Positions 1 through 64,000 of a stretch of DNA of 64,000 bases are shown piece after piece (the first letter of the stretch is position 1; the number at the start of each line of letters is the position of its first letter). Where the stretch lies: positions 4,032,001 to 4,096,000 of the forward strand of contig OZ242374.1 of assembly GCA_965209055.1 (NCBI GenBank), written 5' to 3'. The notes under the pieces are model-generated. The model searched no databases, was not told the DNA's origin, and saw only the letters and a list, made by a program, of their open reading frames with translations. This stretch comes from Acidobacteriota bacterium (GTDB lineage Bacteria > Acidobacteriota > UBA6911 > RPQK01 > JAJDTT01). The position numbers and the translations under genes are program-made.

Positions 1-169
1 GCGGCATACCCGACGGAAATGGCCTCAACTTCAGACTCTCTCTTTTTGGTCTGGTTCCGGTCGTCCTTCTACGGTATCGCTTCTTGACCCGTTGCCGGGC
101 CTGTGGTTGCCTCAGGGCCTATTTACTTGACTAGCCAAGACGTCACACATTTGTTCGACAATTCCCTCC

Positions 170-1351
170 ATGAAAGCTCGCGCCACTATCCAGTGCAGAG
201 CGAAGCTGTCCAAGGGCGGACTCCGGCGATTGGACTGGGCGAGGTCGGTCCTGAATCGCCTGTACAATGCTGCCTTGGAGGAACGCAAGACGGCCTGGGA
301 ATCCGAGCAACGCGGCGTGACCCTGTACGATCAGATGAAGGGGTTGACGTCCCGGAGGAAGGACGATCCGGACGGGCTCGGGTCCGTGGCGGTCAGAGCG
401 GAGCGCGGGATGTTGATACGGTTGGACCGGGCCTTCAAGGCGTTCTTCCGTCGCTGCAAGGCGGGGGAGAAGCCGGGGTATCCTCGGTTCCGGCCCATTG
501 CGAGGATGGAGACCATCGACATCGTCGACCCGATGGCGACTATGGTAAAGAAGCGGGCTCGGGGCTACGCGATCCGGCCCAAGGGTTTCCCGACGATCCG
601 GATATTTCCGTCCCGGGCGTTGCCGGCCGGATGCCCGTTGAAGGCGCTGCGGATCGTCCGCAAGCCGAGCCGAGTGTATGTGGACTTGACCTACGAGGTG
701 GAGAAGCAGCTGCTACCGAAGTGCGGGTCTCCGGTGGGGATCGACCTGGGAGTCCGCAAGCAGGCGGTGCTGTCAACGGGTGAGAGGATCAACCGGAATC
801 GGCGGGACTGGGCGGAGGTCCGAAAGCAGCAGCGAAAGGTGTCCCGGTGCCAGCGCCGGTCGAACCGGCGCCGGAAGCGAGTTCGACGGTTGGCGGCGAT
901 TCGGTTCCGGGAGAGAGTCCGAAGCCGGAACGCGTGTCATCAGGCCACGACCCGGATCGTCCGTGAGCATGGACTGATCGCAGTGGAGAAACTGAACGTC
1001 CAAGGGATGACTAAGAAGGGCCTGAACAAGAAGGGTCTGAATCGGGAGATCCTCACCCAATCCTGGGGCATCTTCCGCAACCAGCTCCAGTACAAGGCAG
1101 AGTGGGCCGGTCGGGAGTTTGTGGAAGTCAACGCTGCATTCACGTCGCAGGACTGCCACCGGTGTGGCGCCAGGAACCAACCAGGGAGGAGCGAGATGTA
1201 TCGCTGCGTCTCCTGTGGACTCAAAATGGATCGCGACCACAACGCCGCGATCAACCTTCTCAGGGCTGGGGTTTCCGCCCTGGGCGCCGGAACGTGGGCC
1301 GATGGGCCGAGCGTGGCGCCGGAACTGTGTACTGGAAGGCCCAGTGGCTAG
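170..1351 (+). CDS. tnpB: RNA-guided endonuclease TnpB (IS200/IS605 or IS607 family)
   Basis: N-terminal LYNAAL, RuvC-I VGIDLG, RuvC-II IAVEKLN, zinc finger TSQDCHRCG...CVSCG, RuvC-III DRDHNAAINLL; all three catalytic acidic residues present; no tnpA in window. Confidence 0.95.
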   Translation: MKARATIQCRAKLSKGGLRRLDWARSVLNRLYNAALEERKTAWESEQRGVTLYDQMKGLTSRRKDDPDGLGSVAVRAERGMLIRLDRAFKAFFRRCKAGEKPGYPRFRPIARMETIDIVDPMATMVKKRARGYAIRPKGFPTIRIFPSRALPAGCPLKALRIVRKPSRVYVDLTYEVEKQLLPKCGSPVGIDLGVRKQAVLSTGERINRNRRDWAEVRKQQRKVSRCQRRSNRRRKRVRRLAAIRFRERVRSRNACHQATTRIVREHGLIAVEKLNVQGMTKKGLNKKGLNREILTQSWGIFRNQLQYKAEWAGREFVEVNAAFTSQDCHRCGARNQPGRSEMYRCVSCGLKMDRDHNAAINLLRAGVSALGAGTWADGPSVAPELCTGRPSG

Positions 1352-1385
1352 CCAAGTATATAAGCCCCATTGACTCGCAAGCCGC
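1200..1385 (+). ncRNA. putative TnpB omegaRNA overlapping tnpB 3' end (boundaries approximate)
   Basis: TnpB omegaRNAs usually overlap the gene 3' end; stem TGTGTACT (1326-1333) / AGTATATA (1355-1362) pairs fully only with G-U wobble, inner stem GGCC/GGCT. Confidence 0.5.
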
Positions 1386-1413
1386 CCGCCGAAGCTGGGA
1401 AGGAGGGAATGGA

Positions 1414-2427
1414 TTGATCGGTCCCCTGGATTCTCGAACCCCTCTGGAATCTGCATCTCCCGGACGTTCCGTCGATTCCGACGTGACTTGGGACTATCTG
1501 AACGCGGTCCAGTACCGGAGGCGACTGGCCACCGGCATGCCCCCCTTGATCATCTCCTGCGCCACCACCGGCGGCCATCAGAAGGCAGAGAATCCGGGCG
1601 TGCCCGTCACCGCGGGAGAACAGGCCGGGACCGCGCCGCAAGTGGCCGCTGCCGGGGCCCAGATCATTCACATCCACGGACGCGACCCCGAAGATCCCAC
1701 CCGGGAGACCGACCGGGCCGAGCGGTACCTGGAGATCAACGCCCGGATCCGGGCCCAGGACCCGGAAATTATCATCGACAACACGCAGGCAGTCGCACCC
1801 ATCGAGTCCACGGACGACGAATTGGGGGGGACGGTCTTCCGTTACGAATCGCTTCCGTTGGAGGCCCGTCCCGAGATCATGGCCCTCAATCCGGGTCCCA
1901 TGACCTTTCGGGGCGGAGGAGATTCTCCCAGCGTGGTCCTGGCGACCACCTTCGATCACACCGAACGGGCGGCGCACGCGCTCCGGGAGCGGGGAATCAA
2001 GCCTCAGGTGTTCCTTTACCATCCGGGTCACCTGGATCTGCTGGAGTATCTGATCACCCGCGACGCGTTGGACGAGCCCTACTTCGTCCAACTGGTCTTC
2101 GGGCAGCAGAGCGGAATCCCGACGAGTCCCGACAACATCCTCTCCATGGTGCGGAACCTTCCTCCGGGTTGCGTCTTCCAGACCTGCGCCCTGGGATTGG
2201 AGGCGGTCCAGGTCAATACGCTGGCCATCCTGCTGGGTGGACACGTCCGCACCGGCATGGAGGACTGCATCGAGTATCAGCGGGATGAACCGGCCCGCGA
2301 CAACGCCCAACTGGTCCGGCGCGTGGCCCGAATCGCCCGCGACCTGGGACGCCGGGTGGCCACGATTCAGGAGGCCCGGAAAATGTTGGGACTGGGGCCG
2401 CCCAGCCAATACCCTTCGGCAACCTGA
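1414..2427 (+). CDS. beta-keto acid cleavage enzyme (BKACE/DUF849, 3-keto-5-aminohexanoate cleavage family)
   Basis: LIISCATTGG, NPGVPVT, AGAQIIHIH, GGHVRTGMED, DNAQLVRR motifs; TTG start 7 nt after AGGAGG (1401-1406). Confidence 0.88.
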   Translation: MIGPLDSRTPLESASPGRSVDSDVTWDYLNAVQYRRRLATGMPPLIISCATTGGHQKAENPGVPVTAGEQAGTAPQVAAAGAQIIHIHGRDPEDPTRETDRAERYLEINARIRAQDPEIIIDNTQAVAPIESTDDELGGTVFRYESLPLEARPEIMALNPGPMTFRGGGDSPSVVLATTFDHTERAAHALRERGIKPQVFLYHPGHLDLLEYLITRDALDEPYFVQLVFGQQSGIPTSPDNILSMVRNLPPGCVFQTCALGLEAVQVNTLAILLGGHVRTGMEDCIEYQRDEPARDNAQLVRRVARIARDLGRRVATIQEARKMLGLGPPSQYPSAT

Positions 2428-2441
2428 GGGAGGTGGGTTTC

Positions 2442-3668
2442 ATGTCCGACTCTTTTCTGATCCGGAACGCACGGATCGTCGACGTCGCCGGCGGGTCTAT
2501 CGAAGTGGAGCGGTCGGTCCTGGTTCGGGGGGATCGCATCGAGGCGGTGGGCCGGTTTCCAGGGTGGAGCGGGGCATCGACGGATGCCGAAAACCGGTAT
2601 CTGTGTCCCGGCCTCATCGACTGCCACGTCCACTTCTTCTTGGATGCGGGGCCCGATCCCAGAGGATCGTACATCCGCAGCGATGATGAGGAGCGGATGT
2701 CCACGGCGGAGAAGAATGCGCGGTTGGCCATCGAGGCCGGCATCACCACCATGCGCGATTGCGCCGCACCGGGACACCTCATGGTCCGGTTCCAGCGCCA
2801 GGTGGATGCGGGCGAAGTTCCGGGCCCCCACATCATCAGTTGCGGGTACGCGCTCATGCGCCCCAAGGGGCACTGTCATTTCCTGGGCGGCGAGGTGGCC
2901 ACGGTCCGGGAATTGAGTGAAAGAATCGAGTGGAATCTGAGCCACGGGGCCGGATTCGTGAAGCTCATGGCCTCCGGCGGCGGCTTGACGCCCGGTACGA
3001 TCCCGCACGAAGCTGACCTGCCTGTGGAGATCATGAAAGCTGCCGTCCGGGAGGCTCACGCCAACGGCGTCCTTATCACGGCGCATTGCCATGCCACCGA
3101 CAGCATCCGGCGGGGAATCGAGGTGGGGTTGGACATGATCGAGCACGTCAGCTACGTGGAGGCGCCCGGGCGCTACCGGTACGACGAGGAGTTGACGCAC
3201 CAGATCCGGGACGCCGGCATCATCGTCAGTCCGACGGTCTACTCGGCGCTTCAGACGGCGCGGCAATTCCGCGCGGCGGGGGCGGCCCACAACCCCGGAG
3301 ACGTGGCTGCGGTCGTGCGCCTGGAGGGGCGGTTGGTCAACACGGGGCACTTTCACCGGCTGGGGATGAAGATCATCGGTGGCACCGACTGCGGGGCCAC
3401 CAACACTCCGTTCGACAGCCTGGTGGATGAGCTGGAGAGCTACACCGAGGCCGGCCTCACCCGGCATGAGGCCCTCCGCACGGTCACCGACATGGGCGCC
3501 GCCTACCTCGGGCTCTCTCGAGTGGGCCGGATCCAACCCGGTCATCGCGCCGACCTGACGTTGCTGGACGGAAATCCCCTGGAGGACCTGGAAGTGCTGC
3601 GGCGGCCTCTCCAGGTCTACAAGTCGGGGATCCTCGTCCACGAGCAAAACGGCGGGGACCCGGCCTGA
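2442..3668 (+). CDS. metal-dependent amidohydrolase
   Basis: PGLIDCHVH, AGITTMRD, FVKLMASGG, AHCH, IEH, GGTDCG, ADL...GNPLEDL. Confidence 0.9.
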   Translation: MSDSFLIRNARIVDVAGGSIEVERSVLVRGDRIEAVGRFPGWSGASTDAENRYLCPGLIDCHVHFFLDAGPDPRGSYIRSDDEERMSTAEKNARLAIEAGITTMRDCAAPGHLMVRFQRQVDAGEVPGPHIISCGYALMRPKGHCHFLGGEVATVRELSERIEWNLSHGAGFVKLMASGGGLTPGTIPHEADLPVEIMKAAVREAHANGVLITAHCHATDSIRRGIEVGLDMIEHVSYVEAPGRYRYDEELTHQIRDAGIIVSPTVYSALQTARQFRAAGAAHNPGDVAAVVRLEGRLVNTGHFHRLGMKIIGGTDCGATNTPFDSLVDELESYTEAGLTRHEALRTVTDMGAAYLGLSRVGRIQPGHRADLTLLDGNPLEDLEVLRRPLQVYKSGILVHEQNGGDPA

Positions 3669-4738
3669 TGGCCGGATCCGGCAGCTCCACGCTCCACGTC
3701 GTCGAGCTCACGGGAGACAGCCGTCAGCGGGGGCTTCAGCACGGCCGGCAGTTGAGAGATCCGATCCAGGCGGCGGTGGACTTTTATCGTCACTTCTTCA
3801 AGGAACACCTGGGGATGACCGCCGAGGGCATGGCCCGGCGCGCCTCGGCGTTCGTCGAACCGACGGCGCAACTCAATCCGCTCCTGATGGAGGAATACGA
3901 AGGCATAGCCGAAGGGTCCGGCCAGCGGCTGGAGGATGTCCTGGCCCTGACGGCGCGCTACGAGATCACCTTCGAGCAGGTGGCCCTGGGGGACTGCTCC
4001 AATCTCTTCGTAGGACCGGAGCGCTCGCAAGACGGTCACACGCTACTGGGGCAGAGCTGGGACTGGCGGCCCGAGGTCATGGATTTCCGCGCCGTCCTGA
4101 TCTCTCGGTGCGACGACCAGCCGGATCACGTCATGGTGACCGAGTGCGGTCAGCCGGGGAAGTACGGCTTCAACCAGGACGGCCTCGGCGTCGTTTCCGC
4201 CGGTCTGCGTTGCCGAGAGAAGGCGGCCACGGGCCGGCAGCTCTTCACCGTGCTGGGAAGAACGATCCTGGCTCAGACTGGGTTCGACGCGGCGTGCGAG
4301 GTGCTGGAGGAGAATGCGCCGCTGGCGACGGTGAACGTCCTGGTGGCCGACGATCAGGGCAGGGCAGCGGATTTCGAGGCGACGGCAGGAGAGATCTGCC
4401 GCCACGATCTGGGACGGGACGAGGTCTACTGGCACACGAATCACTGCCGGCACGTCCTGGAACCCAATCACTTCGAGAACAGCCGGGTTCGGGGTCTACG
4501 CTGGGAAAGACTCACCACCGCGCAGGGACCAGTGGAACCCTTGACAGTGCAGAATTGGCTGGCCGATCGGAGCGACGGAGGAAACTCCATCAGCCAGCAT
4601 GCCGACCCGGACAAGGCCCACACCGCCAGTTGGCTCCAGACCCTCTGCGCCATCGCCATGGACCTGAACCAGCGCCAACTCTGGGTCAGCGACGGCCCGG
4701 CGTCGTTGAGTTCCTACCTAAAGATCGGTCTGGACTGA
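3668..4738 (+). CDS. C45 family autoproteolytic acyltransferase/peptidase (Ntn hydrolase)
   Basis: RGLQHG, EEYEGIAEG, GDCS nucleophile site, LLGQSWDW, GFNQDGL, HTNH; start overlaps upstream stop. Confidence 0.85.
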   Translation: MAGSGSSTLHVVELTGDSRQRGLQHGRQLRDPIQAAVDFYRHFFKEHLGMTAEGMARRASAFVEPTAQLNPLLMEEYEGIAEGSGQRLEDVLALTARYEITFEQVALGDCSNLFVGPERSQDGHTLLGQSWDWRPEVMDFRAVLISRCDDQPDHVMVTECGQPGKYGFNQDGLGVVSAGLRCREKAATGRQLFTVLGRTILAQTGFDAACEVLEENAPLATVNVLVADDQGRAADFEATAGEICRHDLGRDEVYWHTNHCRHVLEPNHFENSRVRGLRWERLTTAQGPVEPLTVQNWLADRSDGGNSISQHADPDKAHTASWLQTLCAIAMDLNQRQLWVSDGPASLSSYLKIGLD

Positions 4739-4813
4739 GACCGGACTGTGACCCGGATAGTCAGAAGCTGAGGAAGACGTGAGGTAGATCTCGCGAATGT
4801 TTCTACCTTCATT

Positions 4814-5200
4814 TTACACGGCGATTTTCAGGCCCGTGTGCCGCGCCAGTACGCCGAAATCGGAATCATTATTGAGAACGGGCACACCGGCCCGAATTGC
4901 GATCGCCCCAATCAAGCAATCAATCAACCGGCGCACGGTCTCTCCTTTCAGGCGACAGATCCGGTACAGCGTGGCCGCATCATCGTAGTGAGTTGGTTCA
5001 GTCGGCAAGACGGTTGCCCGCGCCAACAGGCGACGGAGATCGTTCAGGTGTCTTTCGTTGCGGGCGCCGGCAAGTACTTCCATGCGGATGGCATCACAGA
5101 TGGCTATCTCTTCCTCGAGTAATGCGTCGACACGATTGCAGGTCGCCGAGCCCGTGTCGCGCAGGTACTCGATCCAGGCAGAGGTATCGACAAGTGTCAT
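4814..5200 (-). CDS. vapC: VapC PIN-domain toxin
   Basis: LVDTSAWIEYLR, EVLAGAR, IDCLIGAIA, DSDF. Confidence 0.92.
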   Translation of the reverse strand: MTLVDTSAWIEYLRDTGSATCNRVDALLEEEIAICDAIRMEVLAGARNERHLNDLRRLLARATVLPTEPTHYDDAATLYRICRLKGETVRRLIDCLIGAIAIRAGVPVLNNDSDFGVLARHTGLKIAV

Positions 5201-5400
5201 TGCGAGCGTCCGGCGCGCATCTCATCGAGGTCGCCTTCCCAACCAGATCCACGAAGACGCCGGGCCTCCTCCACGCTCAGGGGTTCCGCAGCAAGGGATC
5301 GGAGCGCAAAATTGATGGCCTCACGCTTTGTCCTCAAGTGGTAACGGCGCATGACTTCTGCACACGACACGTCGTCGATGTCTACGTTTGTGCGTGTCAT
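5197..5400 (-). CDS. vapB: VapB antitoxin
   Basis: MTRTNVDIDD...TKREAINFALR...GWEGDLDEMR; 4-nt overlap with vapC. Confidence 0.9.
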   Translation of the reverse strand: MTRTNVDIDDVSCAEVMRRYHLRTKREAINFALRSLAAEPLSVEEARRLRGSGWEGDLDEMRAGRSQ

Positions 5401-5674
5401 ACACCTATAATACACAATTAGTCCATGCCGTCGATGGACGTCCTTGATCAATCGGATCCAGACGCCTTGCTCGACGATTTTGGACCTGAACCTGCGTCAG
5501 GTCCCGGAGTGCGATGGACCCGCCTCAATGAATTCCTACCGGTAGTTCCGGTCAATATGTGGTGTGCGGCGAACTCCCACGATTGGCCCGTTAGATTCTT
5601 GGTCGATGTCCGCCGATTGCTGGAACTACACGCGGAATCACGTTAAAATACGTGACAAATAATGAGGTGCTTGA

Positions 5675-6025
5675 ATGTTATTCCAGAATTTCGTGGAAGA
5701 ACAGGTGTTTTCTCCGAATCTCATCGCGGCCGAACTCCGCACGACCAAGACCGAAATCGCGGGAACCTTGGGCCTCGGAAAGGACGCGTTTTCCCGTAGA
5801 TCGCGGATCCGCGCACGAAAAACGCAGGTTCGTTTGCGTCAGATGCTGGAGATTCTGAATCGGGTCGAGGTGGAGACCGGTTCGGCTCTCGCCGCTTATG
5901 CCTGGTTCAGGGCCGAACCGTTGCCGGGCTTCGGTGGCGCCACGCCGGATCTGTTGCTGCGGGAAGGCAAGGCCGACCATGTCCATGCCTATCTGGACCG
6001 GATCATGGCAGGTGGTTATGCCTGA
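5675..6025 (+). CDS. Xre/MbcA/ParS antitoxin
   Basis: HTH-like N-terminus; AYAWFRAEPLPGFGGATPDLL C-terminal motif; immediately upstream of RES gene. Confidence 0.85.
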   Translation: MLFQNFVEEQVFSPNLIAAELRTTKTEIAGTLGLGKDAFSRRSRIRARKTQVRLRQMLEILNRVEVETGSALAAYAWFRAEPLPGFGGATPDLLLREGKADHVHAYLDRIMAGGYA

Positions 6026-6037
6026 TTCGATCCCGTC

Positions 6038-6550
6038 GTGATGCGGTTCCGGGGAGTGGTTTACCGGGCGCACAACCCCGAATGGGCCTGGAAACCTCTC
6101 TCCGGCGAAGGCGCGCGCCGCCACGGCGGACGGTTTAACCGGCGCGGCGTTCCCGCGCTCTATACGTCTCTTTCCCCCCTGACGGCCATACGGGAGGCGC
6201 AACCGTTGGGCCGGCGCATGCAGCCTCTGACGCTTTGTGCCTACGACGTCGATTTGGAGCCGGTATTCGATTCACGGGATGGGGCCGTAAGGGCCGCACT
6301 TCAGGTAGACGATCACGAACTTGATTGCCGCTCGTGGGCGGCTCAAATGCTCGACGGCTCGGTGCCGGCCTCACAGGCTCTGGCTGATCGCCTGGTTTCA
6401 GATGGCTATGTTGGGATGCTGGTCAGGAGCTTTGCCGTGGCAGCCGGGCCCGGGGATATCAATCTTGTGGTTTGGAAATGGGGCTCCCAACGGCCGTGCC
6501 GTGTCGATCTGATCGACGATGAAAGTCGTCTTTCGACCAGCTCCCGATGA
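6038..6550 (+). CDS. RES-domain toxin (NAD+ phosphorylase family)
   Basis: VYRAH, SGEGARRHGGRFN, ALYTS, AIRE, LVRS, NLVVW. Confidence 0.9.
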   Translation: MMRFRGVVYRAHNPEWAWKPLSGEGARRHGGRFNRRGVPALYTSLSPLTAIREAQPLGRRMQPLTLCAYDVDLEPVFDSRDGAVRAALQVDDHELDCRSWAAQMLDGSVPASQALADRLVSDGYVGMLVRSFAVAAGPGDINLVVWKWGSQRPCRVDLIDDESRLSTSSR

Positions 6551-6571
6551 AGAGCTTGGAGTCGGGAAAGG

Positions 6572-6844
6572 TCATGGTCCATTGAGACGGGGGACCGTGG
6601 ACTTCGCGATCATCCGTTTGTGTTCTGGCCAATCGGGCTCTTGATACCCCTTTTCACGGCTTTCGCACTCGGCATTGAACCGTCGCAGGTCCGCAAGCGT
6701 GAATGGTGCTGAACCCGTTGCCGCTACGAGCTTCTGCTCTGCGGCTTCTCTTAGCCAAGCGCTTAGGGACTTCTTCTCCCGTTGCGCTTGACGTTGATAG
6801 CGAGCCTTGTCCAACTCCGTCACGACAAAATCGATTCGTGCCAT
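6572..6844 (-). CDS. orphan ribbon-helix-helix antitoxin-like protein
   Basis: ARYQRQAQREKKSLSAWLREAA, EPDWPEH; start chosen at ATG 6844. Confidence 0.65.
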   Translation of the reverse strand: MARIDFVVTELDKARYQRQAQREKKSLSAWLREAAEQKLVAATGSAPFTLADLRRFNAECESREKGYQEPDWPEHKRMIAKSTVPRLNGP

Positions 6845-6991
6845 GGTGTTCCCGGTAGCACCCAATATACGCCACAGACGCGTCATGGTTTCAGAACTGA
6901 TGGTGGCTTCTGAATCTGACATCCGGAAGTTATTCCTCAGTCGATGATCTGAACCGGCCCCGGTACACAAGGTAAAAGGGGGTCGGAAAGC

Positions 6992-7000
6992 TGTTATACT
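6992..7000 (+). promoter_or_regulatory. extended -10 promoter element (TGnTATACT)
   Basis: TGTTATACT about 30 nt upstream of ATG 7032. Confidence 0.45.
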
Positions 7001-7031
7001 CCCTCCTCAAGGGGTTCGGAACACGATCAGA

Positions 7032-10000
7032 ATGAGTTGGTTACAGGTAGGGAACCCGTCGCGTTGCGGCGAGGCCGGCAGTTATAGGCCTAGGCGACGA
7101 TCTAGCGGAGTCTTTAGTCTGCCGGCGTTGGTCTTGGCGGTCAGCATTTCAAACCTTCTGGCCATTCAGGAAGAGTCTGCGCCCGATTTCGAGACCCACA
7201 TTTTTCCCCTCTTCGAAGCTCACTGCCTGTCCTGCCATGGGGCGTCGCAACCGCAGGGCGAACTGGACCTGACGACCCATGAGACCACTCTGGAGGGCGG
7301 GAAAACCGGTCCCGCGCTGGTTCCCGGTTCACCGTTGGAGAGCTTGCTGCTGGAGAAGCTCCACTCCGGAGCGATGCCGATGGGAGCCGCCAGGCTGAGT
7401 GACGACCAGATTAACCTGGTCCGTCGCTGGATCGAAGACGGTGCCCGCCGCGCGGAAGCGGAGGCCGAGGCTGTTGCTGTAGCGGCTTCAAACGTGGTCG
7501 CCGGGCCCGAGACCGTGACCACCATCCTCAACGTCAAGTGTCTCCTCTGCCACGGCCGCCGCAACCAGGAGGGGGGCCTCGACCTGCAGACCCGGGCGAG
7601 TCTGCTCAAGGGAGGCGCCTCGGGATCCGCCATCGTCCCTGGAAAACCGGATGAGAGCCTGCTCATTCAACGGATAGAAAACTCCGACATGCCCCCGCTG
7701 AAGGATCAGGCCAGGCTCTCGGTGCGCGCCGTGACCTCGTCGGAGCTGGAACGCCTTCGGGCCTGGATCGCCGCCGGGGCGCCCTACGATGAACGGAAGC
7801 CGGAGCCGGTCGTTGCTACGGAGGACGCCCTCGTCAGCGACTCGGACCGCGATTTCTGGTCGTTTCGCCCGCCGGTTCGGCCTCCGGTCCCGGAAGTTCA
7901 ACATCAGGATCGCGTTCGCAACCCCATCGACGCCTTCCTTTTGGAAAAGCTGGAAGCAGAGGGGTACACCTTCTCGGCCGATGCTCCACCCCTGACCTTG
8001 CTGCGGCGGGCCTACTTCGACGTGACCGGGTTGCCGCCGACGTCCGAAGCCGTCCAAGCCTATGAGGGCACGCCGGAAGCGTACGGGAAGCTGGTGGACG
8101 ACCTCTTGGACTCTCCCGGATACGGCGAACATTGGGGCCGCCGTTGGCTGGATGCCGCCGGCTATTCCGACTCGGAGGGACAGGTGTCGGCCGACGCGAT
8201 CCGTCCCAATGCCTGGCGCTACCGCGATTATGTCATTCGCTCCCTCAACGCCGACAAGCCCTACGACCGCTTCCTGCAGGAGCAGATCGCCGGCGACGAG
8301 CTCTTCGACTACAAGGCGGCGAAAGAACTGACCCCCGAGCAGCGCGATCGGCTGGTGGCGACGGGTTTCATGCGCATGGGTCCGGACGGGACCTACAGCG
8401 TCTCCCAGGCCTTCGTCCCTGAACGTCTGGAGGTCGTGGCCAGCCAGGTAGAGATCCTCAGTTCCTCGGTGATGGGGATCACCATGGCCTGCGCGCGCTG
8501 TCACGATCACAAGTACGATCCCATTCCACAGCGCGACTACTATCGATTCAGCGCCATCCTGCGCTCCGCTTTCGATCCCTACGATTGGCTCTCTCCCAGC
8601 GAGACTCCCGTCGGCCCGGAGGCGGATTGGAACGACAGCAACATGCGCGTACTGCAGGGAGCGCCTGTGGAGGAGGTCCGGGAAGCCGACGAGACCAACG
8701 CTCCCGTTCTGCGTGAGATCGAGGAAATCGAGCAGGCCTTCGAGGAGAAGGCGAACGTCCTGCGCGAGAAGCTCTTGAAGGAAAAGAGAGCCGCAATCCC
8801 GGATTTGGTTCGGGAAGAGGTGATCGCGGCGGAGAAGACACCGGTTCCGGAACGGACTCCAGTACAGGAATACCTGGTCGAACGCTTTCGGGACCAGTTG
8901 CAAATCCTGCCCGAGGAATTGGAGAAGCGCTTCCCATCCTTCCAGAAGGTGGCCAAGGAGAAGAGGGATGCCGTCCAGGCGGTCAGGAAACGGCTCAAGG
9001 GGAATCCCAGGCTCCGGGCCCTGTTCGACATGGGTGGCCGGCCCACGGCGGTTCACGTCCTGGGCCGGGGACAATACCAGAATCCCCTGGAGCCGGTCGC
9101 TCCGGGCATCCCCTCCGTCCTGGGCGTGGGTCTCGAGCCCTACCGGCTGGAAAAGCCGAAGTGGACGACTGACACGACGGGCCGTCGATTGGCCCTGGCC
9201 AAATGGCTCACGCAATCCCGGCACCCCCTCACCGCCAGGGTTCTGGTCAATCGCATCTGGCAGTACTACTTCGGCTCCGGTCTGGTGAAGACGGTGGGGA
9301 ACTTCGGCCGCACCGGCGCCCCTCCATCGCACCCCGAGCTCCTCGACTGGCTGGCCACGGAATTCGTCCGGAGCGGTTGGAGCATGAAGGCGTTGCACCG
9401 GATGATCCTGACCTCGACCGCCTACCGTCAGAGTTCCCGCCGGAATCCCGGGATCGACGGTGACCCCGACAACCGTCTGCTCTCCTACTTTCCCATGCGC
9501 CGGCTGGATGCCGACGCCGTCCGCGACTCCATTCTGAAGGTGTCCGGGCGGCTGGACCCGACACCGTTCGGTCCTCCCGATTCCATTGAGGAGAAAGCGG
9601 ATGGAGAAGTGGTGGCCAAGGAGTCGAAGCGGGGATATCGGAGAAGCCTCTACCTGATGCAACGGCGCTCGACCCCGGTCACCATGCTGGACACCTTCGA
9701 CGCGCCCCAGTTGCGGCCCAACTGCCTGGTGCGGAACCGTTCCACCGTCTCGTCCCAAGCCCTGCAGTTGATGAACAGCGAGACGGTCCGGACCAGTTCC
9801 CGTTTCATGGCGGGAAGAGTGATCGACCATGTCGGCCGCGACCCGGAGGCGCAGGTGAAGAGAGTCTACCTGGCCGCGCTGGGACGTCCGCCGTCTCCGG
9901 AGGAACTGGATTGGAGCAAGTCGACATTGGCGGACATGACCGAGGAGTGGAAACGGGATCTGGACCAGGACCGTTCCCCCGAGCCTCGGCAGGGCAGGGC

Positions 10001-10070
10001 GCAATGGCTGGCGCTGGGCGCCTTCTGCCATACCCTGTTCAACACCGCAGAATTCCTCTACATCGATTGA
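7032..10070 (+). CDS. DUF1549/DUF1553 (PSD1) protein with two planctomycete cytochrome c domains
   Basis: CLSCH, CLLCH, CARCHDHKYDPI; FWSFRPP, NPIDAFL, GEHWGRRWLD, ARVLVNRIW, PSHPELLDWLA. Confidence 0.93.
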   Translation: MSWLQVGNPSRCGEAGSYRPRRRSSGVFSLPALVLAVSISNLLAIQEESAPDFETHIFPLFEAHCLSCHGASQPQGELDLTTHETTLEGGKTGPALVPGSPLESLLLEKLHSGAMPMGAARLSDDQINLVRRWIEDGARRAEAEAEAVAVAASNVVAGPETVTTILNVKCLLCHGRRNQEGGLDLQTRASLLKGGASGSAIVPGKPDESLLIQRIENSDMPPLKDQARLSVRAVTSSELERLRAWIAAGAPYDERKPEPVVATEDALVSDSDRDFWSFRPPVRPPVPEVQHQDRVRNPIDAFLLEKLEAEGYTFSADAPPLTLLRRAYFDVTGLPPTSEAVQAYEGTPEAYGKLVDDLLDSPGYGEHWGRRWLDAAGYSDSEGQVSADAIRPNAWRYRDYVIRSLNADKPYDRFLQEQIAGDELFDYKAAKELTPEQRDRLVATGFMRMGPDGTYSVSQAFVPERLEVVASQVEILSSSVMGITMACARCHDHKYDPIPQRDYYRFSAILRSAFDPYDWLSPSETPVGPEADWNDSNMRVLQGAPVEEVREADETNAPVLREIEEIEQAFEEKANVLREKLLKEKRAAIPDLVREEVIAAEKTPVPERTPVQEYLVERFRDQLQILPEELEKRFPSFQKVAKEKRDAVQAVRKRLKGNPRLRALFDMGGRPTAVHVLGRGQYQNPLEPVAPGIPSVLGVGLEPYRLEKPKWTTDTTGRRLALAKWLTQSRHPLTARVLVNRIWQYYFGSGLVKTVGNFGRTGAPPSHPELLDWLATEFVRSGWSMKALHRMILTSTAYRQSSRRNPGIDGDPDNRLLSYFPMRRLDADAVRDSILKVSGRLDPTPFGPPDSIEEKADGEVVAKESKRGYRRSLYLMQRRSTPVTMLDTFDAPQLRPNCLVRNRSTVSSQALQLMNSETVRTSSRFMAGRVIDHVGRDPEAQVKRVYLAALGRPPSPEELDWSKSTLADMTEEWKRDLDQDRSPEPRQGRAQWLALGAFCHTLFNTAEFLYID

Positions 10071-10081
10071 GGAGCCTGAAG

Positions 10082-11563
10082 ATGGACAACGTGACCGGAA
10101 TGAGAGATGGGACTCCGAACCTGTCAAGCGCAGAGCTGCCGCGGAGAACCTTCTTCTCCCGGGTCGGAGACGGATTGCATGGCACGGCCCTGGCATGGCT
10201 GCTGGGCCGGGACCTGGTGGGCGCCACACCGGCGCCGGACGGAGCCCGGGATCGAATCTACGATTTGCGGCCGCGCCAGCCCCACTTCGAGCCCAAGGCG
10301 ACCTCCGTTATTCAGTTCTTCATGAACGGAGGGCCCAGCCAGGTGGACCTGTTCGATCCCAAACCCGCCTTGGAGCGTTACGCGGGCAAACCGCCGGGAC
10401 GGGATCTGGCCAGCACCATCGAATTCATCAACGAAGCGGGCGGATTCATGCCCTCGCCCTTCAAGTTCAAGCGGCGCGGTCAATCCGGTCTCCAGATGTC
10501 CAACATGATGCCGCATCTGGCCGAGCAGGTGGACGACATCGCCGTGATCCGCTCCATGTTCACCACCCACTTCAACCATGAACCGTCCATCTTCCTGATG
10601 CACAGCGGGCGGCCCTTCTCCAACCGTCCCAGCCTGGGGTCCTGGGTCGTGTACGGACTGGGCAGTGAGAACCAGAACCTGCCGGCCTACGTGGTTCTGG
10701 ACGATCCCAAGGGACTGCCCATCAACCACATCCAGAACTGGCACTCGGGGTGGCTTCCGCCGGTGTACCAGGGAACGCGGGTGCGCGCCAAGGGGACGCC
10801 GATCCTGAACCTGAAGGCGCAGAATGAATATCCCGACCCGGTGAGGGACCTGGCCCGAACACTGCAGGGTCGCCTGGACCGGCGCCATCGGGACCAGCGC
10901 CCGGGAGAGACGGAACTACAAGCGCGAATCACCAACTACGAGTTGGCGGCCCGGATGCAGTTGGCGGCCAGCGACGCCCTGGACCTTACCCAGGAGAGCC
11001 CCAAGACTCGGGAGATGTACGGCATCGGCCAGGAAGAGACCGACTCCTACGGGCGGCGCTGCCTGATGGCGCGGCGCCTGGTGGAACGGGGGGTCCGGCT
11101 GGTCCAGCTCTATATCGAGGGCCAGATCTGGGATACCCACCAGAACCTGGAACAGATGCTCGCGTACGCCTGCGGCAAGACCGACCAACCGGTGGCCGCC
11201 CTGCTGAAGGACCTGAAGCAGCGGGGCCTGCTCGACTCGACGCTTCTGGTCTGGGGCGGGGAATTCGGACGGCTGCCCCTCTCCCAGAGCCGGCAGGGGA
11301 ACCTGGCGGGACGCGACCATGGACCCGCCGGATTCTCCGTCTGGCTGGCCGGAGGCGGAGTCAAGGGCGGCACCGTCCACGGCGCCACCGACGAAATCGG
11401 CTTCCGGGCGGTGGAAAACCGGGTCAGCGTCCACGACCTGCACGCCACCATCCTGCACCAGCTCGGTTTGGACCACCGCCAACTGGTCATGGTCCGCGAA
11501 GGCCGCAGCGAGCGCCTCACCGACGAATTCCCGGCCCGGGTGGTGAAGGAGATCCTGGCGTAG
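10082..11563 (+). CDS. DUF1501 domain protein
   Basis: RRTFF, MNGGPSQVDLFDPKP, ARRLVERGVR, WDTH, GEFGR, GRDH, VHDLHATIL; RBS GAGGAG. Confidence 0.93.
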   Translation: MDNVTGMRDGTPNLSSAELPRRTFFSRVGDGLHGTALAWLLGRDLVGATPAPDGARDRIYDLRPRQPHFEPKATSVIQFFMNGGPSQVDLFDPKPALERYAGKPPGRDLASTIEFINEAGGFMPSPFKFKRRGQSGLQMSNMMPHLAEQVDDIAVIRSMFTTHFNHEPSIFLMHSGRPFSNRPSLGSWVVYGLGSENQNLPAYVVLDDPKGLPINHIQNWHSGWLPPVYQGTRVRAKGTPILNLKAQNEYPDPVRDLARTLQGRLDRRHRDQRPGETELQARITNYELAARMQLAASDALDLTQESPKTREMYGIGQEETDSYGRRCLMARRLVERGVRLVQLYIEGQIWDTHQNLEQMLAYACGKTDQPVAALLKDLKQRGLLDSTLLVWGGEFGRLPLSQSRQGNLAGRDHGPAGFSVWLAGGGVKGGTVHGATDEIGFRAVENRVSVHDLHATILHQLGLDHRQLVMVREGRSERLTDEFPARVVKEILA

Positions 11564-11612
11564 AGTCGCCTGCAGCGACTGCTTCCGCACTCGGCGGAGT
11601 GGCTTGAACTTG

Positions 11613-11645
11613 TCTCCTTACTGTTTTACAGTTCTAGTAAGGAGA
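11613..11645. promoter_or_regulatory. inverted-repeat operator of the AbrB-VapC operon
   Basis: TCTCCTTACT (11613-11622) / AGTAAGGAGA (11636-11645) perfect 10-bp IR overlapping RBS; inner ACTGT-TTT-ACAGT. Confidence 0.6.
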
Positions 11646-11653
11646 TCGGTGCT

Positions 11654-11896
11654 ATGGTCGTCAAGATCACTTCGAAGCGACAAGTTACTTTTCCAAAGCG
11701 GGTGCTGGAGGTCATGGGCGTGGGTCCGGGTGACCAGCTTGAACTGAACGAAGGGCCTGACGGTTTCACGATACGCCCGAGACGCGTCGACTATTCTCGC
11801 CTGGGGACATTACGCAACAGGATCCCGTCGGGACATCCGCCGTTCGATATCGAGAGCTTCAGGAATCAGGCGTATGACCCGGCGTTTCGGGATTGA
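11654..11896 (+). CDS. AbrB/MazE/SpoVT antitoxin
   Basis: KITSKRQVTFPKRV...GVGPGDQL. Confidence 0.9.
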   Translation: MVVKITSKRQVTFPKRVLEVMGVGPGDQLELNEGPDGFTIRPRRVDYSRLGTLRNRIPSGHPPFDIESFRNQAYDPAFRD

Positions 11897-12269
11897 TACC
11901 TCGATCCTGGTCCGTCTCCTTACCGGACATCCGGAATCGGACTTTGAGTATTGCGTGAGCCGGCTGCGCCGTATGCTCAAACAAGGCTGTGAAATCTTCG
12001 CATCGAATCAGGTCATCGGGGAGGCGTATATTGCCGTGCAACACCACTACGGGGTGTCCAAGGCCGAGGCCCGCGCGGCGATGCTTGATGTACTGAGTAG
12101 TGGACTGGTCGGCCCCGAGAACGGTCGATCCGTCGTGGCAGCGCTCGAGGCGTCGGGTGGTCCTGGGCTGTTCGATCGGTTGATCGCAGATGATTACGCT
12201 CGAGCCGGTCTAGAGGTCCTTAGCTTGGACCGTAAGATGACAGGGCTGGACCAGGTCCGTCTACTGTAG
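11874..12269 (+). CDS. vapC: PIN-domain (VapC-like) toxin
   Basis: GIDTSILVRLL, VIGEAY, DRLI, SLDRK; overlaps antitoxin. Confidence 0.88.
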   Translation: MTRRFGIDTSILVRLLTGHPESDFEYCVSRLRRMLKQGCEIFASNQVIGEAYIAVQHHYGVSKAEARAAMLDVLSSGLVGPENGRSVVAALEASGGPGLFDRLIADDYARAGLEVLSLDRKMTGLDQVRLL

Positions 12270-12348
12270 ATGGGAGCCGTGCCTCCCGGACGACAGGAAC
12301 CTGCAAGAGTGAACCCGCTGAGACGTATCCGCAGCCGAATCTTGCCCC

Positions 12349-12573
12349 ATGGTTCCATTAGATCATAGTGAGCGGGTCTATGACGTCGGACCCGTGGTGG
12401 ACGCCCTGGACCGCGCATACCATGGGGACCGGGAGGCTATCGTTGGATTTCTGAACCGGCCACACCCTCTCCTGGATGGTGAGACGCCTTTCGACATGAC
12501 GCGATCCAGTTCGGCCGGTGCGGCAGTAGTATTGAAACTCATCCGTCGCGCCGAGGCCGGATTTGCTCTCTGA
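12349..12573 (+). pseudogene. 5'-truncated Xre/MbcA/ParS antitoxin
   Basis: only C-terminal part present (SERVY...FLNRPHPLLDGETP...SSAGA...AEAG). Confidence 0.7.
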
Positions 12574-12742
12574 TGCATCCGTGAGTGCTGCCGGAAACGA
12601 TGCGGGCGTACCGGATCGGCGACCCTTCGGGACAGTTCTCGGTGTGGAGCACGGATGGCGCCAAGCGACGGCCGGAAGATGGCATGAGGCAGGCGCGAAA
12701 GTCATCTATGCGTCGGAGAACTATTCGACGGCGATGCTGGAA
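12573..12742 (+). pseudogene. RES toxin remnant
   Basis: ATG 12573, in-frame TGA 12582-12584, RAYRIGDP...STDGA, frameshift into GRWHEAGAKVIYASENYSTAMLE, then truncated. Confidence 0.75.
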
Positions 12743-12778
12743 ACGACGGAAGAAACGGGGACAGTCACATTCTCGCGC

Positions 12779-12808
12779 GCTCTATATCGAGGGCCAGATT
12801 TGGGATAC
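12779..12808 (+). repeat. 30-bp direct repeat of DUF1501 gene interior (11107-11136)
   Basis: GCTCTATATCGAGGGCCAGAT(C/T)TGGGATAC, 29/30 identical. Confidence 0.9.
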
Positions 12809-12815
12809 GTGCATC

Positions 12816-13742
12816 TCAAGCCACGGCTTGGAACCGTTCGAACCGCTGGGCGAGGCGGTCTCTATCCGGTCGATCCTGGATCCGTCTCGGCAGGTTAATG
12901 GTTCCGCCATTAAGTCCCTTTAAGGCTTCCAGGACCGGGCCGTCCTTCAGGTCGAGCAGTCGGTCGGAGACATGCAGTTGGTAATCCGGGTCGATGCCGA
13001 TCAGATGTGCATCAAAGGCGGCATGATGGATTTTAGATAGCGGGATGCCGTTCGGAATCACGGGCTGTCCCAGGTGCTCGTCCTTGTCCGAGATGATATG
13101 CGCGGCGTCCAATAGCAGGGGTTCGGACAACCCCGAAAATGCGCATCTGTCGTTATAGGCACTGATAACGGCTTCCCGAAACGATACTTGGTGCAGGCGG
13201 TGTTTGACAGTCCGCAGAGCATACCGTCGTTCCAGAGTAGTTTCCGGTGGTTCCAATGATTCTTGTTCGGGGATTCCGAATGAAACGCTGGCGTTCAATG
13301 CATCGGGGTCCCAACCGGAGATAAATGCCGGCACGATGGCCTGATAGCGGCCGGGAGCTATTCCGAGAAAATAGATTACGGGTATCCGGTTCTCGAATGC
13401 TTCCCGTAGCCAGCGATTGTCCGCAGCCTCAGGATTCCGTCCCATGAAAGCGTAGTCGATGGTCTCGTCTCCTTCGTAGATCTGGCGGTGAACCTGCCGT
13501 TGATCGTCGTACCAGACCCGGCCGCCAGGCTTCGGAAAAACGGTCCTGATTGAAAGCAGGAACCGCATCTGCCTGGGCTTGAAAATTCCCCGTTGCGGAT
13601 TGACCAATGGAATCCGTTTGTTCTCGAAAACCAGACCGGGCTTCAACTCTTTAGCGGTCAGTTGACCGTGGACCTCTTGCAGTCTTCGAACATGTTCGAA
13701 GGCCGCTATGCGAATCGCGATGTCACGGTCACTTTGGGCCAT
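12816..13742 (-). CDS. HNH endonuclease with SRA-like N-terminal domain
   Basis: RLHQVSFREAVISAY..RCAFSG, LDAAHII, NGIPLSKIHHAAFD; N-terminal GIFKP, YAFMG..ADNRWLREA. Confidence 0.85.
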   Translation of the reverse strand: MAQSDRDIAIRIAAFEHVRRLQEVHGQLTAKELKPGLVFENKRIPLVNPQRGIFKPRQMRFLLSIRTVFPKPGGRVWYDDQRQVHRQIYEGDETIDYAFMGRNPEAADNRWLREAFENRIPVIYFLGIAPGRYQAIVPAFISGWDPDALNASVSFGIPEQESLEPPETTLERRYALRTVKHRLHQVSFREAVISAYNDRCAFSGLSEPLLLDAAHIISDKDEHLGQPVIPNGIPLSKIHHAAFDAHLIGIDPDYQLHVSDRLLDLKDGPVLEALKGLNGGTINLPRRIQDRPDRDRLAQRFERFQAVA

Positions 13743-13753
13743 ATTGATCCCGC

Positions 13754-14674
13754 TCAACCTCTGAAACAGTGGTCGTTGTGCCATGCCAAGGCCCGGGAGG
13801 CGGGGCGTAGCTCCGGTTTCTGTGGGACTGCAATCCTTTTTCCATGAAGTGCGTAGTAATCCCTGCCGTTCTCGAACTCTTCCCGAATGCGGCGGCTGAC
13901 TTCGAAGTGGAGATCAGGAGAGACCGTAACGTAACCCCTGTCGAATAGCCGGTGAATGTCACTGCGAAGCAGCAGTCCGTTGGGTGGCTCGTGCTTGCCG
14001 CCGTCGCGATAGGGTCGAATATGGGCGGCATCCAACGCGGGCAAAGTCCGTTCCCGTGTAACTGCACATCGGCGCGCATAAATTTCGGTCACGACCACGC
14101 GAAATGCCCCTTGGCCGAGCCGCGGCTGAATAATCTGGGGGTTGCCGTATCGTGAGCCTGGCTCCGCGATTCCACCTGGCGTTAGTTTGTTCAGCCGTTC
14201 ATTGATGTCGTTCCAAAGCTGGAGGCCCTCACTATCGGCAGTGTTGTAGGTTTTTAGGGCTACGATGTTGGGGGACCAGCTCTTCGGCGCCGGAATCCAA
14301 TCGGATTCGTCGAAAAAGAAGGGTTGGGTCAGAATACGGCAACCGATGTCAAAGTCACTGTGACCATCGGTCACCGTTCTTCGATACTTGGCAATGCGAA
14401 ACCGCATTTGCCGCGCGGAACGCGCCCCGTTAGCTTCCCCAAATGCTTCCCAAGCAAGTGAGCATGGGAGTGTGCTGGCGTACGCGAAAATCCCACCGCC
14501 GACAATTACGTTTCTGGGGGCATGTAACTTGAAGAGGAAGAACTCGCCTTGTTGGAGGGCTCGAAAATTCTTGGGTGAGGGGGACCAGAAATTGACTTCC
14601 GGAAGATCAGGTTTTCGGCGGAGCATCTCGAACCAATCGTCGTCAGTAACAGCGACAACGAGTTTGATGCCCAT
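13754..14674 (-). CDS. HNH endonuclease with PUA/EVE-like N-terminal domain
   Basis: PRLGQGAFRVVV...RCAVT, LDAAHIRPY, NGLLLRSDIHRLFD; N-terminal EVNFWSP, GEFFLFKL. Confidence 0.88.
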   Translation of the reverse strand: MGIKLVVAVTDDDWFEMLRRKPDLPEVNFWSPSPKNFRALQQGEFFLFKLHAPRNVIVGGGIFAYASTLPCSLAWEAFGEANGARSARQMRFRIAKYRRTVTDGHSDFDIGCRILTQPFFFDESDWIPAPKSWSPNIVALKTYNTADSEGLQLWNDINERLNKLTPGGIAEPGSRYGNPQIIQPRLGQGAFRVVVTEIYARRCAVTRERTLPALDAAHIRPYRDGGKHEPPNGLLLRSDIHRLFDRGYVTVSPDLHFEVSRRIREEFENGRDYYALHGKRIAVPQKPELRPASRALAWHNDHCFRG

Positions 14675-14862
14675 TAGAGTCTATCTCTGTCCCATAAGTT
14701 GCACACGAGCAAATCCAGCATAACTTTCTAACAATTTAGTAAATTAACGGATATGGACGCAAGTGTATGTTCGTAATATCCAGTTTCGGGTTATGGTAAT
14801 GTTTGCCTCATATTAGGCCGAGATGTTCATTGTCCGGGATTCGGAAACGTGGATAAAAACAC

Positions 14863-17388
14863 TCACCGGCTGGCGGCAACCAACATCGGATGGTCCAAAG
14901 TATCCCCATTGGCCTGGAATCCGTGTCCGTCAGTATCCACGTAAATTGGATTCGTGAACGCCACCGGGTGCATCTTTGACTCGGGGCTCCGGCCCCAGCC
15001 TTTCTCCAGATTGGAGTTCTCGCCGGTGGCCACCACGATCAGGTGGGTGTCCCGCTCCAGTTCCACCTGGATCTCTTCGTCGAAGTTCACGACTCCATTC
15101 CGAAACATGCCGGGATGAGAATTACGCGTGTAGTTGTACCGTGGGTCCTGGCGGCTGTTGACCAGAACCTGGACCCGGTCGACGTCCAGCCAGTTGGGCG
15201 TCTGGACTCGGACCTTCAGGACCACCGACCCCTCTGAGATCACGCTGGACCCGATGGGCAGCCCATCCCCGGTCTCGACGTGCAGGAAGGGCCCGTTGGT
15301 GATCATCATGCGTCCCGCCTTGGAGTTGGCGATGACCTCCGCCGTATCGATCTTCCCTGGATCGTCGGTCGAACTGGGCACGTAGGTCCTCCAATTTCCC
15401 ACGCCGTTTCCGCCGAAGACCCGGTGGGCGTCGCTCACGGCGACGCACCACATGTGGCGTCCCTGGTTCAGCATCTGGAGCCAGCCGAAGGTCCGGTTCT
15501 CCCGTTGGGCGATCCCGCGCCGGTTCCGCACCGGATATGTGGGGTTCGGGTTCAGGATCTCGGCGCTCCAGACCTCGGCCGCGTCGATGAGTTCTTCGAA
15601 ACCGACGAATCCTCCATCGCCCATGCCGTCTCGGTCCCGGTCATTGAAGACGTAACCCACTGTCGGGTGATTGGCCTGGACCCAGCGGTCGGGTCCGCCG
15701 CCGAAGATATTGCGCAGGACGATGGCGTTGAGGCGGGGGTCATACTGCCAGATCGGCGCACCGCCGTCCTGCGTCAGCGGCGAGTACTTGAGGGGAAACG
15801 AGTTGAAGTGCTGGCCCTGACCCGTGAGCTCGATGCCGGGCACGGTTCGCAGCAAATCGGACAGACCCAGCTCGTCGATGTAAGGCTGCCAGTCGTAGAT
15901 GCGGTTGTGCTCCGTGGTCGGGATGAACTCCAGTTGTTCGGCGGCGAAGTTGATGATCCGGTCGTAGGTGTTGCAGTGGTTGTCGCCGCTGGGGGAGGAG
16001 TGGGAGTGGTAGTCGGTGCTGATCCAGCCGGTGGTGTCCACGGATCGTTCAAGAGTGGCCTCCACCGCCACGGTCTCCCCTGCGGCGACGGCGACCCGGC
16101 GTTCCACCAGGTTGAACTCGGGCCCCCGCGTGATACGGATCAGGTAGTCGCCCGCAGGAACCTGCTGGGTGAAAGCTCCGTCGTGGGAGTGGTACTGGTG
16201 ATCGCAGCCATGGGCCCGATAGTCCGTGCCGAAGTTGGGCGTTTCGGTCCCGTCGACACCCAGAAACTGGACCTTGGCCGGGGACGGATTGCCCCGGGAA
16301 TCCCGGACCCGGAAGCTTATAGCCGAGGCCACCGGCGGGGACAGGTCTAGATTGGCGGTCTTTCCCGCCGATACCTGGAGGTTCAATTCCTGATCGGGCC
16401 GTCCCAGGTCGGTGAAACGGATCGAATGATTCCCTGGAGGAAGCGGGAATGAAAACCGTCCTTCCGCATTGGGATAGAGGGGGAGATCGGTTCCACCGAC
16501 GTTGAACAGCAGAGAGGATCGAATGGCCGGCTTCCCACTCTGGTCCACGGCGCTCCCCGTCACAGTCCCGGTCGGGCTCAGGACGGACGCAACCTGACCG
16601 TAGGCGGCCAGGGGGCTGTCCGCCACCGCCAGTGCAATCCCGAACTTTTTCTTTTCCCCAGGCCCCAACTCGACCTCTGCATCCAAGCTGGACAGCCCCT
16701 CCCTCTTCAGAGGCGCCCAGGCGTAGGATCGCTTGTCGAACGGATCGATGCTGTCGGCGACTCGAATCGCGCCGGCTTCCCACGTTTTTGAGAACTGAGC
16801 GAGGCGCTCGTATGCCGGTGGTGATTTCCAGACCGGTTGCGGCTGAATCTTCCGGGCCTCGCCGGACTGATTGTGAAACGTCGAAAGGATCTCGACATGC
16901 TGCCACTCCGGCGCCAACCGGTAGACGTGGCGCTGGTAGAGTCCGTCCCCGCTGGCCGCCGTGCGGACGGTTTCGATCTCGGCCCGGCCGCTGCTGCCGT
17001 CACTCACGATCCGGACGTAGCTGACGGGACCGGAAAGGTGTCCGGGCCGGAACGAGGTGATCTGGTCGTTGCCGGCGCCGGCCAGATCCAGGTCGAACAG
17101 AGTCCCCGGAATAATTTTGTACCGGTCATGCATCATGTTGGCCCGGCGTTCGGGCAGGTTTCCCCCAATGAGGGCGTGGATGCGATCGTTCCGAAGCACG
17201 AAGTCGCCGATGATGCCGTCCGCTTCCTTGCCGGCCGGCAGAAGATCCGTATTGTGTCGTCCGATCTCGACGGCTTCGGCTCCTCCTTTCTGGGCGACGA
17301 GAATGGCTGCCAACCACACGGCCATGCCGGCAACGAAGAGCAGCGGGATTCGGGGAAGACGCGAAAGTATCGAGGAGTTTGTAGACAT
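14863..17388 (-). CDS. secreted CehA/McbA-family (PHP-like) metallohydrolase
   Basis: signal peptide; DYHSHS, TTEHN, GIE, ANHP, VSDAH, AFTNPIYVD. Confidence 0.82.
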   Translation of the reverse strand: MSTNSSILSRLPRIPLLFVAGMAVWLAAILVAQKGGAEAVEIGRHNTDLLPAGKEADGIIGDFVLRNDRIHALIGGNLPERRANMMHDRYKIIPGTLFDLDLAGAGNDQITSFRPGHLSGPVSYVRIVSDGSSGRAEIETVRTAASGDGLYQRHVYRLAPEWQHVEILSTFHNQSGEARKIQPQPVWKSPPAYERLAQFSKTWEAGAIRVADSIDPFDKRSYAWAPLKREGLSSLDAEVELGPGEKKKFGIALAVADSPLAAYGQVASVLSPTGTVTGSAVDQSGKPAIRSSLLFNVGGTDLPLYPNAEGRFSFPLPPGNHSIRFTDLGRPDQELNLQVSAGKTANLDLSPPVASAISFRVRDSRGNPSPAKVQFLGVDGTETPNFGTDYRAHGCDHQYHSHDGAFTQQVPAGDYLIRITRGPEFNLVERRVAVAAGETVAVEATLERSVDTTGWISTDYHSHSSPSGDNHCNTYDRIINFAAEQLEFIPTTEHNRIYDWQPYIDELGLSDLLRTVPGIELTGQGQHFNSFPLKYSPLTQDGGAPIWQYDPRLNAIVLRNIFGGGPDRWVQANHPTVGYVFNDRDRDGMGDGGFVGFEELIDAAEVWSAEILNPNPTYPVRNRRGIAQRENRTFGWLQMLNQGRHMWCVAVSDAHRVFGGNGVGNWRTYVPSSTDDPGKIDTAEVIANSKAGRMMITNGPFLHVETGDGLPIGSSVISEGSVVLKVRVQTPNWLDVDRVQVLVNSRQDPRYNYTRNSHPGMFRNGVVNFDEEIQVELERDTHLIVVATGENSNLEKGWGRSPESKMHPVAFTNPIYVDTDGHGFQANGDTLDHPMLVAASR

Positions 17389-17514
17389 GACGCCAATTAT
17401 CCGGCGTTTGGCGTCAGAATCAAGTATGGAGAACGTCAAACAGTTGAGAATATTGCAGTTGTGACGATTGGAGAATGGCCGCCCCGGATGTGGTAGCCTG
17501 TGCCGGTTTCAAAT

Positions 17515-19158
17515 ATGTCCGTATTTCGTCCTGATTCCCCGATAAAGCGCCGGAGTTTCCTGAAAAGGGCCATGGCTGGGTATCTCCTGGCGCCCGGAAT
17601 CCCGGTTCTCGCCGAGTCTCCGCTGACACTGTCCCGCGAGCATGTCAAGGCGGTTCACCGCAAGCGCCGGATCGTCATGATGCAGGACGCCTACGGCGAC
17701 GGCCACGGAGCGACTCCTTTTGGGGGCGATTTCGCCTCCTGGCTCCGCTACCGGTTCTCCTATCTGGACGAGCTGGAGACCCAGATCGACGCCATCTGGT
17801 GGGACATGGCCGCCCTGGCCGTCTATCCCAACCAGGGATTTCCGGCGGACGTCCAGGCGCGTTACGATGCCTTGGCCGGCGCAGGGACCGACCCTCTGAA
17901 GGCGTTGGTGGACGGTACCCACAGCCGGGGGCTGGAGGCCTTCTTCAACCACCGGATCAGCGAGGTGGAGCTGGACGGCAAGACCTTCCGGCTGAAGTCC
18001 GAGAACCCAGAATGGGTGATTCCCACCTGGTGGCCCCACGGCATGTGGAATCTGGCGGCCCCGGGACTGCAGGACTTCAAGCTCAGGAATTTGCGCTATC
18101 TGGCGGAGAATTACGACTTCGACGGCCTTCAGATCGACTTTGCCCGGCACACGCCCGTTCTTCCCCCCGGGCGGCAATGGGAGCTGCGGGAACGGGTCAC
18201 GGACTTCATCCGCCGGGTCCGGCTCATGCTCCTGGGTGTCGCGAAAAAACGCGGTCGTCCCTTCCTCCTGGCGGTGAGAGTGCCCAAGAGCGTCGAAGGC
18301 GCCAAGGCGGACGGCTTCGACCTGGAAACGTGGGCTCGGGGCCGCCTGGTGGACATCTTCACCATCGGAACCCGCTCGCAGGAGGTGGACGTGGCCTCCT
18401 TCCTGTCCATTGCGAAGGGCCGGGACATCAAGGTCCAGCCCTGCTGGGACGACCACCACGCTTCGGATGCCTACCAGTGGCAGCCCATCGAGTTCCTGCG
18501 CGGCGTGTACAGCAACTGGTGGCGCCAGGGCGCCGACAGCGTGGTCACCTGGAACTGGAGCAACGCGACGCGGAACACTTGCGTGCGTATGGGCATCCGT
18601 CCGGGTCCCGGCTCCCACGGCCAGGGGTATCGGGAGCTGGGAAGCCTGGAGAGCATGCGCCTTCGGGACAAGATCTTCGCCCTGGACCGGCGCGGGGCCT
18701 TTCCCTGGGCGGAAGGTTTCTTCAGCCGGAACGCCGACGCCCGCTTGCCGCTGCGCTTGAAGGAGGGAGGACAACCGGTCCGCCTGGATCTCAGGATCGA
18801 AGAGGCCGTGGCGGCCGCGTCTGATCGCGTCGACTCCCTCAAGCTCCGGATCGTGCTTTTCGGCGCCGGACCGGAGACGATGGTCCGGGCCCGTTTCAAC
18901 GGCGGCGCCCTGACTCCGGTCCTCAGGGATGCCGAGTGGAAGGATGTCCAGATTTTCTCGCCCCGTCCCCAACCCAATTCGGGGAGGGCGGCAAGGCAAC
19001 GCGTCGACCCGGACCAGAGGCTGCTCAGGATCGAATACGAACTCGATCCCAGCACCTGCAGGGTCGGCCTCAACACCACCGAGTTGGCCCTTTCGACTGA
19101 AGGGGCAGGCGAGGTGGTCAAACTGGAGAAGGTGGAGGTCCACCTCAACTATTCATGA
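17515..19158 (+). CDS. Tat-exported glycoside hydrolase-like (GHL10-type TIM barrel) protein
   Basis: RRSFLK Tat motif; HRKRRIV, YDFDGLQIDFAR, LAVRVP, DLETW. Confidence 0.65.
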   Translation: MSVFRPDSPIKRRSFLKRAMAGYLLAPGIPVLAESPLTLSREHVKAVHRKRRIVMMQDAYGDGHGATPFGGDFASWLRYRFSYLDELETQIDAIWWDMAALAVYPNQGFPADVQARYDALAGAGTDPLKALVDGTHSRGLEAFFNHRISEVELDGKTFRLKSENPEWVIPTWWPHGMWNLAAPGLQDFKLRNLRYLAENYDFDGLQIDFARHTPVLPPGRQWELRERVTDFIRRVRLMLLGVAKKRGRPFLLAVRVPKSVEGAKADGFDLETWARGRLVDIFTIGTRSQEVDVASFLSIAKGRDIKVQPCWDDHHASDAYQWQPIEFLRGVYSNWWRQGADSVVTWNWSNATRNTCVRMGIRPGPGSHGQGYRELGSLESMRLRDKIFALDRRGAFPWAEGFFSRNADARLPLRLKEGGQPVRLDLRIEEAVAAASDRVDSLKLRIVLFGAGPETMVRARFNGGALTPVLRDAEWKDVQIFSPRPQPNSGRAARQRVDPDQRLLRIEYELDPSTCRVGLNTTELALSTEGAGEVVKLEKVEVHLNYS

Positions 19159-20030
19159 AAATCAGAATTGCGACTTGCCAATTTCCCGTGACCAGCGACA
19201 TCCGGAGCAACCTGGGCTATGTGAAAAGACAGATGAAGGCGGCCCGCGACAAGGGAGCCGACCTGGCCCATTTTTCCGAGTGCTGCCTCGGCGGCTATGC
19301 CGGTGTCGACCTGCCTTCTCTTGAGGGTTACGACTGGGACCTGCTCCAGCGTTCAGCTCGGGAAGTGACCGAACTGGCCCGGGAATTGGGTCTGTGGGTG
19401 ATCCTTGGGTCGAACCATCGCCTGAGCGGCGGTCATCTTCCGCACAACAGCCTCTACCTCATCGATCCCCAGGGGAGGGTCGTGGACCGTTACGACAAGC
19501 GGTTCTGCACCGGTTCCAGGACCCAGGTCCAGGATGACCTGAGCCACTACAGTCCGGGCAACCGGTTCGTGGTCTTTGAAGTCAACAGTGTCCGTTGCGG
19601 CATCCAGATCTGCCATGACTTCCGCTATCCGGAGCTTTACCGGGAGTACAAACGGCGGGAGGTTCAGCTGATGTTCCACTCCTACCATAACGGCGGAATG
19701 ACGCTGGAGCACAAGCGGAAATATCACGACGTCTGGAAGGTGCTGGTGCTTGCCACCATGCAGACTTACGCCGCCAGCAACTACATGTGGATCAGTGTCA
19801 ACAATACGACGCGCCGCCACAGCAGCGGCTCGAGCTTCGTTGTGCAGCCGGACGGTCTGATCGCCGCACGGTTGCCGCTGCACCGAGCCGGAGTCCTGAT
19901 ATCGACCATCGATACCGAGGCGCCCTTTTACGACGCGTCGAAGGAATGGCGACCCCGGGCGATGCGTGGCGTGTTCCACAGCGGCACGCCGGTGGACGAT
20001 CTCCGGTCCAAAGACCGGACCTGCCTATGA
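19155..20030 (+). CDS. carbon-nitrogen hydrolase (nitrilase superfamily)
   Basis: E-K-C triad: FSEC, YDK, QICHDFRYPE. Confidence 0.9.
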   Translation: MKIRIATCQFPVTSDIRSNLGYVKRQMKAARDKGADLAHFSECCLGGYAGVDLPSLEGYDWDLLQRSAREVTELARELGLWVILGSNHRLSGGHLPHNSLYLIDPQGRVVDRYDKRFCTGSRTQVQDDLSHYSPGNRFVVFEVNSVRCGIQICHDFRYPELYREYKRREVQLMFHSYHNGGMTLEHKRKYHDVWKVLVLATMQTYAASNYMWISVNNTTRRHSSGSSFVVQPDGLIAARLPLHRAGVLISTIDTEAPFYDASKEWRPRAMRGVFHSGTPVDDLRSKDRTCL

Positions 20031-20128
20031 CCGGTTCCGTTGGTTTGTGACAGACAACGGAAACGCGGGCGTCTCACTCGAACTCCCGTTGGATTCAGCA
20101 CCCAGGTTTTCTCAGCGGATTTTTGGAG

Positions 20129-20326
20129 TCAGACTTTCCTCGCGCTTCCGGCAGCTTTGAGGATGGCGTTTGCCGTGTGGCGGCTCTTCAAGTTTCGAGG
20201 AATCACCGGAATTTTGCCGTTTTTCAGACGTTTCCATTTTTCGTGGGAACCCTTTGCGTTTTTCCAGTACGCGAAACCCCGTTTTGATATTTCTCTGGTT
20301 ACGGAATTGTAGAGACTGCCAGGCAA
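20129..20326 (-). CDS. hicA: HicA-family toxin
   Basis: KGSHEKW, SRHTANAILKAAG. Confidence 0.85.
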   Translation of the reverse strand: MPGSLYNSVTREISKRGFAYWKNAKGSHEKWKRLKNGKIPVIPRNLKSRHTANAILKAAGSARKV

Positions 20327-20327
20327 G

Positions 20328-20582
20328 CTATGCGGTCGCCCTTCCCATATCTGGATGCTGCCACAGAATTGCTGGGATCAAGTCCTTGAAAGAATGCTCA
20401 GCGATCTCTGGAGCAGTCCAGTGGTTCACAATAATCAATTCAGGGGCCACGTCCATCATGATGGTCTCGAACTCCTCTAGATCGGCTGCCTCGATATGTA
20501 AGCCTTCTATATCGCTTCGGGAGTAGAAGACCTCTGCTTCGGCATCCCAAACAGCTTGCACTCTAAAGACCCGCTTCATCAT
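20328..20582 (-). CDS. DUF1902 / HicB-like antitoxin
   Basis: VQAVWDAEAEVFYSRSDIEGLHIEA...PELI; directly upstream of hicA. Confidence 0.8.
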   Translation of the reverse strand: MMKRVFRVQAVWDAEAEVFYSRSDIEGLHIEAADLEEFETIMMDVAPELIIVNHWTAPEIAEHSFKDLIPAILWQHPDMGRATA

Positions 20583-20770
20583 TCGCTCTCCTGTTCGAAG
20601 AATCTAACCGAAGTCTACCACCACTTTTCGTCAGGAATGTTGTTCGGTGGCATGAGTTAACGATCCCAGGCCGCTTGCCGCCAAGAGTCGTAGCGAAGGC
20701 ATCATTCCCCAGATGGAAAAATGGCGATGGTACTCACCACATCTTCTTGGACTCCTTCGGATTTGCTCCG

Positions 20771-22408
20771 TCACCCATACCGGATCCAGACTCTCAATTC
20801 CTCCAGCGTCAGCAGTTCGGAAGGGTCTCCGGCGTCAGGAGGCTGAACCGTCACGAGGAAGGAATTCTCGCCGTACCGCAGGTCGCGGGTCTCCCAACCG
20901 GACCAGCCCGGCTGGTCCGCGCCTGCGGCGCGCGGACGGGGTTGGCCCTCTCCATTGACCCGCCAAGTGACACGGTCATCCGCGGTGGAGTCGGCCCACC
21001 GCGTCTCGACCTGGACGCTGCTGGCCCGTTCCGGCCGGTCGGCGATCTTCAACTTCAGTTCGAATCGGGCGGACCCCGCCTGGGTGGCGAAGGAGAGGGG
21101 CAGTTGTCCCGGCCAGAGGCTCTCGTTCATGTACCCGACCCGCTTCCGGTCCAGGTCGATCTGGTACATCTTGTCCAGGCCCGCCAGGACCTCCGGCTCA
21201 CCGATCTCATGGAGGGAGTCGAACCGGGCGGGGTCGAGGAAGTTGAAGGCGTGCAGGCCGTCCACCCCTTCGTCCCAGAGCCTGTAGGCGGCCCCCCGGA
21301 TCGCCTCCACGTGATCGAAGACGAACTTCCAACTCAGGCCGCCGTAAACCGGGATGCCGTGGTTCCGGCCCATTCGGATCCATTCCTGCACCGGAAAGGA
21401 GTAGGGGAGGGAACCGAAACCGGCGATCAGGAAGTCCACCCAGCCGCGGGCCACCCACTCCTCCACGTCCAGTCCCACCGCGAGGGCCAGATCGGGGGAG
21501 TCGGGGACTCTCATGGACAGGAGAATGGGCCGTCCCCTTTGTTTCCCGCGCTGCTCCAGGACCTGGTGGATGCGTTGGATGAGGTCGGTCATCACCGGCA
21601 GGTGGCGCCGCTCCTGTCCGTAGCGGAAGAGCAGGGGATGCCGGCACCAGTCCAGCTCGATCCCCTCCAGGTCGTAGCGCCGGCAGGCTTCCCGGACCAC
21701 GCCCAGGAAATGGTCCCGCACCTCGGGGCGGGCGTAGTCGTATGCGGGCCAGGAGAAGGAGATGGGGCCCAGCGAACTGTTGCGAAAACGGTCAATGGTG
21801 CGCCTGCCGCCGTTGCCCCAATACTCCAGCAGCGCGTCGTGAGGATGATCTGCGGATTCACCGTTGATCCAGGGCAGGAACGTTTCCTGGAACCGCTCGG
21901 GACTGATGCGGGACTGGAGGAGATGGGGGTTCTCCAGTTTGAGCGGAGTCCAATACTGGATCCCCGAGTAAACGGCGCAATGGACGTCGTTCATGCGGAT
22001 GGAGAAGAAAAACTCCATGTTGTTGTCGTGGGCGAACGTCACGGCGGGCTGGACCGGATCGGGGCCCAGGGCCTGGATGTTTTTGCGGGGCAATTCCCAA
22101 TGAGGGATGGTGGCCAAGCCGCAGTGGGCCAGTCCGTTGACGTGGGTCCCCTTGAGATGGTTCATGCGCAGGGCGAGATAGTCGTCGACAGAATCGAACC
22201 GTTTCGGCCAGTGAGGGCGCCGTCCCAGATCCTGGGCTATCCCCGCCAGGTCGTCGGCGTCGTTGTTCCAGATGATCCGTTTCTTGCGGCTGCTTTGCTT
22301 GGATTGCTCTTTGCCCGGGGAGCAGCCGGATCCAGCGAGGGCGGGCAGCAGCGTCGTGGCGGTGGTAGCCGCCGCCGTGTTTTTGAGGAATCGTCTTCGG
22401 TTCTGCAT
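20771..22408 (-). CDS. Tat-exported glycoside hydrolase-like (GHL10-type) protein
   Basis: RRRFLK; RIIWNNDA, SIRMNDVH, DYARPEVR, YDLEGIELDW, GVDGLHAFN. Confidence 0.65.
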   Translation of the reverse strand: MQNRRRFLKNTAAATTATTLLPALAGSGCSPGKEQSKQSSRKKRIIWNNDADDLAGIAQDLGRRPHWPKRFDSVDDYLALRMNHLKGTHVNGLAHCGLATIPHWELPRKNIQALGPDPVQPAVTFAHDNNMEFFFSIRMNDVHCAVYSGIQYWTPLKLENPHLLQSRISPERFQETFLPWINGESADHPHDALLEYWGNGGRRTIDRFRNSSLGPISFSWPAYDYARPEVRDHFLGVVREACRRYDLEGIELDWCRHPLLFRYGQERRHLPVMTDLIQRIHQVLEQRGKQRGRPILLSMRVPDSPDLALAVGLDVEEWVARGWVDFLIAGFGSLPYSFPVQEWIRMGRNHGIPVYGGLSWKFVFDHVEAIRGAAYRLWDEGVDGLHAFNFLDPARFDSLHEIGEPEVLAGLDKMYQIDLDRKRVGYMNESLWPGQLPLSFATQAGSARFELKLKIADRPERASSVQVETRWADSTADDRVTWRVNGEGQPRPRAAGADQPGWSGWETRDLRYGENSFLVTVQPPDAGDPSELLTLEELRVWIRYG

Positions 22409-22444
22409 GGTCCCTCCTGGCGGACGGGCGACTGTCTTGTCGCA

Positions 22445-22548
22445 GGAGGGGCGATTTCTAATCGCCCAATCTTCGTTGCTGAATTGGCATTGTGAAGATC
22501 GGCGGTTGGAAACCGCCGCTCCTTCGGCGGCAAGAAAGCCGCCGCTCC
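22445..22548. repeat. REP-like palindrome cluster (GGAGCGGCGGTTTCCAACCGCC family)
   Basis: GGAGGGGCGATTTCTAATCGCCC (22445-22467), inverted GGCGGTTGGAAACCGCCGCTCC (22501-22522), degenerate copy 22526-22548. Confidence 0.75.
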
Positions 22549-22552
22549 CGGA

Positions 22553-23950
22553 TCACTCGCTGATGCAATAAAGAGCGTCCTGGCTGCGCAGAAAGAGCTG
22601 GTTGTCAACGATGACCGGCGACGAGATGAAGAAGTGGTCCGGCATGGAGTTGACCGCCTCGACGTTGTATTCCTCACCCATTTTGAGAACGATGACGTCA
22701 CCCTGTTCGCTGGCCAGGTAGAGCCGGCCCCCGGACCCCACCGGCGAGGCCTTGAACTGGTAGGGATTGGGCAGGCGCTGCTGGTGGTAGAAGGGTTTGC
22801 CCGTGTCGGCGTCGAAGCAGCTGATGAGTCCCCGGTCCGTCAGCACGTAGAGCTTCCCGTCGGCATAAACGGGACAGGCGGTGTAGGCGTTCCCCCGTTG
22901 GTTGGTCCAGAGGACCGCGTCCGTATCGGTCAGGTCACCCGTTCGGTCCAGTCGAATGGCCAGCATGTTGGGACTGCGGTGCCCCGTCATCACGATCACC
23001 GTGTCCCGGTGGCGGACCGGTATGGGGACCGGGTTCAGTCCCAGCCCGCCGCATTCCCAGATCAGGTCGCCGTTGGCGATGTCGTAGCTGCGGACCCGGT
23101 TGTCTCCGGTCACAATGACCTGGGTTTTTCCCGAGTGCTCCGTGACCAGCGGAGTGGTCCAGGTGCTCCGCTCGTCCCGGTCGCGGCGCCACAGTTCTAT
23201 CCCCGTATTTTTGTCCAGAGCCATGATGAAGGACTGGCCTTCATGGTCGAAGTTGAGAATCAGAGTATCGCCGTGAAGGACCGGCGCCGTCCCCTCACCG
23301 AAACCGTTGCGCATTCTCATTTTCACGCCGAAGTTCTTTTTCCAGGCCAGATTCCCGTCCAGGTCGTAGACGAAGAGGCCCCGGGAGCCGAAGAAGGCGT
23401 AGAGGTGGCGGCCGTCGGTGGCAGCGGAATTGGAGGCGAAGCTGCCGTAACGCCGGTGGTAGCCCTCGTGAGGCGTCTCTTTGGTTGCTGTCTGCCGCCA
23501 CAGGATCTTTCCCGTCTCCTTGTCCAGGCACAGGACCTCGAACTTGTGCTCCACCAGGGTCATTTGCATGCGGCGCCGGAATCGTTCCCGCAAGCGCCGC
23601 CGTTCCGGGTCGGGCCTGCCCTCGCCTCCTCTCTCCGCTCGCGGCCGCCGGGGAGGCCGATTCGGACCGCGTCCCGTTGCGTCGGGGATGGGGGACGTGG
23701 GGATGGCGGTGGTCAGGTAGATCCGGTCTTTCCAGATGATGGGTGTGGAATGCCCCTTCCCGGGGATGGGAGTCATCCACTTGACGTTTTTGGTGGTGCC
23801 CCACCGGACCGGCGCTCCCGTGCGGGCCATGCCGGTGTTGTCGGGACCGCGCCAGTTGGGCCATTGGTCATCGAAATCGGCCGGGGGCGGAGACGCGGCG
23901 GCCAGCGACAAGCCCAGGATACCGGCAAAGATCAAAGATGTTCTTTTCAT
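22553..23950 (-). CDS. PQQ-binding-like beta-propeller protein (BamB-like)
   Basis: signal peptide, QWPNWRGP, GHSTPIIW, ASPV, SSPVI repeats. Confidence 0.88.
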   Translation of the reverse strand: MKRTSLIFAGILGLSLAAASPPPADFDDQWPNWRGPDNTGMARTGAPVRWGTTKNVKWMTPIPGKGHSTPIIWKDRIYLTTAIPTSPIPDATGRGPNRPPRRPRAERGGEGRPDPERRRLRERFRRRMQMTLVEHKFEVLCLDKETGKILWRQTATKETPHEGYHRRYGSFASNSAATDGRHLYAFFGSRGLFVYDLDGNLAWKKNFGVKMRMRNGFGEGTAPVLHGDTLILNFDHEGQSFIMALDKNTGIELWRRDRDERSTWTTPLVTEHSGKTQVIVTGDNRVRSYDIANGDLIWECGGLGLNPVPIPVRHRDTVIVMTGHRSPNMLAIRLDRTGDLTDTDAVLWTNQRGNAYTACPVYADGKLYVLTDRGLISCFDADTGKPFYHQQRLPNPYQFKASPVGSGGRLYLASEQGDVIVLKMGEEYNVEAVNSMPDHFFISSPVIVDNQLFLRSQDALYCISE

Positions 23951-24141
23951 GAATTCTCCCTCCCAGCATCGTCAGGCTTGGTACCGGTTCCAAGAGACGG
24001 CGGGTCTGTTCGCGACAATAGCAGTCCCTGGCGAAAGTCGCCACGCCGGTCCCGCGGTTTTGGCGACCCGTATAATTCGGGCTGCTACAATACGGCGCTG
24101 CGATTGCAACGATTGAGGATTGGAACCGAGGAGAACTCGAA

Positions 24142-25575
24142 ATGAATCAGATCTACACCCTGTTCACCGTCATGACTCTCTCTCTGGCCACCGCCATCGC
24201 CGGCGTCATCGACATCGGCTCGCGCCGGGAGCTGTTCGTGGACCAGCACATGATCCACGAGATCACGGGCGACGCCCGCCTTCAATTGCATCGGCCCGAG
24301 CCACAGGAAGTGGTCCTCGTGACGGGCGAGCCCTGGGAGGGGAACACCAGCGCCTACTACACCATCTTCCAGGACGGCGATCTGTACCGCATGTACTACC
24401 GCGGATCGAACTGGGATGTGGAGGCCAGGAAGGCCACTCATCCGGAGGTGACCTGTTATGCCGAGAGCCGTGACGGGATCAATTGGACCAAGCCCAATCT
24501 GGGGATTGTGGAGTACGAAGGATCGAAACAGAACAACATCATCCTGGACGGGATCGGCACCCATTGTTTCGTTGCCTTCAAGGACGGCAATCCCGACGCT
24601 CCGCCGGAGGCGCGTTACAAGGGGATCTCCCGGGGCCGTCCTCTGGGAAAGAAGGGACTCTACGTCTACCAGTCTCCCGACGGCATCCATTGGAAACTGA
24701 TCCGGAACGAGCCGGTCATCACCGAAGGGGCATTCGATTCTCAGAATCTGGCTTTCTGGGATCCCCGAATCGGCAAGTACCGCGAGTACCACCGCATCTT
24801 CGTCAACCGGGTACGCGCCATCATGACCGGCACCTCCGACGACTTCGTCAACTGGACCGACCCAGTGCTCCTGAAATACCCGGGCGCGCCCAACCAGCAC
24901 CTCTACACCAACGCCATCCAGGCCTATCACCGGGCGCCCCACATCCTCATCGGATTTCCCACGCGCTATCTGCCTGACGAGGGGCAGCGGGTGGAGCCCA
25001 TCTTCATGGCCAGCCGCGACGGGCTCACCTTCCACCGTTGGAACGACCCGGTAATTCCCGAAACCGCGCCCAAGGACCGCGCGGGGAACCGCAGCAACTA
25101 CATGACTTGGGGCCTCCTGGAACTGCCGGACCGCCCCGGCGAGATGTCGGTGTACGCCTCCGAGGCGTACTACGAAGGGCCGGACACGCGGCTGCGGCGT
25201 TTCAGCTTTCGCAGCGACGGTTTCGTGTCGGCCAGCGGCGGCCCCGGAGGCGGGGATCTGGTCACCCACGCGCTCAAGTTCTCGGGCAGCCGTCTCGAGG
25301 TGAATTTCCGGGCCCGCCCTGGAGGTCAGCTTCGGGTGGAGTTTCAGGACCAGGAGGGCGCTCCGATACCGGGCTATTCCCTGGTCGATTGCCCGGCCCT
25401 GACCGGCGATTCAACCCGGATCATCGTCAACTGGAAGCAGTGTCCCTGCAGCCAGGAAACCCCCGGCGAAGAAGAGACGATCCAGCCCGACGTGGGATCC
25501 CTGGCCGGACAGACGATCCGGATCCGGTTCCGCTTGGAAAACGCGGACCTCTACTCCTTCCGCTTCAGCGATTGA
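24142..25575 (+). CDS. secreted five-bladed beta-propeller glycosidase-like protein
   Basis: signal peptide; RRELFVD, PWEG, YAESRDGINWTKP, SPDGIHW, FDSQN, DGFVS, DLYSF. Confidence 0.65.
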   Translation: MNQIYTLFTVMTLSLATAIAGVIDIGSRRELFVDQHMIHEITGDARLQLHRPEPQEVVLVTGEPWEGNTSAYYTIFQDGDLYRMYYRGSNWDVEARKATHPEVTCYAESRDGINWTKPNLGIVEYEGSKQNNIILDGIGTHCFVAFKDGNPDAPPEARYKGISRGRPLGKKGLYVYQSPDGIHWKLIRNEPVITEGAFDSQNLAFWDPRIGKYREYHRIFVNRVRAIMTGTSDDFVNWTDPVLLKYPGAPNQHLYTNAIQAYHRAPHILIGFPTRYLPDEGQRVEPIFMASRDGLTFHRWNDPVIPETAPKDRAGNRSNYMTWGLLELPDRPGEMSVYASEAYYEGPDTRLRRFSFRSDGFVSASGGPGGGDLVTHALKFSGSRLEVNFRARPGGQLRVEFQDQEGAPIPGYSLVDCPALTGDSTRIIVNWKQCPCSQETPGEEETIQPDVGSLAGQTIRIRFRLENADLYSFRFSD

Positions 25576-25597
25576 GGGTTCAAGGATGCCAGCGAGC

Positions 25598-25622
25598 GCA
25601 GGGGCGGCCCTCGTGGCCGCCC
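25598..25622. repeat. GTAG-type REP-like hairpin between convergent genes
   Basis: GCAGGGGCGGCCCTCGTGGCCGCCC. Confidence 0.55.
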
Positions 25623-25630
25623 TTTGCCGT

Positions 25631-26578
25631 TCAGGCCGATCGGTCGGTGTGCAGCAGGTCGACCAACTGAAGAAAAAGGCGATCGCGGCGCGACTGCCGC
25701 TCCTCGATCCGTTCGGGAGTGTATTCGTAGATTCCCCGTCCGCTCTTGACTCCATAGTGCCCTTCCTGCACCAGGCGGCCCACGGCGGGCGGCAGCTTCC
25801 GGCTTGACGCGATCTCCTTCAGCAGGTGGCCGAAGACGTGCCCGGTGATGTCGAGGCCGGCGAAGTCCGCGATCTCGAAGGGTCCGGCTGCGGCCAGGCG
25901 GAGTCCGATGCTGGCGCTCACCGCCTGGTCGACCTGTTCCGGGGTGGCGACGCCCTGTTCCACCAGATCCCAGATCTCCCGGAAGACGGCGGCCTGAATC
26001 CGGTTGACCAGGAACCCGGGAACTTCCTTGTGAAGCCGGATCGCCAGCTTGCCGTTCCGCTCCAGCAGGTCCATGGTCCTCCCAACGGTTTCCTCATCGG
26101 TCTCGCGGCCGGGCACGACTTCCACCAGGGGGATGATGTGGGGCGGATTGAACCAGTGGGTGACCAGCGTCCGTTGGGGATGCCGGAGACTGCGGGCCAT
26201 CTCGGTCATGGGAAAGGTGGAGGTGTTGCTGGCCAGGACCGTCTCCTGGGAAACGAGATCCTCCAGCCGTTTGAACAGATCCTTCTTCGTGGGAAGATCT
26301 TCCCGGATCGCCTCCACGACGAAATCGGCTCCCTGGACGGATGGTTCCAACTCGGAGACAACCTCGATCCGGCCGAGCACCACCTCCGGATCCAGTCCCG
26401 GGGGGAGCCCCAGCCGGGCCTTCTGTTCCATGTTGCCGCGGATCCGGTCCTTCAGCGTGTCCCGCGCCCGGGCTGCGGAATCGTAGCAGCGGACGCGATG
26501 GCCGGTTGAGGCGAAGATCTGGGCGATCCCGTGCCCCATGGTTCCCAGGCCCAGTACGGCGATACGTTCGGAAGCCAT
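25631..26578 (-). CDS. 3-hydroxyacyl-CoA dehydrogenase family protein
   Basis: GLGTMGHGIA, VVEAIRED..K, LASNTS, HWFNPPHIIPLVE, PGFLVNR, GLD, GVKSGRG. Confidence 0.92.
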   Translation of the reverse strand: MASERIAVLGLGTMGHGIAQIFASTGHRVRCYDSAARARDTLKDRIRGNMEQKARLGLPPGLDPEVVLGRIEVVSELEPSVQGADFVVEAIREDLPTKKDLFKRLEDLVSQETVLASNTSTFPMTEMARSLRHPQRTLVTHWFNPPHIIPLVEVVPGRETDEETVGRTMDLLERNGKLAIRLHKEVPGFLVNRIQAAVFREIWDLVEQGVATPEQVDQAVSASIGLRLAAAGPFEIADFAGLDITGHVFGHLLKEIASSRKLPPAVGRLVQEGHYGVKSGRGIYEYTPERIEERQSRRDRLFLQLVDLLHTDRSA

Positions 26579-26583
26579 GGGAC

Positions 26584-27570
26584 TCAACTCGTTCCGGCGC
26601 CGGACGCGACGGTCGCCCGTCCCATGATCTGACCGATGATGTCCAGGCCGACCTTCTCGCTCCAGGCGTCCATGAGGCGGTGGTAAACAGGTCCGCCGGC
26701 CTTGCCGTCCCCGATGACCGCCCCGTTGATCCGGGTCACCGGAGCAAGGCAATAGGGTGTGGTCAGAAGGAGCGCCTCGTCGGCGTTCATCACGTCGTAG
26801 ACTTGGAAGTCCCGCTGCTCGAAGGGAATGCCCAACTCCCGGCAGAGCTCGGAGACGGTCAGCAGGGTCACTCCCGGCAGGGTGTTGCGAGAGGTAGGAG
26901 CGACGACTGCGCCATCCTGCACGATGGCGAAGTTTGAGCCGCTGGTCTCAGTCACGTTTCCGTCCAGATCCAGCAACAGAGTGATTCCCCGGGGATCCAC
27001 CTGTTGGGTCTCCTGGTCCGCCAGCCACATGTGCATTCGGCTGCGATGTTTGATCTTGGAGTCCACGCATTGAGGAGGGTAGTGGCGGATCGAGGGAGTG
27101 ACCACGTGAGCCCCCTCCGTGAAGAGATGGGTGAAGGCCTCGAACGGAACGGGGAAGGTGTGGATGCATAGGGTGGGCACCATCTGCTTGGGGGTTCCAG
27201 GCAGTGCGGAATAGGAGGCGATCTCCCCGGCCGTCATGAAGTGAACCAGCGATAGTTCCCGGTCGGGAGGAAGGAGCCTCGTGTTGTGGCGGACCAGTTC
27301 CCGGGAGATCTCCTCTGTCCGGTCCCGGCCGAAGGGAGGCTGGATCCGGGTGTACCGGGCTGACCGGTAGAACCGGTCGACGTGATCTTCCAACCGGAAG
27401 GGTTTGTGGTGGAACGTACGCGTCATGTCCGTCACGGTGGCTCCCAGGATGATTCCTGCGTCGAATATGGCAATGGAGGCCTGGGAAGCCGGGACCATTC
27501 GGTCCTTGAGGAAGACCAGCGGTTCCTGGCCGGCGCCGGAGTCCGGAATGAGGGGAATCTGGCTTGACAT
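26584..27570 (-). CDS. class IV PLP-dependent aminotransferase
   Basis: RTF, RLEDHVDRF, KIKHRSR, TETSGSNF, LPGVT, ADEA. Confidence 0.9.
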   Translation of the reverse strand: MSSQIPLIPDSGAGQEPLVFLKDRMVPASQASIAIFDAGIILGATVTDMTRTFHHKPFRLEDHVDRFYRSARYTRIQPPFGRDRTEEISRELVRHNTRLLPPDRELSLVHFMTAGEIASYSALPGTPKQMVPTLCIHTFPVPFEAFTHLFTEGAHVVTPSIRHYPPQCVDSKIKHRSRMHMWLADQETQQVDPRGITLLLDLDGNVTETSGSNFAIVQDGAVVAPTSRNTLPGVTLLTVSELCRELGIPFEQRDFQVYDVMNADEALLLTTPYCLAPVTRINGAVIGDGKAGGPVYHRLMDAWSEKVGLDIIGQIMGRATVASGAGTS

Positions 27571-27573
27571 GGT

Positions 27574-28563
27574 TTAGAGCTCCGTTCCTATGTGTTGTTC
27601 CTGAATCTCCTGAACGCGAGCGATCGATGACGGGTCAAACTCCAGGCCGGCCGCTTGCAGATTATCCTCCAGCTCGGCGATGGTCATGGCGCCAGGAATG
27701 GTTGTCGCGACCTGGTCCTGGGAGATGCAGTAGCCCAGAGCGGCTTGTGCAGGAGAGCAACCCAGTTTGCGGTGGAGGAAGTGGAAGCGTTCCGAAGCTT
27801 CGACCAGGGACAGATGCCTCTCACGCGGCCAGGTGGATCGAACGTCCGAAGTGGAGTCGAATACCGTATCCTGCGTGAATCGGCCGGTCAGATAGCCGAA
27901 GAAAAAGGGCTCGCGGCAGACGACGCCCACATCCAGTCGTTTGAGTCTGGGGAGGATACGCCGCCGGGCGCTCCAGCTCAGCAGATTGAACCGGAGTTGG
28001 ACGACTTCCACTTCTCCCTCTTCGCAAAGCGGCAGGAAGAAGGATTCGCTCTCCTCGTGGGATGCGGGGAACGAGATCCCGTAGGCGCGAATGATCCCCC
28101 GCCTCTTGAGTTCCTTGAGGGCCGCCAATCCCGAAGGTTGATAGAGGCCGGCTTCGGGGGAGTGCAGCACGTAGACGTCGATGTATTCGGTGCCGAGGCG
28201 CTCCAGGGACTCCTCGTAGTGAGCCATGATGTAGTCGCCCGAGTAGTCGCTGGTATAGCGCTTGTCCTTCAGGAATATTCCCACCTTGGTGGAGACGATG
28301 ACCTCTTCCCGCCGGTTCCGGATGGCCTGTCCCACCAGCCGCTCGGAATGGCCGTCGCCGTACCAGGGGGCCGTGTCCAGGAAGTTGACTCCCTGATCCA
28401 GGGCTTGGCGGAGCATTCGCAACGATTCGGCATCGTCCACCCGGCCGTACCCCGAGATGGTCCCGTCCCGCTCCATGGGCCCCCCGATCCCCCAGCATCC
28501 CAGGCCCACGACCGAAACCTGCATGCCGGTCCTGCCCAGCCGTTTGGTCCTCAGTCGGCTCAT
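27574..28563 (-). CDS. aldo/keto reductase
   Basis: LGRTGMQVSVVGLG, NFLDTAPWYG, STKVG, SLERLGTEYID..LH, IPG. Confidence 0.93.
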   Translation of the reverse strand: MSRLRTKRLGRTGMQVSVVGLGCWGIGGPMERDGTISGYGRVDDAESLRMLRQALDQGVNFLDTAPWYGDGHSERLVGQAIRNRREEVIVSTKVGIFLKDKRYTSDYSGDYIMAHYEESLERLGTEYIDVYVLHSPEAGLYQPSGLAALKELKRRGIIRAYGISFPASHEESESFFLPLCEEGEVEVVQLRFNLLSWSARRRILPRLKRLDVGVVCREPFFFGYLTGRFTQDTVFDSTSDVRSTWPRERHLSLVEASERFHFLHRKLGCSPAQAALGYCISQDQVATTIPGAMTIAELEDNLQAAGLEFDPSSIARVQEIQEQHIGTEL

Positions 28564-28738
28564 GATCCGTAAGTGTAGCAGTCCGGAGCGAAAGTCTCGT
28601 CTCCTGGCGGTGGACACGCGACGGTCTGATCCGGACGCTTCGCGCCGGACCGAATTGAATCGGATGAGCCGCCCAAATAAAATGGGTAACAGCCGTTTGG
28701 GCGGTCGGAACCGGATGACTGTCGGCGGAAAGATCGCG

Positions 28739-30169
28739 ATGAGGACCCGCACACACTTTCCCCTCGGCAGCGCTGAGCGCCCCCTCCGCGTTGCCATCGT
28801 CGGCTCGGGGCCGTCCGGTTTCTACGCCGCCGACGCTCTCTTCAAGCAAAAGGGTGTGCATCTGCGCATCGACATGTTCGAGCGCATGGCCATGCCGTAC
28901 GGGCTGGTTCGTTACGGAGTGGCGCCGGACCACCAGAGCATCAAGCGGGTCATCCGAAGCTACGCGATGACGGCGCGTGACCCTCGGTTCAGGTTCTTCG
29001 GCAACGTTCAGGTGGGGCACGACCTGCCGGTGGAGCAGTTGCGCAAGCACTTCGACCAGGTTGTCTACGCTTTTGGGTGCAGTTCGGACCGGCGGTTGGG
29101 CATCCCGGGGGAGGACCTTCCGGGCAGTCACACGGCGACGGAGTTCGTGGCCTGGTACAACGGGCATCCCGATCACCGCAAGGACCGGTTCGACCTCTCC
29201 GGCAGCCGGGTGGCCGTGGTGGGTGTCGGCAACGTGGCCATGGACGTGACCCGGATTCTGGTCAAGGATCCGGAGGAGCTGGCCTCCACCGACATCGCCC
29301 ACTACGCTCTGGACACCCTGCGCAAGAGCAGAATCAAGGAAGTCCTGGTCCTGGGACGCCGGGGACCGGTCCAGGCCAAGTTCACTCCCAAGGAAATCCA
29401 GGAGATCGGGAGTCTGCCGGACGTGGACGTGATGGTGCGGAAGCGTGACCTGGAGCTGGACGATTATTCTCTGGACGAGATGCGGGCAAAAAAGCCGGCG
29501 CAACGCAACGTGCAGTACATGATGGAGCGGGCCCGGCTGGGGGCCCAAGGGGGGTCGCGCCGCGTCCTCTTGCAGTTTCTTGCTTCGCCGGTAGAGATCC
29601 TCTCCACCAATGGGAGGGTGAGTGCAGTACGGGTCGAGCGAAATCGGCTTCTGGCCGACGAGCAGGGCTGGGTCCGGTCCGTGGGGACGGGAGTCAGCGA
29701 AATCGTCCCCATCGATCTCGTGTTCCGGTCCGTGGGTTACCGCGGTGTGCCCCTTCCGGGAATCCCGTTCGATGATCGTAAAGGGGTCATTCCCAGCGCC
29801 CATGGACGTGTCCTGAACCGCCGCGTTGAAGCGAACGGCACAAGCGAGTACGTCGTGGGTTGGATCAAGCGCGGACCCACCGGGCTCATCGGAACCAACA
29901 AGGGAGATTCGGCGGAAACCGTTCGCAGCATGATGGAGGATGTCCGCGGCAGGGAAGCCCTGCCGCTTTCCGAAGGTGCGGACGAAGCCGTGTCACGCCT
30001 CCTGCTGAAGCAGGGAATTCGGCCGATTCGGTTCTCGGACTGGAGCATCATCGACCGGGAAGAGCAGGAGCGGGGCCGTCGCCGAGGCAAGCTGAGAGAG
30101 AAGATCACCGATCCGACGGAAATCGCCAGTTTGCTGGACGGCCGGCGCCGGCGCGCAGCGGTCGGCTGA
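28739..30169 (+). CDS. adrenodoxin-reductase-like ferredoxin-NADP+ reductase (FprA-like)
   Basis: VAIVGSGPSGFY, GLVRYGVAPDH, FVAWYNGHP, GVGNVAMDV, GWIKRGPTGLIGTN. Confidence 0.9.
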   Translation: MRTRTHFPLGSAERPLRVAIVGSGPSGFYAADALFKQKGVHLRIDMFERMAMPYGLVRYGVAPDHQSIKRVIRSYAMTARDPRFRFFGNVQVGHDLPVEQLRKHFDQVVYAFGCSSDRRLGIPGEDLPGSHTATEFVAWYNGHPDHRKDRFDLSGSRVAVVGVGNVAMDVTRILVKDPEELASTDIAHYALDTLRKSRIKEVLVLGRRGPVQAKFTPKEIQEIGSLPDVDVMVRKRDLELDDYSLDEMRAKKPAQRNVQYMMERARLGAQGGSRRVLLQFLASPVEILSTNGRVSAVRVERNRLLADEQGWVRSVGTGVSEIVPIDLVFRSVGYRGVPLPGIPFDDRKGVIPSAHGRVLNRRVEANGTSEYVVGWIKRGPTGLIGTNKGDSAETVRSMMEDVRGREALPLSEGADEAVSRLLLKQGIRPIRFSDWSIIDREEQERGRRRGKLREKITDPTEIASLLDGRRRRAAVG

Positions 30170-30237
30170 AACGCCGGCAGTTCCGAGGCGGATTTCCCAG
30201 CCGAACAGGCGTTCCCGAAAAAAGAGAGGATGAGGAC

Positions 30238-31329
30238 ATGGGAACCATTCGCCGTCGCGAGTTCGGTCAGGTCCTGGCGGCCACCGGGTTGGGGCTCGCG
30301 ACCGGAACTGCCCGTTCCGAGGCCGCCGGCCGGAAGGAAAACCGCATCCCGCTGGGGTTCGACAACTACTCCATTCGGGCGCTGGAATGGAAGGCGCCGC
30401 GCCTGATCGAGTATGCCGCCGAGCTGGGATTGGACTCCTGCCTGCTCTCGGACCTCTACGTCTACGACAGTCACGAAGAGTCCTATCTCGGCGAAATTCG
30501 GGCGCAGGCGGAAGGCGCCGGCATCCAACTTCACGTCGGGACGGGAAGCATCTGTCCCACCTCTTCCAGTTTCAAGACCGATTTCGGCAGCGCGGAGGAA
30601 CATCTGGCGCTCACCATCCGGATCGCCCGGATTCTGGGGTCGCCGGTGGCCCGCTGCTTCCTGGGCAGCCGCCAGGATCGCCTGGGGCCCGAGGGAATCG
30701 AACCCCACATGAAAAGCACCGTCCAGGTGTTTCGGAAACTGCGGGGCCCGGCGCTGGAAGCGGGAGTCCGCATCGCCATCGAGAACCACGCCGGCGACAT
30801 GCAGGCCCGGGAAACGGTCCGGGTCATCGAAGAGGCGGGGACCGATTTCGTGGGCGCGACGGTGGATTCGGGAAACGCCACCTGGAGTCTGGAAGATCCG
30901 GTCCGAAACCTGGAGATCCTGGGTCCCTACGCCGCCTCCAGCGGCATCCGGGATTCCATGGTCTGGGAGGACGAAGCCGGTGCCCGGGTCCAGTGGGCGG
31001 CGATGGGGGACGGCTGCGTCGACCTGGAGGCCTACATGGATCGGTTCGCCCGGCTCTGTCCCGGCGTCCCGATCCAGCTGGAGACCATTTCCGGGGTGCA
31101 GAGATCCGTTCCCTATCTGGAGCGGGACTTCTGGAATCCGTACCCGGCGGCCCTGGCCCAGGATTTCGCCGCCTTCGTGGCCCTGGCCAGGCGGGGCACG
31201 CCGTTGAAGGCGTTTGCGGTTCCTGAGGACGCCGATGCCCAAGAGGCCACTGCCGCTTTCCAGAAGGCGGAGTTGGAGCGCAGCGTGAGATACTGCAAGG
31301 AGGTCCTGGGGCTGGGTTTGAAGTCATAG
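30238..31329 (+). CDS. Tat-exported sugar phosphate isomerase/epimerase (xylose isomerase-like TIM barrel)
   Basis: RRREF Tat motif; IAIENHAGD, DSGN, MGDGCVD, LE. Confidence 0.85.
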   Translation: MGTIRRREFGQVLAATGLGLATGTARSEAAGRKENRIPLGFDNYSIRALEWKAPRLIEYAAELGLDSCLLSDLYVYDSHEESYLGEIRAQAEGAGIQLHVGTGSICPTSSSFKTDFGSAEEHLALTIRIARILGSPVARCFLGSRQDRLGPEGIEPHMKSTVQVFRKLRGPALEAGVRIAIENHAGDMQARETVRVIEEAGTDFVGATVDSGNATWSLEDPVRNLEILGPYAASSGIRDSMVWEDEAGARVQWAAMGDGCVDLEAYMDRFARLCPGVPIQLETISGVQRSVPYLERDFWNPYPAALAQDFAAFVALARRGTPLKAFAVPEDADAQEATAAFQKAELERSVRYCKEVLGLGLKS

Positions 31330-31349
31330 CTACGGTCCGTCGAGGAGGT

Positions 31350-32543
31350 GTGAACCGGAAAATGCAGATCACCAAAGTCGATTCCTACATCGTGGAAAAT
31401 CCCTGGAATCCCTGGTTTTTCGTGCGAGTGGAGACGGATACGGGGGTCGTCGGCGTCGGCGAGGGGATCGGGTACCACTGGTCCCTGGCGTCCCAAGCCT
31501 ATCTGCGCCAGAACGGGGAGCATCTTTTCCTGGGACGGGACCCCCACGACATCGAGAAGATGGTCCTGGACACCCGCCAGATGCTGGGGATCGATCGGGG
31601 CCTGGGGATGGTGGAGAGGAGCGCTCTTTCCGCCGTGGAGCAGGCCTGCTGGGACATTCTGGGGAAGCACTACGGAGTCCCGGTCTACAAGTTGCTGGGC
31701 GGCAAGGTCCGCGACCGGATCCGCGTCTACGCCAACGGCTGGTACAACGACTTCGACGTCCGTGATGCCGGCCAATGGGCGGCCAAGGCCAAAAAACTGG
31801 TGGATCAGGGCTACACGGCGCTCAAGTTCGATCCTTTCGGGGCCGCCTACCGGCGTCTCGAACCGTCCGAGTTCCGCCTGGCCGTGGACATCGTCGCCGC
31901 GGTTCGCGAGGCCACCGGGCCCGACACGGGTTTGATCGTGGAGGCGCACGCCCGGTTCCATCCCGAAGCCGCGATTCAGTTCGGCAAGGCCATGGAGCCG
32001 TACGACCTGCTCTGGTACGAGGCGCCGACTCTTGGATACCTGGGTCCCGCACCCCTCAAGGAGGTGGCGTCCCGGGTCAATATTCCCATCGGGACCGACG
32101 TGGCCGGTATCAGCGACCTGGTCCAGGCCAGCCAGTACCTGCCCGGCCGGGCGGCCGGCGTCTACCAACCCGACGTGGGTTACTCCAGCGGGATCCTGGA
32201 GGTGAAGAAGATGTCCGCCCTGGCCGACGCCCTGGGTGTTTTCTTCGCTCCCCACATGTCCCTGGGGCCCATCTGCATGGCGGCTTCGATCCAGGTCAGC
32301 TTCACCGCGCCCGCCTTCCTGATCCAGGAGGCGTTCGCCGAATTCGCGTATCCCTCCTGGACCCGGGAACTGGTCACCGGATCAGCCCCCATCCGGGACG
32401 GATACATCGAGTTGCCGGAGAAACCTGGCCTCGGTGTGGAACTCGACGTCTCGGTGGCCCGCCAGCACCCACTTAAGGGAGACCGGGTGATCGATCTCCT
32501 GGCCGAAGGCTGGGAGGGGCGATCGGACGTGTTGAAGGCGTAA
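31350..32543 (+). CDS. mandelate racemase/muconate lactonizing enzyme family (galactonate dehydratase-like)
   Basis: VETDTGVVGVGE, ACWDILGK..GVPVYKLLGG, YANGW, ALKFDPF, QPD, APH, PGLG; start may be 31362. Confidence 0.9.
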   Translation: MNRKMQITKVDSYIVENPWNPWFFVRVETDTGVVGVGEGIGYHWSLASQAYLRQNGEHLFLGRDPHDIEKMVLDTRQMLGIDRGLGMVERSALSAVEQACWDILGKHYGVPVYKLLGGKVRDRIRVYANGWYNDFDVRDAGQWAAKAKKLVDQGYTALKFDPFGAAYRRLEPSEFRLAVDIVAAVREATGPDTGLIVEAHARFHPEAAIQFGKAMEPYDLLWYEAPTLGYLGPAPLKEVASRVNIPIGTDVAGISDLVQASQYLPGRAAGVYQPDVGYSSGILEVKKMSALADALGVFFAPHMSLGPICMAASIQVSFTAPAFLIQEAFAEFAYPSWTRELVTGSAPIRDGYIELPEKPGLGVELDVSVARQHPLKGDRVIDLLAEGWEGRSDVLKA

Positions 32544-32596
32544 CCCTCGGAGGAGCGGAGTTCCGTTTCAAGGTCTAAGGTCGCCAACAGATGCAC

Positions 32597-32809
32597 ATGC
32601 GAATCATAGTGGATATCCCGGACCGTGAACTTAACGACGCTATACGATTCACCGACGCCAAGACTGAATCGGAGGCTGTCGTTCGAGCCGTGGCAGAATT
32701 CAACCGCCTCTCCCGTTTGGTGGAGCTCACCCGATACTCTGGAACCTGTGTTGACTTGATCACGCCGGAAGAACTTCAGACCTCGCGCCGTGCAACGGAC
32801 CACGAATAG
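32597..32809 (+). CDS. orphan DUF2191/VapB-like antitoxin
   Basis: VDIPDRELNDAIRFTDAKT..EAVVRAVAEFNR; no PIN gene follows. Confidence 0.7.
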   Translation: MRIIVDIPDRELNDAIRFTDAKTESEAVVRAVAEFNRLSRLVELTRYSGTCVDLITPEELQTSRRATDHE

Positions 32810-32937
32810 GTCCAACTCCTTGAGGATCCCAACGACCCCACGGACGACGGTATTGCAGGTTTCCTACCTGCTCCTCTTGTTATGATCCCGCAAAGAAAAT
32901 ACAAGGGAACCGGTGTCCAACCAGGCTGAGGATTGAT

Positions 32938-33951
32938 ATGGGGAAGCCATTTCGCACCACGGTGACCGGGAGCTATCCGCGTCCCGTGCAGCCGGAGGAC
33001 ACTCTGCGCAAGCCGGAACTCAGCCGTGAGGAGGCCGATGAGATCATCCGGTGGGCAGTGCGCGACCAGGTCGATGCAGGTCTGGACGTCGTCACCGACG
33101 GCGAGGGCCGGCGCGAGAACATGTACTACTTCGTCCAGAAGCGGGTGGACGGTATCAGCTTCGAAGAGATGACCTACCGGAAGTTCGGGACCGCCGGGTT
33201 CGGAATCGAGTTGGCGCAGGTGGTCGGTCCCCTCTCCAACCCCAGCGTCGGGCTGGCTCACGACTGGCGGGTGGCCCGGGATGCCGCTCCCGCGGGCGTC
33301 GAGGTCAAGATCACCTGCATCGGCCCGCATATGCTGGCGAAATTCTCGGACAACCGCCGGCCGGATCTGTACCCGGACGATTCCGCGCTCGCGGCCGGCT
33401 ACGCCCGGATCCTGAACCAGGAGTTTCGGGAGGCGGTCCGGGCCGGTTGCGAGTTCATCCAGTTCGACGAACCGGCGTGGACCGCATTTCCTGAAGACGC
33501 GGTCTGGGCGGCGCAAACCCTGAAAATTGCCACCGAGGGACTGGGCATACGATTCGGCCTCCACGTCTGCGGAGGGAACGCGTACCGCAAACGGGTCTAT
33601 TTCGCACGCTATACGGACATGGCCGAAGCCTTTCGCGCCGCTCCCGTCGACCAGGTCTCCCTGGAGCACTGCACCCTGGAATACGACATGATGCCTCTCT
33701 GGGAAAAACTGGACTTTCGGGGGGAGTTCGCCGTGGGAGTGCTGGATCAACGAAGTGACGAGATCGAGCCGCCGGAACTGATCGTCGAACGGACCCGGCC
33801 GGCCCTGGAGCATTTCCCTCCCGATCGCCTGCTGTTGGCGTCGGAGTGCGGCTTTCAGCACGTCCCGCTGGAGATCACCCGAAAGAAGCTGAGGACCCTG
33901 GTGGCGGGAGCCGAACGGGCTCGAAGTGTCCTGGTCCGTCCATCCGGCTGA
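32938..33951 (+). CDS. cobalamin-independent methionine synthase catalytic-domain (core MetE-like) protein
   Basis: GSYPRP, QVDAGLDVVTDGEGRR, IQFDEP, HVCGGN, LE, ECGF Zn ligands. Confidence 0.88.
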   Translation: MGKPFRTTVTGSYPRPVQPEDTLRKPELSREEADEIIRWAVRDQVDAGLDVVTDGEGRRENMYYFVQKRVDGISFEEMTYRKFGTAGFGIELAQVVGPLSNPSVGLAHDWRVARDAAPAGVEVKITCIGPHMLAKFSDNRRPDLYPDDSALAAGYARILNQEFREAVRAGCEFIQFDEPAWTAFPEDAVWAAQTLKIATEGLGIRFGLHVCGGNAYRKRVYFARYTDMAEAFRAAPVDQVSLEHCTLEYDMMPLWEKLDFRGEFAVGVLDQRSDEIEPPELIVERTRPALEHFPPDRLLLASECGFQHVPLEITRKKLRTLVAGAERARSVLVRPSG

Positions 33952-33966
33952 GGAGTCGAGATAACC

Positions 33967-35898
33967 GTGGGCACCGTCTTCACACCTCTGGACACCGGCG
34001 TCTTCTTCGCCGCCCTGGCTCTGGTGATGGGCATCGGCCTGTTGGCGTCGCGGCGCGAAAACACGGCGGAGGCCTATTTTCTGGCGGGCCGCAACATCCC
34101 CTGGTGGGGCGTGGCCGGTTCCATCTACGGCAGCAACGTCAGCGCCAATCACATGATCGGGATGATGGGCATTGGCTTCAGCGTCGGTTTCGCCCAGAGC
34201 CACTTCGAGCTGGGAGCCATCGCCGGCCTCATGCTCCTCTGCTACGGGTTCCTCCCGGTCTATCGAAAGTTGAGGATCTACACCCTCTCCGAATACCTGG
34301 AGCGCCGGTACGACCAGCGCAGCCGGGCCGCCTACGCCATCATCCTGGTCATCACCATGGCTGTGGTCCAACTGGTGCCCGCGCTCTACATCGGCGCCCG
34401 TTCGAGTTGCGTGCTCATGGGCGGAGCCGCGCTCGAGGAGATCGGTCCGGAATCGATTCCTGGAGAGTTGCAGGACGGGGAGGCGGGGTCAGCCGGTTCG
34501 TCCGGCGCGCCGGCCAAGTCGAAGCTGGGCGTGAATCGTTTTCACTACAGCGTCTTCGTTCTGATCCTGGCCGCCATCGCCACCAGCTACACCATTTTCG
34601 GGGGACTCAAGGCGGTCATCTGGACGGACGTGATCCAATCGGTCCTGCTGCTGTTGGGCGGCATTTTACTGGCGATCCTCACCTTTGACCGGCTGGGAGG
34701 TTGGAGCGCGCTGATGGACCTGGATCGAGCGGGGGCGGGAAAGATGCACCTCTATCTGCCCAGCGACCATCCGGACCTGCCCTGGACCGGGGTTCTGACC
34801 GGCCTGATGGCTCTGCACATCTTCTATTGGGGAACGAACCAGTTCATCGTCCAGCGTGCGCTGAGCGCCCGGAGCGACTCGCAGGCGCGGCTGGGCATCG
34901 TAGCGGCGGGGTTCCTCAAGTTATTGATCCCCTTCTTTTCCATCGCCAGCGGAGTGGCTGCCTTCTATCTGTTCCAGTCCGAGCTCCCGAATCGTTCCGT
35001 GGCCCCCGACACCGCCTTCACCGAGTTGATCGTTCTGGTGATACAGCCGCTGGGATTCGGGCTCATCGGCGTGATCGCGGCCGGCGCCGTGGGAGCCATC
35101 CTGTCCTCCATCGATTCCATGATGAACTCGGCCGCCACCATCGTCAGCATGGACCTCTACCGCCGGTATCTCAATCCGCAGGCCAGCGACGCCCAGATGA
35201 TCCGGGTGGGACGATGGTCCATCCTGGGGTTTGTCTCCCTCGCCAGCCTGTTCGCGCTTTTCGTCATCGATCCCAACTCGGAGAAGAATTTCTTCCTTCA
35301 GATCGTCGACTACCAGGGCTACCTGACCCCCGGGCTCCTGGTGGTCTTCCTGCTGGGGTTGTTCTGGCGGCGGACGACGCCCACCGCGGCCTTCGTCACC
35401 ATCGTCCTGGGCGTTTTCTATTCCTGGGCCGTGGAGTGGATCTACGTCGCGTACCTGGCGCCATTGCCCGCGGTGGCGGCGGTGACCGGCGAGGTGCTCA
35501 ACTTCTTTCACCGGGTCGTCGCGGTCGTTGTGCTGTGCACGTTGACAGCGGTCCTGGTGAGCCGCTTGGGCAGTTGTCCCGAGGAAAAAGCGAAGCTGAC
35601 CTGGGCTGGAGTGCTCGCCATTTCCCCCGAAGCAGTCAGGAATCTGCTGGCAGGCCTGGTGGCTTGGCTGGGGATCATGGCGGCTCTGGCGGCGGCTGTG
35701 GCCGGCGGCGGACTGTCCCCGGTAGCGGCGGCCCTTCTCGGTTCGGTCCTGACCCTGGGGATGTTCTGGTTGCTGCTGAGGCGCCGGGCCCGGAGCCGAG
35801 GGCCCGTGAACCTGGTGTCCTGGGCCGTTCGCCAAGACCGATGTTGGGCCGGTTGCCTCTGCGCGGCCGCCGTCTTCTTCCTCTTCTATTTTTATTGA
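33967..35898 (+). CDS. sodium:solute symporter
   Basis: YFLAGR, SNVSA, EYLERRY, GGLKAVIWTD, YWGTNQFIVQRAL, SSIDSMMNS. Confidence 0.93.
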   Translation: MGTVFTPLDTGVFFAALALVMGIGLLASRRENTAEAYFLAGRNIPWWGVAGSIYGSNVSANHMIGMMGIGFSVGFAQSHFELGAIAGLMLLCYGFLPVYRKLRIYTLSEYLERRYDQRSRAAYAIILVITMAVVQLVPALYIGARSSCVLMGGAALEEIGPESIPGELQDGEAGSAGSSGAPAKSKLGVNRFHYSVFVLILAAIATSYTIFGGLKAVIWTDVIQSVLLLLGGILLAILTFDRLGGWSALMDLDRAGAGKMHLYLPSDHPDLPWTGVLTGLMALHIFYWGTNQFIVQRALSARSDSQARLGIVAAGFLKLLIPFFSIASGVAAFYLFQSELPNRSVAPDTAFTELIVLVIQPLGFGLIGVIAAGAVGAILSSIDSMMNSAATIVSMDLYRRYLNPQASDAQMIRVGRWSILGFVSLASLFALFVIDPNSEKNFFLQIVDYQGYLTPGLLVVFLLGLFWRRTTPTAAFVTIVLGVFYSWAVEWIYVAYLAPLPAVAAVTGEVLNFFHRVVAVVVLCTLTAVLVSRLGSCPEEKAKLTWAGVLAISPEAVRNLLAGLVAWLGIMAALAAAVAGGGLSPVAAALLGSVLTLGMFWLLLRRRARSRGPVNLVSWAVRQDRCWAGCLCAAAVFFLFYFY

Positions 35899-35906
35899 CC
35901 AGGAGC

Positions 35907-36016
35907 GGGGCGGCGGTTTCCCAACCGCCGATTCTCCCAGGGGCGGCGGTTTCCCAACCGCCGATTCTTAGACCGTCAAGGACCGCTGCGCACGGGCGGT
36001 TGGAAATCGCCGCTCC
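35907..36016. repeat. REP-like cluster, probable bidirectional terminator
   Basis: 29-bp GGGGCGGCGGTTTCCCAACCGCCGATTCT at 35907-35935 and 35940-35968, plus inverted GGGCGGTTGGAAATCGCCGCTCC at 35994-36016; lies between convergent genes. Confidence 0.8.
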
Positions 36017-36033
36017 GCACGCTTTCCCCGGCT

Positions 36034-36861
36034 TCACCCCTTGGTCTGTTTCCGGACGGCCCTCCGGACGCCGGCCCGGAGCAGGGACGGAAACAGGAGT
36101 TTGACCAGAGGGAGGAATCCCATGGCCTTGGGGATGTAGAGGTTCCCTCCCGGTCCCGGAAGCGCTCCTACGATTCGGCGCGAACACTCGCGGACGCTCA
36201 CGCCACGCTCCCGCCGGGACCGATGCGAGGCGGAGCCCAGGGGTGACCCGTCGGCCGAGAGGGCGTGAGCCCGGAGCCGGGTGCTCCGGATCCATCCCGG
36301 CATCACGTTCAGAATGCGGACCTGGCCGTGCAACTCGGTCCGCAACGTTTCCAGGAGACCGTCCAGGGCGTGCTTGCTGGCGGTGTAGCCGCTGTGAAAC
36401 GGCACGCCCACCCGGCCCTGGACGGAGGAGATGGCCACGATCATGCCGTGTTGCTCCTTCAAGGCCGGTAGCGCGGGATGGATGCAGTGGACGGCCCCCA
36501 GGTAGTTCACTTCCATGAGCGTTCTGTAAATCTCGACGTTGCGAACCTGGTCGAAGAGGGTCCACATGCTCACGCCGGCGCTGAGGATGAGATAGTCCAG
36601 GGCTCCGAATTCGCCGGTCACCTTCGAGACCATTTCGCGGCACTGCCGGGCGTCGGTGACGTCGGTGGGGACAACGAGGCAGCCGGCTCCGGCTCGCCGG
36701 ACTCCGGCGGCCGTTTCCTGGAGCGAATGCTCCGAGCGGGAACCCAATCCCAGGTTCATTCCCTGGGCGGCCAGATCAAGAGCCAGTCTCTTCCCCAGGC
36801 CGGAGGAGGCGCCGGTGATGAGTCCCGTCTTGCCGTGGAATTTGGATTTTCCTTTTGGCAT
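36034..36861 (-). CDS. SDR oxidoreductase, DHRS7B-like
   Basis: ITGASSGLG, VNYLG, AISSVQG, YTASK (YxxxK), PGW. Confidence 0.9.
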   Translation of the reverse strand: MPKGKSKFHGKTGLITGASSGLGKRLALDLAAQGMNLGLGSRSEHSLQETAAGVRRAGAGCLVVPTDVTDARQCREMVSKVTGEFGALDYLILSAGVSMWTLFDQVRNVEIYRTLMEVNYLGAVHCIHPALPALKEQHGMIVAISSVQGRVGVPFHSGYTASKHALDGLLETLRTELHGQVRILNVMPGWIRSTRLRAHALSADGSPLGSASHRSRRERGVSVRECSRRIVGALPGPGGNLYIPKAMGFLPLVKLLFPSLLRAGVRRAVRKQTKG

Positions 36862-36908
36862 GGATCAAGTCGTGAGGTATCTCGTCCCGGCTGCGCGCGG
36901 GTGGGCAC

Positions 36909-38651
36909 TCAGTCGCCCAGGACGTTGTTTCGAATGCCGAAGATATTGTTGGGATCGGTGGACCGCTTGATCTCCTTCAGGAGCCGAATACCTCGGGAAG
37001 AGAGAGTGTGTTTCATGAACCCACTGCGGAGTTTACCGACTCCGTGGTGGTGGGAAATGGACCCGCCCGCATCGATGATGGCCTGGCGCAGTGAATGCTC
37101 GATCTCGCTGAAAACGGTTTCCGGGTCGTCCACGCCCTTGGCGTAGAAGCCGAACATGAAGTAGATACAGACTCCCGTGTGGTAGACCTGGGTGATTCGA
37201 TAGGAGACATAGGGGCGTCCCGGCAGTTCCAGCTCTTGGTGCCGGGCCTGAGCCCGGGCCACGACGGCGTCGCAAACCTGGTGTATTCGGTTCCAGGGCA
37301 CCGAGGTCTCGAAGGTCTCTCCCAGGATGTGGAAGTCCGACAGGAAGTCCCGGATATAGGCGATGGCGAAGGTGAGCCGATAGCCGCGGCGGCCGTTCTC
37401 GGCGCCGCCCGGCAGGCCTCCGTACTCATTGGCCAGTTTGTAGAGGCCCTTTTCCTGAAAGGCGACCTCTTCCTGGGATCCTTCCATGAGGATGGTGGCG
37501 GCGGACATCTGATGGGGATCGAACCCCTTGACCTTGAGCACAAAGAATTTCTTCAGCTTGTCCAACCAGGCGGCCGATCCGGTGGGCCTCGGCTTCAGGG
37601 CCTGGCCGAAACGGAATTGCACGTTGTCCACCAGACGGATGCTGGCGGGTACGAATCTGGTTTCAGCCAAGCTCCGAAGGAAGGCGACACCCTTGGCAAA
37701 GTCAGGAAAAACGAGGGAGCCATACTTGCGGACCTGGGGCCGGGGATGGATCTTGATGATGGCGCTGGTGATGAGACCCAGGTTGCCTTCGCTTCCAAAG
37801 AAAAGACTCTGGGGTTGCATCCCCATGGAGACGCGGGGAGAGGCCGTCAGATGCTCCACCCGGCCGGTGGGCGTGATCAGTGTCACTTTTTCGACAATGT
37901 CCTCGATGTTGCCGTATCGATTCTTCTTCATCCCGCTGGCATTGGTGGCGATCCATCCTCCCAGGGTGGAGAGTTCGATGCTGTCGGGTTCGTGACCGGA
38001 GACGAAACCGGCCTTCCCGAGCTGGCGTTCCAGTTCCTCCCCCGTGATGCCCGCTTGGACCAGCGCCCGCTGGTTCTCGCGATCGATCCATTCGACGCGA
38101 TTCATCCGCCTCATGTCGACGGAAACGATCATGCGTTCTTCCGAGGCCGGAAGTTTCAATGCGCAACTGACGCTGGTGCCGCCGCCGTAGGGAACGAGGC
38201 AGACATCTTGTGTCCGGGCCAGCGCCACCAGCATCGCACAATCTTTCTCCGCTTCGGGGTAGATGACCATGTCGGCGACACGGTCCAGTTGGGAATAGAC
38301 GACCCGGAAGACTTCGTCGGCACTGGTCTGCCCGTGGCTGTGGATGAGTCTCTCGCGGTCGTCGAAGGTGTATTGATCGGGGCGGTAGAAATTGGCCAGA
38401 CGACGGCAGAACCGGGTGTTCTTTCTGGGGGCGGGCACCGGTTTGGGATCGACCTCGGGTCGTTTTTTCTTGAAATCGGGATCGAGTCCCAGGACTTCTC
38501 TCACGTACGGGAGGAAGTCGCGCATCTTGTAGCCGCACAGCTCGTAACGGTCACCGGTGAGTGTCACCGAGTCGTCGTCGTTGAGCACGAATCGGGTGTC
38601 GGCGAATCCCCAACGGTGCCCCCAGATCGGATCGTTTTCTCGACTGGTCAT
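36909..38651 (-). CDS. alkyldihydroxyacetonephosphate synthase (AGPS, FAD-linked)
   Basis: PYGGGTSV, GHEPDSIELSTLGGW..TNASGMKKNRYGNIED, GSEGNLG, SIRLVDN, FETS, CIYF, GGSISHHHGVGK. Confidence 0.88.
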   Translation of the reverse strand: MTSRENDPIWGHRWGFADTRFVLNDDDSVTLTGDRYELCGYKMRDFLPYVREVLGLDPDFKKKRPEVDPKPVPAPRKNTRFCRRLANFYRPDQYTFDDRERLIHSHGQTSADEVFRVVYSQLDRVADMVIYPEAEKDCAMLVALARTQDVCLVPYGGGTSVSCALKLPASEERMIVSVDMRRMNRVEWIDRENQRALVQAGITGEELERQLGKAGFVSGHEPDSIELSTLGGWIATNASGMKKNRYGNIEDIVEKVTLITPTGRVEHLTASPRVSMGMQPQSLFFGSEGNLGLITSAIIKIHPRPQVRKYGSLVFPDFAKGVAFLRSLAETRFVPASIRLVDNVQFRFGQALKPRPTGSAAWLDKLKKFFVLKVKGFDPHQMSAATILMEGSQEEVAFQEKGLYKLANEYGGLPGGAENGRRGYRLTFAIAYIRDFLSDFHILGETFETSVPWNRIHQVCDAVVARAQARHQELELPGRPYVSYRITQVYHTGVCIYFMFGFYAKGVDDPETVFSEIEHSLRQAIIDAGGSISHHHGVGKLRSGFMKHTLSSRGIRLLKEIKRSTDPNNIFGIRNNVLGD

Positions 38652-38882
38652 CGCTATTTCCCATTTTACTGCTTGTGCCCGGTCACTTGCTGAAGTATGG
38701 CCGTGGATCGGGACACCGATTCCCGTGTTCTCGCGTGCGAGTGGTCACACCGAAAGTGATTTTTCACACCGAACGTGTGATGCGCAACTCCGGGCGCTTC
38801 GAATCAAGAGAGGCCGTCCGGTCTACCATGGTCATCACACTGCCGCCGTCCGCCAGCGCCCGGATCGGCTGGCGCCATGCGT

Positions 38883-39749
38883 TCAACGGACGAATCGAAA
38901 CCGGATTTCCCGGCGGGAGCGCGCGTGCCACCAGGTCTGGAAGTCCTCCGCGGGTCGAATTTCCGGGTTCAGGATACGGGCTCGAAGGGTGACCGGCAGC
39001 GGGTCCTGATCGAAGGGGTACGGGTCGACGGCGACTCGGCGTTCGCCGGTCGGAAGAACACGGAGTGAGACTCGATCGTTCCAACACCTGCGCGGAATCT
39101 CCCGGAGAGTTCGCTCCTTGTCTCCACCGAAACAGAGGTGGAGCGACAGCGCGTCGCAAAGTTGCAGCAGGCGGATGTGAGGGTTCAGGTGGCGCGGCTT
39201 GACGGCGGCGGCCCATTCGGGATCGCGCTTGATGCGTTCCGTGAGCAATCCCTGCAGAGCCTTTTGTTCGGCAACGAACTCCTTGGCTTCTTCCAGTTCT
39301 CTGCCTTTGGGTGGAGGCCACTCAGCGGGGATTCCGAACAGGGGATGGAGGAATGCCGGCGTGTGCCCGGCCTGGACGCGTGGCGCGTGCAGCCAGTAGG
39401 CATGCAAGCTGATGAGCAGGGCGATATAGGGATGGTGGTGCCGGAAGCGGGATACGCCCAAGTGCCACCGCCGGAGGCCGTCGGACTGTTTGAGGCTCGT
39501 CAGATCCAACGGGAGGCCGTCGGAGGGGTCGATTTGGGGGTCGGCCTCCCACTCCCACCAGCCGTTGTCGTGCTCGGCGATGGCGAGGACGGTTTCGGCT
39601 CCCAGCGCTTCGGGGTCGGGGAAGGGTGCGTATCGACCGGGGCGGGCGAATTCGTGGTTGCCCCAGTGGGCGGCCAGGTAGCCGGCGGCCGCAGCGTGCT
39701 CCGGCTGCGAGATGCACCAGAGTTCGCCGCCCACCGTGCGCTTGAGCAT
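38883..39749 (-). CDS. DUF3891 family protein
   Basis: ISQPEHA, HWGN, AIAEHDNGW, ALLISLH, LQLCDALSL, DPYPF. Confidence 0.8.
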   Translation of the reverse strand: MLKRTVGGELWCISQPEHAAAAGYLAAHWGNHEFARPGRYAPFPDPEALGAETVLAIAEHDNGWWEWEADPQIDPSDGLPLDLTSLKQSDGLRRWHLGVSRFRHHHPYIALLISLHAYWLHAPRVQAGHTPAFLHPLFGIPAEWPPPKGRELEEAKEFVAEQKALQGLLTERIKRDPEWAAAVKPRHLNPHIRLLQLCDALSLHLCFGGDKERTLREIPRRCWNDRVSLRVLPTGERRVAVDPYPFDQDPLPVTLRARILNPEIRPAEDFQTWWHARSRREIRFRFVR

Positions 39750-39784
39750 GGTTCCTCGGAACGGGTGATCCTGAGGCCGGAAGA

Positions 39785-39988
39785 TCAGCCTTTCGAAAGG
39801 CGGCCGGCCCTCCAGAGCAGGAAGCCTGCCGCTGAGAGCAGGAACAGCGTCAGCAGCAGCTTCACCGGCCAGAGATCGAAAGTGTAGTAAAAGGAGGCCA
39901 ACAACAAGAGGCCCACAAGCAACAGGAGCCAACCGCTGTATCGATATTCGCCGCGCCGTTTCCGCTCCTGGCTATCTCCGGTTTCCAT
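39785..39988 (-). CDS. small two-TM membrane protein
   Basis: two strongly hydrophobic segments in 67 aa. Confidence 0.55.
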   Translation of the reverse strand: METGDSQERKRRGEYRYSGWLLLLVGLLLLASFYYTFDLWPVKLLLTLFLLSAAGFLLWRAGRLSKG

Positions 39989-40079
39989 GCCTTTGGCAGC
40001 CTAGCAGCCTGAAGCCCAAGTCTCTACCGCTCCACCGGTGGCGTGGCGACTCCGTTGTCGGAACCGGGATTCCGCCGAG

Positions 40080-40970
40080 TCAGGATCCCGGAACCGGTTG
40101 CAGGCGTTCCCGCGCCACGCCGGTCAGGAGAAGTCGATGCCGGAGCGAGGTCAGCGTCCGCTTCATGGATGTTCGGGCGATGGATCTCACGAGGGGAGCC
40201 ACGATCGGCTTGAAGATGCCGGGGTAGCCGCGGCTCAGGGACAGCGATTCGCATTCCACCACCACGCCGCCGTCGATCTGCTGATATCTCCAGTAGGAAT
40301 TGAGGCCCCACAGGAATCCCCGGTCGTGTCCGGGGACCTTTTCACGCTCTTGGGGAGTGTGGAGTTTCTCCAGCTCGGCGATACGGGTGGCAATGCTCCG
40401 GCATGAGGCCCGGAACGGATCGTGCCAGCGGTAGTGGACCAGGTGTTCCGTGTTGTAGGCGACGGTGACGATTTTCTTGCGAACCAACTTCAGGTAGATG
40501 CGCAGGGAGTTATCGTCCCGTTCCAATATTTTCGTTTCCAACACGTCTTTTTGCGGAGGCACATTGGGGTCCGGATAGCGCAGGCGATGGATGACCTGTT
40601 CCAGACGGACGGAAGGAATCAGAATGGTTCCCCGCCAGTGGTGGATCATTCCACCGGGGACTTTGACGGTTTGGCCCCGGGCATCCTCCGTTTCCATCCG
40701 GGCGACCGTGACCTGGCCCGAACGGACCCGTTGCCAAGTCACCCGCGCTTCGTTCATCCGACCGAATTCGTGTCCGAGGAACCTCTTCTGCGATGCCAGC
40801 TCGTTGCCGATTCTTTCCTCGGTGAGCCGAACGTATTTGTCCCAGGCCAGCAGGGTCTCAGGTTTCAACTCGGCTCCGTGAACCCTTGAGCCCGGGAACA
40901 GGGGGTACCCCGCGGCCAGGACGATGGTTGCCAGCGCCAACCACACCTTGATCGATGAAATTGGTCTCAT
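40080..40970 (-). CDS. exported hypothetical protein (paralog of 44358-45317)
   Basis: signal peptide; ELKPET, IHHW, NTEH, TRIAE, GHDRGFLWGLNSYW, ECESLSLSR. Confidence 0.75.
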   Translation of the reverse strand: MRPISSIKVWLALATIVLAAGYPLFPGSRVHGAELKPETLLAWDKYVRLTEERIGNELASQKRFLGHEFGRMNEARVTWQRVRSGQVTVARMETEDARGQTVKVPGGMIHHWRGTILIPSVRLEQVIHRLRYPDPNVPPQKDVLETKILERDDNSLRIYLKLVRKKIVTVAYNTEHLVHYRWHDPFRASCRSIATRIAELEKLHTPQEREKVPGHDRGFLWGLNSYWRYQQIDGGVVVECESLSLSRGYPGIFKPIVAPLVRSIARTSMKRTLTSLRHRLLLTGVARERLQPVPGS

Positions 40971-40971
40971 T

Positions 40972-41397
40972 TCATTTCTCCTTGGCGGCCTGTCCGAAGA
41001 CCAGCCAATGGCTGGAAAAGTAGTTCAACGTGGAGCAGGAAGCGATGGCCATCAGGTTGGCCGGCAGGTAGTGAAAATTCAGGCCGGCCACCAGGAACTC
41101 CATCAGAAACAGGTTTTGGACGATGGAGACCGTGCCGACGGTCATGTTGAAGCGAAGCAACCGGCCCAAGACACTCGTTTCCGCCGTTGCGGTGCGGTCC
41201 GACCACGTCCAACGCTCATGCCACCAGAAGTTGTGCAACACCGCCATCTCCACGGCCAGGGCGGTGGCCGGCAGGTAGTGCAGGTTCCAGACACTGCGCA
41301 CAAACATGAGAACGGTGATCTGAACCAATACTCCCATCAGGCCGACGGCGTTGAATCGGGCCCATCGGATCAAGTGTTCCATCTCGGGATTCCTCAT
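40972..41397 (-). CDS. GtrA family membrane protein
   Basis: RFNAVG, LHNFWWHERWTW, RF, four TM segments, NY...WLVF. Confidence 0.88.
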   Translation of the reverse strand: MRNPEMEHLIRWARFNAVGLMGVLVQITVLMFVRSVWNLHYLPATALAVEMAVLHNFWWHERWTWSDRTATAETSVLGRLLRFNMTVGTVSIVQNLFLMEFLVAGLNFHYLPANLMAIASCSTLNYFSSHWLVFGQAAKEK

Positions 41398-42170
41398 TTC
41401 CGGTTGCGGTGAGACCCGGTGAAGGCCGATCCCATGGGACCAAATCCGGTGGAGGGGAAACGTGGCAGGCTGATGGGAAGGGGCCGCTGGAAACGTGGCC
41501 TGGGTTCGGCGCGGTGCAGCCTTCGCGTGTGCCGGAGGGCGGAGACGGCGAATGTCAGGGCCAGACCCAGGATGCCGGCCATACCGCCGACGTCGAAGAG
41601 GTTGAAGGACCCCAGCTCTCCAAGTCCGACCACCGGCTTGTAGAAGAGAAAGACCGTGCCTGCGGCCAGCAGGAGTCGCAGTTCCGTCGGTCCGACCTTC
41701 AGGAAGGAGAGCCGAAAAACGCCGAGGACGTGGGTCGCGAGATAGATCTCGGCGGAGACCAGCAGATACGCGATCAGCAGAGCGAGCCCGACGATGGGGC
41801 TCATGAATTCGGATGCCGCCAGGCCCCCCAGCAAAAACAACGTTCCGGCCAGATCCAGGACATGATCGACGTAGTAGCCGTAACGCGGCCTCTGCTGGTT
41901 CCGCACCCGGGCCAGCGTGCCGTCCAGACTGTCACCGAACCAGTTCAGAACGAGGCCTGCCACGACCAGGAACAAGGCCCGCCGGTCCCAGGAAGCCGCG
42001 CAGTAGGAGAGGCCCACTCCCAGCATGGCCAGGACTCCCAGAAGGCTCAGATGATCGGCGTTGACCCAGGCCGGGAGCCGCCGGGCGATCCACACCAGGA
42101 GTCTCCTTTCGGCGGAGGCCAGGATGCTGTCGTGATGCCGTACGTGTTTGAAACCCTTTTGTCTCCTCAT
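41394..42170 (-). CDS. CDP-alcohol phosphatidyltransferase family protein
   Basis: DSLDGTLAR...GYYVDHVLD signature, GPTELR; RBS GAGGAG. Confidence 0.9.
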   Translation of the reverse strand: MRRQKGFKHVRHHDSILASAERRLLVWIARRLPAWVNADHLSLLGVLAMLGVGLSYCAASWDRRALFLVVAGLVLNWFGDSLDGTLARVRNQQRPRYGYYVDHVLDLAGTLFLLGGLAASEFMSPIVGLALLIAYLLVSAEIYLATHVLGVFRLSFLKVGPTELRLLLAAGTVFLFYKPVVGLGELGSFNLFDVGGMAGILGLALTFAVSALRHTRRLHRAEPRPRFQRPLPISLPRFPSTGFGPMGSAFTGSHRNRK

Positions 42171-42274
42171 GAAGCTCCTCCGTGATTCACTTCCGCAGCC
42201 GAAAACCCGCCGGGTGCGTCCCGGCAGATATCGGCCGCACCGAGAGGGAATGTGAGAACGGCGAGAAAAAGGGC

Positions 42275-43795
42275 TCAGGAGGATCGGTCGGATGAAGGTG
42301 GGACCGGTTCGAAGACGGCCCGTTCGGTGGCCGGCTCGACCAACAGGAAGACGACAGTGTAGCTGACGGCTACGGCGGCCAGGCATCCGGCCAGGAGTTG
42401 TTCCTGGGTGACGATGAGGGCGGCGCCGAGGAGGAGGCAGAGGGAGAAGAGTCCATCGACCCGCCGTTTCCATCCGCGGACCCGGTTCAGTTCCGCGTCG
42501 ATGGCGGAACGGTTGAACCTTGCCGTGAACAGGAGGTGGGTGCGGATGGTGCCGTTGCAAAGGGCACAGCCCAGCACCAGAAAGAAAAGACCCAGGGGCA
42601 GCGCCGTGGCGACCGGCGCCTGGGAGGCAGCCTGCTTGAACTTCCAGGCGCCGAAGACCATCACCGCGTAAAAAATGACCACGGCTGACTGGTGGAACAC
42701 CCACCAGCCGCCGTGAAGCGATGCACGGGATCCCAGAGTGTCCCTGGATTTGCCTGTGATCTTCGATTCGAGGCGCTGCACCTGCGCCAGGAGCTCTTCG
42801 GTGGATTGAAAACGGTCGTCCGGATCCTTCTCGAGACAGCGCGCGAGGATCGGTTCCAGCATGGACGGCGGCCCGACGGCGTCGGACCGGCCGGGTCTGC
42901 CCTCCAGGATCCTGGCCACCGTCACCAAAGGAGTCTTGCCTTCGAACGGGTGGCGGCCCGTTGCCAGCTCGTACAACAACATTCCGAAAGAGAAGAGGTC
43001 GGAGCGGAAGTCGGCTTCCTGTCCCTCCAACTGCTCGGGGGACATGTAGACCGGGGTGCCGAGAACGGTTCCTTCCTGCGTCAGGCGCTGGCTGTGGGAG
43101 GGTTCCGGCGTGGGAAGCGCCAGACCGAAATCGACGATCTTCAGATTCCCCTGCGCATCGAGTAAAACGTTTTCCGGTTTGAGGTCCCGATGGACCACTC
43201 CGTTGGAGTGGGCGGCCCTGAGGCCCTGGCACACCTGAGTCGCTACCCGGAAGAGTTCGGGGAGGGGAACAGGCCCCTGCTCGATTCGCGATCGCAGATT
43301 CTCCCCCTCGACGTACTCGCCGGAGATATAGAGCCCACCGTCAATTTCTTCCAAGGCATAGACGGCCGCGATGGCGGGGTGATTGAGGGAAGCCGCGACT
43401 TTGGCCTCGCGGCGGAGCCGCCGCCGTTGTTCGACGTCGCGGCCCACGAGTGGAGAGACTGCCTTGAGAGCCACGGTACGGTCCAGACGCGTGTCGACGG
43501 CGCGGTAGACGACCCCCATGCCACCCCGTCCCGCCTCGCCGAGAATCCGGTACGGGCCCAGTGTGTCCCCTGCCGTCAGGAGACTGGCGGCCGTTTCGAC
43601 GCCGGCTGGTTGAAACAGGTTCCCGTCCAGGAAGGCGGTTTCAGAGTCGTGGTGAGACAGAAGCGACAGGACCTCGCGGGTCAGCTCCGTGTCGGGGGAA
43701 CATTCCCGCCGGACAAAGTCCTCCCGCGATTCCGAATCGTGTTCCAAGGCGGCCTCGAAGATCTCCTTGACTCGCTGAAACGTTCTCGGGTTCAT
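42275..43795 (-). CDS. Hanks-type Ser/Thr protein kinase with C-terminal TM helices
   Basis: GRGGMGVVY, VALK, HRDLKPEN, DFGLA, GTPVYMSPEQ, DLFSFG; N-terminal RVKEIFEAAL motif typical of ECF-linked kinases. Confidence 0.93.
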   Translation of the reverse strand: MNPRTFQRVKEIFEAALEHDSESREDFVRRECSPDTELTREVLSLLSHHDSETAFLDGNLFQPAGVETAASLLTAGDTLGPYRILGEAGRGGMGVVYRAVDTRLDRTVALKAVSPLVGRDVEQRRRLRREAKVAASLNHPAIAAVYALEEIDGGLYISGEYVEGENLRSRIEQGPVPLPELFRVATQVCQGLRAAHSNGVVHRDLKPENVLLDAQGNLKIVDFGLALPTPEPSHSQRLTQEGTVLGTPVYMSPEQLEGQEADFRSDLFSFGMLLYELATGRHPFEGKTPLVTVARILEGRPGRSDAVGPPSMLEPILARCLEKDPDDRFQSTEELLAQVQRLESKITGKSRDTLGSRASLHGGWWVFHQSAVVIFYAVMVFGAWKFKQAASQAPVATALPLGLFFLVLGCALCNGTIRTHLLFTARFNRSAIDAELNRVRGWKRRVDGLFSLCLLLGAALIVTQEQLLAGCLAAVAVSYTVVFLLVEPATERAVFEPVPPSSDRSS

Positions 43796-44352
43796 GCGTT
43801 CAACTCGCGTCGCAACCAAGCTCGGGAGAGCGCCCACCAGCGTTTGGTGGTGGCGGGGGAGATACCCATGACCTCGCTGGTTTCCGCTAGTGTCAGGCCT
43901 CCGAAGAACCTGAGCTCGACGAGTCGGGCCTGTTTTGGATCCAACTCGGCGAGAGCCCGCAGTGCTTGGTCCAGAGCCATGAAATCGATGGATCGCGCAT
44001 TCTGGCCCAGAGTCTCGTCGATGAGAGTCACCGCATGCTGCCCGCCGCCCCGCTTCCGGGCCATTCTCGCTCGTGCCCGTTCCACCAGGATCTGCCGCAT
44101 GGAACGGGCCGCGATACCCAGCAAATGAGCTCTGTCTTTCCAATTCACCTGCTTCTCGCCGAGGAGTCGAAGGTACGCCTCATGGACCAGGGCCGTGGCG
44201 GGCAGCGTCTGGCGGGCCTCCCGGCGCATGTAGTTGCCGGCCAACCTTCTCAGTTCCTGATAGACAATGGGGAAGAGTTGAGAAAGGGCGTTCTCATCTC
44301 CGGATCTGGACTCGTGGATCAGCCGCGCCATTGCCTGGGGATTCTCAGGCAC
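43792..44352 (-). CDS. ECF sigma-70 factor (kinase-associated type)
   Basis: VYQELRRLA, TLPATALVHEAYLRL, MRQILV..AR...KRGG, VELRFFGGL, TTKRWW. Confidence 0.93.
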   Translation of the reverse strand: MPENPQAMARLIHESRSGDENALSQLFPIVYQELRRLAGNYMRREARQTLPATALVHEAYLRLLGEKQVNWKDRAHLLGIAARSMRQILVERARARMARKRGGGQHAVTLIDETLGQNARSIDFMALDQALRALAELDPKQARLVELRFFGGLTLAETSEVMGISPATTKRWWALSRAWLRRELNA

Positions 44353-44357
44353 TACCG

Positions 44358-45317
44358 TTACTCCTGGCCGCCGGGGATCGGTGGCGCATTGCCCCCTTTG
44401 AACCGACGGCCCGCGGGAATCCTATCAACCGGTGTGACCGTCGCAGTCGCGTGGGACCTCGCTTCACGAGGGATATACGCCCAATCGACCCATCGTTTTG
44501 CATTCCGCACTCCGCCTCGGAGTCTGTCCGTCACGGCCTGGCGAGTGCCTCGCAGAGTGTTTCGAAGAGCCTGGCGGGGGACGCTTGTCACGAGCGGTTT
44601 GAGCATCCAGCGGAGCGCAAAGGGAATCTTCCGGGAAAGAGAAACGGCCCAACATTCGGTGGCCACCCCGCCCTCCCGCTCCTCCAGGTGCCAATAGGCG
44701 TTCAGTCGCCACATGAAGCCGCGGTCGTCGCCGACCGGCAATTCCCGCTCCTTGGGTTTTCCCGCATCCTTGACCTCGGCGATTCTGGTGCTCCGCGACA
44801 CACCCCGCCAGCGTTTCGGAGACACCTGCGAATAGACGACCTCGTGTTCGGTATTGAAGATCACGGTCAGGATCTTCTTCATTCTGAGGCGCTGGTAACC
44901 TCGGAGACTGTACCCGTCGCGACTCAGGAGTCTGGAATCCAGAACTTCCGGGTACCATTCCCGGTGGCGGTCGAAATCCATCAGCACCGACAGGACGTCG
45001 GCGGAAACCGCGCCGGGAATGAAGACGGCTCCCAGCCAGACGTTGATCCTGGCGCCTGGGACTTCAGGCAGGTCTTTCAGTTCGTCGATCAGGATCTGGC
45101 CCCGCTTCAGCGCCGCCCGGTTCTCGAGGTCCTGGTCAGACCAGAGGAACGGCATTTCCCCGCTGAATCGCTTTTCAAGACTCGCCTCCAGGTCTTGGAC
45201 ATACCGGTCGTAATCCTGGACTGTTTCGGGTTTCAGCTTGGCCCCGGCTGGCGCCGATTCCCCCAGGGACAAGAGGAGAATGACGGCCGGGAGAAGCCGC
45301 AGACATCTCGAAATCAC
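44358..45317 (-). CDS. exported hypothetical protein (paralog of 40080-40970)
   Basis: signal peptide; KLKPET, NTEH, STRIAE, GDDRGFMWRLNAYW, ECWAVSLSR; GTG start inferred. Confidence 0.72.
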   Translation of the reverse strand: MISRCLRLLPAVILLLSLGESAPAGAKLKPETVQDYDRYVQDLEASLEKRFSGEMPFLWSDQDLENRAALKRGQILIDELKDLPEVPGARINVWLGAVFIPGAVSADVLSVLMDFDRHREWYPEVLDSRLLSRDGYSLRGYQRLRMKKILTVIFNTEHEVVYSQVSPKRWRGVSRSTRIAEVKDAGKPKERELPVGDDRGFMWRLNAYWHLEEREGGVATECWAVSLSRKIPFALRWMLKPLVTSVPRQALRNTLRGTRQAVTDRLRGGVRNAKRWVDWAYIPREARSHATATVTPVDRIPAGRRFKGGNAPPIPGGQE

Positions 45318-45517
45318 AGAATCCCGCTCCCGAAGACGATGCTGACGTTCTCCTGCCCGCAGCCGGTGCGCCAAGCCTGGGCTTCCAGCGGAGATAGTAC
45401 GATATTCTTCCGAAGCGGGGAGGCAGGATCGACGCCTTACTGCCAGCCGCCGCGTCTCCGCATCCACCATTGGAACGCTTCGGTCGAGTGTGTGATGATT
45501 CCCATTGCGGGTTGCCC

Positions 45518-48500
45518 ATGCCTCTCAGCCGGTTTTTGCCCAGCCTTCCCCTGATTCTCGCTTTGGGGCCCGCGATTGGCGGGTCCCGACCCGAACGAGT
45601 CGATTTCAACCGCGACGTGGAGCCCATTCTCAAGAAGAACTGCCACGCGTGCCACGGGGAGCGCGTCCAGTCGGGTGGGCTGCGGCTGGATTCCCGGAAG
45701 GCGGCCTGGCAGGGCGGAGCATCGGGCCGGGCGCCCATCGTACCGGGGCGTAGCCGGGACAGTTTTCTGATCCAAGTGTTGACCGCAAGCGATTCCTCCA
45801 CGACGCGGCGGATGCCGGCCTTTGCGGATCCGCTTCCCGGAAGCGAGATCGATCTCATCCGGCGTTGGATCGACCAGGGCGCCGAATGGCTCGAGGGGAA
45901 GGAATCCCGGGATCAGAACCACTGGGCCTTCGTCCGGCCGCAGCGTCCGGCGTTGCCCTCAGGCGAACCTCGGGAATGGATCCGGAATCCCATCGACAGT
46001 TTCATTCTGGAACGGCTTGAAGCCGAGCATCTGACCCCGTCTCCGGAAGCGTCGCGGGCGACCCTGGCGCGGCGCGTTCACCTGGACCTGATCGGGTTGC
46101 CTCCCACCCTTGCGGAGCTGGACCGGTTCCTGGGAGACGGCGATCCAGGCGCCTACGAACGGATGGTGGACCGGTTGATGGCGTCGCCCCGTTTCGGCGA
46201 GCGTTGGGCCCGCGACTGGTTGGACGTGGCTCGGTATGCGGATACGAACGGATACGAGAAGGACCGGGTCCGCTCCATTTGGCCGTACCGGGACTGGGTG
46301 ATCCGCGCGCTGAACAGAGACCTGCCCTTCGACCGCTTCGTGGTGGATCAGCTGGCGGGGGACATGCTTCCCGGCCGGGGCCCGGAAGGGCGGATCGCCA
46401 CCGGATTCCACCGCAACACCATGCTCAACGAGGAGGGCGGAATCGACGTGGAGGAATTCCGGTTCGCCTCCGTGGTGGACCGGGTCAACACGACGGCGGC
46501 GGCATTTCTGGGCCTGACGCTGGCCTGCGCCCAGTGCCACGACCACAAGTACGATCCCATCACCCAGACGGAGTACTACGGGTTTCTCGCCTTTCTCAAC
46601 AACGCGGACGAACCGGAAATGAGGGTCCCGGACCGGAGGGTCGGCGAGAAACGGAAAGAGATCCAGGGCCGAATCCGCTCCCTGGAGTCTCAGCTCTCCG
46701 GGAAGTTTCCTCCGTATGGCTTCCGGAGCGTCTGGGACACGACGCCGCCTCGCGTGGTCACGTCGTCGGGAGGTGCGCACCTCACCCGGCGCCCGGACGG
46801 CTCCATCGAAGCTTCGGGTCCCAATCCGGAGCAGGAGGTCTATCGCTGGGTCGTCCGCCCGGCGACTGCGGTGGACCTGATCCGGCTCGAGGTCTTTCAT
46901 GACCCGGACGGCTCACCGCAAGGTCCCGGACGCGGGGTAAAAGGGGAGGCCGTTGTCTCCGAAATCGAGCTGCATGTGAAGGACCGAGGAGGCGGCTCGC
47001 CGCGCCGGTTGGTCCTGGGAGAACCGACGGCGACCTTGTCGCGTGAGGGGTTCGAGGTTTCCAAGGCTCTCGACGGTGATCCCGAGACGGGCTGGGGGCT
47101 GTCCAGGACTTACGGCCACCACAGGGCCGTCTTCCGCCTGGAAGAACCTCTGCGCTTGGCCTCCGGCGAGGATCTGGTCGTCACCGTGAAACAACTGGCC
47201 GGGGCCGGAAAAAACCTGGGCCGTTTCCGGATCTTTCCGGGGCAGGAGCATCGTACCCACGATCGCCCCGATCTTCCGGAACAGGAACAGCGCGGCCGTC
47301 ATATGGTGGCGAAATACGAGGCCTGGAAAAAGGAGGCTCGCCGCCTGGTTCGATCCTGGTCGATGCGCCGTCCTCTGAAACTGGTCTCGGAGAAATCGGC
47401 GACGCTCACCGTGCTCGACGATACGTCGGTTCTGGTGAGCGGAAACCATCCCAACTCGGACACGTATACGTTCGAGGTCGAACCGGGTCTGCCCACCGTC
47501 ACGGGCCTGCGGATCGAATTCCTGGGTCATGAGAGCCTGCCCGGAGGAGGACCGGGCCGCGGGACCGTCCTGGAAGAGGGCAACTTCATGCTCAGCGAGG
47601 TTACGGTCCAAGGCATTTCCGCCTCGGCGCCGGAGGGATCGACCCCATACGCTTTCCGGCGAGCCACCGCAGACTCGTTTTATCGCCATTTGCATCCGGG
47701 CATGACCCTGGACGGAGACACGCAGACCGGCTGGTCTCCCGACCGGGAACGGGGGATGCCGCAGAGCATCGTCTACGAGTTCAAGGAACCGGTCACCGTG
47801 GCCGGTGGCGAGCGGCTCAAGGTGACACTCGTCCAGAACCACATTCACACCCATACCATCGGACGTTTTCGGGTATTCCTGTCGGCCGGAAAATCCCCCC
47901 TGTCGAGTTCGGGTCTGCCGTTGCGCATCGAGTCGATCCTGTCGGCTTCGCCTGATTCCGCGACGCCCGATGACCGGGAGGCTCTCCTCCGGCACTTCCT
48001 TTCGGTGGCTCCGGAACTGCGGGAGGAGCAGCAAGAGATCCAGGCGCTCCGGAAGGCGATGCCGCGCCACCCCACGACTCTGGTCATGGCGGAGCGCGCC
48101 GGTCCGCGGACCACCCGGGTCCGTCATCGCGGGGAATTTCTCGAGCCTCGAGAGCAGGTGAGTCCGGGAGTGCCGGCGGTACTCCATCCCTGGCCGGCGG
48201 ACACGAATCGTGATCGGATCGCCTTCGCCCGCTGGTTGGTCAGCCGGGAGAATCCGCTGATGGCCCGCGTCGTCATGAATCGTCTCTGGTCCAGCTACTT
48301 CGGACGGGGACTCGTGACCACCATCAACGATTTTGGCCTTCGGGGCAGCCGCCCCTCCCATCCGGCATTGCTGGATTGGCTGGCGGACGAATTCATGTCT
48401 CAGGGTTGGAGCATGAAGGCGATGCACCGGCAGATCGTCCTGTCTTCCACCTACCGGCAATCGTCGAGATCGACGCCGGAACTGCTGGGGAAGGATCCGG

Positions 48501-49138
48501 AGAATGCCCTGTACGCACGGGGGCCCCGATTTCGGGTCAAAGCGGAAACGATTCGAGACATCGCCTTGGCTGTGGGTGGACTGTTGAGCCATAAAGTCGG
48601 AGGTCCCAGCGTGTTCCCTCTCCAGCCCGCCGGCGTGGCGGACCTGGTCTTCGGCGAGACGAAGTGGGAGGTGAGCGAGGGCGAGGACCGGTACCGGCGG
48701 GGACTGTATACGTTCTGGAAGCGGACCGTTCCCTATCCGGCCTTCACCACGTTCGACGCACCCCAGGGAGAGACTACCTGTCTCCGCAGGGAACGCTCCA
48801 ACACGCCGCTGCAGGCTCTGACGCTGCTCAACGACCCGGTGTTCGTGGAGGCGGCGCGGGGATTCGCTCTCAGGATTCTGCAAGACGCGCCGGAACCGGG
48901 ACGAATCGACTATGCTTTCCGGCGATGCCTCTCCCGGCCACCGGATCGCTTCGAGTCGGCCCAGATCCGGTCCTACTACGAGGCTCAGATGGAACGGATT
49001 CGGGCCGGTGGACTGACTCCGGCTCAAGGGTCGGAGATGGGACCCGTTCCGGTGGGCGTGAACCGGGAGGAACTGCTGGCGTGGACTGCGGTGGCACGGG
49101 TGCTGTTGAACCTCGACCGGACCATTTCCAAGGAGTAG
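45518..49138 (+). CDS. DUF1549/DUF1553 cytochrome c protein with internal F5/8-like inserts
   Basis: DFNRDVEPIL, CHACH, CAQCHDHKYDPI, HWAF, PSHPALLDWLA, NTPLQAL; two ALDGD/TLDGD..TGW inserts. Confidence 0.92.
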   Translation: MPLSRFLPSLPLILALGPAIGGSRPERVDFNRDVEPILKKNCHACHGERVQSGGLRLDSRKAAWQGGASGRAPIVPGRSRDSFLIQVLTASDSSTTRRMPAFADPLPGSEIDLIRRWIDQGAEWLEGKESRDQNHWAFVRPQRPALPSGEPREWIRNPIDSFILERLEAEHLTPSPEASRATLARRVHLDLIGLPPTLAELDRFLGDGDPGAYERMVDRLMASPRFGERWARDWLDVARYADTNGYEKDRVRSIWPYRDWVIRALNRDLPFDRFVVDQLAGDMLPGRGPEGRIATGFHRNTMLNEEGGIDVEEFRFASVVDRVNTTAAAFLGLTLACAQCHDHKYDPITQTEYYGFLAFLNNADEPEMRVPDRRVGEKRKEIQGRIRSLESQLSGKFPPYGFRSVWDTTPPRVVTSSGGAHLTRRPDGSIEASGPNPEQEVYRWVVRPATAVDLIRLEVFHDPDGSPQGPGRGVKGEAVVSEIELHVKDRGGGSPRRLVLGEPTATLSREGFEVSKALDGDPETGWGLSRTYGHHRAVFRLEEPLRLASGEDLVVTVKQLAGAGKNLGRFRIFPGQEHRTHDRPDLPEQEQRGRHMVAKYEAWKKEARRLVRSWSMRRPLKLVSEKSATLTVLDDTSVLVSGNHPNSDTYTFEVEPGLPTVTGLRIEFLGHESLPGGGPGRGTVLEEGNFMLSEVTVQGISASAPEGSTPYAFRRATADSFYRHLHPGMTLDGDTQTGWSPDRERGMPQSIVYEFKEPVTVAGGERLKVTLVQNHIHTHTIGRFRVFLSAGKSPLSSSGLPLRIESILSASPDSATPDDREALLRHFLSVAPELREEQQEIQALRKAMPRHPTTLVMAERAGPRTTRVRHRGEFLEPREQVSPGVPAVLHPWPADTNRDRIAFARWLVSRENPLMARVVMNRLWSSYFGRGLVTTINDFGLRGSRPSHPALLDWLADEFMSQGWSMKAMHRQIVLSSTYRQSSRSTPELLGKDPENALYARGPRFRVKAETIRDIALAVGGLLSHKVGGPSVFPLQPAGVADLVFGETKWEVSEGEDRYRRGLYTFWKRTVPYPAFTTFDAPQGETTCLRRERSNTPLQALTLLNDPVFVEAARGFALRILQDAPEPGRIDYAFRRCLSRPPDRFESAQIRSYYEAQMERIRAGGLTPAQGSEMGPVPVGVNREELLAWTAVARVLLNLDRTISKE

Positions 49139-49142
49139 TCGA

Positions 49143-50573
49143 GTGCGGGATCGTTGGCTGCGAAATCTGACGCGAAGGCATCTGTTCCAGGAATGCGGCA
49201 TCGGCCTGGGCAAGATTGCCCTGGCCGCCCTCTTGGCCGGGCCTCGAAGTCTGGCCTCGGGTGCGGCTCGGTCCCATCCCATGACGCCCCGGAGACCGCA
49301 CTACACGCCCCGTGTGGACCGGGTGATCTTTCTGTTCATGGCAGGGGCCCCGAGCCAGCTCGACCTCTTCGACTACAAGCCCGAGCTCCTCAAGTACGAC
49401 GGGACTTCCGTCCCTCAGGAAGTCGTGCGCGATCAGCGATACGCTTTCATTGAACGGGACGCCAACCTCATGGCCTCCCGCTTTTCCTTCAAACGTTACG
49501 GCCAGTCGGCAGCCGAGCTGTCGGAGATCATTCCCCGCATCGCCGGGATCGCCGACGACCTGGTCTTCATCAAATCCATGACCACCGACGTCTTCAATCA
49601 CGCCCCCGCCCAGATTTTCATGAACACGGGCACTTCACAGCTTGGACATCCCAGCCTGGGTTCGTGGGTCACCTACGGGCTGGGAAGCGAAGCGGAGGAT
49701 CTCCCCGGATTCGTGGTCCTGAGCACGGGGAACGGGACCAGTGGCGGACAGGCCAACTGGAGCTGTGGATTTCTGCCCACGGTGTTTCAGGGCGTGCCCT
49801 TCCGATCCCAGGGTGATCCGGTTCTCAACGTGAGCAATCCACCCGGAATCGACGATCGGCTCCAGCGGGACACTCTGGACCTGCTGCGAAATCTCAACCG
49901 CCACCATGCCGGCATCATCGGCGATCCGGAGATCTCCACCCGCATCAACTCTTACGAATTGGCCTACCGGATGCAGAGCAGCGCCCCCGAACTCATGGAC
50001 CTGTCGCAGGAGAGTCCGGCGACGCTGGAAATGTACGGGGCGAACCCGGGAGAGCCGTCGTTCGCTGGAAACTGCCTGCTGGCACGGCGGCTGGTGGAGC
50101 GTGGAGTCCGTTTCGTCAATGTGTATCATTCCGGCTGGGATCACCATTCGGATGTCAAAGGCGGTCTCATCAAGCAGTGCGGTCTCACGGATCAGGCCTC
50201 GGCAGCCCTGGTCCGTGACCTGAAGCAACGTGGGTTGCTGGAGCGGACGCTGGTGATCTGGGGAGGGGAATTCGGACGGACCCCCATGGTGGAAAGCAAC
50301 GTGGCCCTGGGCCGGAAGATGGGCCGGGATCACCATCCCCAGGCCTTCACCATGTGGATGGCCGGAGGAGGACTCAAGGTCGGCCAGACCATCGGCCGCA
50401 CCGATGATCTGGGATTCCACATCGTGGAGAATTCCATCCATGTCCACGACCTTCAGGCCACGATCCTGCATCTCCTGGGGTTCGACCATACGCGTCTGAC
50501 CTTCCGCTTCAAGGGACGGGACTTTCGCTTGACCGACGTGGGAGGGAGAGTCATCCAAGAAATCCTGGCGTGA
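49143..50573 (+). CDS. DUF1501 domain protein
   Basis: TRRHLF, MAGAPSQLDLFDYKP, ARRLVERGVRFV, WDHH, GEFGRTP, GRDHH. Confidence 0.93.
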   Translation: MRDRWLRNLTRRHLFQECGIGLGKIALAALLAGPRSLASGAARSHPMTPRRPHYTPRVDRVIFLFMAGAPSQLDLFDYKPELLKYDGTSVPQEVVRDQRYAFIERDANLMASRFSFKRYGQSAAELSEIIPRIAGIADDLVFIKSMTTDVFNHAPAQIFMNTGTSQLGHPSLGSWVTYGLGSEAEDLPGFVVLSTGNGTSGGQANWSCGFLPTVFQGVPFRSQGDPVLNVSNPPGIDDRLQRDTLDLLRNLNRHHAGIIGDPEISTRINSYELAYRMQSSAPELMDLSQESPATLEMYGANPGEPSFAGNCLLARRLVERGVRFVNVYHSGWDHHSDVKGGLIKQCGLTDQASAALVRDLKQRGLLERTLVIWGGEFGRTPMVESNVALGRKMGRDHHPQAFTMWMAGGGLKVGQTIGRTDDLGFHIVENSIHVHDLQATILHLLGFDHTRLTFRFKGRDFRLTDVGGRVIQEILA

Positions 50574-51919
50574 GGTCCGTCGTTCTGTCAGCTATGCCCC
50601 GAACCACCCTGGCGATCTTTTTTCTGCTCCTTTCCGTTGCGTGGGGCGAGGACCGGAAATCGGGAGAGGCGGACCGCTACTGGCCTCAATGGAGGGGGCC
50701 TTTGGGGACCGGAGTCGGGCCTGAAGCCGATCCGCCGGTCGACTGGAGCGAATCCCGGAACCTCCTCTGGAAGAAGGAACTTCCGGGACTCGGTCACTCG
50801 ACGCCCATCGTCTGGGGGAACCGGATCTATGTGACGGCCGCCATTCCCGTGGGAGAGGCGCTTGGCCCCATCTACGATGACGCGCCCGGTTCCCACGGAA
50901 ACCTTCCCGTGACCCACCGCCAAGCCTTCACGGTTCTGGCTCTGGACCGGGGCAGCGGAGAAGTGGTTTGGAAACGGACCGTGCGCACGAGCCTGCCCCA
51001 CGAGGGAGGGCACTACACTGCGAGTCTGGCCTCCGCCTCACCGCTCACCGACGGTCAGCGGGTGCTGGCGTACTTCGGTTCCCAGGGGATCTACTGTCTG
51101 AGCCCGGACGGCGAGGTGCAGTGGAAGAAGCAACTGGGTGTGATGAGGACCAGACACGGCCATGGGGAAGGGAGCTCTCCGGTCCTGTACGGAACAACGT
51201 TGGTCGTCAACTGGGACCATGAAGGCCAATCGTTCGTCGTCGCCCTGGACAAGCGGACCGGAAAAGAACGCTGGAAGATCCCCCGTAACGAGGTGACCTC
51301 GTGGGCGACCCCCATTGCCGTCGAGCAGGACGGCGTGGTTCAGGTCATCGTCGCCGGCACCAGCCGGGTTCGCGGATACGATTTGGAAACGGGCAAGGTG
51401 ATCTGGGAGTGCGGCGGTTTGGCATCCAATATCGTGGCCTCTCCCGTGGCGGGCGACGGAATGGCCTTCGTGGGGAGCAGCTACGAGAAACGTGTCCTGC
51501 TGGCGATTCGCCTGGACGGCGCGCGGGGAGACGTTACGGGAACGGACCGGGTGGCCTGGACTCGGCAACGGACCACACCGTACGTTCCCTCACCCTTGCT
51601 GTATGACGGCACCCTGTATTTCCTGGCGCACTACCAGAGCGTGTTGACACGGGTCGAAGCCCGGACCGGGCAGGATCGGCCCGGTCCCATGCGCCTGGGC
51701 GGGATCGACAACGTTTACGCTTCACCGGTGGCCGCTTCAGGACGGGTTTACGTCACGGACCTGAAGGGGACGACCCTGGTTCTGAGTCATGAGGAGACGC
51801 CCCGTGCCCTGGCGGTCAATCAGTTGGAGGACCGCTTCAACGCCTCGGCGGCACTGGTTGGCCGCCAGCTCTTTCTGCGGGGCGAAAAAAACCTTTACGC
51901 CATCGGTCCTGCGCCTTGA
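50570..51919 (+). CDS. PQQ-binding-like beta-propeller protein
   Basis: YWPQWRGP, GHSTPIVWG, GSSPV, SWATP, PSPL, ASPV. Confidence 0.88.
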   Translation: MRSVVLSAMPRTTLAIFFLLLSVAWGEDRKSGEADRYWPQWRGPLGTGVGPEADPPVDWSESRNLLWKKELPGLGHSTPIVWGNRIYVTAAIPVGEALGPIYDDAPGSHGNLPVTHRQAFTVLALDRGSGEVVWKRTVRTSLPHEGGHYTASLASASPLTDGQRVLAYFGSQGIYCLSPDGEVQWKKQLGVMRTRHGHGEGSSPVLYGTTLVVNWDHEGQSFVVALDKRTGKERWKIPRNEVTSWATPIAVEQDGVVQVIVAGTSRVRGYDLETGKVIWECGGLASNIVASPVAGDGMAFVGSSYEKRVLLAIRLDGARGDVTGTDRVAWTRQRTTPYVPSPLLYDGTLYFLAHYQSVLTRVEARTGQDRPGPMRLGGIDNVYASPVAASGRVYVTDLKGTTLVLSHEETPRALAVNQLEDRFNASAALVGRQLFLRGEKNLYAIGPAP

Positions 51920-52000
51920 TCTCCTGTCGGAGTATTGGCGGTCCGCCGTGAACTTCGGCTACACTGACGGCGGCAATAGTCTCCAATCATCCAAAGCATC

Positions 52001-53275
52001 GTGAAGCCGTTTCGCTTCGTACACTCTGCCGACCTGCATCTGGACAGTCCTTTCACCGGGTTGAAATCCAGCGTTCCGGAGCATGTCGCCAAGAGCCTTC
52101 GGCAAGCGACATTCGACGCCTACGAAAACATCGTCGATCTCTGCATCACCGAAGGAGTTGACGCACTTCTCATTGCGGGGGACGTCTACGACGGAGCCGA
52201 CCGCAGCCTACGCGCTCAGCGCCGGTTCATCGAAGGGCTCGACCGGCTCCACCAAAACGGGATTCGTTCCTTCGTCTGCCATGGCAACCACGATCCCCTG
52301 GACGGATGGGAGGCTCGGCTCCGGTACCCGCCGAGCTGTCATCGATTCGGCTCCAAATTCCAGGCGGTGGAGGTCTTCGAGAATGAGCCGGGACGCGCCG
52401 TGGTGCACGGAGTGAGTTATCCGACCCGCAACGTCAAGAGGAACCTGGTCCGACGGATGGACCGGGTCGATCCCCTGTTTTTCAACGTCGGCCTGCTGCA
52501 CGCGAACGTGGACAACGACGCGAACCATTTGGCCTACGCCCCCTGCGCTCTGAGCGACCTGGCCGACACGGGGGTCGACTATTGGGCTCTGGGACATGTC
52601 CACACCCGGCGCGTGCTGAATGCGCAGAGCCCGACCGTGGTCTACCCGGGGAATCCACAGGGCCGGCACCTGAATGAGACGGGGGCCCGCGGAGTGTACC
52701 TGGTGACGGTGGACGAATCGGGCCGGATCGAGCTCGAATTCCGTCCCGTGGATACCGTCCGCTGGGAGCGGCTGCATGTCGATATCGCCGAGGCCGAGAC
52801 GGAGCAGAATCTGCTGGATGATCTGCACCGGCGTGTCGGGGAAGCTCTCGAGCAGGGAGAGGGCCGTTCGCTGGTGTTGCGGATGACGCTGAGCGGCCGT
52901 GGAGGCCTGCACCGCTTCCTCCGCCAACCCGGATCCATCGACGACTTGACGGACGAATTGAATCGCGCGTCCGCCGATTTGCACCCCTTCGCCTGGTGCG
53001 AGCGAATCGAGGACCGGACGGCGGGGCCGTTTGATCGGGAGGAGAGGCTTCAGGGCTCCGATTTCGTGGCGGATCTGCTCCGTCTCTGCGACCAGGCCAA
53101 GAAGGATCCCGAGTTGCTGGGGAAGTTGAGGGAGAGCCTCTCGGAACTCTTTCACCATTGGAAGTACCGGCGTTACCTCAAGGATGCCGTTCCGGACGAT
53201 CCCGCTCTCTCCGGCCTGTTGGACGAGGCCGAGTCCATGGCCTTGAATCTGCTGGTCGAGGACGACGTGCCGTGA
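52001..53275 (+). CDS. Mre11/SbcD-like metallophosphoesterase (YhaO-like)
   Basis: HSADLHLD, IAGDVYD, GNHD, LH, ALGHVH, YPGNPQGR. Confidence 0.92.
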   Translation: MKPFRFVHSADLHLDSPFTGLKSSVPEHVAKSLRQATFDAYENIVDLCITEGVDALLIAGDVYDGADRSLRAQRRFIEGLDRLHQNGIRSFVCHGNHDPLDGWEARLRYPPSCHRFGSKFQAVEVFENEPGRAVVHGVSYPTRNVKRNLVRRMDRVDPLFFNVGLLHANVDNDANHLAYAPCALSDLADTGVDYWALGHVHTRRVLNAQSPTVVYPGNPQGRHLNETGARGVYLVTVDESGRIELEFRPVDTVRWERLHVDIAEAETEQNLLDDLHRRVGEALEQGEGRSLVLRMTLSGRGGLHRFLRQPGSIDDLTDELNRASADLHPFAWCERIEDRTAGPFDREERLQGSDFVADLLRLCDQAKKDPELLGKLRESLSELFHHWKYRRYLKDAVPDDPALSGLLDEAESMALNLLVEDDVP

Positions 53276-56200
53276 GGATTCAGGGGTTCCGGATCGACGG
53301 CTTCGGGCGATTTGCCGATCACTCCGTGGGGCCGTTGGACAATCCGCTCACGCTGATCTACGGCCCCAACGAAGCGGGTAAGAGCACCTACCTGGCGTTC
53401 ATCCGCACCATTCTCTTCGGATTCCCCCGGCGGCTCGGACACCGCCACTATCCGCCGTTGTCCGGGGGCCGTCACGGCGGAAGTATCGACCTGGTCGGAG
53501 GCGACGGCGGACGCTACGTGGTCCATCGCGTTCAGGGCCGGGGCGCCGGTCCCGTGACGGTCACTGGCGGGAACGGAGAAGTCCTCGACAAGGGAGTCCT
53601 GGCCCAGTTGTTGGGACACCATAGCCGCGACGTCTTCGAAAGTGTCTTTGCCTTCACCCTCGAAGATCTCCACAGCGGCGACCTATTGGGAAAATCCAGC
53701 GTGAACAGCCAGATCTACAGCGCCGGCATGGGAGTCACCAAGCTTCCCCAGGCCGTGAAAAAACTCCAGGCGGAGCGTGCAACGCTGTTCCTCAAAGGGG
53801 GCAGCGTCAACCGGATTGCCCGGACCGCCAGAGAGTTGGATGAAGTCGAGACGAGACTTCGAGACGTCGCCAACAATGCCGTCGAGTTCGGACGCCTCAC
53901 CACCCGTCTCCAGGAGGTCGAGTCAAGACTCTCGGACCTGAAGCGGGTCCGGCGCCAGGGCCAGAGCCGTCTCGATCATCGGCGCCAATTGCAGGATGCC
54001 TGGGAGGATTGGAACGACCTGATCGGCGTCGATCGGCAATTGGTCGAACTTCCGGTCATCGAGGATTTTCCGGTCGACGGGATACGCCGCCTGGAAGCCC
54101 TGGAGGAGCGTTTGAGGGGCGCCAGGCGGGAATACGATTCCGCCCGAACCGGCGTCGAGGAAGCCAGAGCAAAGACGACGGTCCGGATCGAGCATGCCGC
54201 CATCGTTGACAGCGCGGTAGAAATCAGGAACCTGGCACGGCTCCGAGGGGCGTTCGACAAATCGGTGCGCGACCTTCCAAAGCGTCAGGCGGAACTTGAG
54301 AACTACCGGAACGATCTGCTCAAGACCCTTCAGGAGTTGGGACCGGACTGGGACGAACAGCGGCTGGAACACTTCGACCTGTCGCTCGCCGTCCGTGAGG
54401 AGATATCCGAGCACGAAGAACGGCTGCGGCGGGCACGGGAAGGGCTGAGGCGAAGTGAATCGTCCCATGAGCAGGCGGAAGGGCTGCTGAAGGAGGCGTC
54501 CCAATCGGTCGATAGAGCGAAAAAGGAGTTGGAAGCGGACCCCAGGCCGGAGTACGACGCCGACGGGGTCAGGAGGCGCCGATCCGAGGTCCGCAGGGCC
54601 AGGGCGCAGTTGAACCGGTATGAGCGTGAGGTGCAGCGGGCTTCGGACCTGAAGCGGCAACTGGATGGCGTTTATCGAGCGGGTTCACCGGCAGCCGGGA
54701 ACGCCATGATGTGGCTCGCGGTGCTCTGCGCGGCTATTGGCATCGTCCTGGCCGTGGCGGGAGTCATGGGGGGCGGGGCGATTCTGGCCATGGGCGTGGT
54801 CACGAGCCTGATCCTGATCGCCTTGGCCGTCTACTTCCTTGTCCGGAACCGCGCCGGCGCAGGGACGGCGGAATCGCCGATTGCGGATCCGATCCGGCGT
54901 TCGCTGGAAGATGCCCGCCGCCGGCACTTGGACATGCGGGCCGGGCTGGGTAAGACCGCCCTCGAGATGGGGCTCAAGGAGATCAATGAGTCCGTCCTCA
55001 CCGATGCCGAGGAGTCCTTGGATGCAGAGAACCTGCGACTCGCACAACGGGAACGGTTGCGTCAGGCCTTGAAGCGGGCGAAGGAGTCCATGCGGGAGCG
55101 AGCTGCCAGGAAGGACGAAGCGGGAGAGAACGTGGCCCGGGCGCGGGCGCGGGTCGACGCTGCGAGAAAGGACTGGCGCGCCTGGCTTGAAGAGCGCAGT
55201 TTGCACACGACCTTCACGCCGGAAGCCATGGGCGAGCTCCGAGGACAGATCGAGTTGGGGAGAAACCGATTCGCCGAGGTTCGAAACTGGCGCCAGCGCA
55301 TCGCGGGCATTCGCGAGGATATCGATTCCTACGCGGCGATGGTGGGGCCGCTGGCTTCCTCTTTCGATGTCGATTTCGATCCTGGCGACGCCCATGCGGT
55401 CGGCAGGACGGCTGACGCCTTGATCGACCTTGACGAACGGGTCCGCCGGAAGTTGCAGGATCGGGCCAACGCGACCACGGAGTTGCACACGGCGGAGTCG
55501 GAGCTGAAAGAGCGGGAAAAACGGCTCGCTGCCGCGGAATCCGAGTTGAGGCGGCTTCTTGGGTCCGGCGGCGCCACGGATGCCGAACACTTTCGGAAGC
55601 GCGCCGAGCGCTTCCGGCAGCGCGCCGAGCTGGACGAGCGGAGGCGAGAGGTTCTGAGCCGGCTCCAGCGCATCAGCGGCCCCGGAGAACTCCTGGACTC
55701 GCTGATGCAAAGACTCGAAAATATCGACCTTCAGTCGATCCTGGCCCGGATCAACCAGGTCCGGGATGAACTCGACGAAGCCGACAAGGAAATCCAGTCC
55801 CTGTCCACCGAGCGTGGCGGCATCCGCAGCGATCTGGATCGGCTCATCGGAGAGGAACAGTCCTCAGGATGGCGGATGGAACGCCACCTGCTCCTGGAAC
55901 AGATCCGGGGCCATGCCCGGGAATGGGTCATTCGAACGCTGGTCCAACAACTTTTGGAATCGGCGCAGAGCAAGTTCGAGAAGGAGCGGCAGCCCGGCGT
56001 CGTCCGGCATGCGGAGAGATTCTTCGATCGCATCACCGGGAGCCGGTACCCTCAGGTCTACGCTCCCCTGGGCGAAAGGACCATCATCGTCACCGAAGGC
56101 GCGGGTCACCGCAAATCGCCGGACGAGTTGAGCCGGGGCACGCGGGAGCAGTTGTTCCTGTCGTTGCGTTTCGGATTGATCCGGGAACTGGGCCTGCGGA

Positions 56201-56394
56201 CGGAGCCGTTGCCTGTCGTCGTGGACGAAGTTCTGGTGAACTTCGATCCCGACCGTGCCCTGCGGGCGGCCCGGGCCTTTGTGGAGTTGTCGCGGACCAA
56301 CCAGATCCTGGTCTTCACCTGTCACCCCGCAGTCGTTGAATTGTTCCAAGAGGCGGCCGGGGAGAAAAGCCCGGATCTCATCCGGATTGGTTAA
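53272..56394 (+). CDS. Rad50/SbcC-like AAA ATPase (YhaN-like)
   Basis: IDGFGRF, Walker A GPNEAGKST, long coiled coil with central TM pair, LSRGTREQL signature, VVDEVLVNFD, FTCH. Confidence 0.92.
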   Translation: MRIQGFRIDGFGRFADHSVGPLDNPLTLIYGPNEAGKSTYLAFIRTILFGFPRRLGHRHYPPLSGGRHGGSIDLVGGDGGRYVVHRVQGRGAGPVTVTGGNGEVLDKGVLAQLLGHHSRDVFESVFAFTLEDLHSGDLLGKSSVNSQIYSAGMGVTKLPQAVKKLQAERATLFLKGGSVNRIARTARELDEVETRLRDVANNAVEFGRLTTRLQEVESRLSDLKRVRRQGQSRLDHRRQLQDAWEDWNDLIGVDRQLVELPVIEDFPVDGIRRLEALEERLRGARREYDSARTGVEEARAKTTVRIEHAAIVDSAVEIRNLARLRGAFDKSVRDLPKRQAELENYRNDLLKTLQELGPDWDEQRLEHFDLSLAVREEISEHEERLRRAREGLRRSESSHEQAEGLLKEASQSVDRAKKELEADPRPEYDADGVRRRRSEVRRARAQLNRYEREVQRASDLKRQLDGVYRAGSPAAGNAMMWLAVLCAAIGIVLAVAGVMGGGAILAMGVVTSLILIALAVYFLVRNRAGAGTAESPIADPIRRSLEDARRRHLDMRAGLGKTALEMGLKEINESVLTDAEESLDAENLRLAQRERLRQALKRAKESMRERAARKDEAGENVARARARVDAARKDWRAWLEERSLHTTFTPEAMGELRGQIELGRNRFAEVRNWRQRIAGIREDIDSYAAMVGPLASSFDVDFDPGDAHAVGRTADALIDLDERVRRKLQDRANATTELHTAESELKEREKRLAAAESELRRLLGSGGATDAEHFRKRAERFRQRAELDERRREVLSRLQRISGPGELLDSLMQRLENIDLQSILARINQVRDELDEADKEIQSLSTERGGIRSDLDRLIGEEQSSGWRMERHLLLEQIRGHAREWVIRTLVQQLLESAQSKFEKERQPGVVRHAERFFDRITGSRYPQVYAPLGERTIIVTEGAGHRKSPDELSRGTREQLFLSLRFGLIRELGLRTEPLPVVVDEVLVNFDPDRALRAARAFVELSRTNQILVFTCHPAVVELFQEAAGEKSPDLIRIG

Positions 56395-56395
56395 C

Positions 56396-56419
56396 TTGTT
56401 GACAATCGGTGTCCACAAC
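56396..56419. promoter_or_regulatory. TTGACA -35 element overlapping GntR-like TGT-N2-ACAA boxes
   Basis: TTGTTGACAA (56396-56405) followed by a second TGTCCACAA copy. Confidence 0.4.
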
Positions 56420-56634
56420 CTGTTCAATATTGTTCCCGACGAGAACACAGTTGGACAGTCGCGGAGTGGGCGACTCGGAGATTCCGCTGGCAACTGGATT
56501 ATCGACTCGCCGGGCATCTTCGTATTCTCGCGCCGGTCGGCCCCGTTCGGCTTCAACGGTGAATTTCTCTACGCTCGCTACAGTTTTCGGCGGTAACTAA
56601 TCGTACGTGTGCACGTGGAATGGAGTTGAAGCAA

Positions 56635-57465
56635 ATGAAGAAGAAAATCACCTCTCTCGCTATCCTGGTGTTCGGATTTCAGGGAATGGCGGCGGCACAG
56701 GATTCCATCTATTCGGCGGGCGGCGACGTCGCCATGGTCAGCAAGTACCTGTGGCGCGGGCAACGGTTGACCAACGACTGGAGTATGCAACCGGCGTTCA
56801 CACTGGGAATCGGCGGATTCTCCGCCAATATCTGGGGAACCATGGATCTGACCGCCGTGAACCCGGGTGATGCGTTGCCGATCCAGCCGGGTGATGGATT
56901 GAAGGGAAAATTTTCCGAGGTCGATTACACCTTTTCCTACGATCATTCCGTGGAAGGCGCCACCATCAGCGTCGGTACGATCTTATATACGTTTCCCGAG
57001 CGCTCGGCTTCACTGGCGTCGACGACCGAGATCTACGGGGGAGTGACCTTGGACAATGCGCCGCTGGCCCCTTCGTTCACCCTTTACGTCGACGTGGATG
57101 AGACGAGCAACGGCGGCAGTACCGGTCTGTATTTTCAGATGGCTGCCGGACACAGTTTTCCCCTCAATCACGACGTCTTCTCCAGCTTCGATCTGTCGGC
57201 GACGTTGGCGATGGTGAACACCGGATTCACCGACTTCTACTACGGCGTGAGTTCCGGTGGTCTTCATGACGCCAGTCTCACGGCGACCCTTCCCATCACC
57301 ATCAACGACAACTGGTCCGCGGGTTTCTTCGTCACCTACAGCGGCCTCATCGGTCAGGAGATTCGCGACAGCCAGTTTCAGGATCCTCGGGAGGTGCCCA
57401 AGGCGACCGGCGCCGACCTGGCGGACACGCTCTGGGGCGGGTTTACGCTGAGCGTGGCGTTCTAG
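56635..57465 (+). CDS. putative outer-membrane beta-barrel (TorF/TIGR02001-like)
   Basis: signal peptide, SKYLWRG, QP, EVDYT, Y.FP, TTEIY, terminal Phe. Confidence 0.75.
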   Translation: MKKKITSLAILVFGFQGMAAAQDSIYSAGGDVAMVSKYLWRGQRLTNDWSMQPAFTLGIGGFSANIWGTMDLTAVNPGDALPIQPGDGLKGKFSEVDYTFSYDHSVEGATISVGTILYTFPERSASLASTTEIYGGVTLDNAPLAPSFTLYVDVDETSNGGSTGLYFQMAAGHSFPLNHDVFSSFDLSATLAMVNTGFTDFYYGVSSGGLHDASLTATLPITINDNWSAGFFVTYSGLIGQEIRDSQFQDPREVPKATGADLADTLWGGFTLSVAF

Positions 57466-57569
57466 CCACTCCGCATCGTAGCGAACTTCCGTGCGGTTTT
57501 CGGGGGCGGTCCAGTTCCTGCTTGGGGGTCCGGTCTTCCTTCAGGCGCCTGTCGACTCCGTCCCCGCCG

Positions 57570-58403
57570 TCAAAGCTCCAGCTTGCCGTCGAAGACCATG
57601 TCCTTGAGCTTGAACTTCTTGGACACCTTGCGGCCCACGAGCCGGGTGACGAACTCGATGTTCTTTTCCTTCAAGGTGATAGGATTCGACGTGGGGCGCG
57701 GAAAGACGAAGATCAATTCGAAGCCGGACTGCCCGGTTCGTGCATTCAGAAGGTGAACCTGGTCCTTTTGCATCTGGACGGCCTCGAGTGCAATCGGCTC
57801 GCGGCCCTTGATCTTGAGGAAAGATTCGGACCTGAGCCTTTCTACGACGGCCTGTCGCCGGTCGGCCGGAATCCGGGTCATGCGGGCCGGCAGTCCTGAA
57901 ACGCCGATGATGATGTAGTTCACTTCCGGTGCCAGGAGCTCGGCCAGTTCGGCTGTCGACTCCGCCTGTTCGCCGAACCGGGCCCGCGCGAAAGCCTGCT
58001 TGATGGGCAGGGCGCTGTACCAGCGCAGCGTCAAATTCATGGCGGGGGGAAAGCCCCTGCCCATGCCGCGGCCGCCGAACCCTCTGCCACCGCCACGACC
58101 GCCACCGACCCCGCCGCCGCCACCGACTCCCCCGCCGCCGCCGAGACCGCCACCGGACCCGAAACCCCGGCCCGACCGGTTGGGTCCGTCGCGGCGGCCC
58201 GTTCTCATGGTGGTTCCCCTGACGCCCCGCGTCCGCTGCAAGCTGATGGTCATCTCCTTCGCCCAGGGAGACTTGTTGAGCATCCGCATCACTTCCTTCT
58301 CGGACCAATCGGAGTACGCGGATTCCTTCCAGAATTTTCGGGGCCAGACCGGGGCGGTGGTCAGCAACAGGATGCAGGAAACAAGCAGGATCGATTTCCT
58401 CAT
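57570..58403 (-). CDS. exported hypothetical protein with Gly/Arg-rich insert
   Basis: signal peptide; WSEKEV..ML.KSPWAK, RWYSALPIKQA, FKLKDM.F.GKLEL. Confidence 0.75.
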   Translation of the reverse strand: MRKSILLVSCILLLTTAPVWPRKFWKESAYSDWSEKEVMRMLNKSPWAKEMTISLQRTRGVRGTTMRTGRRDGPNRSGRGFGSGGGLGGGGGVGGGGGVGGGRGGGRGFGGRGMGRGFPPAMNLTLRWYSALPIKQAFARARFGEQAESTAELAELLAPEVNYIIIGVSGLPARMTRIPADRRQAVVERLRSESFLKIKGREPIALEAVQMQKDQVHLLNARTGQSGFELIFVFPRPTSNPITLKEKNIEFVTRLVGRKVSKKFKLKDMVFDGKLEL

Positions 58404-58438
58404 GAGTGAACCTCGATGATCAACGGACGGCCACGAAT

Positions 58439-60532
58439 TCAGACCCCATCGGGGACGATCTGGAAGTCCTCAGCCAGACGATGGCCCTGAGATTCGGCGA
58501 AGCGCACCTCCACCACGATCCGGTACTTGCCATGACCGAGCTGTTGCAGCGGAAGCCGTGCATTGACGCTGGCGGCACTCTCAAATCCCCCGGGAAGGGC
58601 CTTCCATGCTCCTTCGTATATGTTCGTTCCTCCGGCGTTCAGAATCAAGATCCTGTATTCCCCGCCACGGTCTCCGGCGGTCTCCACCTGACCGTGCACG
58701 TAGAGGGTCTCGTGCCGGTGGAAGCGGGACCCGACCCGGGGAATCAGAACACGGGCTCCGATTTCCAGGGGATTGGCGATCTCGGCCACCTGCTTGCCCG
58801 TCTTGATCCGGTAGCGGGACTGAGTCGTCGATTCCTCCAGCTTTCCGGCCAACACCAGGGAACTGGACCGGACCTCGCGGTGGGACGGAAGGTCCAACCG
58901 GTGGTCCATCTGGGACAACAGCCCGGACCGGTTGTCCCGAAGCAGCACCCGGAGCACGTACTGGCCGGGTCCCAGGACCAGAAGGTTCTGGTAAACGAAG
59001 CGAGTATCCTTCTCTCCCTCGTTGCGGCGCCGGATTTCCACCCGGTCCCGGAGTCCGGCCCGCGCCACGCCCTTCAGGTCGCGCGCCAAGATGATCACTT
59101 CCAGGTTGAGCCGTCCGGATTCCGCGAAGGAGGGGAACTCGGTGCGATCGAACGCCGCCAGGACGGGAACCCGGAACCCTCCCTCGAAGCCGGGGAAGTA
59201 TTCCGCCGAGATCTCCACGGGAAATTCAACCTTGGGTTCCCCCTCCAGGACGGTCTGGAGCAGCTTGAATTCCCTTTCGGGATTGCTCAAGGCGGCGTAA
59301 GGCTTATCCGCATAATAACCCTGCCGGTAGGCCAGGCGGAGCCCGGGACGGCTGACGGTGACCTGGACTTTGCGGAACCGGCCGTCGCGGGGCGGGGCCG
59401 GAGCGTAGTACCCCAGAAGGTAGTAGTGGCTCGAATCCTCCTGGGCCTTGCGGAAGATCTTCCCCAGGTCGTTGTCGTCCAGGAGCACCGCACCGCCGGT
59501 ATCGGCGGCCAGGGTGATCAGCCCCTCGCGCGACTGGCTGAGCCGGACCAGTTGATTGAGGTCCGCCCGGCCCGTGAAGATGCCCTGTCCGCCTCCCGAA
59601 CGCTGCGCTCCGCCCCCGGGGGAGAGGGCCACCAACCCCCGGGCGTCGACGGCGTAGATGCTGATATTGGCCCGATTGCAGAGATCCGCGGTCCAACGGA
59701 GCTGGTCGTCGTTCTCGATTCCGCGGCTGGTGAGTCCGGCAGAGAAATAGACCAGGGCCTTCCTTCCGGGAACGTCCCGGAAGGCGTCGGCGATGGCCTG
59801 GATGGCGCTGAGCTGATGGTTGCTCTCGAACAGGGCGAACTCGGTCTCGTCGGCCAGAAACTCCCCGTCGGCGGCCGCGTCGGAATCATCATCCGGCAAC
59901 GACACGTCGCTTTCCCGATCCCGTTGGGACAGGCCTCCCAGGACCCGGGACAATTCTCCGGGGTCGGAGGTGAAATCCACGAGAAGCTCGAGTCCCTGGT
60001 CGTAGGCCAGGACGGCGACAGCGTCTTGCGGCGTCAATTGCCGGTCCAGGAACCGGAGAGCCGACTCGCGCATCATTCGCGAGTCCTGGATGTTGGCGTT
60101 GGAGAAGTTGAAGAGGACGATCAGGTAACGCTTCTCGGGCGTGGCCGGATAGTCCTCGCCGGGTCCGGTGGGAGAGGTCGCGGGCGCGGTCTCGGATTCG
60201 GCCCGGGCGAAGGCGGCGCGCTCGCTGGTGAGCGGCAGGAAAACCTCCTGAAAGTACCCGATCTTCTGGGAGACTCCCTCCTCGATCAGGGTGAAGTCCT
60301 CCGCCTTCAGGCCCCGGACGGGGCGCCCGTCCGAATCCCTGACCTGGACGTCCACCAGGATCAGATTTGTCCTCACCCGGAAGCGGATGGGGGAGTCCTG
60401 GCTCCACAGGACGTTCCAGGCGAGAAGACAGGCGATGGCGGAAGCGACCAACCGAGCCGGGCGCCGGGCGCCGGACGCGGAACGGTTCGGACATCGCCTG
60501 GTACGAGTTACGGCAGTTCGCTTCATTCGCAC
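58439..60532 (-). CDS. VWA domain protein (acidobacterial VWFA type)
   Basis: FRVRTNLILVDVQVRD..GRPVRGL..EDF, DFTSD, GRKALVYFSAG, IYAVDARGL, LAADTGG, YYLLGY. Confidence 0.88.
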   Translation of the reverse strand: MRMKRTAVTRTRRCPNRSASGARRPARLVASAIACLLAWNVLWSQDSPIRFRVRTNLILVDVQVRDSDGRPVRGLKAEDFTLIEEGVSQKIGYFQEVFLPLTSERAAFARAESETAPATSPTGPGEDYPATPEKRYLIVLFNFSNANIQDSRMMRESALRFLDRQLTPQDAVAVLAYDQGLELLVDFTSDPGELSRVLGGLSQRDRESDVSLPDDDSDAAADGEFLADETEFALFESNHQLSAIQAIADAFRDVPGRKALVYFSAGLTSRGIENDDQLRWTADLCNRANISIYAVDARGLVALSPGGGAQRSGGGQGIFTGRADLNQLVRLSQSREGLITLAADTGGAVLLDDNDLGKIFRKAQEDSSHYYLLGYYAPAPPRDGRFRKVQVTVSRPGLRLAYRQGYYADKPYAALSNPEREFKLLQTVLEGEPKVEFPVEISAEYFPGFEGGFRVPVLAAFDRTEFPSFAESGRLNLEVIILARDLKGVARAGLRDRVEIRRRNEGEKDTRFVYQNLLVLGPGQYVLRVLLRDNRSGLLSQMDHRLDLPSHREVRSSSLVLAGKLEESTTQSRYRIKTGKQVAEIANPLEIGARVLIPRVGSRFHRHETLYVHGQVETAGDRGGEYRILILNAGGTNIYEGAWKALPGGFESAASVNARLPLQQLGHGKYRIVVEVRFAESQGHRLAEDFQIVPDGV

Positions 60533-60547
60533 TCGGAAACCATGGCG

Positions 60548-63500
60548 TCAGAACATGAATCTCAGCCGCAACTGGATCCGCCGCATCTGTGAGACCGACG
60601 TGATCTGCCCGAACCCGCGGGAGTTCACGATGGTGTTCAACCCCGTGTAGTTGACATGATTCAGCAGGTTGGTGGCATCGGCCTGCAGGATCAGCCGCAT
60701 CCCTTCGCCTCCCACCGGGATGGACCTGGCCAGGCTCAGGTCGATGGTCCAGGATCCGGGGCCCTGGATGGTGTTGCGTCCGGCGTCCCCGAAGCTCCCC
60801 GGGTCGGGAAGACGGAATGCCGCGGTGTTGAACCAGGCTCCGGTGGAGCGTTGGGAAGCGTCCAGCATGACGGGAAGCCCCGTCACGCTGGCCCGCTCGC
60901 TGGCCTGGGAGGCGCTGCCGCTGTTGTTGATCTGGTTGCCCAGGACGCGAGCCGTCAGGAAACGGCCGCTGTTGACCGTGAGGCTCGTGTTGACAAACCA
61001 GTTGCTGAAGATGGAACTGAGGATTCCCCGGTCGCGGAGCCAACGGTGGCGGTCTCCGAAGGGGAGTTCATAGAAACCGCCCAAGCGCAAGCTGTGGCGC
61101 CGGTCCAAGTTGGAGGGTCCCCACTCCGAGTTCAGGTCGTCGTCGTTTTGGGCCACCACGCGGCCGCCTCCCGAAAGCGTGGCCGCGTTGTCCAGCGACT
61201 TGCCGTACTCGTAGCGGAGGTTCAGCGTGAAGCCGGACCGCACCCGGCGCACCGCCAGCACCTGGAGCCCGTGGAAAGAGGAAGAGGCCCCCGGAGTCAG
61301 AAACAGGAACTGGGCCGTGTCGTGGATCCGTTGAACCCCGTCCAGGAGCCTGTTAGGGGCTCGGAGCAGTTCCAGGCCCGTCCCCCGCGAGCCGGCGTAC
61401 CCCAGGCTGAGGAAGAAGTTGCGGGGGAGCGACTGTTGCAGGCTCAGGTTCCAGGTCTGCACCGTGGGCAGGCGGAAGTGGGGGTCCACCGCGTAGGTAT
61501 TGGGGACGTCCTCCTCAAGATCGCTGGAGAATGCCGATTCGATGGCAAGAAAGTCTTGTCCGGCCACCGTTTCCTGGATCGCGAATCCGAAGGGAGGCTG
61601 CGAGATCAGCTCTCCGGTCAGGGCGGCGTAGGATTCGTGGGGATGGAAGATCCCGTAGTTGGCCCGGAGGACGGACGCCCATTGGCCGGATCTGAGCCGG
61701 AGGGCCAGCGCGACGCGCGGGGCCAGGTTGTTGCGGTCATCCCGGATCAGCGCTCGCGGAACGATTCCCGAATAGGGTCCCCGGCTTCCTGGAAATACGG
61801 TCGCCGCCGCCTGGAACCCGGGCGCCACGTCCAGGTTGGCCATGCGGTCGTACAACTCCACCCAGGGCGCCACGTATTCGTAGCGGAGGCCCCACTGGAG
61901 GGTGAGCCTGGAGTGGATTCTCCAGTTGTCGTTGATGAAGAGGGAGTACTCCGGGGCCCTCAGGTAATGGTCGCTGTTGCCGTACTGAATCCGGCTGCTC
62001 TGGGCCAGGCCGAGCAGGAAGTCGGCGAAGTCGTAACCGGTCCCCGATACGGGGCGGCCCGAACCGTAGGCGCTGGTGGCCACCCCGGCGAAGACCTGGA
62101 CCCCCGCGCCTTCCGGATTGCCCAACTGATTCCGCCGGTTCCAGGCCACCTCCCCGCCGATCCGGAAATGGTGCCCCGCGAAGGTCAACTGAATGGAGTC
62201 GCTCACCGAATGCGTCTCCCGGATGTTCAAGGAGGAGCTTCCATCGGAGAGCGAGGTGTAGTTGGTGAACTGAATCTGGGGGAGCCCGAAATCGACGGGG
62301 GCCATCGACGTGTTCCGGATGCCCAGATCGGAGCTCACGTTGGATTGAAAGGCGAACGGGTTGAGCCGGCGGTTCCGGTTCCGGTTCCAACGAACCCGCA
62401 CGTTGTGCAGCAGGCCGCCCGCCGTGGTTTGGATCAGATTCAGCGAAAGGTTCTGTCCGCGTTCGCTGCCCCGTCCGTAAAGGGCCGGAAAAGCGTTGAA
62501 TTCATCCCGGTCGCTGCGGTTGAAGTTGTAGCCTCCCGTCAGGCGCAGCGAGTCGGAAAGGGAGTGGAAGATCCGGGAATTCAATCGGTTTCCGGCAATG
62601 CCCAAGGGTTCCGTGTTCAAGTAGTTGAGATAGGGATCGCCGCGGTTGGGGAGGGGAAAGAAGGCAAGCAGCGATTGGGATACGGGATTGAGCCGGTCAC
62701 CCGGCAGCGATGCCCCGGCGTAGGCTTGCCCGCTGGAGGGATCGAATATTCGGACCGGTTCGCCCGCCAGTGGACCGGATCGATAAGTGGTTTGGGAGAA
62801 GTCCCCTTGCCGTTCCGCGGCTGTGGGAACCGATGCGTACCGGGTTCTCAGTTCGTCTCCCCAGTTGGCGTTGAAGTCGACGAAGAAAAACGAACGGCGG
62901 CGGCCGAAAAAGGATCTCCTCGACGAATCGTCCTGACCGGAAAGGGGGCCGCCTGCGGACACGCCCGCGTTCCACGAAACGTAGTCCGGGTCCGGCGTTT
63001 CTCCACCGTCCAGGGAATAGGGTTTCGCGTCGAGCGCCGATCCGGAGAAACCCATGGAAACGGAGCCCTGAACCCGGTTGACGCGGCCGCCGGCGATGCG
63101 GGCACCGCGGAATCCGCCCCGGCCGCCGCGCCCCCCGCGGCCCATGACGGCGCCCATGATCTGACTCTCGCTGGCGCCGAAGCCGCCTCCCTGGCGGAGC
63201 GAAGCTCCTTGGATCAACACTTCCTCGGTGGTTTCCTGCAGACTCCGGTCCTGGCCGCCGAAGCTCTGCTGATCCCCGATGCGGATCTCTTCGAAGGGAT
63301 CCTCTTCGAGAGCATTCCGGCGTCCCGGCCGGCGCTGCCTGGAAAGCGCGGGACCGGCCTCCGCCTTGAAGAAGTCCTTCTCGAACTCCAGGCTCCACTG
63401 ATATCCCTTCCAAGTCTGGGAGGTCTCGATCTCGATTCCTCCGCCGAAGCCCATCCTGCCGCCGCCTCCTCCTCCACGGCCCGGGCGGTCTCCTCTTCCA

Positions 63501-64000
63501 AACCCACCCCGCCGGCCGAAGCCGCCCATGGTGACTGTGGCCGTCTGGAACCGCGGCACGGTGATTCCCTGGTTGGAGTCGAGAGCCAGATTCAGGGTGA
63601 GGCGGGCGTCGCTGATGAACACGCCGGCCGAGAAACGCATCCGGACCCGGAGCGGCATGGCGGTCTCAGGGTCGATCCAGATGCGGGCCTCCCGAACCTT
63701 CAGGCCACGGATCTTGGGCTCCGTCTTCACCTCGACGGCGGGCCGATCGTCCACCTGCCCGGGTCCTACGATCTCCGCCTTCCTGAGGAAATCCCGAGAG
63801 GTGAGGATGTCGAGGCCTTCCAGCGGACCGAGCGCATTCATGAAACGGCCGCCCCGGCGGCGGCGGGAGGTTGGGTCCATGGGCTGGCCGTTGCGCGTCA
63901 GGCTCAGGATCTCCTTCTTGAACTCTTCCGTGCTTCCCAGGTAGTGGCGTTCCCGGGAATCGAACCGTTGATTTCCGAAGGGGGTGTTGGCAACGGTCCG
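60548..64000 (-). CDS. Oar-like TonB-dependent receptor, 5' end beyond window
   Basis: VPTAAERQGDFS, FADFLLG, DNWRI..LTL..GLRYE, DRNNLAPR, FGDAGRN, N.LNHVN, RRIQL.LRF.F; frame is open from 63880 to 64000. Confidence 0.88.
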   Translation of the reverse strand, partial: RTVANTPFGNQRFDSRERHYLGSTEEFKKEILSLTRNGQPMDPTSRRRRGGRFMNALGPLEGLDILTSRDFLRKAEIVGPGQVDDRPAVEVKTEPKIRGLKVREARIWIDPETAMPLRVRMRFSAGVFISDARLTLNLALDSNQGITVPRFQTATVTMGGFGRRGGFGRGDRPGRGGGGGGRMGFGGGIEIETSQTWKGYQWSLEFEKDFFKAEAGPALSRQRRPGRRNALEEDPFEEIRIGDQQSFGGQDRSLQETTEEVLIQGASLRQGGGFGASESQIMGAVMGRGGRGGRGGFRGARIAGGRVNRVQGSVSMGFSGSALDAKPYSLDGGETPDPDYVSWNAGVSAGGPLSGQDDSSRRSFFGRRRSFFFVDFNANWGDELRTRYASVPTAAERQGDFSQTTYRSGPLAGEPVRIFDPSSGQAYAGASLPGDRLNPVSQSLLAFFPLPNRGDPYLNYLNTEPLGIAGNRLNSRIFHSLSDSLRLTGGYNFNRSDRDEFNAFPALYGRGSERGQNLSLNLIQTTAGGLLHNVRVRWNRNRNRRLNPFAFQSNVSSDLGIRNTSMAPVDFGLPQIQFTNYTSLSDGSSSLNIRETHSVSDSIQLTFAGHHFRIGGEVAWNRRNQLGNPEGAGVQVFAGVATSAYGSGRPVSGTGYDFADFLLGLAQSSRIQYGNSDHYLRAPEYSLFINDNWRIHSRLTLQWGLRYEYVAPWVELYDRMANLDVAPGFQAAATVFPGSRGPYSGIVPRALIRDDRNNLAPRVALALRLRSGQWASVLRANYGIFHPHESYAALTGELISQPPFGFAIQETVAGQDFLAIESAFSSDLEEDVPNTYAVDPHFRLPTVQTWNLSLQQSLPRNFFLSLGYAGSRGTGLELLRAPNRLLDGVQRIHDTAQFLFLTPGASSSFHGLQVLAVRRVRSGFTLNLRYEYGKSLDNAATLSGGGRVVAQNDDDLNSEWGPSNLDRRHSLRLGGFYELPFGDRHRWLRDRGILSSIFSNWFVNTSLTVNSGRFLTARVLGNQINNSGSASQASERASVTGLPVMLDASQRSTGAWFNTAAFRLPDPGSFGDAGRNTIQGPGSWTIDLSLARSIPVGGEGMRLILQADATNLLNHVNYTGLNTIVNSRGFGQITSVSQMRRIQLRLRFMF

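Follow-up and report, generated by a model that had tools for sequence, protein, structure and literature searches.

A conserved AGPS–reductase gene pair in an acidobacterial genome, candidate for two steps of ether-lipid synthesis

The ether lipids of Acidobacteria bear on membrane adaptation, on the lipid chemistry of the sponge holobiont and on the origin of the branched tetraether proxies. Here we ask whether two neighbouring genes in a 64,000-nucleotide stretch of the genome of a sponge-associated acidobacterium (the whole stretch analysed, hereafter the window) encode enzymes for two successive steps by which the DHAP route makes such lipids. We found that one belongs to the family of FAD-dependent alkyl-dihydroxyacetonephosphate synthases (AGPS; EC 2.5.1.26) and that the other, a short-chain dehydrogenase/reductase (SDR), is its conserved neighbour; the pair is probably a small transcription unit for steps two and three of the DHAP route, leading to 1-O-alkyl glycerolipids. 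Earlier publications already catalogue AGPS homologues from this phylum and habitat (Acidobacteriota, sponge symbionts); nothing is overturned, and the locus, given that bacterial AGPS copies were known before, is a solid but modest addition. What is new is the conserved SDR partner, a candidate gene for a DHAP-route step for which we found no named bacterial enzyme in the literature, and the linkage of AGPS to an ElbD-type gene, which provides a second testable lead.

The synthase and the layout of the locus

Both genes are read from the reverse strand. The AGPS gene (P0001; 36909..38651, 580 aa) is followed, after a spacer of 47 nt (36862..36908), by the SDR gene (P0002; 36034..36861, 275 aa), and the open reading frame list bears out the first-pass description of two co-directional genes at this distance. 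A promoter/terminator scan found no terminator-like site in the spacer, no promoter-like sites, and three terminator-like sites, which is below the shuffled mean of 4.3. In 16 related genomes, the homologous pairs are separated by a similar distance of about 35-130 nt. The upstream genes for a CDP-alcohol transferase, GtrA, a 296-aa protein without NCBIfam or Pfam match and DUF3891 were considered as module parts and rejected, their adjacency to AGPS being confined to genus-level relatives (6-7 of 80 loci).

Judged from its sequence, P0001 is a true AGPS orthologue. It has the two-domain FAD fold of the VAO/PCMH type, with Pfam domains FAD_binding_4 at residues 127-268 (E 2.8e-36) and FAD-oxidase_C at 304-571 (E 1.3e-38), and all eight AGPS motif blocks quoted in the first-pass annotation were matched exactly by regular expression. 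In phmmer searches of the PDB, guinea-pig AGPS (4bby) matched at 555.8 bits (E 1.2e-165) and Dictyostelium AGPS (2uuu) at 299.2 bits, whereas the best non-AGPS chain, a D-lactate dehydrogenase, reached 80.6 bits, so that the original placement of the protein with AGPS rather than with D-lactate/glycolate oxidases holds. The 4bby alignment pairs residues 10-575 of P0001 with 93-656 of the guinea-pig enzyme and covers the AGPS-specific N-terminal region. Within it, D223, T229, R339, Y497 and H534-536 align with guinea-pig D303, T309, R419, Y578 and H615-617; Tyr578, the catalytic tyrosine, the His615-617 loop, Arg419 and Asp303/Thr309 are AGPS active-site residues, and entries for the guinea-pig Y578F and R419H mutants are among the PDB matches. 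Close homologues of P0001 are named alkyldihydroxyacetonephosphate synthase by JGI.

The description of the protein as animal-type is right as to the AGPS family and overstated as a label, since in our tree P0001 groups with sequences from several bacterial phyla and is separated from the labelled eukaryotes, which there are protists only. Among the 150 AGPS representatives, none was a labelled animal AGPS and none had a PTS2-like N-terminus; the supplement of PMC13012113 gives animal AGPS sequences.

The reductase and its pairing with AGPS

P0002 is a classical SDR. It matches Pfam adh_short (E 1.5e-43) and carries the glycine-rich dinucleotide motif and the N-S-Y-K tetrad, with T16-G-x3-G-x-G, R42, N119, S145, Y159 and K163 invariant across 17 AGPS-adjacent SDR homologues; R42, which follows strand 2, points to NADP(H) as the cofactor. 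In NCBIfam it matches PRK06181, a family without assigned function, at 252.1 bits (cut-off 215), residues 7-273 lying on profile positions 3-267 of 268. An AF2 model (pLDDT 88.1) has two C-terminal helices at 245-273 and a first beta strand that begins at residue 12, so that P0002 lacks the N-terminal transmembrane anchor/mPTS described for the DHRS7B / PexRAP type (PMC13256971).

Neither of the two SDR motif strings in the first-pass annotation matches as written (0/2), although the residues themselves are present, with one extra residue between blocks; these are the blocks proposed there to be DHRS7B-like. No single solved relative stands out in PDB sequence and profile searches and in Foldseek, where clavaldehyde dehydrogenase, 11beta-HSD1 and HSD17B13 come nearest: the SDR family profile scored 165 bits against clavaldehyde dehydrogenase, 132 against 11beta-HSD1 and about 130 against FabG-type enzymes, and the fold neighbours are mostly membrane-bound lipid/steroid SDRs, 11beta-HSD1 and HSD17B13 (TM 0.74-0.80). 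The names of the best 120 P0002 homologues are generic, with no DHRS7-family name among them, and an Atlas features search returned bacterial SDR clusters only. The next-best SDR in the same genome scores 102 bits, so P0002 has no paralogue. Substrates of SDRs are not readable from sequence, and it is from the AGPS context that we infer alkyl/acyl-DHAP reductase to be the most likely function.

That context is conserved. The first-pass proposal hinged on the SDR being a regular neighbour of AGPS, and it is kept there across phyla: an SDR of at least 150 bits lies no more than 400 nt downstream of AGPS, on the same strand, in 38 of 80 AGPS loci (Acidobacteriota 28/32, Neomarinimicrobiota 6/6, Trueperaceae 1/1, unlabelled 3/6, Chloroflexota 0/26). 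Another 37 of the 80 have room downstream and no SDR (Chloroflexota 25, Eremiobacterota 2/2, cyanobacteria 5/7, Acidobacteriota 2, unlabelled 3); a 257-aa neighbour of AGPS in Chloroflexota has no NCBIfam or Pfam match. Our 401-genome sample of the phylum contains 28 genomes of the window's order, and in all 17 that are AGPS-positive the SDR (at least 218 bits) follows AGPS directly, with no other reductase-type gene travelling with AGPS, whereas the 11 AGPS-negative genomes give no SDR match at E<=1e-40. At the same threshold, none was found in five acidobacterial genomes that have AGPS but lie outside the order. Weaker full-length relatives of the SDR (146-188 bits) occur in 11 genomes without AGPS. 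No SDR domain is present in 23 long AGPS-containing proteins (0/23, hence no SDR-AGPS fusion); acyltransferase-AGPS and FAR-acyltransferase-AGPS fusions exist.

Since the SDR is conserved as the neighbour of AGPS and the FAD protein is a member of the AGPS family, two consecutive DHAP-route steps are the best reading of the pair. P0001 would bind FAD and put a fatty alcohol in place of the acyl chain on 1-acyl-DHAP, yielding 1-O-alkyl-DHAP; the SDR, probably NADPH-dependent and probably membrane-associated through its C-terminal helices, would reduce the keto group at C2, producing 1-O-alkyl-sn-glycerol-3-phosphate, which ordinary PlsC and CDP-alcohol enzymes could convert into alkyl-acyl (plasmanyl) phospholipids.

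An ElbD-type protein and relations to known systems

The first-pass annotation correctly reported no FAR or GNPAT/PlsB in the window: in a genome-wide Pfam search, none of the eight NAD_binding_4 and none of the five Acyltransferase matches falls inside C1:4032001-4096000. The wider search that it proposed found both FAR and acyltransferase domains in an ElbD-type protein of 1481 aa, encoded at L102:6996-11441, 2.6 Mb from the AGPS-SDR pair. This single polypeptide combines FAR, acyl-AMP ligase, ACP and acyltransferase domains (NAD_binding_4 40-381, Sterile 485-558, AMP-binding 588-993, PP-binding 1163-1229, Acyltransferase 1280-1413), which is the published ElbD domain set of the elb cluster (elbA-E; FAR, acyl ligase, ACP, acyltransferase). 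Its acyltransferase domain is also the best match in this genome (99.8 bits) for the stand-alone acyltransferase that adjoins AGPS in other phyla. The ElbD-type protein would most likely supply both the fatty alcohol and the acyl-DHAP.

The proposed separation of the pair from the Elb route does not stand, as the genome encodes an ElbD-type gene and as such a gene lies near AGPS-SDR (1.1-2.3 kb) in 4 of the 17 AGPS-positive genomes of the order (G112, G353, G336 and G159), a difference from the elb cluster. In G112 the protein between ElbD and AGPS, of 244 aa, has no NCBIfam or Pfam match. ElbD occurs in 28/28 genomes of the order, the 11 that lack AGPS among them. The M. xanthus work regards elb and agps as routes that do not depend on each other, and no gene of the elb operon is a candidate AGPS; the physical linkage suggests that the two routes published as independent may cooperate. 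A broader proposal, which we offer only tentatively, is that the PRK06181-type SDR is the missing bacterial acyl/alkyl-DHAP reductase, a prokaryotic counterpart of the DHRS7B/Ayr1-type enzymes, and that ElbD, AGPS and SDR form one pathway in the order, in which AGPS would contribute the ether-bond step absent from elb, instead of being a minor side route as in M. xanthus.

M. xanthus likewise has one operon that combines an orthologue of AGPS with a Rossmann-type reductase, and an ElbD gene elsewhere in the genome (10.1101/2025.10.10.681575 and PMC9131029), and its AGPS gene contributes to ether lipids by knockout, its loss lowering them only slightly (PMC9131029). In contrast to that system, the operon described here has no FARAT gene, its reductase belongs to the classical SDRs (PRK06181 type) where M. 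xanthus is reported to have an extended SDR, and the host is an acidobacterium. Moreover, this genome has no match to CarF/PEDS1 (PF10520), a weak negative, the control being likewise silent in 14 of 14 control genomes, nor any match to the PlsA/Ger signature (DUF2229, HGD-D). From the absence of both signatures we predict alkyl rather than vinyl ethers as products, that is, no plasmalogens.

The mammalian peroxisomal pathway consists of GNPAT, AGPS, the acyl/alkyl-DHAP reductase DHRS7B (PexRAP; EC 1.1.1.101) and FAR1. It shares with the locus the fold, length and active-site residues of AGPS and an SDR-type enzyme proposed for the next reduction; the solved relatives of P0002 also include 11beta-HSD1, and the DHRS7 subfamily has been placed close to HSD11B1 (PMC13200781). 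Unlike the mammalian enzyme, P0001 has no peroxisomal targeting extension, given that the alignment begins at its residue 10 versus residue 93, and GNPAT and FAR would be replaced here by domains of the ElbD-type protein. A third comparison is with cassettes of an FcrA/HMGR-like reductase, a PlsC-like acyltransferase, AGPS and SDR (Neomarinimicrobiota and others), which have the same AGPS clade, gene order and SDR orthologous group (39-57% identity to P0002), but of which the window's locus holds the last two genes only; no HMGR-like homologue was found in the genome at E<=1e-8. AGPS and PlsC-like genes occur in or near fcrA-bearing genomes, according to PMC11948995.

Alternative readings and sponge samples

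Several observations weigh against the best reading: the pairing is not universal, some genomes have AGPS without the SDR and others SDR relatives without AGPS, ElbD is independent of AGPS in the order, the loss of AGPS in M. xanthus has only a slight effect on ether lipids, the SDR is not found fused to AGPS and the locus has no promoter-like site.

It is conceivable, but unlikely, that AGPS is genuine while the SDR performs another lipid-related reduction, for example converting a fatty aldehyde into the fatty alcohol that AGPS uses as co-substrate, or acting on a keto-lipid or a head group, and that a different enzyme reduces alkyl-DHAP. The specificity of SDRs is unpredictable, the family profile matching many unrelated PDB SDRs at similar scores, and both the SDR-less AGPS loci of Chloroflexota and the different, extended-SDR-type protein of the M. 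xanthus operon would fit such a division of labour. However, every AGPS pathway needs the keto reduction of alkyl-DHAP, for which no other reductase-type gene accompanies AGPS in the window's order, and the SDR is still present in 10 cassettes already equipped with an alcohol-forming reductase (HMGR-like/FcrA-like), which argues for the alkyl-DHAP reductase assignment.

We consider it very unlikely that the pair runs in reverse, salvaging host alkylglycerol lipids in a sponge symbiont, with the SDR oxidising alkyl-G3P to alkyl-DHAP and AGPS swapping the alkyl chain out. Such a role would suit the near-identical DNA in sponge metagenome runs (32 differences over 35943-38800 in a contig of run X5), the abundance of ether lipids in sponges (10.64898/2026.06.23.733905) and the solute symporter encoded by the convergent neighbour gene. 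Against it, the AGPS-SDR pair also occurs in free-living marine and soil lineages (by record titles), its partners elsewhere are biosynthetic (acyltransferase, alcohol-forming reductases, CdsA, CDP-alcohol transferase), the ElbD linkage points to synthesis, and no ether-lipid uptake or kinase gene adjoins the pair within the window.

Finally, that P0001 is a generic D-lactate/glycolate-type FAD oxidase with an incidental SDR neighbour we count as already refuted: although its best NCBIfam match is GlcD (147.9 bits, well short of the 567.9-bit cut-off, in a collection with no AGPS model) and NCBI names its homologues only 'FAD-binding oxidoreductase', the scores against AGPS and D-lactate dehydrogenase, the AGPS N-terminal region aligned from residue 10, the HHH loop and catalytic Tyr and the conserved SDR neighbour make this exceedingly improbable.

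Contigs of a sponge metatranscriptome run (X20), 88-95% alike, cover 21 of 30 bins; in this one run, where DNA carry-over is possible, no contig reaches across into the SDR, and a single one spans 37 nt of the spacer together with the AGPS 3' end. At 35906..36019, where the SDR gene and a sodium:solute symporter gene converge, lie two to three copies of a palindromic, REP-like dispersed repeat of about 33 nt. The segment 35880-36040 has 163 matches in the genome (blastn), and the repeat stretch is the sole matching part in many unrelated metagenome contigs; it likely marks the 3' end of the AGPS-SDR transcription unit.

The AGPS gene and its SDR partner

The window (C1:4032001-4096000 of a genome that consists of one contig of 6.08 Mb) contains a genuine bacterial AGPS gene, well supported as such, whose SDR partner is conserved. 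The ORF list places an AGPS ORF of 580 aa (P0001) at window positions 36909-38651 and an SDR ORF of 275 aa (P0002) at 36034-36861, both on the minus strand and separated by a spacer of 47 nt. All eight AGPS motif blocks quoted in the first-pass annotation match P0001 exactly; its two SDR motif strings have no match as typed, although the same residues exist with an inter-block spacing one residue longer.

P0001 has the Pfam domains FAD_binding_4 and FAD-oxidase_C; NCBIfam, which has no AGPS model, returns only sub-threshold GlcD-type matches (147.9 bits vs a cut-off of 567.9). In a search of solved structures, P0001 matched guinea-pig AGPS at 555.8 bits (E 1.2e-165; residues 10-575 on 93-656) and Dictyostelium AGPS at 299 bits, compared with 80.6 bits for D-lactate dehydrogenase and 74.6 bits for glycolate oxidase, scores that identify it as an AGPS rather than one of these other FAD oxidases. 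Residues D223, T229, R339, Y497 and H534-536 of P0001 lie opposite guinea-pig D303, T309, R419, Y578 and H615-617, and Y578F and R419H AGPS mutant entries are among the same structure matches. The guinea-pig score is close to those of representatives at 44-45% identity (P0129, 545 bits; P0130, 541 bits), and the likeness to animal AGPS estimated from it is similar to the ~42% identity reported between the M. xanthus and human proteins (10.1101/2025.10.10.681575). Homologues of P0001 at 60-97% identity occur in Acidobacteriota, Chloroflexota, cyanobacteria and Neomarinimicrobiota, and JGI names such homologues alkyldihydroxyacetonephosphate synthase.

P0002 is a classical SDR (Pfam adh_short, E 1.5e-43) that exceeds the NCBIfam cut-off for PRK06181, a family with no assigned function (252.1 vs 215 bits). 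The dinucleotide motif and residues R42, N119, S145, Y159 and K163 do not vary among 17 aligned AGPS-adjacent homologues, and the AlphaFold model built from that alignment, which is confident (pLDDT 88.1), has two C-terminal helices (245-256 and 258-273) and no N-terminal extension. Neither the single-sequence search of the PDB (FabG, 91.5 bits; 11beta-HSD1, 89.1 bits) nor the profile search (clavaldehyde dehydrogenase, 164.9 bits; 11beta-HSD1, ~132 bits) singled out one SDR subfamily. Foldseek ranked clavaldehyde dehydrogenase first, followed mostly by 11beta-HSD1 and HSD17B13 (TM 0.74-0.80, 22-30% identity). Since the DHRS7 subfamily has been placed near HSD11B1 (PMC13200781), these fold neighbours are compatible with the earlier proposal of a DHRS7B-like reductase; the name DHRS7B appears for none of the 120 P0002 homologues listed. 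The nearest other SDR in the same genome scores 102 bits, and a close paralogue is absent.

Conservation and phylogeny of the pair

The prediction that the SDR is a conserved AGPS neighbour was borne out by 80 AGPS loci drawn from a species-representative genome collection, in which pairing was defined as a P0002 match of at least 150 bits starting at most 400 nt downstream of AGPS on the same strand. The SDR was present in 38 loci, two cyanobacterial loci had a weaker match, 37 had room but no match, and three were cut too short and had no match either. By label, pairing was found in 28 of 32 Acidobacteriota loci (two cut too short, two without), 6/6 Neomarinimicrobiota, 1/1 Trueperaceae and 3/6 unlabelled or oddly labelled loci; the seven cyanobacterial loci include the two weak matches, and none of 26 Chloroflexota or two Eremiobacterota loci had the SDR downstream.

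AGPS (E<=1e-80) is present in 22 of 401 genomes sampled evenly across the phylum. The window's order contributes 28 genomes, in which an SDR of at least 218 bits lies directly downstream of AGPS in 17/17 AGPS-positive genomes and an SDR at E<=1e-40 occurs in none of the 11 AGPS-negative ones (one of which, G049, is flagged unpublished). Two observations argue against a universal link: none of the five AGPS-positive genomes outside the order has such an SDR, and eleven other genomes lacking AGPS carry weaker full-length SDR relatives (146-188 bits). What the counts show is joint gain and loss of the pair; because the genomes are kin, they do not imply independent events. The AGPS-adjacent SDR orthologue at G136:C1:1694959-1695759, in a related genome, has one in-frame TGA that was read through, and may be a pseudogene or reflect a sequencing error.

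A quick maximum likelihood tree (IQ-TREE, LG+G4, SH-aLRT support only) was built from 101 AGPS domains after exclusion of 62 of 163 candidates that did not span query residues 110-560. P0001 belongs to a bacterial clade of 16 rows (support 96), together with sequences from Chloroflexota, cyanobacteria and Neomarinimicrobiota and an acyltransferase-AGPS fusion from a gammaproteobacterium; Poribacteria adjoin it. Three labelled protist sequences and two ending in PTS1 belong to a separate 11-row clade (support 100), and FAR-acyltransferase-AGPS fusions form a third, of 31 rows, in a tree that leaves the order of the clades open, has a non-monophyletic chosen outgroup and includes no animal sequences.

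The ElbD-type protein and a proposed route

As first noted, the window has no FAR or GNPAT/PlsB gene: none of the genome's eight NAD_binding_4 and five Acyltransferase Pfam matches lies inside it. Elsewhere, at C1:1434995-1439437, the genome encodes a 1481-aa ElbD-type protein with NAD_binding_4 and Sterile (FAR), AMP-binding, PP-binding and Acyltransferase domains, the same set that the literature gives for ElbD (10.1101/2025.10.10.681575, PMC9131029, PMC11948995). Each of the order's 28 genomes, AGPS-positive or -negative, has a full-length relative (52-94% identity), and the gene adjoins AGPS-SDR in four of the 17 AGPS-positive genomes: in G112 the order is ElbD, a 244-aa ORF, AGPS and SDR, all co-directional, and the distance is 1.4 kb in G353 and 2.3 kb in both G336 and G159. 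Within the window's genome, the best match (99.8 bits) to the stand-alone acyltransferase that lies next to AGPS in other phyla is the acyltransferase domain of the ElbD-type protein.

These data suggest a route in which the ElbD-type FAR would supply fatty alcohol and the ElbD-type acyltransferase would supply acyl-DHAP. The AGPS flavin would then exchange acyl for alkyl, as the family chemistry and retained aligned residues suggest, and the SDR, judging from the conserved pairing, would reduce alkyl-DHAP to alkyl-G3P, which PlsC and CDP-alcohol enzymes could convert to finished alkyl-acyl phospholipids. A vinyl ether product would not be expected. Lipid_desat (CarF/PEDS1) had no match in the genome, in a search whose control was positive in no control genome; DUF2229 and HGD-D (PlsA/Ger-type) also had none, with the DUF2229 control positive in Thermotoga. 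The chief weakness of the proposed mechanism is that ElbD clearly does not depend on AGPS for its function, either in 11 related genomes or in M. xanthus. Therefore, AGPS-SDR may be an added branch rather than the step that the Elb route lacks.

Homologues of agps have been reported in Acidobacteria subdivision 4 and many phyla (PMC13159169, PMC11868695, and the sponge-symbiont preprint 10.64898/2026.06.23.733905), and the preprint records elbD and agps together in Acidobacteriota, Poribacteria and Latescibacterota MAGs. Table S5 of PMC13012113 contains GTDB AGPS-family proteins, with Acidobacteriota mentioned 45 times; its text describes AGPS as without phylogenetic signal and leaves the reductase step undiscussed. 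A limited search of open-access literature found no named bacterial alkyl-DHAP reductase, which does not prove absence. The SDR as a candidate alkyl-DHAP reductase and the ElbD linkage are new here, and both are testable.

A YegS/DgkB-type lipid kinase gene (DAGK_cat and YegS_C) directly precedes ElbD in three of the four linked genomes (L111:12496-13386, L112:2284-3291, L113:12602-13612) and could encode an alkylglycerol or diacylglycerol kinase; the window's genome has no homologue at E<=1e-8. There, the stretch just upstream of the ElbD-type gene (L102:1270-7071; G000:C1 about 1429270-1435070) carries genes for F420 biosynthesis: a CofG/H-type radical SAM gene, CofE ligase and CofC, along with a gene resembling an F420-dependent oxidoreductase. 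The genome has a second FAR-like domain at L103:3581-9904 (G000:C1 about 4817580-4823900), in an 834-aa fusion with a sulfotransferase. The adjoining gene encodes a PKS-like protein of 1257 aa containing ER, KR and ACP domains, and the two genes may form a sulfated or reduced lipid pathway.

Companions in other phyla and the local neighbourhood

A 248-aa PlsC-type acyltransferase lies directly upstream of AGPS in 16 loci. In ten of these (L047, L050, L062, L063, L067, L070, L072, L081, L085, L086; around 4000-9400) an HMG-CoA-reductase-like gene precedes the acyltransferase and an SDR follows AGPS, with a second SDR copy in four. This cassette, from Neomarinimicrobiota, Trueperaceae and MAGs without a label, has the appearance of a full ether-lipid operon of the DHAP route. 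The HMGR-like protein is far under the HMGR equivalog cut-off (279 vs 441.8 bits), a score that fits the FcrA class of fatty-alcohol-forming reductases (PMC11948995), and AGPS and PlsC-like genes are reported in or near fcrA-type genomes in the same source. In eight Chloroflexota loci (L056, L057, L060, L061, L071, L078, L080, L084; about 7800-8680), the gene next downstream of AGPS is not the SDR but one for a 257-aa protein that matches nothing in Pfam or NCBIfam; most of these loci have a FadB-like gene (enoyl-CoA hydratase/3-hydroxyacyl-CoA dehydrogenase) upstream. AGPS fusions join acyltransferase-AGPS (for example the 810-aa gammaproteobacterial P0125), FAR-acyltransferase-AGPS, or an AGPS-like domain and a GlpD/GlpO-type glycerol-3-phosphate oxidoreductase (P0258, 1109 aa); none of 23 scanned contains an SDR domain.

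In the window, a DUF3891 protein (38883-39932, minus strand) lies directly upstream of AGPS and recurs in 7/80 loci, all from close relatives. Further upstream, a tightly packed trio (40080-42270, minus strand), with overlapping or abutting stop and start codons, encodes a CDP-alcohol phosphatidyltransferase with a weak archaetidylinositol-phosphate-synthase-like match, a GtrA-family membrane protein (40972-41397) and, at 40080-40970, a 296-aa protein that belongs to no known family. The trio, retained beside AGPS in genus-level relatives only, may have a role in lipid head-group chemistry. At 45470-49138 on the plus strand, a 1222-aa protein with PSCyt1, PSCyt2 (DUF1549) and PSD1 (DUF1553) has a Planctomycetes-typical architecture in this acidobacterial genome. 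The convergent SDR and symporter genes have between them two to three copies of a GC-rich palindrome of ~33 nt (35906-36019); since positions 35880-36040 have 163 blastn matches in the genome, the palindrome is a REP-like dispersed element. Contigs from sponge metagenome runs contain the locus almost unchanged, with 32 differences over 35943-38800 in one X5 contig and 86 over the same stretch in one X8 contig.
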